Positions 1 to 64,000 are shown, counted from the stretch's first letter. The stretch: DNA of 64,000 nucleotides from Blasia pusilla (GCA_050084515.1 CM114271.1:33046001-33110000); one strand, 5' to 3'. Notes: a model not told the origin generated them from the sequence alone. A program made the numbers and translations.

Positions 1-819
1 GAGAGACATCCCCATGGGTGACCCCTGTGGGCCATTACTATTGCTTAGTTTCATGGGGGCTAGTCGGTGTACCAATGCCAGCGTTAGCTCGTTTGGGACC
101 GCTATTATAATATGGGGATGTTCTAAATTGGGGCGTGATTTAAGTGGAGCTACTGCATTTCTTCACGATCAAGTTTGGGAGTTCTTGATTCGTCAGGCCG
201 AGATCCGAATGCGATAGATTTTGCTTTTTTTTCTCCATCATGTTTATCACCTCTCGAATTGTTGGGACGTGGTTTACCTGGAAAGATTTTCCTTTTCCGA
301 ATATGGAGAAGAGTATGGTTATTAATTTGAATCTTTTATATAAATAGCATGTTTCTATGTGGTGTTGATAAAGTATATTTTGTCGCTCCCGGACATGCAT
401 GCTTCCTAGGCACTCTACGTGCCTAGGAATGTCACACCCACGCATGTAAATTTTGTATGGAGGATATATATATATATATAATCCTAATTATGAACCCCTA
501 ATGCACTTGGGATGTCCATCTTTGACTCCCAAATTAAAGTTGTGTCATTTTTCATGCGAAGTCCATTGCAATGTTTCATATGCTCGTCCATACTAAACCT
601 AGTGCTTAACATGTGATAATGGGACATCGCTGCATCCTAAATGCATTCTTATTAGTTCTTAAGACTAGACTTTCTCCATGAAAACTTTTTCAATAAGAAT
701 AGTTAGTATTCATTCTTTTAATTATGAAATCTAAAATATTCAAAAATATGATCTTCCTTGAACAAGAAATTTATGTTTCAGTTTGGATTGAAGCCTCAAG
801 TTAAATAGGCTTCTTTATC

Positions 820-1340
820 ACATGCAAACACATTACCAACAACATACATCATTGTCACCATCCATGCACTCATAAACAAGAGACGACACTCAATCATGGA
901 TCATAAAGATACAAGAGGATCATGCATCGTAAAAGTCTCCAATAAAATCAGAGATCAAATCTCATTTTCCATAGTTCTCTCTCAAGTATCAAATCAAAAT
1001 CACTCTCCTAGCGAGAGGTTTGGGTCACCCACAATAGAAGGAGCATCATAGCTTTTTCACCTTATGGAGTCAAGAAAGAAAGTTCAACTCATAAAGAATG
1101 AGCTCTCCAAGCTCTCTCTCTCTACTTAGGTATACCCTCTCCCCCTCACCCGAGCTCCCTCCTTGGTAACCTTTGCAAACAAATCACCCTTTCAACCCTA
1201 ACCAATGATAGTAAGTCAAGAGGAAATTTCGAAAATGGAAAGACTTAGTCAACTAATCTAAAAGTAAGGAGCTAATGTGAAATAGTGAATTTCTAAAAAT
1301 AGCTCAAAATGAGCCCAAAATATGGGGTAATCTACACACT
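820..1340 (+). repeat. Degenerate LTR fragment, family A (same family as 24570-24960, 43435-44325, 50975-51983)
   Basis: Shares blocks such as CACTCTCCTA..GAGAGG.TTGGGT, CATAGCT, GAATGAGCTCTC, AGGTATACCC and GGTAACCT with the copies at 43.9 kb and 51.55 kb. Boundaries approximate. Confidence 0.6.
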
Positions 1341-1779
1341 CACATTACCCTCCTCCTTAGCTTGTCATCCTTGACTTACCAACATGAGTGTTTGATCTCT
1401 CCAAACATATCATGTAGATACACTTCGCTCCACTACAAAAGATACTTATTAAACGACGTACATACATCATTCAACAACACTCATAAAATTGAATACCATT
1501 CAATCATGGAATCCAAATCTAGAAAATAATCATGCACTAGAAAGATCTCTAGCTTTGAACTTGACCATATACATACATAGTGGGGGTTATTCATGTTTGA
1601 GATTATAACGGCTAGACCCAACATCCTTTTGGGATCAATAAGGTGGCATAGAAAGCTTGTAAGAAGCCAATTTCAATCCACTAAAATCCACACATACGCA
1701 CGAGTAGAGATCCATAAACCATCCTCAAACTGTTGGAATGATAGTTGGGTTTAGGGCCACAAGGAACGGCCCAAGAGGA

Positions 1780-2330
1780 CTTTCCTACACGCAAAAAGGG
1801 GATGGAGATATTTAGAACTATATATAAGAAGGATGGTATCTAAGGGTGTTCGGAACTTGAACCCCATCTTGGAAACCATTGGGTTGAACCAAGCTTATAG
1901 GATAGATTGAGAGATTGACATTGAGGTTTTCACACCAAGCCAAGTACAAATGGAAGCGTTATTGACAAAATTTTGACCTTGATCCATTCAATGTTCATTG
2001 GGCAGTTGGGATCCCCAGGAAAGCAGCGTGCAAGTGTCGTTTTAGGCCCCTTGAATATCAAGGAAGTCTATCCCTAGTCTTGAATGACTTTCCCCTATTG
2101 GGGAGTGAGGGTTTAGGTCGGTACTTGACCTCATATAGATCTTGTGAGCTTGGAGGGTAGGCCGAGACAAAAATTCCAGAGACATAAGGCTGGTTGATCC
2201 AAACCATGGCTAATCTAACTGTGTCTGATTAGTAAGGAGAGCGTATCTTTCAAACACAAGCTTCTATGACATACAAGATCCGTGTTCAAGGGATTAGATG
2301 CCTGACATCTCTAGTTAGTGATTAAATCAC
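1780..2330 (-). repeat. Degenerate LTR fragment, family B (same family as 16510-16957 and 24090-24570)
   Basis: Shares GGCAGTTGG, TATCAAGGAAGT.TATCCC.AGTCTTGAA, TTAGGTCGGTA, GGTTGA.CCAAAC and GTAAGGAGAG with the 24.2-24.5 kb copy, and related blocks with the 16.7-16.9 kb copy. Boundaries approximate. Confidence 0.6.
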
Positions 2331-2599
2331 TCAAACTCATCCATATATCCCTACCTAGCATAGCATACACTTATCTAACAGTAAGAGCATAAATTTCAGG
2401 TGCTAATGTGGCCCAACATATCCTTAAGTTCCTTCCTATCATAATTGCCATCTCATCCAATCTACATATAGGACCTTATCTTAGGTACATTTAGGATACA
2501 TACATCCTCTCCAAGAAAAACTCTAGTGAGAAGTGGAGTCAAACATGATATATATATATATATCACCTTCTCCAACATCCATCACAAACTAGCATGGTG

Positions 2600-3960
2600 G
2601 ATGCATCTACATAATATCTATATAACAAAAAACATAAGCTTGCACTCTCAAAATAGTATCTTTTGCTATAGTATCCAACATTTTTGGAATTGGTGTTGTT
2701 TTTTGCAAGTAGACATAATCTACTTCATGAAACCTCTTGATTGTCAATAACTAGCCAGTTCTGTGAATAGTCATATACCTTAATGTTTCCTAAATTATGC
2801 AATTTTGAGGTTCCCAAATATCATGGGCATGAGCCGCATTATTTTCCTAATAATCTCCACCCATTGATATGCGGATCATGGAGATTGAATACATCATCAT
2901 CATTACTACGCATGACGGCAAGAATGTGACTCTCATCTATAGAGCAGAAAATAAAGTGAGAAGGATATCAACCCACAAAACTTATAGCCCATTTTTAACC
3001 ATATAAATTTTAAATCCCAATCTCCTAGGGTGACCTCTTGCATAGCTTAAGGAAGATTGCCTCTCACATAGCTCAAGGAAAATAGTTGACTTTCCTATCA
3101 TAGGAAAGTCAATAGCAGAATCCTCTAAAGGAAAGCAATCCTGAAGGCATTCACACAATGTACATAACAAACCTTAAGATGCAAGCACACGTTCAAAGAG
3201 GGATAGGTTAAGGCATATAGTCGATAATGCCGAGGTAGAAGTCACATACAAAAGTTGGGATGTCGACCACTAAGCAAAGATGTAGCCTACATAAGGTGTT
3301 AATTATATCAATTTTTGGAAGCGCAACGTTCATAGGGCGAAGAACATATGTAACTCACAAGTATTCACAATCATATCCCAATTTCCTCCAACGGTGCAAC
3401 TTGGCTACTTCAAGGTTATGGTGTACAAAGACCATGGGAAATGGTATCTCTTACACAAGCCATGAACTCACTCCGAGGAGACTTCCAATCACCTCCTTGA
3501 TAATGCCTCAATTGATGCGTTATCATAGAGGTAATTGGAATCTCACTATGGCCAACCTTCCATCCTTAGTATATCAAAAGCATCAATACGGGAGGAAAAG
3601 TAGTGGATACCATCATAGCTCACTCATAGGGTCAAGTGTGATGCAAGCTCGAGGGAGAAAGAAGGTTTGCCCATTAGATGGCAAGGTTTGTCTATTAGAT
3701 GTTATAAATTATAACATCTAATGGACGTCCTTGCATCTTGAGGGTTCCACTTAAGGGCCATAATTTCATTTCAAGTTATATTGTTGTAGTACCTACGGAT
3801 GATCTACTTCACAACTATGACCTCGTGAGGATTGGTGATCTCCAAATTACTTTCAAAAGATTCTCTTCTTATTTTACTCCAATATCTCTTCTTATTATCT
3901 TAATCCAATTACCTAACCATTTATATCTAACCACCTGGTTAGATCATTTGATAGGAGTGG
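2600..3960 (-). mobile_element. Decayed Ty3/Gypsy integrase region
   Basis: Minus-strand translation across stops and frameshifts gives MGYKF..SFSLYFLLY, LMPMIFGNLKIA and KRFHEVDYVYLQKTTP.PKMLDTIAKDTILRV, typical of the integrase C-terminus of green-lineage Gypsy elements. Confidence 0.65.
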
Positions 3961-6879
3961 TTCTTCTTTCAATTTAGTTAGCCACATTATTAAGTATTTT
4001 TATATTATACATTTGAGATATTTTTTTAATAATATTTTGAATTTTTTTCTTTGAGATAGATCCTTCATCTATATGATTAAAAGAGGATTAGAAAAAACCT
4101 TCGGGTTAGAGAAAACTCTCGGGTCCTTTAATAGAGGGAGTTCAGTTAAGAAGACGCAATTAAAGGAAGAAGGAAGCCAAACTAGATTTTATATTTTGTT
4201 ATAAAAGAATGCCTTCTTGATTTTCAAACACCTTTCTATTTGAAAGGTAATCTTTAGTCAACGAAAAATGTTTCACATGTTAGGACTAAACAATGAAAAA
4301 ACATTTCACATGTTAAAACAACAAGAAAAAAAATTAAATTAATGTGCCACATCATTCATTTCTTTCTTTCCCGTGCTATACACTAACTCTTCTTCTAAGG
4401 TGCATACAAGGGCACCTTACTAATTTTTATTTTTAAATTACCCTAATCCCATATTTGTCCTCCTTTTTCTTTGCGCCATCATCCCACGACCGGCACTCAC
4501 GATTATTTGGTGAGTTCCGGTTGTGTCAAAGCCGAACCTCTGCCGCCCGGCAGTCCAATTTCCCCACTTTTCCGCTCCGGTTGTGGCTTCACGTAACCTT
4601 CTCTTGGAACTCCTCACCCGCTTTGTCTCGCATTCCAATTTGCTCCCGCTTTTCATTGAGGAATTCTCTCGCATTCCAATTTCGTGTGCGATGGCCAGCA
4701 GTAACGGATGGATCTTTTCATTTCACATTCCCTCCGTGACTCCATCGCCAGAAGTCGACGATAAGGTGATCGATGGTGGTGGACGAGTAAAATCGCGGTC
4801 CTCCAGAGTCTAGAGTCTAGACCACTGTCCACAGTGGGGGAATCCGCAAGTCAACGAAACAAGTTCCTGTGACCTACGGCACTGGAGCGCGCAAGTCAAC
4901 CACAATAGATGTGTTTGACAGGTTCGCCGATCGCGCGATGACGAATGTTCCACGCTGCCGGATGATCCATGGGCGTTGCCGCGCATCTCTGAGGCTTTCT
5001 TGTCGCAACCAGAGCTGGACTTCATCCTTACGGGAAGGGCAAGTCTGTGTTCCTCCCTCGCTCACTCCCACAAGTCAAGTCATGTCCGCTCTGGCGCCAC
5101 TTAGACCTCGGGCCCTGCGTGTGTGGATGCGATGATTGACCTCGTCTGCATCCTGTGGAATCCAGAGATTCAGACCAAGTCATGCAATCGAGAGACGGAC
5201 GAGTAACTAACCCCAAGTCAGTCCAGTCTAGAATCTGTGTGGTCAGGCTTATGCGCCATCCATCGAGCGATCGATCCAACTCCTCCAGTGAAGTCGAGTC
5301 TGAGCTTTTGCTTTTGAAATCGGGTAATACCGCAAACGATTTCTACTGCCGAGGGTACACGATTTCTAGTGCAAAAGGCGGGGGGAGGATTTCTCTGGCC
5401 TGGGTTGCATCCAGCTAGAGGCTGGACTGTCACCGAATCGTAGCTTTCAGAACGAGTATTTCTGTCAAACATCGCCCACCTCACGAGAGACAAGGCTGAA
5501 GGGATACAGGATCGAAAGTCTCAGATTTACAAAAATCAGAGAATTTCGATCCAAGCAGGAGAGCAACGCAGGTATTGAATCTGCTCGCCTCCCTCTGAAT
5601 GGAGATGCTACTAGGTACCCATGCAGGCATTCCTCCCTCGACTCATGATCCAACAATCAGACAGTGACAATGACAGGCGTGTGTTTCAATTCCCTCACTC
5701 TTTCCAGACTGACACTCCTTGGGCTGGCTCCAGTTAGTCAGGCATCACCGCAGGTTTCTAGAATCAACCTTCGCCACCCAGCCCTGCGAGGCGACGGGGC
5801 AAAACCAATCGGAATCGACGCCAGACAAGCTGCTGAAAGTAGCATGTGCACACATGGTCGGGCAACGATTCTGAGAGGCAAGCTGTAGACCTTATCCGTC
5901 ATAGTGTGCCCAATGTTAAGTCGGTTGATCTGTGGGCCGTGGGTAGATCTTTGTTTATAAAGTAATCTCCTAAGAGACACGTCCCTTGCGAAAACTTCAG
6001 CAGATTTCGTCTGCAGCGTGTTAAATGAGTCGTTTGAGCGCTCCGAAATTCGCTGAAAAGTGGGAAATGTACTCAATTAAAAAAGCCTTGAATCAAAGCA
6101 TCTCTACCTTCCTCTCATTCGCACGATACAGCAACTCCGACAGGTGAAGTAAATTCTTCATCTGATGAAGAATATTTCAGGCAGACAAGGAGGAAATAGA
6201 CTCCATGATTTTGCTCTTTTAACCTTTCGTTAATTACGCGGAAGAAATGTTTAAGATAAACCTGACGACGTAAAAGTCGTTCCCTCATATTTTCCTCAAC
6301 ATTCTACTCCACGGCTCTGTTACGGATCCTCCTTCCATCTTATTTGCTCCTGTGCGACGGGCTCCAGTGCTAATGACCTACAACCCCAGTCAGTGAGAGA
6401 TCTGAAAGCGTTTCTCCTTGGAATATTGTAGCCACCAGCCAGAGTAGCTGGTTTTTTAACCCAGTTCTATACGACTGCTAAAACTACCGTGGACAGTAGA
6501 CACACTAGTCATGAAAATTTTGATCCAATCGAGATGCATGCACAGCTGAAATCTCAATCTCGGACGAAAATTCTAGATCTTGATGAAGGCAGAATGGATT
6601 GCGGTTAGCGCAAGAAATCATCCCATCGTAAGCTTTGCGGAAGCAAAGCTTGTGGAGCCCACGTTAGAGGAGTTGTGAAAATGTCCGTATTCTAGAGAGA
6701 GACGGCAGAAACTTCCTCCGAGCTGGAGCAGGCTGTATACAATCTACCGATGACTTCCCTCAAACTCGAAGCTAACAAACCTGGGCATCAAGGAATATCA
6801 GGGTCAAGAAGCATATCCTTGGCGACTCTACTCCACTTACTAGATGGATCGGAGAATTTTGGATGGATCATGACCTAAC

Positions 6880-8533
6880 CTACGAACTCTTTGACTCTGT
6901 TCTAGGAGCTTCGTCAGTCAAGTTCAGCTCTGCCATTTGCTTCTCCACAGAGACGAGTCCGATTTGAGAGATGTACCTGCTCAGACGAACCACCACCACC
7001 ACCCAGAACAGCACGACAATCACTCAGTATCAAATGGCTCCACTCACACGCATAGTAGCTCCGAGCACGTACTCTTTCACGTTGACCCGGCCATTGCCAC
7101 ATAGACCACTTTCGAGAAGACGCAATGGCTACTAGCTCACTCTTTTGCACCATGTGCAACACGGCGTGTGCTCAGCAAACACTTTTGGCGTGAGGATACA
7201 ACTACAGACAATGTCGTTGTTTGCACGTCAATGGAGAGATGGGCGTTGACACACTAGTGGAATGTGTGTGCTATGACTTCCCTTCAGCAGATGGCAGAAT
7301 AGGGCCTTATCTCCAGCACACCTTTGTTTCTCTCTATGACTGGTCCACATGGCTGCTCTATCGACTCCTTGTTCGACAGAGGTGCATGATCTCTTCGATG
7401 CAGCAGGTAGTAAACCAGACAGAAAAAAACCCTGAAAAAAACGATTTCAAGCTCGACCTGCCCTTGCCCTCAATGACTTCCAGTGCACAAGCCCAATTTG
7501 CCAGAGGTTATCAAGTGGACAGACATCACTAGTGAGGCCAAGAATAGGTTTATTCTGTAGATTGAAACTGAAATCTTCCTCGCTCAGGAATCAGGATGGG
7601 ATCCTCAGCAATCTTGACCTAAAACATGGTTTTTCTTCACATTTGTGCTGCAGGATTCACTGGTTGAATCCCCTAATTCTCAGAGCACACTTTTCTCTGG
7701 GGAAGGACTACGCACACGCGTGTGTCAGCACATGCCAACCTAAACAAGAGAGCAAGTGACAATAATCGTACCAGGACAGAAGCACAGCCAGACCTCCGGC
7801 GATGGTGATCAGAAAGAGCACGTTCACAAGCAGCATCAAACTGGCACTCCGGATCGCAACGTGCAGAAGCAGGACAAGAGATCCGGCCAACGCCACTAGC
7901 ACGGCCCTGGTTGCGAACCAAGTCGGGCCCTGCAGGCATACACATTCTCATTCATCAATCCCAATCCACCCCTCAGTCCAAACAATTAGAGAGTTCCCGA
8001 TCTCGTCCGATTTCAATTCTGTCTTCCGAGACGCCCACATCCACGTCTGCACGAGAGGCTACAAAGAGTATTAACAAAGATGAGCTGCCTAGGTTTCACC
8101 AAACCTCGAACGAGAAGAGGAGTGCAGGGAAATCTTAGCCGATTTAGAAAAGTGCGTGGGTGCAGAAGGAAACAAACACTCCAGAATTTATCGAGAGTAT
8201 AGAGCACACATTGACGCCCGTTGCTAAAGCGCCTAACAACACTGCCTCGCCAGTTCCAGGCTTCCTCTTGGAAACACCGCCTTCGTGCTCCGGCCTACCC
8301 GCGGGCTGAACTTTGATCCTCTCTTTCACAAAGGAATGAGCGCGGATTCGATGCACCTCATCATTGAGTGGGGCTGTCGATCTAGGAAGCACTGCCTCCT
8401 CCGCCTGTAGATTCGGTAGTCTCTTCTCGTTTCTGTCCGTAGTCTGAACGGTCTCCAGTCCCTCGGATATCACCACATCGTCAGATTCAAGCACGCTACG
8501 GGGCAATTCACCAGAATCCGGCATTTTAGACAT
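6880..8533 (-). CDS. PKR1-like ER membrane protein (putative V-ATPase assembly factor), 3 coding exons, about 192 aa
   Basis: Exons 8533-8210 (MSKMPD...GEAVLLGALATGVN, donor GTGTGC), 7929-7772 (acceptor CCTGCAG; GPTWFATRAVLVALAGSLVLLLHVAIRSASLMLLVNVLFLITIAGGLAVLLS-W, donor GTACGA) and 6976-6880 (acceptor GAGCAG; YISQIGLVSVEKQMAELNLTDEAPRTESKSS*). Phases 0 and 2 join without a frameshift. Two hydrophobic helices plus LLGAL..GVN.PTW and SW...Q.GLVSVE.QM resemble the conserved plant Pkr1-like family. Start codon uncertain. Confidence 0.8.
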
Positions 8534-9902
8534 TTCTTGCTATCCCGCCCAGTTACCCACCCTCCCGCTCCTTCGCCCACAGAGACGTGATAGCTACCTG
8601 GCTCACAGCATTCCATAGATCGGTGCTCTTCACGCTGTGACCTGATTTTGCGCAGATCTACGAAACCTACGTACTTTCGACCTGCTCTATGTACGAACAC
8701 CTACCAGACTTCCTTACCGAACTTTCCGCTCTTGAAAATATGTTACCGTTTGGTCTCGTTGCAGCTCCCACTCTTTACTTCCTCTCCGCACCTCTGCCCA
8801 TGTCGTTGTTGTACCCTACAGGGTCGCATGAACTGACATATTCCATAACTCCTGGTCGTCCTTGCAGCTCTTCTCTCCGCAATTCTCGTCGATTCTGCGC
8901 TTAGTGGGGAATTGGTTACTCTAGGAGCGACATGAATGAAGATTTGTTGAATTTTGTTCGATCCGAAATGTTCAGAGAACGGTCGTCACCCTCCCACCTC
9001 GAGGGATTCGTTCAACCTGAACTTTAGTACATTTCACACCACTCCCTAGGACACTACTGTATCTCCCTCAAGTATGGCTATCGCTACACATTTTCGTATC
9101 CGCTGTCATCATTACCCACACTTTTCCATCTCATTCAATGGGCGCACTGCTGTGCTTCTCTCCACTGGAAAATGCTGGCAGCGTCCTCGGAGCGGTCTAC
9201 GTGTTTCGCTTGCACCAGCTACTATGGCGCAAGGCACAAGCGCAATTGTGGCATTCAATTCTATGTTATCGGTTAAATTCGCCATCGGGAAGAATAAGCG
9301 AACACGCTTCTAAGATCGGGTACCCGGTCGCTGGAGGGAGAGACAGCGGCTCAGGAGACGAGTGCAGAGATCCAATCCCCATGCCTTAAAACACAGCTCG
9401 ATTACATGACACCTTTTGGTGTCAATTTCAGGGTCTAGTCGACTAAGAAGCATAACTCCAAACCTCCAGTGGACCAAACTCATCACATGTTGGAGATCTG
9501 AGTCACATCTTAGGGAGAACAAGGCAGAAATTGAAGGACTCGTGAGTGCAGCTTGTGTTTCAACCCTTTTGCCACAATTGAGAAGAACTCCTCCTCGATC
9601 TGGAGAAAGCGAACCCAAGCTCCAGTCGCTGGAAATCTAACTCCCAGAACCGCAGAATATCAAAATTGACAATCTCATAGAGTAGAAATGGTATTCTCTG
9701 CATCTACCCACATATGAGCAGAAAATTTCTTCTCGATTGGGACAAAGCAATCCCAAGCTCGAGTGGCTGGACATCCGAATGCCACTAATGATCTCGAGAA
9801 ACTAAAATAAAATCTCCCACGGAGAGCAACTTTCATTGGCAACCATCTGCCTACGAACAGTCCAAGGCACTCTTCCGGTTGCTGGAAAGAACAAAAAAGT
9901 CC

Positions 9903-9997
9903 AAAGCTTCAGTGGCTGGAAATCTAACCAGCCACTTCGATTGTGTGGGAGTGCCACACAATCGAAGCGTGTGGCACTCCCACACAATCGAAGCTTT
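9903..9997. repeat. Nested perfect inverted repeats (25-bp arms plus flanking hairpins)
   Basis: 9935-9959 CTTCGATTGTGTGGGAGTGCCACAC is the exact reverse complement of 9969-9993. Also AGTGGCTGG/CCAGCCACT (9911-9936) and AAAGCTTC/GAAGCTTT (9903-9910 and 9990-9997). Confidence 0.9.
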
Positions 9998-11364
9998 TAC
10001 TTCTTATCACTCCACTTCATTATAAAAACAAACCTCAAAAGAGGACAATGAAAGACAATAACATCCCAATAATGTTTCCTGTTGCGTCTATCTACATACT
10101 CTTGGCAACATTCCTGGCATTCCGCCTGAAGATGATCCAATAAGGGTCTGTCTCTTCTTCCCAGTGAGTAGAGAAGGAGGTCACACAACCCTTCAATGTC
10201 AGAAAAAGTGATGATACTACTCACATCTTGTTACTTTGAATTAAAAGGGAGGGCTTCCGAAACATTGCTTGTGACTTAACGTGAGTCCCAACGGTTCCGA
10301 ACCCAGTAAAATGGGAATCTATATTGGTGCAAGGGCAATTGTGTTCAATGTTCAGCTTCAGAAAGTGCTTCAAAGGTGGGCATACGAAGACTATCATCCC
10401 ATACAGAAAACAACAAACGTAAAATGCTTAATAGAAACACATATTCCAACGAATGGAAACACTGACTCAGAAGTATAGCACGGGACTAAAACCTTGACAC
10501 TCACATCCACAACATGAGCATGAAACCTTGGCTTCTTAAGGACGAAACTCAGTGCATGATCGTACCCACTTACTGCACTCTCGTCACGTTACTCAACCAC
10601 AATTCCATCGTTAGTTGCCAATTTCAATCATGATCACTAACAACACACGAGTGGTTCACATGCTGTCAAAAAGTAAAGACGCCCAACCTCCTCAACAGAT
10701 TAAGAATGAGTTATGTCAAACTAAGAGTGGCAACAAAGGTAACACAAACCACCTCGCTAATCTTGACCAAAACGAGGAAGTTCGAAGAGAACAGAGTGAA
10801 CTGTGGTCCAAATGAAATTAGCAAATACGATAGAACAAAATCACCATCATGAACCCCACAGACTAGCCAAATAAATCCACGAGTCAGAAATTGCAATGGA
10901 GAAGATAATTCAGGAGTCACTGTAAACTAGGGTTTATCGTATACTTTTGGCTTTGCTCAAAACTAACTCCAGAAAGATGGAGAACGTTCCCCATAAATCT
11001 TCTGTTTCAAGGCTACCTCATGAGTTGCAGTTGCAATCAAAGAGCGAGTGAGGACATCACAAAATTTGGGGCAAGATCCCCGGACTGCAACAGCCAAGCA
11101 ACTTGCTACACGCAGCAAGGAAAGTATGACGACAATTACCTCCTGCCCTCAAGCTCGACGTGGCAGAAAGTCTTCTCGAGAAGGTCTCATCCATCCACAC
11201 TTCAGAGAAAATCGACAACCCTAAAGTGACGAAAATTGTATCGGACCGGACCAGTAGATAATCCCCAGAGTTTCAATTACCGGGTAGAAATTATATTCAT
11301 AGTTTGAATACCAAACTTGTCCTACTTCTTTCAGGCCTAACATACACGAAGTTGATGTACTTAA

Positions 11365-12324
11365 CTAACGCTTGGAGTATTGAGGAGCTTTGCGTGCCTT
11401 CTTCAAACCATACTTCTTTCTCTCCACCACTCTTGAGTCTCGTGTGAGCAAACCCTGCTTCTTTAGAGGATCCCTATTAGCTTGGTTGGCCACAATTAAA
11501 GCGCGAGCAATTCCTAATAGGATGGCCTGTGCTTGTGCAGACAGTCCACCACCCTGTGCTCTTACAATCGTATCATACTTGGATTCATATCCAAGACTGG
11601 CCAGTGGGTACTTCACAGCTTGCAACCACAGGGGGTTTCCTTGCAGGTAATCCTGCACAAACAAAAGGAAGTCACGACACTGCTCCTCGGTCACTCGGCA
11701 AAAAGTAAGACCAACTAAGAGTTTGCACAAGCTACATAACACTTTGGCTCCAGTTCGTAGCCAGTAGTCACAAGTATCCAGCATCAATCCTATCTTAATC
11801 GAGCCACAACCAAGACAAAGATGTGCAAATTCAGCTGTGGAAACGAATCTCCCCAACCAATCTGACAAACTCGTGTTCTCGGTTAAAAGGTAACCAAAAT
11901 TTAAAAAAATGCATCAGAATCAGATCATCGCAAATAAAGCAGCAATTCAACGTACCGTGGCAGTGCGGTTGTTAATGATAATCTGACCCGTGCCGTCCAC
12001 GAGCACCACGCGAGCCACAGCGGTTTTCCTCCTCCCCGTTCCCCACAATCGCGCGGCAGCGAATCCTCCCGGAAGAACACTCTTGACATAGGCTTCCAAA
12101 TCCGCCTCCGACTCCTCTGCCACTGCCGCTCCCGCAGCACAAACCTTCAACGCGGCGCCTCCGGCAGGCCTGGCTCTGAGAGCGGTAGCAATCCGAAATG
12201 CAGGCCTCAAACTCAGGCCATTCTGCGCAGAAAATCGCGATCCCAGTGGCGCAACACTCTTCTCTGAATTCCCCACCACCTGCAAGGACGCGAGCGACGC
12301 CGCTAGCGCTGCCATCGTCGCCAT
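11365..12324 (-). CDS. RPS9: Nucleus-encoded plastid 30S ribosomal protein S9 (uS9c) with transit peptide, 2 exons, 218 aa
   Basis: Exon 1 12324-11956: Ala/Ser-rich transit peptide, then [30 protein letters not shown]. Phase-0 intron 11955-11653 (GTACGT...TTTGTGCAG). Exon 2 11652-11365: [17 protein letters not shown]...[19 protein letters not shown]...[28 protein letters not shown]. Canonical uS9 motifs. Confidence 0.97.
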
Positions 12325-12334
12325 AGCTCACCCT

Positions 12335-12640
12335 TCGACCTCCACTCTGTCACTTCTCCCTCCCTCTCTCCTCTCTCCCCTTCTCTGGTTGCTCTCCGCT
12401 TCCTCCCTATCCACATCACCACGTGCTTCTTTCCCCCCGTACTCGACTTCAAGCTGAGACTCAAAAGCTTGGGCCTAAGGCCGAGACTCAGACTACGGCG
12501 GAGCCTAAAGGCTAAACCCCGGCCCCCCAGAGATAAGGTTTCAAGGGCCGAGTGCGATTCTGCGCCACTTCTAAGGGTGGGAGTGGAACCGAGTTCAGGG
12601 TTTAAGGACCCGATTCTTCTGTAGAGGACGGGGTTTATGC
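12335..12640 (-). promoter_or_regulatory. Probable RPS9 5'UTR and proximal promoter with site-II-like and telo-box-like motifs
   Basis: TGGGCC at about 12470 and AAACCC/GGGTTT variants at about 12514, 12597 and 12630, immediately upstream of the ATG. Such motifs are common in plant ribosomal protein promoters. Confidence 0.35.
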
Positions 12641-13399
12641 TAAGGCTGAGTCCAGCTTACTTGCTTCGTTCCTAGACGACCTGGTTCGTGTTGGCCAAAT
12701 GGGATGGGATGTGTTGTCGTTTAGTAGGGATTGTCATGGGGAGAGATAAACAGAAAATTCATAAATGGTGAGAATATATAATTTGAGATAGATGGATGGA
12801 AATGGAAAATGGTGTCAAATGACATTTCAAATTTAGAATATTTGATTGATTTTTTTTACAATATTTTGGGCCATGGAGGTGTGATGTGGAATTTTGTCCC
12901 GTTGAAAAAATTATTTAATATTTATGGCAAACCCAATACATGGAGATTATTATTTTAGGGAATATGTCATAATTCAAGAGTTTAAAATGCAAGAAGAAAG
13001 ACTTGGATGGTGGTGCCCGAGCCGGGGGGAGGATGAGGAGCACTAGCAAAGAAGATGGAATATCGTTAGATGTTTTGCTAGTAACTATTCCAAACCTATA
13101 CCAATTTTTTTAAATCTTAGATTTAATTTGTTCGTCTATTCAAGTTTTAATTTTAGTTCTTTCTTTTTCCAACTTATGTTGTGGTTTTCCAACATTCTTG
13201 GGATCTTTGGACTTCCTCCTCTCATAAGTATGCGTGTAGATCCTTAAACGTAATTTCACACATAGTACTCTTTTTATTGTGTGGTTGTCGATTACAATTG
13301 AATGAAAGGGTTCCTCTTGGTTTTCTCAATCTTTTGTTACAATTTGGCCTAATATTACAAACTCATTTATTTATCTTAATCATCGATGAACAATCCACC

Positions 13400-15150
13400 T
13401 CCTTACTTATATGGCTTTGCATGCCCTCATCCAATCATAACCTTTCCTCCCGGTTCTCCTTCTCATTGTATATCTCATCATATTCCTCCCACTACTCATA
13501 CATCGATTACACTTTCTATATTTCTTCCCTATCCTCCTCATATCTCTTATCCATCCCTTCCCAAGTTCCCAATCATCAAAAACTCGATCTATTACTATTG
13601 AATCCGACTACTTTGTCATCCTCACATAGCTTATTTGAACCCTTGCTTAGCTTCCAACTCCCATCTTTTCTATCCTTATTCTTCTTCTTCCTCCTTCCCC
13701 AACTTACTTACCCCAACATGGTCATTTATCATCATCTCATGTGATGTTGAGTATGTTCTCCTTCATGCCTTCCCTTAACAATCAACCCACCTACTCTTGA
13801 TTTTACCATCTATGTCGAAGGTGTTCGAGTTCTTGGTATCCTAATTGGCTTCATAGATTATATATCCTATTTCTTGATTGAGGCCCTTCTAAAATATAAA
13901 GAATGGATTAATTAGTTACATCATCTAGGGAATCCCCAAATTTCTGATGGGAATATCTCCCGATTTTTTCTACGATGTCCGTCCTACCTTCTTCGCACTT
14001 GTCCTCCCACCGTTGTTACATTGATCGGTTTCTTTTGACACTTCTATTATGGCACCTTTTCTTCAATTTCTTCATGTGAAATACAATTAAGGGAGATGAT
14101 AGTGTCTTGGCTTTGCGAAAAAATATCTTGCCTAGTTCTTTTAGAGGTGTGGGGTATTCCTCTACAATTGCATCCACACGAGTAGTGTTTTGGGGTAGTT
14201 GGCCTCTGATCGCTCAAATCATGACTTCAAGGTTTCTCCAAGGAAATGCATCCATCTTGATGGATCATGTGGGCCATATAGAGAAGTGAGATATATTATT
14301 CCAGCAACATTTGAGATATATCTAGACTCTTCTTCCACTTACCACACAAGGAATTCTACCTCCTTTCAATCAATTGATTACATAAGGACTTTCTCTACTG
14401 CAAAGTTGTCTCCAAGAATTTGCACCATATTCATCGAGCTTGTCTATATTCATGTGTGGGTACTAGAGTAGGAGGTTTGGCTTATTGCAAATATTATTAT
14501 TCTTCCATTTTTTCTTCCACGGAGTATATTCTCGATAGCTTTGCAGTTACGCCTTGGGCTTCTTCATTCTTCTCTTCTAGGTATGTCTAATTGTGTATGT
14601 TGGGAGCCCATTGATGCAAAGAATATCCACATTCTCTAATGTACCCATAGTGGTGAACGAATGGCATCCCATGATGTAATTAGAGAGGCAATAGCATCAG
14701 CAGCTCGTATAGAATAGTACACCTTTAGATGAGAGTAACTACATGTCTTACACAAGCAACATCTCATCGACAATTTAATCTTGTTATGCCCCAATCTAGC
14801 TTTCTTCTATTGGGTCATGTGGTGGTTGTTGATTCAACACATTATGACTTGATGTGTTGGGTTGCACATACTAAAGGTTCCACAATTGACGTAGCGCCAA
14901 GAATTAAGGAATAAAGTTATATTGTGAGACATATGACCTAGAGATTCATTCTTTGTACAAAGGAAATTTTTACCACTTACGTATGTCTTTTGTTACTTTC
15001 TTGAAATATGTGCTCCCCACTCGCTTCAAAATCATCAACTCATCCCTTCTTCATAGTAATTTTCTCTCCATTGTCACTACTCATTTTTTACAATGCACCG
15101 CGGTGATATGAAAACATGCACAAGCATTGGTGAGCCGTAGTAGTTGGTGG
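13400..15150 (+). mobile_element. Decayed CRE-like non-LTR retrotransposon (RT thumb, zinc knuckle, restriction-like endonuclease)
   Basis: In order: EGVRVLGILIG (13817), LGNPQIS..RCPSYLLRTCPP (about 13925-14008), LPSSFRGVG..VVFWGSWPLIAQI (about 14128-14220), CVCWEPID..IHIL*CTHSGERMASHDVIREA (about 14593-14690), GHVVVVDST (about 14812). Many stops and frameshifts. Confidence 0.7.
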
Positions 15151-16004
15151 TCACTCCTCTCATCATCCATTCACATCTAACCAAAATTGCAAAGATCCAA
15201 GTCTATAATGCCCACGCTAGCGGGAACACGAGAAACAAATCATAATAACATATCTAAGGAAAAGAGATTTGGATATATATATATCCAAATCTCTTTTATA
15301 GGACACTACTTTGAGGATCCTACAGTTCAAGGTGACTCCCAATCCAAGATGAATGTTTGGGTCCTGCTCCAAAAGTTGTTGGCAACTTGGATTGTGATCC
15401 CATAGATGTAGACTCCGGAGATCTAGGTAGTAGTTCTGTGGGTTCAACTCCAAAAGTCCTAGATGATTGTGTATAAGTTGACCCATGGGAATTTGGTGGC
15501 GTTTGTGTGGATCTAACTGAGGAAATGCCTATATATTTATATTTATATTTATTTATATTCTCGACAGCCAAGATTGGAGAGGAGTTGAATCTAGGAAGAG
15601 TGGTTGCCAAATAGGTGAGAACCGGATTTGGAACGTAACAGCGTTTGGGTTTTTATTGTATTTTGGACCATAACTTTTATTCTTGAGATGCGTTTGAAAC
15701 AAGTAAAGAGGCATTGGAAAGCTTATGTAAAGTTGGTTCCAACGCATCAAAGATTTCAAAAAAGGCATAAGCAAATGTTGAGAAACTGCCCAAAATGACA
15801 ATATAGGGAGTTGGGTTGAAGGCCAAAAAAAAGGGTTCGAGAGTCTTTTCCCAAAGATAGGGGAGGCGGAGAATCCCTTAAGTAATAGTAGGGGGAAGGG
15901 TCTCCAAGAGGGTTTGGGATTCGAACACCACTTTGGGGCACAACAAGACGAACGAAGGGCTTATTAAACCCGACCAAGAGGTGGAAAATGCTAGAACAAA
16001 TTTG

Positions 16005-16505
16005 TCGAGAAGTTGTGAGTTCTTTTTCGGCCTCTTATTTTCGTTCTCTTCGCTGCTTAGACAAGCTCAGAGAATAAAATACGAAAAAACAAGGCCTTGT
16101 TTTTTGATGCTTTCCCGTGTTTTTTTGCAATTTTTTTGTTCAACTATGTTTCAAGCAAGCTGCATTATAAACATAAGTAAGAAACCGCCCGCTTGGGCTT
16201 TAGCCCGTATTAAAAATATATATATATGTATATAGAAGTCGCTTAGATTTCAATTATTTTCATTTTTATTGCCAAAAAAGGCACGGAGTGTTCTGTGTAA
16301 AGCGTCCCACTATCCTCGCGGGGAAAGCCCAAGGGGTATTGTAGCATGTAGGTGAGAAGGGGAACACGGCGTGAAACCGATAACGCTAAGTCTACGCGCT
16401 GCTCTTTACTTTAGAAAAGTTTATGTGAACGCCCACGAAAGCACCAATACCTACTACCAGCTCGTCCTGGGACCAATCGGCCAATGGATTCACAGCACCC
16501 TGGGG
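16005..16505. other. Probable organellar (mitochondrial) DNA insertion with group II intron-like sequence
   Basis: CpG-retaining segment with a perfect 22-bp palindrome AAAAAACAAGGCCTTGTTTTTT (16084-16105), a GGGCTTTAGCCC hairpin, GAAA-type loops (GGGGAAAGCCC, GGCGTGAAACCG) and GTAGGTGAGAAGGGGAACACGG. The style resembles plant mitochondrial introns. Not verified by search. Confidence 0.4.
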
Positions 16506-16509
16506 AATA

Positions 16510-16974
16510 TCCGGTCCGGGTCACAGCCGCTCACATAATGGATTGAGAGTTTGGCATTGGGATTCTAAACTCGAACCAAGTCCAATATAGTGGATTTCGG
16601 AGGCCACTTTTGGATTCCAACCCCGACTAATTTAAGTGGGTCTTGGGTTAGGGGCTAATGCAAGGTCCACTAGATAGTTGGGACCGTTAGGCGTGTGAAC
16701 GTTGTTTTAGGTGCCTAGACTATCCAGAAAGTCTATCCCAAGTCTCAAAAGACTTGCCTGTGTTGGGAAGTGAGGAATTAGGAAGGTTGAGCTTGATGAA
16801 ATGTCGAGTCGAGAACTCACTAGGTTGGAAGGGTGATTGACCTAAACTAGACTAATGTGAGTGTGTTTGGGAGTATATCAGTAGTGAGAGTGTGTCTTAC
16901 TAAAAGTAAGCTTTCGCAATACTAGAGACTGACGTTAAAAGGAGTAGACGCACGACATTTACCTCCCAACCAAG
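16510..16974 (-). repeat. Family B LTR fragment preceded by polypurine tract (3' LTR remnant)
   Basis: Minus strand reads GGTTGGGAGGTAAA then TGTCGTGCGTCTACTCC (LTR start at 16957). Body aligns with 24090-24570 and 1780-2330. Confidence 0.6.
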
Positions 16975-17932
16975 CTTCAAAATTCCATTTTTTTCTAATT
17001 TTTATGTACAATGAAATAAACATGGAGAAGAGGTTGGGGGGGGAGGGGGGGGACTTGGAAAATTTTAGGGAGATTGAGAAAAAAAAATCCTAGTAACATC
17101 TTAAAAATGATGAATTTTGCATTCACTAAATTATCGAACCTCTAGGGGCACTTCCAAATCATAAGAGCCTATGAGTTATTATATTTTCTTATTGCACATA
17201 TCACGATGGAAATATTATATGTAGTATAGTATCATATATTTCTATGGATTTCTATAATTAATAATATATTATTAATTAATTATTAATCTTACTTTAGATT
17301 TATGAGCAAGTTATAGATTAGAATGCATGTATGATTGGTATGCTATTTTAACTCTTTTTCCCATGAGAGAAAGATTGACTTTTTATTTAATATCTTTATA
17401 TTTTTAGATTTCAATAGATAAGAAAATTTATTATTGTCATCTGTATCTTTTTATTTAGCAAAAACTTGACATCAAACCAACATTTATAAGAAAAGGATTT
17501 TCATATATTATGTTGAATGATCTATGAAAGTTGAATTTTTTTCATAGAAGAATGTACCAAGAGAATAAATATGTATTAGATACTATTTTATATTATATCC
17601 TGAGAGAAATTTATAATATTTATCAGGTATCACTAGAAGAGATGACATGAGACTCATATTTCCAAGTCATATTTTCATTGCAAAAGAATCTACCACAAAT
17701 AGAAGGATGAATCAAATTTCATATGACAATGTAATAAATTTTATTATAACTTGTAAAAAGAGAAACCAATAGAGAGAATGGGAGATTAGGCATCTTACTT
17801 TATAGTTTATCCACCTTGGAGATTAAGCAAACATTGATTTGTTTCATTGAAAAAAATCGGAATGTATGACGTTATGAAAATGCATATGTAAGCCCATGTT
17901 GCGTCAAACTTGTTTCTACTTCTTAGTAAAGA

Positions 17933-17936
<4 letters not shown>

Positions 17937-17970
<34 letters not shown>
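17937..17970. repeat. (GA)17 microsatellite
   Basis: Directly visible. Confidence 0.95.
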
Positions 17971-17972
<2 letters not shown>

Positions 17973-19049
17973 CAAAAGATTAGGTTATGAAGATTAGATT
18001 CTAAGGTTTGAGATTTAAAGTGGTTAACCTACAAAAGTACACACATCATTTCCATGCCAATCATAACACTTTGTGGATATTCATATATCATGTGGATCGC
18101 TAGTGTTCAAATGATGATTTTGTAGTTGAACTATAATTTATTATTTATGCTACAAGGAGAGAAATGTATTTAGAAGTATGGAATACTACTATGATGACAC
18201 ATCACCCATTTCATATTTAAGAAGCTATAGTATCTATACATTAACTTTAATAAATAAGAAAGAATCAAACATAAGCATCTTACATTCTCAACAGAAGATA
18301 ATCATAAGATTGGCCATAAAAATTTTCAACAAGAATAAATAGAACCCAAAAATCTTAGTTACATCTTCTATTTTGTTATTCTTCTCATAAGAAGAAAATA
18401 CGTTTTGAAATAATTTTTATGTTGTAGACAATCTATCAACCATTGCCTCAACGTTAAAAAGAAATGAAGTTTTGAATTTCATATATCATAATGAATATTT
18501 TGTACGAACAAGTGGTAAAGTGGAAATCATATCATCCTTTCTAATCATCTCTACTATTTGTAGAGAATATCCATAAATTATGAGGATTATCTTTCAGGAA
18601 ATTTTTTTATAAATATTTGTTAAGTTCCTAGGTTCTAGTATATAATTTTTATTGATTAAAAGGCTATAATACATGAGTTAAGAATTTTAGATATGCAAGA
18701 GAACTGGATTTTTTCAAGTTTTTATAATTTTTGGCAATTAAATGGCATTTATTAATCTCAATTGTAAATTTTAATTTCCTTAAACTATATATTAATAAGG
18801 ATTTATTTATTCATGATAAGTTTATTTCAAATTTAATATTTATATAAATAAGGAAATAATTTTATAGAAAATATAAGAAGTATAATCTTACTAGGAATTA
18901 ATTGAAATATGGACAAGATTTGTAATTGTAAGAAAATTTGATATCGTGTAAAATAATATCTTTCCCTTCTCATTAAAGGTTAATTACTATTAAAATCCAA
19001 TTAAAGATAAGAAAAAACCTATTCATAGCAAATCTAGTGTGTTAACTCA

Positions 19050-20200
19050 ATATTAGGGGCATTATTACACATCATACATCACTCTCATGAGCATCCATAA
19101 TCACACACATTTGGAACACACCATATTCTCGGCCACTCTTAGTATGATGGTATGTATATAATATGCACACATATTACCACATTGAGAAACCCATAATAAA
19201 ATTAGCTAAGAAATCCTCAGTCTTTGATTTCTTGAAATCCATTGAGCCAAACCCATCCTCTATCTTAGGAAGTTTAGATTGCACACCTAATTGATAACAT
19301 TTTTTCCCTCGTTTTTCCCTTGTTGGTGCTTAATAGGATCAACCATGGATAGATGAGCATCTCCAAGCCCTCATCGCTATATAACCCTACAAAAACCTCC
19401 CAAGGTGATATGTACATGTAGGTTACCCTACATGCATAAGTCTAAACTAAACCACCTCCATACAAACTCCTGATAACTCTCTTGAAAAAATGCAGTATTC
19501 CCTAAAAACGTCATCTTCACTCCCTAATCATCAGACTTAATAGCTCATAGATGATTCTATTGAAAACATTAAAGTGATACCTCATATTTATGTCGTCTTT
19601 CATACACAAAGTATATAAATTCTACTTCAAGAACAACCAACTTGTCAAAGATTTCGTAATGTATATGCTCTAGAACTTGGCCCACAATTTGGGCATAAAA
19701 TCTTCATTCATGATATCATACAACACCTCATTTGCAAGACTCAAACGAATTGTTTTAATAGCTCTCAAATCGATATTATCCCACTCTATAGCAATCTTGT
19801 CCATGAGTATTTTCTCCAACGCCTTGTGTAGTCCTCATTGAACCACCAAATCTCTTATCTTTAATTGCCATAAGCCAAAAAAAATCTTCCCGTCAAATTT
19901 TTCCTCTAAAACTTCGAATAAATATTTCTTGCCCTTACAAAGTTTCCTAGCCTAAGCTCTAATGCCCATTCTTTGAAGAAATTGGAAAATCACTCAAACA
20001 AATCATGGATGATAGAATTGGTTCAATCCTATCTAGAAGTCATATCCACAGTCAACCACTCTCGGAATTCAATATACAATGGGTTGTACATATTATATAT
20101 TGCAAACTTTCCAAAACTCTCTCTAATATCTAAATTTGTGCCCACAAAATAACACTAAACCCTAATGTGGCTTCAATAAAATAGCCAAAAGAAATATGTG
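19050..20200 (-). mobile_element. Decayed Ty1/Copia 5' portion (LTR end, PBS, gag)
   Basis: Degenerate tRNA-iMet PBS TGGGCATTAGAGC (about 19968-19956) followed by EKFDGKIFFGLWQLKIRDLVVQ*GLHKAL, a Tnt1-type gag N-terminus. Confidence 0.7.
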
Positions 20201-20559
20201 TATTGTACCACGGGGGCGAGACACTTCGCCTTAGTGGGGGGAGGGAGGGCTAAGAAATTTCCCATCTCTTCTATCACATTTTTTATATCCAATCGAAAAG
20301 TATCTATAGGGTGCCTTCGAGGAGATCATTTGGCTTAGAGATTTAATTGAGGACCATATCCGTGGAGAGGATACACCTACAACTCATACTCCTACTGAGA
20401 GAAGTGTCATACTACTTGCATTGTTTCATGGAGGAAAGGTGCCTTATGGGATTGGAATGAGGAGCATTGGCAATTAGCATACGAACATGTGTGAATGGTA
20501 GGGAGTAAGACCTTTGCGCAAAACAAACATAGGTCAAACGATCTTGAGGTAGTATGAGT

Positions 20560-21125
20560 GTTACGTTGTCACCCTTAGATATCTCACTAATGGCGCAACA
20601 CATTCAATTTGAGGGTGTGAGGGTGATGGATCTTTTTGGAGGGGTCAACATTGGGTTTGTTATTGTGCCAACCTAGCTAGTGTTGAGTGCAATAGTGTGT
20701 GTATTTTAGTACTTTCCATACGTGTCACACTCCAACAAGTGACACAGTTGTAACTACATTTTCCTATTTGCAACCCCCATCGGTCTTGAAGAGTTATTAG
20801 AGTTTCTTACTGAAGAACATTTTCTTGCTGGTAGCATAGGACTTATATTGCATAGAGACCATTGATTTAGTCATAATAGGTTGGCTATCTCAGGACTAGT
20901 TGAGTGGTGGAAGAGAAGGTGATTTTGGAGACTCTCCATCTAGATTATTTAGGGAGATGTTGAGGATCTTGCAGCATTTCCAAGGGCATCAATCTCATTC
21001 ACGAACTTACATGTTGGAGAATGTACCAATTTTGGATGATTCTCGTTCATAAGTGGCCATTGGAGACGATGTTACACCAAATGTGTGCTTGGATCGGACC
21101 AACAATATTTTTGGATGTATCAACC
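20560..21125 (+). pseudogene. Decayed DNA (cytosine-5)-methyltransferase domain, probably retrotransposon-borne
   Basis: Motif I EGVRVMDLFGGVNIG (20611-20655). Motif IV IDLVIIGWLSQD (20861-20896; GWPCQ with PC mutated to LS). Motif V-like GDSPSRLFREMLRIL. Motif VI YMLENVP (21008-21028). Then CAWIGPTIFLDV. Order and spacing correct, no introns, several stops and frameshifts. Confidence 0.8.
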
Positions 21126-21236
21126 ATATTTTCATGAACACGTTTGCACATAAGTAGTATTGCAAGCATAGTGGGTGCCAAAGAATGGGATTGGATCCTA
21201 CAATGAGCCAGACTATATATTCATGTGGGAGGAAAC

Positions 21237-21527
21237 CAAGGTTTCATATGGACAAAGTCCATGTCCATGGATTTACGTCCATCATATAGAAAGACTTATC
21301 CATATGGGCACTATCTTTCCCTTCTTGTTCATCCCCCCCACTTGCCTTCGTGATCTGCACTTTCTCATTTTTTCCTCCTCCAATATCCACTCCCTCCCCC
21401 TTTATTGCCCCGCCCACCCTTACCTTGCCCTTCACCATGAACTATAAGTGTAGGCCTACTTTTTGTAATCCATGTCCGTGGACATGTCCAAACATATATG
21501 TCTTAAGAATGGACTTGTCCATTTTTG
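21237..21527 (+). mobile_element. hAT-type MITE, copy 1 (one end truncated)
   Basis: Starts CAAGGTTTCATATGGACAAAG. It is the reverse complement of the copies at 21826-22156 and 53011-53337. Second TIR missing. Confidence 0.75.
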
Positions 21528-21825
21528 GATCAAGTGATAAGTCAGTATGGCAAACCAATGGAGGTTTTGATAGACTAGGATAAAGAGTTTTATGGTGAGT
21601 TTCAAGCTTTTTATGATTAGGCCTCGATGGACCACCATTGTACCACACCACTTTGCGAATGGTGGAGATGGTGAAGACGGATTTACACAAGTATAACTTG
21701 CAAGATTCAAGATTGGGGTTTGCATACGATTGGGGCCTATGATTTCCATGGTTGGCAATAAGATATAGAGTAAGTACACGAGCATCTTGGTGTGTTTCTC
21801 ACTTTCTTTCTTTTTGCTTTATGAG

Positions 21826-22156
21826 CATGGTTGCACAAAAAATGGACAAGTTTGTCCCTATGACAAACATAGACAAACACGTCTAGATATATCCACGGAT
21901 ACAGATTGTAAGAGTTGAGGCCCATACTTATAGGTAATGGTAGAAATCAAGGTGGCGGCCAGTAGGGCAATAAGAGGGAAGGGAGTGGAAATGGAGGGAG
22001 GAAGAAATAGGAAAGTGCAAAACACGGAACGTAGTGGGGGAATTGAGAAAGAAGGGGGAGGCGGGGCATATATGGAAAAGTCCCTCCATATAACAAATGT
22101 AAGTCCACGGATATGGATATTTCCATGGACATTGAATTTGTCCACATGCAACCTTG
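21826..22156 (-). mobile_element. hAT-type MITE, copy 2 (331 bp, intact ends)
   Basis: TIRs CATGGTTGCA...TGCAACCTTG. Perfect 8-bp TSD TTTATGAG (21818-21825 and 22157-22164). GGACA/TGTCC subterminal repeats. Confidence 0.9.
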
Positions 22157-23192
22157 TTTATGAGCAAGAGTCTGATTTACGTGCAACCATTCGTCGGGAA
22201 ATTAAATTTGTGAGGTGTTTAACCTTGATGATGTTGATACGTGGGTGCAACCTTGTTCTCCGTGGATTAAGTTGTTTCAAATATTGACGCCGATGTCATT
22301 CGAGAACTTGGCTAATGCGTAACATCGAGACACCTTGAGATAAACAACTATTCGAGGAGGATCGAGGTTATTGACTCCTAAACTAGAGGTTTTGTTAGGG
22401 AGACTATGTCTACTATCAGTAGACGTCACATATAACATTAGATGTTATAGTAGGGCGCACCATCTTGAGAGTGCCTGAGGTATTGTCATCCTCTCTTTTC
22501 TTATTGAAAGATTGTGATAGTATGATTTGGAAGGTAGCTATCCAAAGTTAGAGGAACTTAACCACCATTAAGGGGGCGATTGGATATATATTTTTTGGTA
22601 TACGATTGATTCTCTATGTCTATAGATATCATGAGTGAGTATGGTATATTGTGTTTATGTATGTGTGGATGATGGCAACGATGTATGTGGTATAATAATG
22701 TATATGCATACGACAATTATCATATCTTTTATAAGTGATCAAGGAGTATCTATAGGGTATATTTAAGGAGATTAAAGGAAAACCTCGAGAGGTCAATGAT
22801 GATCTATTGAGGACTAGGATAACCTTAGAGAACATGTTTCCCCTTATTTGGACTCATTTGGAGGTATATTAAGGAACTTATTCGAAGAATTTCCATTCCA
22901 TTTCTAAAAGCGATCTTTGAACCCCTACTACGTGTCACAACCCTCAAAGGTAAAAAATCAGATATAACATTAGAACTCTAGTGGAATCACACTAGGATCA
23001 ATGCCCGTCATAATATCTAGAATGAGACATGAATTGTAAGCAAGACACAAACCTTATTGGGCATTTAAAGTGATGATGGTTGTGACCTAGTAGAATAAGA
23101 CCAAATGCCAAACACCACTTAAGAGGGCTCAAGCCCAAAATAGTTGGGTGCCAAGGGGATTGCAACCTCACTTGGAACTTAGGGATTCTCCA

Positions 23193-23233
23193 CGTTTGAG
23201 GTCATATCGGCTATACCGATATGACCTCAAACG
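23193..23233. repeat. Perfect 18-bp inverted repeat with 5-nt loop
   Basis: CGTTTGAGGTCATATCGG-CTATA-CCGATATGACCTCAAACG. Confidence 0.9.
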
Positions 23234-23344
23234 CGTCATTCCAACTCACTAAAGATCTAGACAAATGTGTGAGCAGCAATTGAGAAACCATCCATCAAAA
23301 TAATAGTTGGATTGAGGACCACAAGGAGTGGCCCAAGAGAACTT

Positions 23345-23970
23345 TGTCGTACGCATACACATTGCTACACAACCCACATCTCTGGTCACATCTACACACC
23401 ACAAAACACTGATCTTATCCAACATACGGGTAGATCCACATATAAATGAAATACACTCACGCATATACATTGAGATCCCACAACAAAATATGAGTAATAA
23501 AATCGGCTCACCCAGCCTAAAACTCCACTCATGAATCTACATTGGCATATCAAACCACATCCACCCTCCGCTATGAGGGAATTCGGACGCTAGCACCCTA
23601 ACTCCTACACACCCACACACGTCTATGCAAGAGAGTCGCTCCTAAGGCTCAACATAAGAAAAATGGCTTGGGAAAGCCATCTTTCTCAATCTTATACCCT
23701 TGGGAAGAGCCAAAAGGATCTTCCCCTAAAAATAGCCCTACCAACGGTAACATGCGTGCACAGGTCACCGGGTGACCGTAGACTCGGTCAACGGGTCACT
23801 TGATGGACTAAAACCAAAATGGGGAAATCGCCATAAACAACATTCCTAACACAACAGACCTATTGCCAACCTCATCCGACATCTCGGAACGAAGTTACAC
23901 CCAACAACCCGCTGACTCTCTATGTCGTCGACGCGATAGAACTCTACTTACGTCAAAATAAGATGTGACA
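23345..23970 (+). mobile_element. Solo LTR (TGTCGT...GTGACA) with 4-bp TSD
   Basis: Starts TGTCGTACGCATACAC, ends TGTGACA, flanked by ACTT on both sides. Body aligns with 27721-28166. Confidence 0.8.
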
Positions 23971-23976
23971 ACTTTC

Positions 23977-24083
<107 letters not shown>

Positions 24084-24089
24084 ATAAAT

Positions 24090-24570
24090 AAGGGGGAGGG
24101 TCATGGGGATGAACTAAGGGCATACCATGGATCGAAAGGTTGGCTTCATGGTGTGGGAACTAATCCAAGTCCAAGAATGGCAATTATGGATAGCAACCTT
24201 AGATCTTGACTTAGGACTCAGATATTGGATCACGACTAGAGACTTGTTCGAGGTCTATTGGGCAGTTGGAACCACCAGATGGACTAACGCTATTTTAGAT
24301 TTGTGGACTATCAAGGAAGTGTATCCCAAGTCTTGAAGGACTTACTTGTGCTAGGGATAAAGGGGTTAGGTCGGTATCTGATCCCTCTTTGATCTGTTGA
24401 GCTTGAGTCTTAGACTTGGGAGATGTTGAGATTGGTTGACCCAAACAGTGCCTAATGTGAGTGTGTTTGGATGCAAATCCGTAAGGAGAGCATGACCTAC
24501 TGAACTTAAGCTTTCGCAATAGATGAAATCAACATTCAAGAGGAGTAGGCGTAGGCGTAGGCGCATGACA
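24090..24570 (-). repeat. Family B LTR fragment
   Basis: Minus strand starts TGTCATGCGCCTAC at 24570. Aligns with 16510-16957. Confidence 0.6.
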
Positions 24571-27500
24571 TTGCACGTTGAGAACCAAGAAGATGACCTA
24601 TAGATAGAAATAACCAAGGATAGGGCTTGGAGAGAGGAAATGATATACCCAAGGAGAGAGAGCGTTGAATCTCATTCTTTCTTTTGTTGAACCTCTTTTC
24701 ATGAGGCAACGGAACTATGGTCCTCCTTGCCTCATGACTAACCTAAGCCTCTCACTAGGAGATTGGGTTTGGTAACTTTGGTTTGATATGAGAGAGACAT
24801 GGATTCTGTGAGCTTTGATGTGACTTAATTTATCATACATATTTTGATACACAATTTTCTATGTTTTTAGATATCATGAGTGAGCATGATATGTTGTGTT
24901 TATACATGTGTTGATGATGACAATGATGTATGTTGTTCGACAACGTATGTGCGTACAACACCCCCCTCAAGAACTTTCGAACGAGACGGCATTTAAGGGT
25001 CTAAATAGTCACTCTTATAATTGATAATATATTGGATACATAGATAAAAAAATTTCTCATATACCACATGTGGTATAAGTTGGTATCCTCGTGGTTTGAC
25101 TATTTGCATTATACTTCCATCATTTGAGAACATAATATTATATCATTGAATGAATAACTTTACCTTGGGACCACTGATTTTGGTCTCCATAACTTTATTA
25201 CTTAGATCGGTGATCTTGTGAGTCTTATTATCTTAACATGTATCATAAGATCTTGACTAGGAGGAGTTGTATCTCGTGGAAATCTATCATGGTTGTTATC
25301 TTAGACTAACACTAGATTGCGCAATTTTAGTTATTTTGGTTTCAAATTTTTACCATAAGGTAAATCCATAGCTTGATGTTTAAGTATCTTGCAATAAAAA
25401 GTGACATATAGATCTCAAGCTTCTTATACCAAGAGTATCTCCTCCATAGGAATACATATGAATTGCTACTACATGATCTCTAAAGAAAGGCACATCAATT
25501 TGAAAGGTAAGCATCGCCAACTCGATGGGTAAGAGAACTTCTCACCTAGAAGAGGGGACTATGTTTGCTGGTAACATTCAAATTAGTATGGTAAGCCCAT
25601 AAGGCCGCATAGATATTTTGATCCCAATCCCTTTAGAAATGATTCACTGTTTTTAAAAGAATTACAGAAACAATATTGTTTGTTTCTATGTTTGTTCTTT
25701 TTCCCAAGGGTAATATGGAGTAGAATGGGGATGCTTGATGAAATATAACTTTGTAAGATTATTTACAACATAACTCATGAAATTTTAACTTTTTGTCACT
25801 AAAATCTCGAAAGAAAACGTCTCCATAAATTATGTACTAAAACATATACTTGGTGGTAGCCACTACAATGATGGATAGTCCAAGTTTTGCCTTCTCCCAT
25901 TTTATAATATAATCTATGACTATGATCAAATATTTGTGACCACTTGATGTTTTAGTTTGATCTCTTATTTTGTGTAAAAGGATGTAGTGATTCAACTGGA
26001 ATGAGCGGCATGGCATCAAATATCTTTTATCGTCCAACCTTCCAACATTGTGGATAGGTTTGAATATACTCAAGGATGTCTCATTCCATAGTAGGCCAAA
26101 ACATCATGAGGATAAAAGTCTTTTGGAAAGTCATTTTTTGCTCATAGGGACCCCAATAGGCTTCACTATGGGCAGAGTTGATAACACTATGGATCTCTAA
26201 AGGTTAAAGGCATCGACGAAGAACATCATTTTTTTCCTCTCTGGTAAAGGGTGTCATTAATCAATGTGTAGCTGAAGGTTTTATGAACAAAATATGATAT
26301 GGCTACTCTACAAAGATCCCAAGGAAGATTGTGGGTATGTAGAAATTGTATAGTTGGTGCACGCACACCACTCTATCTCAGTCCAATATATACTTATATA
26401 ATTTGGAATTGTATCATCCAAATCAAGACTTGGCAGTCCAAGGATGCGAGGCATCATTTGTGCATCATTATGGTTGGCCTCATATCAATGTATGATCCGA
26501 TATCAAAATATTGTAAAAGCATAATCTATCGTGAAATTTTTGCATTTAGCTGTGAGTCCAATTTATGAAGGAAATCTCAAATCGTAGTATGATTAAAAAA
26601 AATGTAGAAGATTTTGATGCCAAAAGGAAATGGCAAAACTTTTAAATGGAAAAAACCACCCATAATGCTTCTCTCTTGATAGTATTGTAATTCCACTCTT
26701 TTGCAATGAGTGATGTGTTCGAGAAGTAAAGGGGATGTCCTCTTCCATCCTCATTTTTCTCGCAGACCACTATACTCGAAGCAAAGTGTCCAAATGAATT
26801 ATAAGTTCATGTGAATAATCCAAAGTGGCAAGTACTAGATCAGTGGCTAACTTTCTCAAAACAAATTGCCTCGCAAATTCACACTTTGCAATCCACTCAA
26901 AGCGGATTCCTCCTTGAGCTAATTTTTTGATGCAGTCCAAGTTTCTAGCAAAGTAATGTAGAAACCTGCGGCCATATCCTACATCTCCAAGAAACACCAA
27001 AAATTATTGGGATGTGGATGACATGAACATTTTTTTCAAGAAAAACACTTTGCCAAGGTCAGATACATTACTTCCTCCATCAATGACATTATCTAATAAT
27101 TTCCCTTCTGTTGTGCCAAATATTCATTTCTCGAGATTGAGAGAGATTTGCAATTTCTGACATCTTTGCATAATTGTCTATAGGGTTTGAAGATATGAGA
27201 GCCTCACCATAAATAGTGTAATCACCAAAAAAGATGGCCACACAAATAATGATCAAATCTACATCAAATATATTCATGAGTCGTTGGAAAGCATACATAC
27301 CATTGGGCAAACCAGATGACAATTTGCAAAAGGAAATAATTCCTTATTACATTCAAAATTAGCCATCGAGGAATGAAGACATCTAATGTCCTCCCACTTG
27401 GTCATGCATCAGATTGATAAATAATAGAGGAAACTTAACATTCACTATGGCATGGTTGAAACTCGATAAGCCATACACATCCGCATCTTCTTCATTGTTG

Positions 27501-29450
27501 CTTTCTTTTTCCATATTAGAACCAAGGGTCACACTCATTCACAATGCTTGATTGGATAATTAATATTGCCATGGAGTAACTTTGTGACATTTTCAAAAGC
27601 TAATTTATGAGAATTTGGGATTCCTATGATATGGTTTATGCTTCATAGGGACAACTCTTGGTATTAGAGGTATTGGGTGGATGTAGACAAACTCATGTGA
27701 CCCATTCATATTCACATAAGTGTCTCGCGCATACATATCGTTGGTCACATCCACAACACACAACATCTATCTTTCCAACCTACGCGTAGATCTACACACA
27801 TGTAAGAAACCAAATCATGAATGTACACCAAGATTGCACCATGGCTCACATGAGAAATATGTCTTGGGAAAGCCATCTCTCCCTCTCTTATAGCCTTGAA
27901 AAGAGCCAAAAGGCTCTTTCCCCAAAAATAGCCTCCAAACGGTAACCTACGAGCAATAGTTACCAGATGACCATTGACTTGATCAATGAGTCACCTGGCA
28001 AGAAATAACAAGGAAGGGAAATCATCATAAACGATGTTCCTGATGCAACGGACTAGTCCTCAACCTCATCCGATATCTCAAGACAAAGTTACACCCAAAC
28101 TACCAACTGACTCTCTATGACGTCAACGCGGTAGAACTCTACTTGTCAGCTAACTAAGTTGTGACATAACTCTAGTCTTGTGTGTAAATAGCTGGTTGGA
28201 AATGAAAAAATAAAATAAAATAAAAGTCATATGGGAAAAAGCTTGTTTTTTCAAATTCTTTGAAAAAAATTTTTATATCCAACAACTGGTGCAGGGAGAA
28301 GGTTGATACCCACATGAAACATATTGTCTAGCTTGGGATCCGTAGTGAGATTGATAGTTTAATAGGTCTCATTTTGTATGAAAAAAAAACCTTATACTCT
28401 CTTGGTCTCATACTCTTGATTATTGTAATGCTAAAAGCCGCGACTTATTTTAGGATATGACCCATAGAATCTTCTCTCTTGTAGATAGTTTGGGCCTTTC
28501 CACCATAATTATAGTATATGTTGCATAAAAATCTATAGTCCCCCTCACGGTCCTCAAGCTTTTTATCAATACGTAGGATGGTAACTTGAATTACTAACCA
28601 TCCGAATGTGGAATGGAGAGAGAAGAATATGTGTAATCCCTTCCTACTCCTCCTGACAATCATCATCATTAACCCACAAGTAAAGGATGATGATCAATAT
28701 TCTTGACCTTGAGTACATAGAAGGATTTTTCTACATGAATGATCGCCTATCTAGATTTGTACTCCAAAGGTTTCCCCTTCTTGTTTGACTCAATTACCAT
28801 CAACCATCTTAAGGACACACTAGGTTGGCATCATACCCTTAAGATCCCACTTCTGCCCCGAGTATTTAGGGAATTGGTGTTGGATCCAACCCTTGCATGA
28901 ATAATGACATTGTTGAGCCTAAAACTAACAATATATTGTCAGAGTTATCCGTAGTGCCCGATAAATTAAACAATAATTGATCCTCCTTTGCTAAGGCTGA
29001 TTTACCAAATAATTCCTTTAATTGATCAAGAACACACATATCTCATATAGATACCTTAAGACTATTTGAGAGGGGATTCTTAAATAATGTGTAGATAATC
29101 ATTTTTGTTGTTGCTGAAGCTCTTCCTAAGTCATCCTAGTGAGTCATAGTTCTGTTGGAACCTGCAAGATCATAAGTCTCGTACATTTCCGTAGTGTTAG
29201 TAGTCTCTCTTGGTTTTTTTCATTCTTTCTATCATTATTAGGCAGCAAGGATATATGAGAAAATTGAGGAGGTAGAAGATCTTCCTTTGCAATTCTTACC
29301 CCTTAACAAGTGATCACATTCAATAGCTAAGTTGTCTCCATTATCAATGAGATTGATGGGTAAACTTCCTCCATCGGTAAATTTGTTTGATGGATATTTT
29401 GGAGGAGGTGGTCTTTTCAATGTTTGGTGAGGAAGTTTTATGTGGTCCTT
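24571..29450 (-). mobile_element. Decayed Ty3/Gypsy element (gag/protease, RT, RNaseH, integrase, PPT, family A 3' LTR)
   Basis: RT MSSGLPNGMYAFQRLMNIF..IFFGDYTIYG (27089-27322). FLGDVGYGRRFLHYFA (26770-27000). Integrase KYLIIVIDYIIKWEKAK (25837-26073). PPT GAGGGGGG (24968-24961) abutting LTR start TGTTGTACGCACATAC at 24960. Left and right limits approximate. Confidence 0.8.
27721..28166 (+). mobile_element. Solo LTR nested in the Gypsy pol region
   Basis: TGTCTCGCGCATACAT...GTGACA, flanks TAAG/TAAC (3 of 4 match). Homologous to 23345-23970. Confidence 0.7.
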
Positions 29451-29790
29451 TATGCAAAGTCACTCTCTTTGTCGAGTGACGATTCCGGGCAAAAAAAAAG
29501 TCCTTAGCATTGCATTTCTCACCTTTCTACGAAGACTTTGTATTAAAAATAGGGATGACCTATAAACCCATAAGGTATGCACATTTTTTATGGCCACTCC
29601 AATTATATCAACATGACTTAGAACCATAAGTCTAGTAGATTAGCTAGACTCACTTCTTAGTGTTAAGGAGGCTTTTTTCTCTCCTAAAGTGTGTCTTCTC
29701 TTTCTATTTCATGTAGTACACCAATGTGCTAGAGTTAACCTTGATAATGGTATTTGGGACTTTGTATTTCCTTACTTTGGATTTTTATCA

Positions 29791-32700
29791 TGGTATTAGA
29801 GTTTGGCTTAATGTTAGACTTGGCAATTGCTATGCTATGGTTTAATGTTAGACTTGGTAATTGCTATGTTACAAAGTTTTTTCCATTGATTAATGTTTTC
29901 TTTCGTTTTCATAAATTTTCTTCTTATTTGAAAATTATTCTTGTACTTCATATAGACTTTCTATTAGTAAAAGCTCATCGTCGTCACTTTTATTTCATTT
30001 CCATAGTAATGGCTTCTTCATCATCTGATAATCGCCTTGAACGGCTTGATGAAAGAAACTATAGCACGTGGTCTTTTTCCATGATGTATTTATTAAGTGC
30101 TCAAAAACTCTTTAAATATGTAGAAGGGAAAATGTAGAGACCAAATGAGGAAAAAGCTTGTGTGAGAGACAAATGGGACGAGGAAGTGATGGAAGCGATA
30201 CCGCAAATTATTTTGCATATAAACCCATCGTAGAAAAGTCATATTAGAAAGTGTATGACAACGAAGGAGATGTGGGAAGTATTAGCTAAACTCCATAAAC
30301 CATCAGGTATTACTTCAGAGCTTACTTTGCATAGAAAACTTTACAATCTTCGATACATAGAGGGCAAGTCCATGGAGATTATTTTTCGTCAAATGTTGGA
30401 TCTTAGGCATGAGTATATCAAGGTTGGTGGAGAGATGAGCAATCAGAGCATGGCATGGCTCATGCTAAATACTTTTCTTGAATCTTCGGATCTATTGGTT
30501 TAATCAATGAGATTATGGAGAAAGGAAGAAAGAGGAAATTATGCGATCCATACTTCTCGAAGAGGAGGCAAGGCGTAAAGAGAAGAATATCTATTTAGCT
30601 TCTACTTTGTTGATGCAATCAACGGGGAAGCTCCTCCAACGCAAGCAGAATGCAAAGTTGGACCAAGAAGGATGGAAAGTCAAAGGGAAAAATAGACATC
30701 TTAAAGTTGAAGAACAGATGTCGAGCTTGTGGAGAGATTGGGCATTGGAAGGATGATTCAGAATGTCCAAGGTTGAGAGACTACGCGGCAAGTGCAAGTA
30801 TAGTCGTGGTCCTCTCTACGCGAGAAATGGTCAACAAGCATTTAGCAAATACACCAAGATCATCGGTAGATTTTCTTTGTATTGATTTTACTGCCAACGT
30901 GCATATACAAGGGGATCGAAGCAAGATCCATAATTTGGATGAAAGTGCATCCATCCAATTACAAGGCTATGATGGAGGTATAAGAGAATCACATGGATGA
31001 GGCAAGATGCATCTCATATTTTTGGTTCCTAAGGGAGAGCGCACTGTGGTGATTGTGAAGAATATGCATTGGGTTCTTGGTGCACGAGATATACTTTTAT
31101 CGGTTGCAACTTATGCAAAGGGGCTGCAAATTCAACTTGGATGGAGATGGGGTAGATTGGTTCCTACCGTCTGGAGTTCTACTTGCTCATGGGAAGCTTG
31201 AGGGAAAGGCTTATCTCCTGTGTTGTGAAATTGAGGAGACCACATTTACAGTGAAAGCTTCTCTTTTAGGTCGATCACTTCTTGACTGGCACCAAGCATT
31301 GGCACATGCCTCTACAACAACAATTCGTGAAGTAGAGCGTACAGGGGTTTTTGAAGGTTTGAACATTATTGGCAACAAAGAGCTAATGCCAACATCTGAG
31401 GCATGTATAGTTGGTAAGGCACACCATCAACCTTTTCCAGATACGCATAAGCATGCCAAGGGAATTCTAGATGTGGTAATTTCAGATCTAGAATATTATG
31501 GCATTCCCAACTTTGGAGGTGCTAAGTGGATGGCTGTGTGGATACATGAGTGTTCGCAATACACTGGCTTAGTTTTTCTCAAGACTAAAGATCAAACTCA
31601 TGAAGCATATAGGATTTGGGAGAGAGAAGTGTAGAGAAAGACATAGCGGAAGGTGAAAACTTTCCTTACTGACCAAGGCACGGAGTTCTGAACTAGAAGC
31701 TTGGTTCATACTTCAAGGCGCTTGGAATCCGACATAAGGTAACAACTTCATGCACATCTGAGGTTTTTGGGATAGCAAAGTGAAAGATGCACACTATCTT
31801 TGAAGGAGTTTGCACACTCCTTGCAGGAGCAAAGTTAGATCGTCGCTACTGGGCCTATGGAGCAAAATTTGTTGTGTGGACTTGCAATCGACTACCACAT
31901 GCACAACTTGCTGGTAAGACACCCTACAAAGTATTCTATAATAAGAAACCCTCTATTGCCCATGCTCATCCGTTTGGTTTTTCTGCTTGGTATCATATAC
32001 CAAAGGAAAAGCGGAAAAAGCTTGATGAAAGTGTAAGGAAAGGTATTTTGATTGGCTATTATGGGATTGGAAAGGGGTACGAGATTTATAAACCGAAGAG
32101 TAAAGAGATTATTCTTAGTCATGATGTGAGATTTTATGAAAAGTAGGTAACAATTGTAACCTCTGACCTACGTCCTTCAAGGACAAATGACACTCAAGAT
32201 ATTAACCTTCATGTTGTGAAGTTTGGTTCTTCCAATCAGAGGGAAATCTCGGACACCATAGAAGTTGGCGATACACATGTTCTTGAAGAACAAGAGGAAA
32301 TTGGTGGGGGTACTAAAGATGATATGGAAGCAGATGTTTGTCTAGACGAACAGGTGCAATCTCACTTAAGGGGTGGAATTGATCCTATAAAAATTATTGA
32401 TGGACCACGTAGGCGCCGAATACCTTGGAGAAAAGATGATAACTTTGTACAAGAAGATTTTCTTTTGGAGATGATTGACTCAGCAAAGGTTCCTCCACAC
32501 TCTCAACATGATCCCAAGACCTTGGAAGAAGCTTTGAACTCTCCCTTTGCAAATCAATGGAAAGTGGCCATGTAGGAGGAGTTGCAATCTCTAAAAGAGC
32601 ATGGCATATGGGAGTTTGCAGATCTTTCAGCTGGAAGAAAACCAATAGATTCAAAATGGATATTTCCCACCAAGGTTGCATTAAAGGGATAAATTGAGAG

Positions 32701-33942
32701 GTTCAAAGCACAGTTAGTTGCAAAAGGCTACTCCCAAGTTGAAGGAATTGATTACCAAGAGACTTTTGCACCTGTGGGACGTCTTGCAACAATTCGTGTG
32801 TTTTTTTGCCCTAGCAGCCACTCTAGATTGGAGTGTTCAACAACTTGATGTCGTTTCAACTTATTTGAATGGCAAACTTAAGGAGGATAATATCTTCATA
32901 GTACCTGAAGGTTTGGATACTCCTCTAAAGCACAAAGGCAATGCAAGGTTGTGCGGCTGCTATAGACTCTGTATGATTTGAAGCAAGTTGGACGTGGATG
33001 GAATGAGAACTTAGATTTCTCCTTATTGGCGCTTGGTTGGAAGCGCTCTGATTCTAACCCATGTCTCTACACAATTAAGATAGATGAGTTGGTCCTTGCC
33101 CTTATTGTGTATGTTGACGATGTGTTGATTGGAGGGAATAAATTTCAGATGATTGTGACTCAAAAGGAAGATTTGCAGAGGTACTTCAAGATGAAAGACT
33201 TTGGTGAGTTGAATCATTTTCTGAGCATCTCTTTCTCTTGGAGTAAAGGGGATGGAGCCATTAGTTTGAGCCAAACTAAGTACATCTCTCAAAAGCTTGA
33301 AGAATTCGAGATGAAGGAGGCAAAAGCTCTTGCAACACTAATGGAGCTTGTGCATTTAACTATTAATGATATGCCGCTCGACTCAAATGCACGAGTTAAT
33401 GATTCAAAAGGAGTCAAATTGTATCAACAAGCATTGGGATGTTTGTTGTATTTGGAAAATGCAACTAGGTATGATATCTCTTTTTCTTTCCAACACTTTG
33501 CACAATATATGTCTCAACCTTGCACATCACATTGAAAAGGAGTGAAACAAGTGTTTTGATACTTGCAAGGAACTAAGAATTTAGTATTGTGGTATGGAAG
33601 CAAGCTTGCAACTTGTAGGATACATCGATGCAGATTGGGGAGGTTGCAAGGAGACTCGATGTTCAATTGGAGGTTTTGCTTTCACACTAGGCGGAGCAGT
33701 AGTCTCTTGGTCAAGCAAGAAACAGACAATAGTCTCTCCCTCATCAACAAAAGCAGAATATGTTGCCGCCTCTATTGCAGCAAAGGAGGCTCTATGGCTT
33801 CAAAAGGCAATGAGACATTATGGGATCGAGCAACCACATCCAATCCTCATTCATGAGGAGAGTCAGTCGTATATTGCCATTGCAAAGAATCTTGCTCATC
33901 ATGGTCGAACCAAACATTTTGATATTGAACACCACTTTGTAA
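29791..33942 (+). mobile_element. Ty1/Copia element, near full-length gag-pol pseudogene truncated in RNaseH
   Basis: PBS TGGTATTAGAG (29791) after an LTR-like end in CA. Gag LERLDERNYSTW. Zinc knuckle CRACGEIGHWKDDSEC. GAG-pre-integrase WHQALAH..ACIVGK. Integrase, including [21 protein letters not shown] and LIVYVDD. RNaseH YIDADWGG..STKAEYVA..TKHFDIEHHFV. Many in-frame stops. Confidence 0.93.
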
Positions 33943-35105
33943 CACTAGAACAAATTGGGTATTGTATGACTCTAATAAATGACTAGATTGAGTCATTGTT
34001 CACGATAATTGACTCATAACAATTAGAGTCATATACATGATATGACTCTCACTACCAGATTGGTAAATGAGTGAAGTCATTAGGTACTCATTCATTGATA
34101 TATGACTAAGAAGTGACACGTCAGAGTGTCAAGTTGGTGTATGACATGGCAAGAAGAAATAACGTGGCAAAGTGAGCATCAAATCCTATATTGCCACGTG
34201 TCACACTTGGGAATGTTGGATTGATTAGGCTTAATCAGATGATGACATGTGTAATGATATGAACGAATGACATAGTGACACGTGGTTGAAACGACTGAGT
34301 TATACGTATCAACCGCGTCATTTCCTATGATTACATGAGTCATTTATTATGACTAGATGGGTTTGCAATTACGAATATTTTAGTCACCTTAAATGTAGTA
34401 TAGTCATATTTTATAACTAACTGAGACATTATATTGATGGTTTGAGTCATTCATGATTGTACGAGTCATATTTCCTTACCATTTGAATCATTATGTTGAC
34501 TAAATGAGTTATTATCATGACTAGATTAGTTATTTTTATGATCACTAAATAATATTTTGGTCGTCTGAGTTATTTGACATACTGTATTAGTCATGCACAT
34601 AACTCTATCACTTGTGTTTTATTACTAGATGATGTATTGTGTTCACAGTTTGTCATTGCTCCTCCTAGTGATTGTTAAATCAGAGGAATTATGTTGGTAA
34701 CTAAGTGGTGCTCATCTAGGTAACATTATCCTCTTACCACAATTAGAGATTCTCTCAGATCTAACAAGGAGTAATGTGTGAATACAAGTAGCATAGACAA
34801 TGGTGAGGATAGACAAAATCTCAATCTAAAGGTCTAGAAGAGGGACATATATCAAGCAAGTAATTTTAGGATACATCCCAATTACAATGAAAACTGAAAA
34901 CTACAAATACATCACAATCAAACCATCCTCTAATTGATGAAACCAAAATATAGATGATTCATTGTATGACAGAATCAAAGTATTTACATCTGAACAAGCT
35001 GCAAGAAGGAACCAAGAGCATATGGAAGCCAAACTACAAACAAATGAGGTAATCGAATCATTGTGAAAGTTTAAATATTTATGAAAATCACAAATCCTAG
35101 AAATC

Positions 35106-37409
35106 CTAATGAATTAGCTTCTTCAAATTCAACTCCGGCCAAATGATTGAAGTTCCAATTGCATCTCCAAGTGTGAGTTGAGCAAGTTCGTCCATTGTAT
35201 TAATCTCCCATAGTTCGTAATCTGGTTGAGAAATATCCTTAAAGTCCACTCGAACATATCCAGGACCTATATCCTTCCCAAGGAACTTGTCTCGCCCGCT
35301 CAAGCTTGAAACTAATCCATGACCCAAAATATTCCGCTTGAGTTTTGGATGTGTGAGATGTACTTCATTTCCCAAACGGAGCTACATACATATCAATTCA
35401 AAACATAAAGGTAATGGTGAATATAACAACATTTTAACAATTGATAAATTAGTATACTCTCAATCATTACCTTGGTGAAGGTCTATCCATCTATTGGTAA
35501 AGTCCTTGAAAAGTTGACAAGCCTCGCCTAGTTGGGTATCAAAAACAAGAATAAAAACATAACAACTCATCCATTGTTGTCACATATCTACGAAAAAACA
35601 CAAGAAATATCTTTGCAAAAAGAGGGTGATTACTTCACCCTGTGCTTCTTGTTGTTTAGCACTTTCGGGTCATACTCTAACTCACTACCCACACTTGCAA
35701 CCATCTCGGTGGTTGCCTTCATCTTCTTCTTGATCTTGGGTAAAGCTTGTATGTCCACTATTACTTCAACTATAGACCATTAAACTTCAAAGGGATTAAT
35801 ATATGGAACACTATTATCACTTGAGAAAATTTTCACTTTCATCACTCATAAACACGGAAGTTTATTGAATTAGTTGATGTTGTCATACATGCAGTTTGCT
35901 CCCATTGTTGACATGTATTTCAATATTCTTCCCATATCTGAGCAAATACAAATAGAAGAAATAAGACATGGACTAGAAAGAAAATAGAGTTGAGATATGG
36001 ATCGTGAGATATTGTAGTAGTCATAAATTTAGCATTGTCACTGATGTTTATAAGGTGAGTATGATCAATCGATCTTCTCTTTACCTGCACAAGAGCAATA
36101 GAGAAAAGCAATGCAAATGCCAATAAAATGTGGTATAGTCTTAGTGAGGTGAGTGAGTAATCACTCAACATAGTCTAACTTGAAATCATCATTTTTGAAA
36201 TATGGAATAAAGGTATGGAGAAATTAGAGAATGTAGGTACAAAACATGACAGATGCTTGAGTGTTACCTTTGGTCATTATACTTGAAGAGCTCTTGTCCA
36301 ACAACTAGCTCACCGGAGCATCACTATGGACTTCTTGTGGAATTTCAGATTTACATTACACATCATTTTATAATTATGGTACACCTACATTCAAAAATTT
36401 CTAGACAACTTGCAATAGAGAATACGAGTGATTAAACCTACAAGAGGATATGTCAAAGATTTTCACCTATCAAAGTAGTCTTATCTTCAAAGCCAACATT
36501 TGTGTGAGGCTTTGTTCTCCTTTTCTTAGGGGACCTTTTAGCCTTAATGAGATTCTCAACATTGTCTATAAGCTCATGCCATTCTTGATGACGCCTTGCA
36601 AAAGCCATAGAAGTAATTAGATCATGATGTAGAAATGAGAAAAATATATCAAAATTTAGAAAGCCTTGGTGCAGTTTAATTCGACTTATAGAAGAAAAGG
36701 CACTTAGTTTTCAGTGTTGATTGCTTGTCTATAAGTGCATCATCAATTGACACATTGGACGTTGTTTCTTTTCCACTTTGAGCCAATTTTGAGACCATGT
36801 GCAGAAGTACACTAAACTTCTTCTCAAGAAGTTGGTGACTCGTTTGAAGTTCATTCCATTTATTTTGTTGCTCCCTTTGGCCATTCTCAATTTGGGATCC
36901 ATATCACGTATACCTTTATCCAATTCTTACATTCAATAGTCTATCATTCATTCCCACTCCACCGCCCTTGCTTCAAGGTGGCAAGGGACTTCTCGATGGC
37001 CTCCATTCTTCAGCCAATAGGCCTTTAAAGTTGACCTCTCAGTTTTTAAGAGTTGGGCAATTTTCTTTCTTAAGAACTCAGAATCCAAAACAAGTGCACC
37101 AAAATAGATATAAGATTCATTTATTTAGTTGGTAACCATTTCCATACTCACAGGGTCCTGTCTATTTATCTCAATACATGACAAATCAAGATAACGCATG
37201 ACTCGTACTTTGAGATCACTCAACCATGGCCCATAACCATGAACCTTGGTTTTAGGACACCCATTTGGCATAAACTTGCATTGAGGTTTCAAATTCAGAT
37301 CCTTACGTTGATTGAATTCATTTGTCCATACCTTACACTTGGATCTACTTGCCCTACCCCCTGTATAAGTAGTAACAATAGAACTATGTATAAATCTCAG
37401 TAAAATCAC
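35106..37409 (-). pseudogene. CACTA TnpA/TNP1-like accessory gene, multi-exon, probably decayed
   Basis: Terminal segment GYVRVDFKDISQPDYELWEINTMDELAQLTLGDAIGTSIIWP (35106-35375) matches the Tnp1/En-Spm C-terminal pattern. Upstream coding-like segment WLSDLKVRVMRYLDLS (37125-37409). Exon boundaries not fully resolved. Confidence 0.65.
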
Positions 37410-37502
37410 AAAATCAGCAAAACTTCAAGTGCACTTTAGCTAAGTGGGATCCCCAAAAATTCCTTTGGGGGGTTTAGGCTAATAAACGTGTTGAAAACGT
37501 AT

Positions 37503-37667
<165 letters not shown>

Positions 37668-38082
37668 GTTTGCAACTCGACCTCTAGAGCGGATTCGCAC
37701 TCTCCCAATTTTCTTCAAAGTGCACCTCGAATCATAACAGATCAGAGCATGTGCCTTTCAAGAATATTCACGTGGCCTCTCAATCTCCTTCTATGTCGTG
37801 TCAACAGCCTTGCAATGTACAATGTACAAAGTTCTCTCTTCCTCGCAATGTAGTCCTCTCTTCGTACTCGTGGTCTCTCACTCTCCTCTCTCATGTTCGT
37901 TCCCGCGCCCTCTCGGCTCTTTATCTCTTTTCTCCATCATGTGCTTGAGTCTATCTCTCCCGCACATGCTTTTGCCTCCTTCCCACCGGCCCTTACGATC
38001 CGTCTCACGTCCGCATATCGAAACCCTAAGAAACAAATTTATAAGATAAATTTATAAAAGAGTACCTATGTAAGTCAAGAGA

Positions 38083-38145
38083 GCACCGTAGCTTATTGGT
38101 TAAAGACTCGTCTTCGGCCAGGGAGACTCGCGTCCGATCCCGACC
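38083..38145 (+). other. tRNA-like / Pol III promoter-like segment within the CACTA element
   Basis: A-box-like TAGCTTATTGGTTAAAG (38089-38105) and B-box-like GTCCGATCC (38132-38140) at tRNA-like spacing, forming a GC island in AT-rich sequence. No complete acceptor stem. Confidence 0.5.
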
Positions 38146-38840
38146 AAAACCGTTTAATATGTTTACGCTTACCTTAATTAAGACACTAACCTTTTTAGGT
38201 CAGTGTCTTAATTCATAATTTCAAAATTAAATATTATGATTTAATATTTTGTGAATATTTTCATCATTTAAGTTTTTTTATTCTAGTTTTGATATAAAAT
38301 TTCATTAATTATTCAAATTTTCAAATTTCATAATTTCTGATTATACTTTATAAGAAAATAAAGTTTTAAAAATAAATCATTCATGGTTTAATATTTGGGT
38401 AGTATCTTCTAGTGCATCATTTATTGTTTCAATAGGTTGTTATTTACTCACTAGTGAGAATGTCAGTACGATGCATCAACATCATAATTTAAAATGATAA
38501 AAATAAAAAATAAATTTATTTGTTAATAATAAATTATTTCATATTATTTTGTCAAAGATAATTTTAATATTGTCATTAGACATAAAAAGTAAAAAAATGA
38601 AAACTATAACCTTCTCCAATTATTTTTCTTTAATAAACATGTGTGTAAAAATGACTAAGATGATTGAGAGAGTCATGGGATATGACTTGTAGATAATTGA
38701 GTCATTTATACTACTATTTCAGTTGTTCACTCATGACTTTTGGGATACAAAATGACTACACCAATAGAGTCATACTTTCACTCATTTCATTCATAAGTCA
38801 TTTTTAGTAGAGTCATAAAAACCATAAATTTTCTCTAGTG

Positions 38841-41649
38841 TTTAAGGAAGTGCGTAGAAAAAAGAGAAGTGGTCTAAAGCTAGATTTAGTCAAGAAGAAG
38901 ATATGGAGGCAACTGAGATAGATGAGGATGATGCACATGTGTGGCAAGTGTTATCTCAAGAACAAGGTGGCGTAGAGGATGTTCTAGCCTTCAAAGAGAA
39001 TTTGTATGAGGGCAAGTTAAAATAAATTGGGCGCTATTTAAGCACTCTGCAAAGAGACGGAGGGTGGACAGACAAGTTCTTCAAGGAGATTCGGCATAAG
39101 GCGTATGGCTATCTATTAGAAGATGGATATCTTTGGAAAAGACCAAAGAAGAAAGATGGAATGCCCTTGAGGGTGATGGATGACAATGGGACAAAAATGC
39201 AAGTGCTCAAAGAATTCCACAATTCTTTATGGGCAGGACATAGAGGTACTTGGGCAACTTTCACCAAGATAAAAGAGAGGTATTGGTGGAAAGGCATGTA
39301 CAAGGATGTTGAGAGATATGTTGGGTCATGTGTTGAAGGTCACTTTCAATAAAAAATCATGGTGAGAGATGGACTTAAATCCATGTATCCTTTTTCTATT
39401 CATCATCAATAGGTTATAGATCTAGTTGCTATGCCACTAGGTCTTTGGGGAATGCGCTACCTGATCCTAGCACGAGAAGAGTTGGCCAACTTCGTAGAAT
39501 GGAGGGTTTTACAAACTAAAACAATAGAGCCTATATGTCGTTTTATTCTAGAGGATATAGTTGCTCGATATGGGAGTATTGGGAGAATCCGTGCAGATAG
39601 AGGAGAGTTGAATACGGAGGAAGCACGATAGTTCTTCAAGAGGTATGGAGTCTAGCTGAGATTAACAACCTCCATGAATTCGAAGGCAAACGGCAAGAGC
39701 GAAAGGGGACATCAACCAATCATTCAAGCATTGGTGAAGGCGTGTGGAGAACGTTATGCTGATTGGCCTAGATTGCTTCCATTTGCTTTATGGAAAATAG
39801 AACCACTCACATTACCGTTACAGTGTTCATGCCTACAGAGTTGATGGCAGGTCAAAAGTAATGCCAGCAAAAAGAGATATTCCCACTTGGATGGGTTTGC
39901 CATAGGAAGACGCGCTTGATAGGGAAGAGCTCCTAGCATTTCGAATGTAGCAGCTAGAGAGGCGGGAAGAAGATGTTGTAGAAGCATTAGTCAAAATGAA
40001 GAAAGCAAGGTTGAAAAATAAGGAGCGCTTCGACAAAACTCATCGACTTCGAAAAGAGCCTATAAGAGAAGGAGATTGGATCTTGGTGCACGACAATAGC
40101 CTCGACAACTAGCATAGTACAATTAAGAAGTTTGCACATCGTTGATTTGGTCCATACGTTGTAGTCTTTGCTTTTGACAATGCCACTTACGAACTACGTG
40201 AACTAGATGGCACAATTCTCAAGCTGCCCATTGCTGGAAAAAGGGTCAAGATTTTTCGTAAACGTGAAGGATTTCTTGATTTCGATTCAATGTGTCTAGA
40301 GGCACAACAAAAATAAGTGTGAGTAAAATAACAAGAAGTCTCGATATTTTCGGCACATACTAGAGGATGTGCAGGTTTGGAGGGGTTGAATGTCGTATAG
40401 TAAAATCACCTACTATGTAAACTCCTCTATCACTAAGTGTTAAAGAGAGTTCTAATAGTATTAAGTAAATTAGCCTAGGAAAATGAAATTCTCATGTTCA
40501 AACCTCTTTAGGATGAATCATTTGCGCGGGCCCAACTTTAGGAAAAGAGGTAATAAATAAAAGATGGGATTAGAAAAGTAAAGTAATGGGATTGGTGCTT
40601 TAATAAAACAAAAGCAAAAGTAGTCTTGGTTGGTGGGGAAGTTTGGAAGATATGAAGGGAGTAAAAGAGGATATTTTGGAAGAGATAAGAGGTAATCTAC
40701 TTATGTCAAAATGTGATTGACTAAGCCTTGAGAGGAAGCCATGTGGCACAAGATAAGATTAGCCCTATTTCGTACTTTTGTGGATCCCTTGTGAGTATAT
40801 AAAGAGGAGGGACCTTAAAGGGTTCATCACCTTCTACTTCATATCTTGAGTCTCTCGTGTCACTCTTGAGTCTATAGCTTTGGGATTGCTTGCTCTCCAA
40901 TGAGAGTGGATTACCCCTCTTGGGAGAGTAACTTGACGTTGGTCTATTCTTCGAGAGTTTTCTAGAGTGTGGTATGCGTGGAGATGAGAGACTTATCACC
41001 TTAGATGAATTTAGTCATATTAGAAATAGAGGATGGTTTGGCTTTTTTTTTCCCAATGAGAGTGGGATTACCCTTATTAGAAGAGCAACTCCGCGAAATC
41101 TCATTCTAGAGGAGAGTAGAGGATGTTTGTGAAGTATGGATAGGGATTGTGCCGGATTTTCCTTTCCTTAACCCATACCACATCAAGATCCTCTTTATAG
41201 ATAGGCACTGGTTTACTCGCTATCTAGTTTATCACTTTGGGGACGCGTTCATGAACCAAGTCATGCAATCTCCAACTCCGATGATTCTTCCTAGAGTCAC
41301 GTACGGAAGGATATGGGATTGCACTTTATATGTTCTTATATAGCTATCTATGGACGTCAATAGGCCTCTTCGAGTAGGGTTTAATAATAGTTGTGCTATT
41401 TTTCTTGTGTACAAATGTAAGGTAATTTACAGTGATTTTATAGTTAGGAATTTGGGGGTTCCATGTTATGAAGAAGTGATCGCCTCGGCACTACCGTTTT
41501 TGATTCTTGTAGTGAGAGAATGGAGAGTTAACATAATAATTCTGTACTGAAAAAGGAGAAATTCTTATAGAGTTATTCGACTTGCATCAATCACTTATAC
41601 TGCAACTAGAAGGTCCGCCCTTACTTGAAGAAAGGCTCTCGATACGACA
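38841..41649 (+). mobile_element. 3' half of a Ty3/Gypsy element: integrase, PPT and complete 3' LTR (40391-41649)
   Basis: H2C2 region EFHNSLWAGHRGTWATFTKIKERYWWKGMYKDVERYVGSC. Core ILEDIVARYGSIGRIRADRGE. GPY-like motif near 40150. PPT GGAGGGGTTGAA. LTR bounded by 8-bp inverted ends TGTCGTAT (40391) and ATACGACA (41649). Confidence 0.9.
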
Positions 41650-43335
41650 GCGTGCCATCTTGGCATCAACTCCTCATCACTCTCACTATGCCAACGAGAT
41701 TCCATCGCATCTCTCTAACTCAAGCATGGCTTACGGCTCAAACCATCTACATCTTGGTTGAGCGTCCCAAGTCTATGCACCACCTGAAAGTCATACTCCT
41801 GCAACAAAAGAGCCCACATTGCAAGCTTCCTTGTAAGCATCTCAGACTCCATCAACCACTTAACTGGCTGATGATCAATAATGATGGTAAAGGGGTTGCC
41901 GAAAAGATAACAACTGAAATGTGCGATAGCCCACACCACAGCCAAGCACTCACCCTCATATGGGCTATACTTTGCCTATGCTGCGTTGTTCAAGCGACTA
42001 GCATAAGCCACCACAAACTCTCTACCATCATCGTCATGTTAGGTGAGCATAGCTCGAAGCCCCAACATGCTCCAATCGGTATGCAACTGGAAAGGACGCC
42101 CCCTGATTAGTCTCCTAAATGTGGGCATGGACGTCAATCTATCCTTGAGCAGTTGAAATGCTCTCTCCTGCTCATCCCCCCAGTGTCACTCTTGACTCAC
42201 CTTGGTCAGCAAGGTTAGCGGCTTCGCAATCAAACTGAAACCATTGACGTACCGTCGATAGAAGTTTGCTAATCCCATTAATGCACGAACTCGACTCACA
42301 TCTATAAGGCGTGGAATACGTGATATAGCCTCTTTCTTTATTTGCTACACACCAAGGCCCCCTGGGTATATCGTATGACCCATTTACTCAATCTGGTTGT
42401 AGAAGAACTTGCACTTGCCTCGATGTACCTTCAGCCCATGTAACTGCAATTTTTGAAACACCTCCTCTAGATGTCGCTCATGCTCCTCAACCACGGCGCT
42501 AAAGACCACGATATCATCAATATATATAACACCTAGCAAAATCCATACCTCCCAAGGTCCTATCCATGATTTCTCTGAAACTCAACCGGTTCTTACCAAC
42601 CCGAATGGTAAAAACCGCCACTGGTACAAACAATCCTTCCCGTGAGGAATGATGCCCCAAAATGCGGTCGTCTGCATGTACTCCAATCTGATAGGTAGCT
42701 GATGGTATTTGGCTCGAAGATCTAGCGAACTGAAGACCTTTGCATGCCCAATAGCATCAAAGATCTACTTAGGGGCGAGCTTAGGGGTGGGCATGGCATA
42801 CTTATCGGAGTTTGTCAGCCAACTAATAGGTCGGTAATCTCCACACATCCGCCTATCCGTCCAGTTGCCATGCACATCCCTCTTGGCGGTATGACTGTGG
42901 CAGATGCAAATTCTCCATGCGACATCTCCACTAGTCATGCTCCAACCAAGTCCTGGCTCATACTATGAATCAGAGCCCTCTCCATATCACTATACTTGTA
43001 CGGTCGTCGGAAGATCGGCATGTCTCTCGCCAACTCAATGCGGATCCTTGGACCCTTGAGCATACCCAAATCATGCATGCTAAATGCAAAACACCTCCTA
43101 TAACTCCTAAGGAACTGGTGTATTCGGTGTCGGTCTCCTCTTGTCAACTTAGGGCCCATATCTGGCTCCCAAGTCTCAATTGTGACAGCGGTAGGACTCT
43201 GTAGCACATGTGTTGGTGTTTGCTACGGTGCAACCCCGTCTCAAAAAATAGAACTCGGCTGCTCCTCTACAGCCAACTGCAAACTCTGATCTCCACGTGC
43301 AGTACTGAGAACCACGCTCGATGATGTGGCTACCA
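41650..43335 (-). mobile_element. Ty3/Gypsy RT-RNaseH remnant (green-lineage GNWTDRRMCGDYR type)
   Basis: FLRSYRRCFAFSMHDLG..PIFRRPYKYS, AKRDVHGNWTDRRMCGDYR, VIYIDDIVVFS (about 42500-42533), and RNaseH AVVWAIAHFSCYLFGNPFTIIIDHQPVKWL..LQEYDF..DGLSR. Confidence 0.92.
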
Positions 43336-43434
43336 TCTCATGGCGTACTTGCAAAACATCCCAAGAAGTCCAAGGGTGTCTCTCCCGATCACCCCTGGTA
43401 CCGGTGTCAATTTTTTTTCAATCGAACCTTCCAA

Positions 43435-44325
43435 TGAAAATTGACAGGGACTTTTGTAAAGACCTTCAATCTCCTATCCTACAAGAAATTTGGCAGCGCT
43501 TCCGTGTTGATTTCTCCCAACGGAAATTTTGAACATGTAAAATCAGAAATCAAAGAGGTACATGGTGCTCCATAGAGCACGGGCATGGGGCAATCTGCCC
43601 CCATACTCAATCTCTAAAGAAATTTGGGCAATGCTTCCGCGAGCCTCTTATCCACACAAAAAATTGGCAAAGCATCAGTAAAATCAAGCGACTCTTGCTC
43701 CGGTGAGCACTCCCATGAGTTGTTGAACGGGGCACAAGGTCCCCAACCTACATCAACAGCGAATGATTTGTAAGCTCCTGTATTGAAACTCTCTCACTCC
43801 GTCATTCTCTCTTTGTAAATCAAGTAGATCTCACATCAATATCTCACACCAAACTCTCCATGGTGTGCACTCTCTCTCATGTCAAACCAAATCCACTCTC
43901 CTAATGAGAGGCTTGGGTTACACAGAAAAGGTAAGCAAGACCATAGCTTCGTCGCCTCATGCCAAGAGGTTTAACAAAGAGAGAATGAACTCTCAAGCTC
44001 TCTCTCTTGGAGGTATACCCCCTCCCCTCTCCCAAACTCTCTCCTTGATAACCTATGCTCGCAGGTCACCTCCTTGGCTCTTGACCTGTTGTAGCGGGTC
44101 AAGGGCCACTTCTAAAAGTGGAAAGTCAACTATATTCCAAATAGAAACTTACTCGAAATATTGAGTTTCTCTATATGGCTCCAGAGGAGCCGAAATGAAG
44201 GGGAAACATGCTCTCCGATTATCCGTGGCCTCGACAGGTCATCCTCGATCTCTTGAGGCTGTCCTCCAGCATCTCCAAAGACGCTCTACTAGATCTGGCC
44301 AATCTATCCTAAAAGTCGTGAGACA
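43435..44325 (+). repeat. Family A LTR (5' end unclear, 3' end ...GTCGTGAGACA)
   Basis: Co-linear with 51088-51983 over about 0.9 kb. Confidence 0.8.
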
Positions 44326-45949
44326 CATTTGATATCCCTTGACACCTATAAAAAAGTCTTGAAATAGTCCTAGTACTCCTAGCGACAATGATATTTTTCC
44401 CAATCTCTTAATAGAATTTACTGTAGTCTCTTCAATAGATGTTAACTCTAAGTTGCGTGTATGATGCAACAGGAAATGTTTCGTCTTAACGAACCTAGGA
44501 TCGAGGAGAAGCAGAGATAGGTCTGCATGCCTGCACCCATCGGAAAATACACATAGGAACCCTAATACCTCCTCTATTCAAGTTAGAGGAGGAAAAGGCC
44601 ATTTAGAGGATCTCTTCGATAGAAAGGGTGAGGAGGAGGAGTAGGACCCAATGGATGAGGAGATTCACCTTAGAGAGCATCTAGAGACTTCAAGGTAAAG
44701 TAGGAGGTCCTTGCTAAATAGTCGTCCAGATTGACACACGATATCTATCTGAAAAAAAAAAAAAAAAAAAGGCGGCGCCGCACGAGATTACACGGAACCA
44801 ACCCTATTAGGGCCATAACCAAGAGTGGACTGACGCGATCTACAATACCCATTGAGATATCTTCGGGAATTGAACTCCAATACAACCGTTTAAGCAAGAC
44901 ACATTGGATGCACACAAACATTGTAGGTAGGACTAGCAATACTGGTCTCGATGGCAGACACCACAATCGGTTTTTGAGAAAATTTTGATCTCATATATAA
45001 AGGTTACAACTTTCTTTCATCATTCGACTCGTTGAATTAAAATGTCGCATCAATTGAATGGAAATATTTTTGCACGTATGAAATTAATCCTGAAATTTGG
45101 AAAAAAAAAAGTTGCGGACCTTTCGTGAATTTCATTGCGAGCCTTTTGCAAATCAAACTCAAAATACTCTTTTCAAGTCCATCGAAACCCAATTACGAAT
45201 AAACTATGATTGATATACGAGTGTAAGACAACAAAACTTTTGAGTTGTGTTGAAGTTGTAATTAGCGAGTCACATTCTCGAGTTTGCGAGTCGAGTGTGG
45301 TTGTACCACGAATATGTTGCGACTTAGGTGCAATTCCCATGACTTGCAAAGAGGTTGAAAATGTAGGAGTGCCAAAAAATGAAATTTGTCACTTTGTGCA
45401 AATTGCTCCAAAAAGTTCTTATGGAAAAGAAAAAAAATACACCCATGCCAACTATAGAGATTTTCCAAGCAAGCTTCAAGCATGAATTTTTTAAGATCAT
45501 TGAGATTCATACAAGCCAAGCCTGTAATATACCTATCCGAATTTTGTTCATTTATTTGTATGACCCAATAAGAAAGTATATTGGCTCCATGTTTTTCCAA
45601 AGGGGACACTAGGACCGGTAGGAGGAGCACAAAGTGATTTCATCACACGAATAGAGAAAATGGATGAGAGAGAGGTTGGGTTCCATGTTCATGGATCCAC
45701 AACATGGTGGATTCATGAATTTGGAGTTGCACAAGAACCTGATAAGACTCCAAAGGTGTTATATAATGGTAGCAATGGTTAAGATCAATTTGTGTGCTAA
45801 TCTAAACCATAAAGAGTGATAAAACCTAAGTCTGAAGATATGGGAAGGTCGTAATTCAGATGACTATTAGATTCACGTGCCGATTTTGGGGGCGAAGGAG
45901 TGGTTTAAAAAACAATGGGGTTGAACGAGCAAATTTAACATTGAAGAGG

Positions 45950-47560
45950 CGGTTTAGCGACGCTTGTGTGGAAGGAGAGCGAGACTGCCAGTGAGTCGAT
46001 TGGGATGCACAGATGCTGGCCATGTCGCCCCGGGGCATAAGTGGATGCGGTATGCTGCCAGATGTACACGTGCATAGAATGGCCATGTGACATTGCGAAC
46101 ATGTCGTCCTTGTGGTCGGCGTTTTGCGTTGCTAGTTACTGCTGTGTGTGCACATGCATATCTGACGGCGTTTCTAGTGGTCAGACGGACAGACAGACTA
46201 CGGAAGGCGAGCTGCTGGATCACCTGCGACGGAGGGAACCATATTTGGAGTATTAGGGACGCTGATCGGGCTGGCTTTGTAAGTTCAACGAATGAACGAG
46301 GTTGCTTGCGGCATTTTAGTATTATTATTATTAATTCTCCCCCAAAGAAGAGGGAATCCCGATTATAACAACACCCTGGAATCGGGTGTCGCAGCTATGC
46401 GTGCCCTGCTCGTCAATCGAATAGCGCGTGGCCGGCTCGCTCGCTCGCGTAATTAATTAATTGTTGCTCTATTTGGGGTATATATATATAGATCCAATGC
46501 CGAGCTGTCCCCAGGAACCTGGAGAGATTCATCCGTAGCAGGACGAGGACTTACTTACCAATGCATCATAGTCGTTTGGTTTCGTTCGCGTGGACGCCGG
46601 GCTGCAGGAGTCTTTGCCCGCTCGAACATGGCCCACAACGCCCACGGGGCGAACCTGGCACTTCACATGACCCCGCCATGGCGCGTCTCTCCCGCTGGCA
46701 CCGATGGCGGTTGCCTCGCCAAGGACAGACAGGACTACGACCGCGACTATCTTTCCAGGGAGCCTCGCGCCTATTCATCCAAAACCCGAGTTCCAGTTAG
46801 CTAATCCCGAGCCCTCTCCTGTGAAGTGAGAATAAAACCTTTTACGTTCTCTCTCCTGACGCGTAGGACAATGGCCCGACTCCTCCCGGCCTGCCCCTTC
46901 TAGTCAGCTGGTCGTGTATTCTAATCTGGATGAGAAATCCACTTTTGCCCAAACGCCCCTCTCCGCCTGACTGGACTCTCGCTCTCCGAGACCTGATCCG
47001 ATGACGAATATGCGCGAGGCCAGGAGCCACCGCGAGCAAGGAACCATTGTAGCACCCACGAAAACGATGGCATGAGGTCACCCATCACAACGTCGCCCGC
47101 CGCATGTGTGTGCGCTTCGGCTGCGTTTTCGTCCCGCATTGTACCAGTGTGGATGTGCGGGCGGTGCGAAGCAAGCAATCCATCGATTCCATCCACGCTC
47201 GAGCTTATCATGTGTACCTCCTCGTCGCCACCGGCGTCAAGACTCAAGATACGAGATAATCGAGATTCTTTCGATTTGAACTCTTCATCTTTCGCTCGAC
47301 CCTTTCCGACCTCCCTGCACGTAATCACCCTTAAATTCCACGCAGTTAATCATCGGCCCATTTGAAAAATGGGTACGTCGTCGATGGGTCGGGGTGAACG
47401 AACGAAGGATGGCTTCGGACCCAGAAAACAAGCGTTATGATGATTGGATGTGGGCGTGGCCGGTGGATGTGAGCGGTCTACTTGTACCGTACGACGACGA
47501 CGACGGCGACAATGAAGAGGGGTAGGAAGAGATATCGTGTTTAAGCAGCCAGCCAGTAGT
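45950..47560 (-). other. Candidate spliced transcript of unknown coding status in a CpG-rich island
   Basis: Canonical intron 46558-46224 (TG|GTAAGT...CTAAT...TCCCTCCGTCGCAG|G). CT-rich leader near 47480-47530. Only short unrecognised ORFs. Confidence 0.3.
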
Positions 47561-50534
47561 GGCACTGTGGTGGCACTGTAGTGTGCTGCTAAGGTGATCG
47601 GCTGCCAGATTCATTAGCGCCGCGGCTTTATTGTCACATCTGCTAATCAGCTGTCCCTGGGACTCCCACGTTCAGGCAGATTTCGGCCCATAGCGATAAG
47701 AAGGCATCTCCTTCCGCACGTAAGGTAATTCGAATCTCCAGAGCAACATGCCAAATTTAGACCGGCTTAACGAGGGTTAATTTAAGAATTACTCCGACGT
47801 AGTTTACTTACTCCGTAGGGGAACCATGCTGTACGCGTACCGTTGTCGCAGGATTAACGGTAACTTTCTCAGTGCGTGTGGGGTCAGGCGGACGGACAGA
47901 CGACGGCGTCCCCCTCGGTTACCTGCGGTTAGTGGGCACGAAGTCGGGTTGCGCGTGTCGGTTCCGAGCCGGGAGATCCCGTGCTGCTGTCGTGACAGTC
48001 GTGGCCTTCACCTGTGTCCTGCTTCATACAGAAACATCACGTTAACAATTCGACGAATGATCCATTCAAACGAGTTTCCTTGATTTATAGTTTTGAAAAA
48101 AATTTATCCAGAGTGATAAGTCTTCTATCATTATCGCGAACCCTTCCAAAGGGGAAATTAATTATCATACACACTTAGAGGGCACGTGGATAGGTTAAAC
48201 GGAGAGAAAAAAGAGAGCTTTCGGGGACCCTAACTAATAATGAAAATGACATGGCCACTTCTAAGTTGTCGCCCAAAGGAGGGGAACGTTTGGATACACT
48301 AATCACGTATCTTTTTTGGAATAGAAGATTGGGTTGATGTCAAATTTCCAGAAAATTAATTTAAACATTCAAAAAGAGTAGGAGAAACACTCGACGCGTG
48401 AAACGCTTAACAGTGATCAATAGTTAGTTACATGTGATGACCAGACCGGTCCCTCATGGGTTTCCATACTTCGTGCTCGATGGAACCCAACATTCAGACA
48501 AATGAGCTAATTTACACTCTAATGGTTCTCGTCTTACTTCGTTATGGTGGACCACATAAATTTAAATGCTAATCGGAGGATGTTAACCAGACAATGACTT
48601 TCTACGCGTTTCACTGGATTTCTTTCAAAAATAATTTTGTCATTTTAAAGGGGTCGTATAAAAATTGGTAGGGAGAGTTACGTTTAAACATTAGTGGCGA
48701 CTAGTAATTGTAAGGGGAGGTCTCATAAAGGATTTATGTCACTGGACATAATTCTGGGACGGTACCTGTTTCGGGGTTCCAGGTCGTACTACGGACTTAC
48801 CCTGTTTGAAAGAGGCCTTCGTCCTCTCCATAGTCCGGGGAGTTTTTTCACGAGAACCGGTGCTCCAGAGCCCGGACCGGTAAATTTAGATTTCCATCCG
48901 GCTTTTCAGATACATTTACAAAGAAATCCCCCTGAACTTGCCGGTTTTTTCCCGACGAGTTTGGATTGAATCGGAAAATTTTGATTTTAGCCGGCTACGA
49001 TTACCCGTAACCCCAGATCTCCCCGTTCATTGGTCCTCTCACCAAAAAAAATTTTGATCAAATACATGTGTACTCGACGATGGGAGCTCGAAATGAATGC
49101 ACATATTGGAAGGTTTATTTGAAACCCTAATGCAACACTATATAAGCCCTTGCCCCATGGATGACAATATGTCGAACACTTCCAAGGCTGGAACTGGCCT
49201 CTTCGCGTTTCAAACCATCAAATAATCCAGTGGACATGGGCCCAGGGGGAAAGATGTCCACTCTAAATTAAGTAATTCATGGCGCGGCTATGCGGCTTAC
49301 CATGAAAAATACGATGAGAGCACATAACATAACACATCAAATGCTGACCATAAAATTTATTTACTTAGCGTATTTGATTCGTCCAAATGCGTGACTAAGC
49401 AAACGATAAGTGGAAGAGAACTTGGGAAAGTGCTTATTATAAATCGGGGTGTTAAAGCTCTTAAGCTTATTTATCGACAATCAAGCACTTGCAAAATCCT
49501 ATGGAGTAGTGTAGTGTGTGTGCAATGTGAGAAATATACGACACATGAAGATGAAGTATTTGATTTAAAGAAACATTCTTATTACAATTTTGAATTAAAA
49601 TAAGAATATTACTCGCATGCGATTCTATGAATTTCTATCAAAACCAGGAATGAATTCCATATGTTTTCATTTTCCTCGCTCACAATAATGAGAAGTAAAA
49701 CCGTGGAAATGAAATACTGATTGAAGTCCTTCCCTTCCACGTCCTAAATTACTCTCGTGCCTCTCCCACGTGTCTCCAATCCGACCTTCATCACGAGGCT
49801 TCGTCGGATTATAAATAACTATAAACTAAATAAAAGGCGTCCCCATCATCCTCATCCGTGCTCTTCCAAAAACACACAGAAAGAAATAAAATAAAATAAA
49901 CAAACAAACACCCAAATGGAGGAAAAGAAAAACGGGGAGTAAAGGTGGGGTGCGTGGGGAAGGCCTTTTGGAGAGTCCCTCATTTGGAAGGGTGGAAAGG
50001 AAGGAAGCCCATAAGTTCTTATCAACAAAAAGCTCACCAACTAGACATAATTGGAAGGGGACGAGATTCGATTTTGGGAGCACTATGAGAATGATTCGTA
50101 GAGGGGAAATCACGTGCACTCTTTTTCCGATTTGACTTGGGGAATGGAAGAGGATGAAATGGACTCATTGTGGGCACCTTCTAATGATTGAGTTGATTGA
50201 TGACAAAGAATCACCACCATTATTCTACACCACTCTATCCATCCTATTTGCTGCTTCCATTCTAATTTCTTTGCTTTTCTTCATGGAGTGTGTGTACTAG
50301 AAAGTCTAAGGTAGAAAATGACAATTCTCTTGAAGTGATATCGAGTGGATGGACGGAATCCAACCTCAATCCATGACTTTTCAGGGAAAAATATAATAGG
50401 TGAGGAACAAGAGTTTTTTGGGGTCACTCTTGAATTCCTCTTTTATATTAACTATAGAGAATTCCTTATATGATCTTCACAAGTGACACATTAGAGGTCT
50501 TTTTTCTATCTTCCCTACATGGATATGATGGGAT

Positions 50535-50558
50535 GAGAGAGAGAGAGAGAGAGAGAGA
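50535..50558. repeat. (GA)12 microsatellite
   Basis: Directly visible. Confidence 0.9.
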
Positions 50559-50974
50559 TATGGAAATAGGAAGAAAAGGACATCAAATTATGTGTATGCT
50601 CCCGTGTGCGGGTGTATACATAACAAGATGGGGAATGAATTAAAGAGCAAAAAGTATTATGTGAGTTCTATGTGATGATAGTGATTTTGTTTGGTGATTA
50701 GAGGACAAACTCAATATTTCTCTTAGAAGAAATAGTTTCCATTATGATCTTCTCCTTTGCATAACCTTTGAGAAAAGGTTTTCTTGGCTCTTTCTTTGTA
50801 GTTTTTTGTTGATGTGTTTGACTCCTTGATGGTTATCTTGACGGGCTTTTCTCTCACCACTTTATTTATACATGGGTGGTTTCTTCTCTTTCTTTTGAAT
50901 GGTGTAAATCATCACATGAAATTGAATTGGTAATGTCTATAATGGGAGGATTCCTTGGAGGAGTGACAGAGTGC

Positions 50975-51983
50975 TGTCGTGCGCATACACATCGCTACAC
51001 AACATACATCGCTGTCAGCGAACACGCACGATCCCATGCTAACTCATGGCATCCAAAAAATGAGACAAGAAGTATCAAAATATCTCCAATTGACGGGGAC
51101 TGTCGTAAAGCCCAATGTCTCTTTTTCCTACATAAAATTCGGTAGCGCTTCCGCGCTGATTTTTCCCAACGAAAATGTAAAACCTGTGGGAACACAAATC
51201 AGCAAGCTACATGGTGCTCCCGAGAGCATCGGCATGGAGCAATCTGCCCCCATACTCAATTCCTATAAAAAAATTGGGCAGCGCTTCCGCGTACCACTCT
51301 CGTGTACAAAAAATCAGCAAAGCAAAACAGCAAACTCGCATGGCTCTTGCTCCGTGAGCACTCCCAAGAGCCATGAAGCGGGGAACACAGTCCCCCAACC
51401 TGCACCAAACATCGAGCAACCAGCGAGCTCCCCCATGAAGCTCTCTCACTCACTCATTCTCTCTTTGTAAAATAAGATCCAATCTCTCTCACAACACCAT
51501 AGTTCTCACATGTGTGCACTCTCACATGTCTCTCTCAATATCAAACCAAAGCCACTCTCCTAATGAGAGGCTTGGGTTACACACACAAGGCAAGCAAGAC
51601 CATAGCTCCGCCGCCTCATGCCAAGAGGTTCAACAAAGAGAGAATGAGCTCTCAAGTTCTATCTCCTTGAGGTATACCCCTCCCCTCTCCCAAGCTCTCT
51701 CCATGGTAACCTATGCTCTCAAGTCACCTCCTTGGCTCTTGACCTGATGTAGGAGGTCAATGGATCTCTTACCAAAAATAGAAAATCGATCATATACTCA
51801 AATTGGTACTTGCCTAAAATAGTAAGTTCCTCAATATGGCTCCAAATGAGCGAAAACGAAGGGTTTCGGATCATTTGGTTTCCCAGGGCCTCAGTATGTC
51901 ATCCTCGACCTACTGAGCCTATCCTCCACTACTCACGAAGGCGCTCTACTAGATCTCACCGATCTATCCTAAAAGAGGTGATA
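50975..51983 (+). mobile_element. Family A solo LTR (1009 bp) with 4-bp TSD
   Basis: Starts TGTCGTGCGCATACAC, ends GTGATA (GTGACA with C>T), flanked by GTGC on both sides (50971-50974 and 51984-51987). Confidence 0.82.
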
Positions 51984-53010
51984 GTGCATAGCTTATACAA
52001 ACCTTTGGAGGAGAGTAGTGCAGTGGAATTGAACGATGGTGAATGCACTCTTACTACACTTCCAATTGAATTTAAAAAAGAGTAAAAAAACATACAATAA
52101 AAAAGAACCATGGAGATTCTATCACAAAAGTTGTTTTCGAGTGAGAGTAGGCAGTATAGCCCATCATAGAGTATGACCTCTACTTCTCTTAGCGTTTCTC
52201 CAAAGCACTCTCGACCTTAGCCTTTATAAGCATAAGAATTAAAGTGTGTCCTAAAGACTCAACCGTTTTTGGGTTCGGTGGATAGTCGACAAGTTGCCAC
52301 GCTAATTGGGTCGAGTCTCTTATCTCCCCAAGCATATACAGTCTCTCTAGGAAGCCTCTTCCCCAAGCCTTGACCAATCTTTCAAAGTTGCTCGCTTATA
52401 CTAGGGTGCGTCGGTTAAAATCTCATGATGAATCCCCTAGCTCAAACCTAAAACACAGCCAAACACGCATCACAAGTAATTCCTAGTTTAAGCACTTAAG
52501 CGTGTAGAGAGGGAGAGTGTCCCCCCTTATAGATACTTTCTTGTAGGGTTCTTCAAGAAACCTCACCTTCCCTATTTTCCCCTCCTCGGGCCCTCAATTT
52601 TGGACCTAAATCCAAACGTGGTGCATAACCCGTAAATCGGCATTTAACTAGTTATTCATTAAGATAGTTTAGCAGAGGCTTCTTGCAAATTATGCAACTC
52701 TCATATTCCCAAACGCATCTTGGAGATTGGACTTGCATATCATGTGTCTCATGGCTAACACTTATCTTGACTCCCCTTTTGATGTCTTGTGGTTGTCTTG
52801 CGGCCCTTAGCGTTTCGTAACTAGTCTCATGGCGTCTCCCCCATCTTAACTATTCAAATATTCCTTGCTTCTCGTCCTTGACTAAGAACTTAGCTCCAAG
52901 GTCTCAAACCTTCCTTGTCTTTCCTTTATCCCTATGAGTATCTATGCCCCTTTCTTGCCTAGGGCAAGTCACATGCACATCTCACCTAGCGTTAGTCATG
53001 TAGTCAATTC

Positions 53011-53337
53011 CATGGTTGTACCAAAACGAACAAGTTTGTCCCTAAGAAAGACATGGACGGATAAGTCTAGAATGTCCACGGACAAGGATTGCAAGAGTTG
53101 GGATCCACACTTACAATTCATGATAAACGACATGGTAAAGGTGAGTGAAGTAAAATGGGAAAGGGAGTGGAGGTGGAGGGAGAAAGAAACGGGAGAGTGT
53201 GGAAAACAAAGGTAAGTGGGAGAAATGAGAAAGAAGGGGAAGGTGGGCACCACATGGACAATCCTTCCATAGGGCAGACGGAAGTCCACGGACATGGACA
53301 TGTCCGTGAACATGGACTTTGTCCACATGCAATCTTG
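53011..53337 (-). mobile_element. hAT-type MITE, copy 3 (327 bp, intact ends)
   Basis: TIRs CATGGTTGTA...TGCAATCTTG. Perfect 8-bp TSD GTCAATTC (53003-53010 and 53338-53345). Homologous to 21826-22156. Confidence 0.9.
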
Positions 53338-53689
53338 GTCAATTCCACTACCCTTCCTAGTCTCATGAATAGCAAGTCTAGGTTCTAAATTTTGTAAGTC
53401 ACACCAAGGTCGGATTGAAGACTGAGTTATAGTCAAGCTCATCAGTCACACGAACTATTACACTTGGTAGGAAAGCTTAATCTTTGTTTGTTAGTTAAGC
53501 ATAATTATCTTGACTCAAAGGAAAATTTCCTTGCAATTTTAGTGTAAGAAAGTTCAATTAGTGAAGGAAAGTTGTGCAATTTGTTCTTTAAGTGCAAATT
53601 TTGATTAGTTCTTTAATATAATTAGTCAATTTTGGAAAATTTAAAGAAATTTGTGTGTAGGAATGGTCTATGCTTCAATTGAAGTAGTG

Positions 53690-54445
53690 AAGAGCATGAG
53701 ATTACGATTTGTAAGTATAATCATTTTTTTATGGCATATTTCTCAACAGAAATTATAAGCAAGAAGCTAGATAAATAGAATTACAATGTCTATAAGTTTT
53801 TTATGAAGTAGTTTCTCATCGATAAATAATTATAAGAGCTTGTTATAAGTATTGAGGCAAAACCAGAGGGTGACTCAAGAGACTTGAATATTTGCGTTTG
53901 GAAGAAATCCGCAAGGCAAGTAATTCACTATATTTCAATAACGATGCGTTCGCCAATGATAGGTCATATTCAAGATATTTCTTACTTGTGAAGAAGCCTT
54001 GGGATGTATTATAAAAGATGTTCGAGACATATACAAAGGCCAGAAAGCTTCAATTAAAACCACAATGAAACAAAGTGAGTAAAAGATTGCAAACCATTAA
54101 TGACTATGTTTTAAGTATCAGACTTATTATTGATCATTCGAATAATATTGGAATAACTATAGAAGACGATGATATAATTTTGTTCACTCTCCAAGGCCTT
54201 CCCATATATTACATGTATTTTGAGACTTTTATCTCTATGAGTGGGAGATATTCAACTTTTCAAGAGTTAGTACCACTAATTATTACTAAGAGATGTGCCT
54301 AGTTGGTACTACTAGCTCGCCTAATATGCAAGGGAGTGCCCTATTTGCAGGTAATGGATCAAATAGAGGAAGAGGTTATGAGAGAAGCTTTGATGGTCGT
54401 GATGGATATCAAGCATATGGAGGAATAGACACTCAATATAATTTC
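53690..54445 (+). mobile_element. Decayed Ty1/Copia gag
   Basis: INDYVLSIRLIIDHSNNIGITIEDDDIILFTLQGLP..TFQELVPL followed by an RG-rich stretch. Confidence 0.75.
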
Positions 54446-54769
54446 ACTCCATCAACTTTAAAATAGTGCCAAACACAATTATAACGTAATAATGGCGGCA
54501 ACAAGCCAGATCAAGGTCAACAACAAGAGATCCTTGAATTTCACAATTATTATTATGGGATAAAGAATCACTATGAAAAGTTTTGCTTGAAGAATAAGGT
54601 AGGTATAAGAAAGAGACTCTTACAAAAACTAAACTGTGAGGAATAACAACAACAAGTATAATATCAAGAACTACAAGTATGGATCTCAACCATAACCATA
54701 ACTAATAGTACGTAAACATACACAGCCCATGACCCAATCACTATTTGAAATCGACTGTAGTCTATTCAA

Positions 54770-56990
54770 CAGAGGTTATCAACATACAACACAATGATAA
54801 TCGTGTGGCCTTGTCCTCTTAAGACATATAGGGAGGAATCATAATCACAAACCCTTAAGCTAAGCTCTTCTAGGATATATGTAATCTTGCCATACCAAGC
54901 TCTTGGAGTTTGCTTGAGAATCTATACATATTTCGTTAACGTGCATACGGGGGATGGAAACTCTTGATGCTTGTATCCTAGTGGTTGAGCCATGTATATC
55001 TTCTCATGCAGATCTCCATTCAAGAAGGGATTCTTAATATCCATATGATGCAGTCTCCACTCGTTACTTATTGTAACTGCAACCAATATTCTCGTAGTTT
55101 CCATTTTGCAACGGAGCGAAACGTCTCTCATAATTTATGTCATATTATTATGCATAATATTCAGCTACCAATGTGGATTTGCATCTATTCAATGTATCAT
55201 CTTGATTGCACTTGACTTTATAAACCCATATGAAATCAATAGATTCCATACTAAAAGATATATCAACGAGCTCCAAAGTCTTTTTATATCTTAATATAGT
55301 CAGCTCTTGCTTCGTAGCTTCAATCCATTCGATCCTACATATAACTTCTTCAAAAAAGCTCAGTTCATATTCTTGAAGGATAATCATTACATATGGATGA
55401 TGTGTTGCAAGAAATCCTTCATTTATGAACCTATGCATGTGATGTGTGATTCTACTTGATCTACAAAGTTGTTGTTCAGATGTGGATTCCTTTGACTTTC
55501 AGCTTCAGCTCTAACTAGTGTCAACTGACTGAATACATATTTCTCCCAATCGTGGATTCATGGATTTAATTGAAATTTTGTAGACCTCTTCAAACTCTAT
55601 ACTAATACTTGGGAAATTAATAGGAAATGTCTGTTGGTTTATAGTCATATGCTTCCCTCCCCCTCACCAAACAAGTTTAGAGATAGAATAGACTCAAATG
55701 GATTTACATCTCTAGTCCTTTGAAAAACTGAGTTTTGTTCAAAAAGAATGGCAAAGCGTTAGACGTTTATGATATTTGCGGGTAATTGGTCACTTATCAG
55801 ACCCATAATCTGACATATCATAACTCAAACTCATAAAAACAACATTGTGACTAATAATAAGCTTCATAGAGAATTGAATGTAGTACTCATATCCCTTAGT
55901 TTCATCAATGTAGCCAATCTATCATCTATCTATCTATCTGCATTGATGAAATTTTTAATATAATTTCTGAAATTTTGTATAAGGAACATGAGCATAACAA
56001 ATATAATCAAAGATTCATAGGGATGCTATTTTGACGTAAGTCATTATCAAATTATGTTTAAAGTTACTCTCATCCAACATCACAAGGCACTTTAAGAATG
56101 AGTTTTTGAGTCTGCTTTTCTACCGTAATTTTGAATATCTTGAACATTAAGAATACTTTTAACTTGACTTTCACCAAGTATACCCATACATATCTAAATA
56201 AGTAAAAATAAATAAAATTAAATATCAGAAACTACTATGAATATGTTGTAATTTTGCCCACATATTACTATGAAGTAACTCCAATATCTGAAGTGATATT
56301 ATACCCTGCTTTAGAAATGGAAATCTACCTTTTTTCCCAAATTGGAAAATACAACACACCTCTAATATAGTGAGACTCGATAATTTGGAAGTCCTACTAC
56401 TAAATTAGATGATGACAGATAATGTAATTAATCTTTGAAGATTTATATATCAAATTCTTTTATGTTGGACATTGAGATCTATGACTCGTTGGCCAATTCC
56501 ACTATACATTGCTATTTGAATCTTTGGTATATAAACATCTAATTTGAACATTATACAAGATCTTGTTATTTTGGATATTATAGTCTGATCATCTATTGTT
56601 TCAATGAAATAATCATTTGTGTTAAACTTCAACTAATAACCCTATATTACTATAGTTCAAACAAGAATTAATTTTTTTGCAATGGTAGAAACATAGAGAA
56701 TATTTCCAAGAGCACAAAGACCATTTGATGCTATTAGAATTTCATCAATATTCGTAACATAATGTTGAGTATTATCTCCTATGTGCACTATTGTAGGACC
56801 TTTCATAAGCTCTATACTACTTAACCATTTAGCTTATGAAGTTATGTGATTTGATGCACCAAAGTCAGTGAACCACTCAGTTAACAAGTCTTTCTTGACC
56901 ATTGCTCCCATAAGATGATTTCAATATCCAAAGCAAGGGGATGAAGGAAGCTCACATGGTCCATTCAATCCTTTTGTAAGCATGAAACTA
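54770..56990 (-). mobile_element. Decayed Ty1/Copia pol (protease, integrase, RT), opposite in orientation to the adjacent gag
   Basis: EWFTDFGASNH (about 56850-56880), WVYKVK (55148-55438 ORF), WRLHHMDIKNPFLNGDLHEKIYMAQPLG (54922-55131) and VLYVDN (about 54780). Confidence 0.8.
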
Positions 56991-57329
56991 TTTCTTTAAA
57001 ATATGAGGTCGTTCATCTAATTTATCTATTGCAATATCAAGGATTTCAATTGCTAATTTATTTAAAAAATACTTATATCAACCAATAAAGTTGATTACAC
57101 TAGCATGTCAAAGCATATAATAAGACATCCAACCTTTGAAATGCCATAATATTGACATATCATCTCTCATATGCATGTGATAGTGCAATAAGAGGTGACC
57201 AAATCATCAAAGTCTTGGTTAAGGTATAGCCTCATGTACTTTCTTGGATTGGTTTGGAAGAGTTTGGAGGTGTTGGTGGATGTGGTTTTGATGCTAGTAC
57301 AATATTTCAATGATATTTTAATGTCAAAT

Positions 57330-57707
57330 AAATTTATCCTAAAGTTTTCAATTTATGCGTTTAGGGTTTGGTAGGAATTCAAGCTTAAAATATACTTTCC
57401 CGTTCACTCTTACCCCGGTGATATTCATAAGACGACATACATTTAGAAGTGATAGGATTTAGGGTTTGGGTGTAAAAGTCATGATTCCCTCGTGTTAGAG
57501 GGTGGTTATAGTTTGATATGTTGATGTAGATTCGAGAGTGAAATTGGCCGTGTGAGCCGTTTTTACTTGGATTTTGTTGTGTGGTCTTGATGTACATGCA
57601 TAACTCCATTTTATGTGTGTGTGGATCTACCTGTGTGTTAGGAAGATCGGTGTTGCGTAGATGTAATCACCGATGTGGAGTGTGAAATAACTTGTATGCG
57701 CATGACA
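57330..57707 (-). repeat. LTR fragment related to 23345-23970
   Basis: Minus strand begins TGTCATGCGCATACAAG and contains GGTAGATCCACA as in the 23.4-kb solo LTR. Distal end approximate. Confidence 0.6.
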
Positions 57708-60700
57708 AGTCAGTTAATGGGTTGAATACCCCAAAAATTGTTAATCCATTTTATTTCCCTATGAAATCATGGTTCGTGAAAACTACATGAATTTCTATAC
57801 TTAATGTGCAATTCCGTAATAACAATTTTCCCAAAGTGAAAAAGATATAACTAATGTGGTGGAGGTGGAATTTTCCCTTGGATGCAACGCTTGAGTATTT
57901 CTTAAGCACCACGAAATGGGAGCGTGGGTCAATATGGGTCTGGGTAGAGGGGGAGGGGAGCCCTTGCCTTCCCTGCCAGGCTTGTTCAATGGCAAACATG
58001 TGCCTCTTTCACATTTGTCAGAAAAGCGCAAGGTCCAACCCATTTTCAAGAGAGGAGCAAGGTACAAGCATATGAATGGAGATTACAAGATGGTTTATCG
58101 TGGGCAATACACATAAAAAATAATTATGGTATATGAGTAATTGTATCGCCTTGTCTCTTAGAAAATATTATTTTCTATCTACCATAATAAATTATGTAAA
58201 TAAAAAATTCCCTTATTATGCAAAAATAATTAGTATGAGTTTACATTTATTTAATATGATACACGCTAACTAAGATGACCCAAAAATTCATAGGTCCCAT
58301 TTAGTATGATATACTCTAATTAGGAAAATGAGTATAAGAATCTTGGTATGTAGGTCACGGTCAAGGCTCATTTAATTCTGTAGAGTAACATTTGTGAAGG
58401 CGACCCCTACAAGTAGACTACAATCGCCCTAAGGGCCATGCATCAGGACTTATTAGCCTAATTCCACTTCCTCAATGTGAAGGTCGCTCAATGTGCGGGA
58501 GAGTCCGTGGAGAAGGTGCTTAAATTGCGATTGTTTACCCTCATCGTGTTACTCCGTCACTAGTGTGTGGACTATTTGACTACTTGATGAACCCCTATCC
58601 CATTTCTATAAAAACTATAAAAATGATCAATCATAATAATAATATTTTTCATTTCAAAATTTAAATATAATTTGTATTTTTAAAGGAGTAATAACATTCC
58701 ACTCTTGTACGAAAATTTCAACAATATCTATTTCTCCCACCTAAATAACACACCACTTAAATTATATTTACACTTAAAAAAATCAGATATGAATTTAAAA
58801 ACATCATGACAATTAATTTTAATTCTGTGGTATTACACATGTATGATGTCTTGTATTTCTCACATTTCTTCTTTTATTAAAAAAAAAAAAGGAAAAAGAA
58901 AATCGTAAAGACCTTTAACGAACAGCACCGCCTAAGATGGAGCTATTCGCACGGGGCGTGGCACCTTCGCTACTAGAGCGGTGCGTAGGTGGGCGCGAAG
59001 CCCCAGTAACAGAACAGTGCCTAGAAAGCGCAGTGGGAAGTTGGGAACAGCCTCCACGATAAAGTCATTTGATCCGGATATGAGATGCGTTTATGAGCAT
59101 TTCAGGACCGCGAGAGGAGGAGGGAAAAAGGAAGTTTAAAGTTGTGTTTGCTAGCGGATTAAACTTCGGTGTCATTATGGAGTCTTGTGGTAGATCCGCT
59201 TTCCCACTTTGGAAGGCAAGCGATCGCGAGCACCTCAGCGAGTGTGAAATCATGAAGGGGATGCAAAGAGAGCAAGCCCTCGAAGCATCTAGTATTTATG
59301 CTGTCGAGAACTACCATCTCTGGGGAAGGAATGAGGCTATGAACATTTCACTCTCTCTAGCGAGAAGAAGATGGATTGCCCAACGTCAAGGGAGGAAGTG
59401 TTTTGGCAATAAAGCGTCCTCCTCCTATTCATTAGACCGATATCGGACTCTATGTAACAATAACAAAGAGAGGAGAAGATGGACTACCGAATTCCCAAGG
59501 AAAGATCGGTTGTCGTGCCTCCTAGAGAACATTCCTCCGTTGCTCCATTGACCCTTCGCTTGACCACACCTATGCCAATGCCCTAATCCCTCTAAGAAGG
59601 AATCGGAATCCGAGAAGAATATTCCAGGTGCATTTGGGCGGTGGGGCGTTCCGTTAGCGAAGAGGATCTGGAAGCCATTGAAGCCAAAAAATGGGAATAA
59701 TGTTCGAGTGTAGAAACGTAGCCCAGCCAATTAGGGCAGAATGGTATTTTTAATTGTGCTGCTAATCATGAGTTGGGTCCATTTCGTCGATAAAGACAGC
59801 TGTTGACGTCCAGATCCAGGGTTTCGCTGCACAGTGGCGTGTTCGCAGCGCACGGAATCGACGCGGAGGTGGATGAAGTACGCCCGTCTTCCGCCGGGTC
59901 TTCTTTCTCTCTTGGATGGACAAAGCTAACCTGAGTTAAATCCAACCCGGGGAGAAAAAGACGGCGCCAGTCGGGAAATAGTTGACCGGTGACGTTGACC
60001 GGTTTCACATCGTGCGCTTGGTTTGGCGAGTGAACCCGCCGACCGGGTAACGGTTCGCGGTAGAAGTTACGGTGGTATACCACTGCGCGGGTGATGTGGT
60101 CTTAGCACCTTTCCGTCCTGTAACAGGAGCCACGTGGACTGTGCCTCTACCCCGCCTGTAGATCTACGGTATACGGGTATCAAGGATATGTATCACCTCT
60201 ATTATTTGGAAAAGGCTACGCGAAGAATCGCGGCGGGGGGTCTCCACGCTGTCCACGAGCGAGGGTGCTCAACCTCACGTTATACCCCCCAGCCGGTTTA
60301 CTTTATACACTGGTCAAACACCGTCCTCGCCTCTGGCGTGACAATCGCCCCTCTCTAACTGTGAGAGGGAGACTTATCGAGTGATCATCCCGATAATAAT
60401 AATTTTAGATCCCAACAAGTATTCACCACGCTTTTATTAATTATGTTTCACAGTACGATATTCCGGTGAGTTAAACTTCAAAATTCATAATCAAAATTTG
60501 CGACACGGTTAATGCTCTCCATCACTCGGGGTCGTGATATATTCTTTGAGAATATTTATCGTAAAATTAGAAACAATGCGATTTGGCTGAATAATTGCGG
60601 GGATTTAGACAGTAATTTGCCGAGGAAGTTTCCCAAATATAGTACTAACAGTAGTAATTACTGTGTCACGAGACTTATCATCTAGAGACAGGGCGGTGCC

Positions 60701-61591
60701 ACAGGGAGAGGGTACATTTTGTTTTACCGTGGTTAGGCTCGGACTCCGAGGAGGTTTAACCCGCCGAGCTCGTAGATGCTGCACGCGTACACCGTGGTCG
60801 CTCGAAAGCCTGTCACCGGTGGCCGGTCGCGTCTCCAGAAGGTTCCGTCGAGCATCTGCACAGCGTACGCCAGGGCCGGGCGGACGTAAGCAACCGGCTA
60901 CAGACTTACCCTACCAGTTATTACTGCAGTGGAGTGTGGAGCGCAGTTGCGGTACCGGGTGGCACGAGGTTCGGAACTTCCCGTTAATCTCTTCCGCCTG
61001 GAGGACTGTAGCTGGGAATTCAAACGGAGGCGAGAGAGAACGTGGGGGTTGGGCGACAGACGGCCGTAGCGGTACATGGGCTGGCGGGAGAAAGCGTGCT
61101 GGAAGGACTTGGGAAAAGTCAGCGGGGCCAACCGGGACGGACGGCGAAGTGGGGTTAGGGTTGTAGCTATACGGGAGGTCCCGTGGTGGAAACGAAATGA
61201 CTGGGGGAACGCTCGCAGGATTTTGCCCGGGGGTCGACGAGCGAACCTGCGAGCGACGAGCGAGCGATGGTGTGTCGATGAGGAGAAGTGAAATGGGGGA
61301 AGAAGACCACATCTCGGCCGAGTGTAGTAGTAGTAGTGGTAGGAGGTAGGAAGAGGAGCGGAGAGGGAGGAGCGAGGGTAGGAGAGGAGGAGGAGGGGCG
61401 AGATGAGGAGGAGAAGAGGGCGAGAGAAATCGAAGAGGATGAAGAAGGAAGGGCCGAGGAGGGGGGAGGACGAGAGGAAGTAAGGAAAAGGCGGAAAGGG
61501 GGAGGGAGTGGTGCGAGACGCCACGGAGAAAGCGGGATGGTCTTTTGAGAATTTGGTGCTTGGAGGAGGAAGGGAGAGAGGGAGGAAGGAG

Positions 61592-62574
61592 ATGGCTGGA
61601 ACAGCCATTTCCTGCGCTTCTTCTCGACGATCTTCACGGCCCTCGTCGTCGGACAACACACCTGCCTCACCCCGGACCCCAATTTGTAAAGAGGAACGAC
61701 TGGATTTCACGGCCGAAGAGTGCTGCTGCGCCTCGCCTCCACTCTCGCCTTTCGCAACAGCCGTGGAGAAGGAGAGATCGTTGCGGGAACATGACGCGGC
61801 CTTGTCGCTTATCGAGAGGTTAGACGATGGATGGTTTCGGGATAATGTGGTCAGTTGCAGATGGGGGAGCTCCCGTCTAGCCTCTGTAGATGTTTCCGGA
61901 GTGCTCCGAGAGCCCTCAGGAATTCGTACTCCCGAGGCTGGATCCTCGACAGTGGACCAGGTCAAGCTCTCTCCGTTCAGGAGCATAGAAATGGTGAAGC
62001 CTTTGGTCACGTCTCGGAGCTTTTCTTCCGAAAGAGATGGCAGAGATCTCGGTGATCTCCCGCTGTCCAAGCTTTGGCCGCTCTCTCGGCGCAGCTGCTC
62101 TGTGAATGATGGCATCTCTCTCTCCGACGGCGAGCGTACGCATTACTTCAAGTCGCAGGAATCTGACGGTTTCCGTCGATTTGGAGAGCTGCGAAGTTGA
62201 GGTGAGCATGACTTTTCCACTATCACTACCACCACCACCACTCGGCACAGGTTGCATCCCGCTCGATGGTGTCCACTGCCACTAGATCAACATCCGTCCA
62301 AAGTGTCGGCACTCACAGAATGATGTCCACGTCTTCTCGCGCGTAATTCAAACTTATGAGATGTGTTCGCAAGAGTGAGCATTGCATAACTGGCTCTGCG
62401 TGATCTTTTGGGATGCAGCCCTCCAAGCTGAGTGTGAGGAGGAGAAGCAAGAGGGCAGACGAAGATGTGCCATCCAGGCGTTTCTCTGACGGCGACGAAA
62501 CCGCAGAGGATGTTAGGGCTCCTCTCCCAAAAGTTCGCGAGGAATCGGAGACAGATGAGAATCCTTCCAACAAG
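61592..62574 (+). CDS. 5' exons of a Ser/Arg-rich plant protein, possibly DUF1685-type; apparent frameshift in exon 1; gene probably continues past the window
   Basis: ATG 61592 after a GA-rich leader. MAGTAISC...LSLIERLDDGWFRDNVV resembles the L(D/E)xxWFxxN(I/L) N-terminal motif of plant DUF1685-type proteins. Donor GAG|GTGAGC at 62202. Exon 62419-62574 (GATGCAG|PSKLSVRRRSKR...ENPSNK|GTGAGC) is open in phase 0-0. Confidence 0.6.
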
Positions 62575-64000
62575 GTGAGCACTTCAGCGGACATTAAGCC
62601 TCTGGTCCGTCAGTTTCTTTCAAGAGAACGCTTAATTTGTGTGCTTCGTCTCTTAGGCGATTCATCTCTGTAGCAAAATTGGGCGGGGTCACATCTCCTG
62701 GTCACCAAAGTAGTTCCAGCTGCATCTGAGCTAGGAGCCCTTCTTCCTCAGCGTCAAGGCAATCTCCCTCCATGGAGCTCGAACGATTGACGCGGATTTT
62801 TTCCCGCCAAACTCCAATTCCGGAAACCACCCAGTTGACATGCTTGTGAAGCGCGACTCTTTCACTGCCGGCGGGTGAAAGGGCTATCCGTACAGCATGT
62901 TGTCTTCGAAACCAGGAGCGCGCCAACCTCTGAGGCTCGCGGTGATTTTAGAGCAGCTGATTTGATTGAAATGTACCACTGAACGTGGATCGCACGGGTA
63001 CAGCAGAATGATCACATGCTTCTGTCGGGGTCAGAGACTTACGGGGAGCTCACGCCGAAAGAAAGCAGGTGTCCCGTTTTAAGCACGGCTCACTGTGTCT
63101 CTGAGGGGGCATACCAATGGACACTGAGTAGATTTCCTGCTGTGTCGATCAGACTGTGGTGTGAAGGCGTCGTAGTCGAGGCCGGAAGCCCGTCGTTGCT
63201 GCCGGAAAGCTCTAACTCTACTCACAGCCGGATTAGAGGGAAGTAATTTGTTGCCTCATGCGGGTGGGATAGCTGGGCAGTTTGATTACAACTCATTTGT
63301 AAGGCTTGGGTGCGGATTATGAGGCGTAGCAGTACCGTCCATATGGGCGTTGTACGTGGAAGTGGATATTGCTATAACTGTTGAGGCTCATTCTGAGCTC
63401 AGACCGAGTCTTAGCCGATCCGGGCGGGCGGGATAGATGGTAGTTTTGCTAGATTCTGTGAACCGCGACAGATGTGTAGCTTTGGTGTGGATTTGGAATT
63501 GCTTGATGTGTAGGGAATCGAGCGTCTGAGTACGGTTTTTCGTGTGAGATTTTGGTCCTCTGCATTTATCCGACCTCAAGCGGCTAGACGGTCGGTCTTG
63601 CGAAGTTACCTCCCGTCACGGCCTTACCTTAGTCATCGTCATTTTCACGTCGACCTTTTTGGATCGGATTGCGTGGGTGCGCAACCGCTAGAGTATTTGG
63701 ACATCTTACCCTAGTGGTCCTCTTCCACCAAGATGTGCCATCTTCGGAGTTATTTCCGTCTGAGTAAGGTGGAAACTCCTGTATCTTCTGGCCATCTCCT
63801 CACGCGATCTCTTCTCAGCGAGGGAGAAGTAATATTCTAGCGAGGGCAGTCGTATGTGCACCGGAATTTCACCTCTTTCTGTGAGATTGCGTGTGGCAGT
63901 CTACAAACATCAAGGGATTTTCACAACGGGCGCATGCCATCCACTATGTTGACTCGCCGCCACGACATCTTCTTAGCTTCAGCAAGCTCTGAATGTTCCT

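Follow-up and report, generated by a model that had tools for sequence, protein, structure and literature searches.

The window analysed here, a stretch of 64,000 nucleotides of DNA from Blasia pusilla, contains a short decayed region in which motifs of a C5 cytosine methyltransferase (DNMT) can be read, and the locus raises the question of what this enzyme was and what carried it. A first-pass annotation, made from the sequence alone, had placed the region at 20560-21125 and had taken it for the remnant of a Gypsy polyprotein with its own DNMT. The location was right and the real span slightly wider: in tblastn and in searches with a profile of related proteins (the family profile) the intronless remnant extends over 20548-21161 on the plus strand, colinear over three frames, from a leader preceding motif I to motif VIII (Table 1). 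When the window was read in stop-to-stop frames, the motifs DLFGG, DLVIIGWLSQ and LENVP were found where they had been reported and in the correct order, and the remnant is indeed invisible in a list of ORFs, the longest open frame in the region being 57 amino acids.

The motif order in the fossil is I, IV, VI, VIII, with I and VI readable and IV lacking its Pro-Cys. Motif IV (20864-20893, frame 2) has LSQ at 20885-20893 where the family has PCQ; the catalytic Pro-Cys has become Leu-Ser and the nucleophile is lost. The earlier derivation of this decayed motif from GWPCQ agrees with the signature around motif IV in the family, GW-PCQ-GH, the family form of motif VI being ENVP. A single TAG separates motif IV from motif VI (LENVP, 21014-21028, frame 2, with ENV at 21017-21025), and the spacing between the two is 44 residues in the fossil as in the family; from motif I to motif IV it is about 84 residues against 87 in the family. 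At least two frameshifts lie along the aligned path, as do at least five in-frame stops (20798, 20837, 20897, 21050 and 21135), the first three of which fall inside the frame-2 piece and the fourth of which terminates it. Given the loss of the catalytic Cys and the many stops, the window copy would now be inert. Family homology ends at 21161, in motif VIII, and neither the profile nor relaxed tblastn found the target-recognition region, motifs IX and X or any later family-profile position downstream in the window copy. A motif IX suspected from the translation at 21158-21286 found no support in the family profile.

Table 1. Features of the window with their positions, strands and supporting matches.
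Feature	Position	Strand	Reading	Support
DNMT leader and motif I (DLFGG 20629-20643)	20548-20673	+	frame 1	family profile 49-84, E 1e-4; tblastn 38-47% identity to P0013-P0016, P0018
DNMT motifs II/III to VI	20747-21049	+	frame 2	tblastn 41-47% identity over 90-101 residues to P0002, P0011, P0016, P0018; family profile E 1.9e-13
DNMT after motif VI to motif VIII	21072-21161	+	frame 0, stop 21135	family profile 219-239; tblastn P0013, P0015, P0020, P0035 at residues past ENV
Profile piece	20548-20673	+		E 1e-4, profile 49-84
Profile piece	20840-20896	+		E 0.2, profile 146-163
Profile piece	20900-21049	+		E 1.9e-13, profile 170-215
Profile piece	20964-21134	+		E 0.46, profile 219-239
Repeat of about 300 bp, between DNMT and integrase remnants	21248-21526	-		blastn 68% to 22126-21838 (inverted), 72% to 53299-53072
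Integrase catalytic-core remnant	21522-21823	+	stops and one frameshift	tblastn P0192, P0196, P0197, 33-50% identity, E 4e-11 to 5e-10 (linked pieces)
Second repeat copy, about 330 bp, interrupting the integrase remnant	21826-22156	+	integrase alignment skips about 350 nt	blastn 74% to 53011-53337
Integrase C-terminal remnant	22221-22533	+	two frames with stops	tblastn P0192 2167-2269 and P0197 2229-2305, 33-50% identity, E 5e-11 and 7e-7
Third repeat copy	53011-53337	+		three copies 68-74% identical
Second Gypsy integrase (zinc-binding domain and core)	38879-39805	+		23-28% identity to integrases of the DNMT family
Decayed RT and RNase H fragment	41646-43192	-		tblastn P0020 residues 689-1139, 54-59% identity, E 2e-149; tails of P0035 and P0022, 62-86%
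Copia-type element (gag, zinc knuckle, integrase SH3-like domain, RVT_2)	29748-33983	+	several frames	
Direct repeat pair, about 4.2 kb apart	23646-23970 / 27843-28166			77% identity
Gypsy RNase H remnant inside this pair	26645-26806	-		
Nuclear gene for plastid ribosomal protein uS9 (uS9c)	11368-12327	-	at least two exons	
Long (GA)n microsatellites	17929-17993, 23967-24097			
Longest open frame of the window	60901-62142	-	414 residues	no Pfam match

To what extent is the remnant a methyltransferase by descent? A match to the Pfam DNA_methylase HMM, proposed by the first-pass annotation as a check, failed for the fossil itself: its pieces lie at the correct profile positions (62-117) with 11.3-11.9 bits (E 0.15-0.23), under the cut-off of 22, and a longer read-through gave no match to this model. 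Searched with phmmer against PDB chains, the fossil found no methylase, just irrelevant weak matches. A 105-residue read-through (with X at two stops), run with phmmer against 1,835,955,588 representative proteins, gave eight matches at E<=1e-3, the best at 3.1e-8 with 49% identity, and six of the eight reach the Pfam cut-off. With the family profile, built from 15 members, all 4155 stop-to-stop pieces in the six frames of the window were screened; the matches were the four colinear pieces listed in Table 1 and one unrelated weak piece, with nothing comparable elsewhere. Marchantia proteins aligned by tblastn to 20551-21161 with summed E values of 1e-21 to 1e-17 and 40-47% identity, the identity to named relatives being in the same range (40-47%) over about 200 residues, and 60 of the 133 family query proteins (the fossil's own translation not counted) match the fossil at E<=1e-5. 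Both the GW-PCQ-GH context and the leader peculiar to the family, ahead of motif I, fall within these matches. The relatives pass the Pfam cut-off of 22 (38.6 bits for P0002, 47.3 for P0006 and 51.1 for ORF1 of locus L016), and it is because of them, not through its own Pfam score, that the fossil is counted as a C5 methyltransferase by descent.

Extended searches reveal the nature of these relatives. When the first alignment was used to look for longer proteins, 35 were obtained, among them 14 Marchantia polymorpha clusters (533-1333 residues) and one Sphagnum protein; a further Marchantia protein from the first search brings the number of Marchantia polymorpha protein clusters to 15. A second search, with full DNMT domains, returned 88 proteins of 1001-2855 residues, 61 of them with RT and/or integrase domains; Marchantia polymorpha and two strains of Closterium are among the named sources of these 88. 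In metagenome contigs at least 595 stretches were matched, of which at least 364 encode a relative; 80 loci were kept. By Pfam, a single ORF encodes RT, RNase H, DNMT, integrase and a PHD finger in P0041 and P0043; in the Marchantia protein P0020, RT and RNase H come after the DNMT in the same ORF, P0025 has an aspartic protease and then the DNMT, and P0037 combines a CCHC knuckle with the DNMT. Further relatives consist of one polyprotein of about 2300 residues. The Gypsy order of protease, RT, RNase H and integrase is seen in L016, L026, L037 and P0192-type proteins. The DNMT lies there between protease and RT, and in the more distant P0041 and P0043 between RNase H and integrase. Every close relative is either joined to RT, RNase H and integrase or a fragment of such a protein. 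In the protein atlas just one generic streptophyte DNA_methylase cluster and one mostly viral cluster were found.

The nearest relatives are continuous polyprotein ORFs in which the methylase signature is joined to a CCHC-type gag and to aspartic protease, RT, RNase H and integrase domains, and the kind of Gypsy polyprotein that had been proposed as the source of the remnant exists; so does the predicted placement of the DNMT between protease and RT, seen in intact relatives such as L016. The proposal of an LTR retrotransposon is borne out by LTR pairs around related ORFs at five loci, and that of a land-plant lineage by named relatives from Marchantia polymorpha and Sphagnum, with the charophyte Closterium in addition. 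Liverworts, mosses and zygnematophyte algae all have members of this DNMT-carrying Gypsy family.

Intact members are bounded by LTRs of 300-340 bp and encode, in this order, gag (CCHC), aspartic protease, DNMT, RT, RNase H, integrase and a PHD finger; the methylase is translated either in one frame with Gag and protease or as part of the complete polyprotein. In L016, ORF1 (1369 aa) holds the protease at 708-757 and the DNMT from 940, and ORF2 (1047 aa), which comes after an in-frame UAG, encodes RT, RNase H and integrase and, at its C-terminus, a PHD finger. L026 has the same architecture, and L037 has DNMT, RT and RNase H within one ORF. The UAG between ORF1 and ORF2, which are in the same frame, is at 5083-5085 in L016 (followed by CAG-TTA) and at 4661-4663 in L026 (followed by CAA-TCA), a context that resembles the UAG-CAR-YYA read-through context of plant viruses. 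Nine proteins from metagenomes have lengths (1330-1376 residues, and 1330-1354 in eight cases) that would suit an ORF1 like that of L016. The PHD finger at the integrase end (L016 ORF2 990-1034) is also seen in L026, L037, P0041 and P0043. Chromoviruses carry a chromodomain at the place where these integrases have the PHD finger, and this finger may be a reader used in the choice of insertion site.

Loci of at least 8 kb were screened for direct repeats, and ten had long ones. In L030, L037, L041, L058 and L075 an LTR pair brackets the matches to ORF1 and ORF2, which come in the proper order; the repeat pairs of L068 and L080 also enclose the match, and those of L007, L015 and L039 do not flank it. 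The LTRs of L030 and L037 are 292-342 bp long and about 92% identical; those of L030 run from TG to CA, and the 5' LTR of L037 begins with TG. Most metagenome copies are decayed: five of the 80 loci have an ORF of more than 200 aa holding PCQ-like and ENV-like motifs (three of them through motif IX), a count whose PCQ/ENV pattern misses a divergent ECQ/ENT subfamily. In this subfamily (L037 10739-12100) ECQ stands for PCQ and ENT for ENV, and a long open frame runs across DNMT, RT and RNase H. Intact relatives retain PCQ and ENV and have the target-recognition region and motifs IX and X. For the three pairs of intact DNMT domains compared, dN/dS was 0.14-0.16 in each, with dS saturated (about 1.3) in two of the three. 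As judged from these codon comparisons and alignments, the DNMT of intact members keeps all catalytic motifs and is under purifying selection.

To type the methylase, seven DNMT domains of the family were combined in a profile and compared with PDB sequences. DNMT3A, 3B and 3C ranked first (E 6e-19 to 1e-14), followed by plant DRM (1e-8 to 1e-6), M.HaeIII and M.HhaI (about 1e-7) and DNMT2 (1e-3), and there were no DNMT1 or CMT chains at E<=1. In the alignment with DNMT3 the motifs follow the standard order; I, IV, VI and VIII are covered, and IX and X less strongly. By this ranking of E values, which belongs to the family profile and not to the fossil alone, the family enzyme is DNMT3-type and non-permuted. 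Cellular DNMT3 (animal DNMT3A/3B/3C and plant DNMT3), with the same standard motif order, provides its best sequence-profile relatives; unlike these, the element enzyme has none of the cellular DNMT3 partner domains upstream, is fused to protease and RT, and is intronless and repeated in the genome. Plant DRM is a distant homologue of the element family. It is circularly permuted, so that the motif I-IV region of the family aligns to the C-terminal part of DRM chains, whereas fossil and family have I, IV, VI and VIII in that order, as the first-pass annotation had indicated.

The same annotation had referred to methyltransferases captured by retrotransposons in dinoflagellates and in Klebsormidium, in agreement with the account of de Mendoza et al. 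2018 (PMC5890265). In that account KnitGypsy-Dnmt3 of Klebsormidium nitens is a Dnmt3-type DNMT in a Gypsy element, its acquisition being attributed to the K. nitens lineage. It shares with the family described here an intronless, non-permuted Dnmt3-type DNMT in an LTR Gypsy polyprotein of a streptophyte host, and its key catalytic residues are reported as kept, with Ka/Ks <0.2 (PMC5890265), next to the dN/dS of 0.14-0.16 in the present family. The hosts differ, being K. nitens there and Marchantia, Sphagnum, the window bryophyte and Closterium here; and the K. nitens repeats are described as arranged as in DIRS elements (PMC5890265), whereas the present loci show plain LTR pairs. No K. nitens protein is among the matches listed for the fossil or family searches. 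SymbioDIRS-Dnmt3 and SymbioLINE-Dnmt of Symbiodinium are likewise described as retrotransposon-encoded C5 methyltransferases, those of the DIRS elements being Dnmt3-type and part of the Pol polyprotein (PMC5890265). These dinoflagellate elements are DIRS (with tyrosine recombinase) or LINE, whereas the present family combines LTRs with an aspartic protease and a DDE integrase. In a yeast assay reported there, the Symbiodinium DIRS enzymes gave CG methylation and the Klebsormidium enzyme gave none, a result that its authors called inconclusive (PMC5890265). The main text of PMC5890265 does not mention Marchantia, and one of its supplementary tables names Physcomitrella, Klebsormidium and also Selaginella, with no mention of Marchantia or Sphagnum. 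In the full-text literature searched (subscription journals and PDF supplements lying outside its scope), such elements are described for Klebsormidium and Symbiodinium only and none for land plants.

Gypsy integrase-like fragments and a Copia remnant had been said to flank the region. The first part of this claim held, with integrase remnants directly downstream of the fossil and on the same strand in tblastn, at a place (21522-22533) where Pfam does not detect them. A Copia remnant directly upstream was confirmed neither by Pfam nor by comparison with the window's own Copia element. The second Gypsy integrase of the window is, on its low identity to the integrases of the DNMT family, assigned to a different Gypsy lineage. 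Near the fossil no gag or protease of the family was found with the ORF1 profile or relaxed tblastn, no RT is detectable next to it, and no LTR pair was found around 20548-22533. A 55-nt direct repeat of 75% identity lies just outside the fossil element (20272-20326 and 22718-22772), and 150 nt at 22748-22897 resemble 44294-44140 on the minus strand, about 0.8 kb upstream of the RT fragment; these weak flanking DNA similarities (70-75%) may be LTR remnants. The RT/RNase H fragment itself probably belongs to the DNMT-bearing clade, in a comparison whose queries were family proteins only and in which the DNMT-bearing Marchantia model P0020 came nearest to it; no DNMT is detectable upstream of it.

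From this evidence, 20548-21161 is very probably the dead N-terminal half of a DNMT3-type domain from the polyprotein of a Gypsy-type LTR retrotransposon. Because integrase remnants follow the DNMT fossil on the same strand, we read the two as parts of a single element, and consider it reasonably probable that they are one old, internally deleted copy. The window copy would be one old insertion that lost gag and protease on its 5' side, and an internal deletion of about 2.7 kb would have taken the second half of the DNMT, the RT, the RNase H and the integrase zinc finger; the integrase core and C-terminus would be what was left at 21522-22533, broken up by two copies of the short repeat. Two unrelated insertions lying side by side would turn the DNMT piece into a solitary fragment of 0.6 kb, still from a DNMT-carrying Gypsy element. 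Such an arrangement would fit with the two copies of another repeat that sit between and within the DNMT and integrase remnants, with the lack of LTRs bounding the pair and with a surrounding region that is a mosaic of decayed elements. We hold it to be rather unlikely, however, as the remnants are in correct order on the same strand, only 361 nt apart and similarly decayed, and the integrase remnant resembles the integrases of polyproteins with a DNMT (33-50% identity) more closely than the second Gypsy integrase of the window does (23-28%).

Descent from a host gene, as a processed pseudogene or dead duplicate of DNMT3, would be in keeping with the DNMT3-type domain of the family and the intronless state of the fossil, and bryophytes are reported to possess a cellular DNMT3 (PMC10952607, PMC5890265). 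It is nevertheless very improbable: the fossil alone finds no DNMT3 chain in PDB and yet matches the element family at 1e-21, its leader and GW-PCQ-GH signature are found in proteins that have protease, RT and integrase as well, and integrase remnants come after it. We give a still smaller, marginal probability to an origin of the methyltransferase in a giant virus that had integrated, in a DNA transposon or in DNA transferred from bacteria. Insertions of giant viruses, with genes that are methylated, have been reported in a moss (PMC12344493) and one neighbouring cluster in the protein atlas is mostly viral, but the close relatives are all tied to RT, RNase H and integrase or are fragments of such proteins, the bacterial enzymes reach 1e-7 against 6e-19 for DNMT3 with the family profile in PDB, and no viral genes were seen near the fossil. 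Among close relatives none was found in a viral genome or flanked by terminal inverted repeats. That decayed AT-rich DNA should resemble methyltransferase motifs by chance might be suspected from the Pfam E values of 0.15-0.23 and from the lack of anything relevant in PDB with the fossil alone. The probability of this is close to nil, since the E value of 3.1e-8 was obtained among 1.84 billion proteins, the family profile gave 1.9e-13 and four colinear pieces with no comparable match among 4155, and the spacing from motif IV to motif VI is exactly the 44 residues of the family; the chance resemblance is refuted by phmmer against the protein library, by tblastn with Marchantia proteins and by the family profile.

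With the remnant read as part of a DNMT-carrying Gypsy polyprotein, the living members of the family suggest how such an enzyme may work. It would be made within a Gag-Pol precursor, freed by the protease of the element and methylate DNA de novo. Its target could be the new cDNA or the copies of the element itself, or host DNA, following by analogy the proposal made for Klebsormidium and Symbiodinium (PMC5890265). The benefit to the element might lie in the methylation of its own cDNA or in interference with host silencing, ideas that are discussed in the same paper (PMC5890265).

The single fossil is modest in itself, and its interest lies in the family that it revealed. On its protein relationships, this is a known kind of element extended to land plants (bryophytes) and to Closterium. 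DNMT-carrying retrotransposons have accordingly entered or persisted in land plants, having previously been described from one dinoflagellate genus and one charophyte alga (PMC5890265). We propose, tentatively and with rather less than even confidence, that DNMT3-type Gypsy elements are not peculiar to Klebsormidium but make up an ancient streptophyte lineage already in existence before land plants, with members in zygnematophytes, liverworts, mosses and possibly Klebsormidium and with intact, selected copies in bryophytes including Marchantia polymorpha. If this is true, a self-encoded de novo methylase together with a PHD-finger integrase could both write methylation and choose the chromatin for insertion. 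The family is abundant and some of its copies are intact; many occur in Marchantia polymorpha, a model plant that can be transformed and whose methylomes have been mapped, and the role of an element methylase (on its own cDNA, in self-protection or in disturbing host silencing) is therefore directly testable there. A practical consequence is that DNMT gene counts in bryophyte annotations include transposon copies.

The remainder of the window holds further decayed elements and one identified host gene. The direct repeat pair at 23646-28166, with the Gypsy RNase H remnant that it encloses, is probably another decayed LTR element. The uS9c protein is 96% identical to those of Marchantia polymorpha, M. 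paleacea and Riccia sorocarpa and 95% to those of Ceratodon and Riccia fluitans, followed by lycophytes, ferns and seed plants; it equals none of the named entries, and these matches make the host a bryophyte, probably a liverwort. Among sequencing runs, two DNA runs share a small part of the words sampled from the window, and no RNA run is listed. Two long (GA)n microsatellites are also present. At the longest open frame of the window, long frames overlap on both strands, which suggests biased composition.
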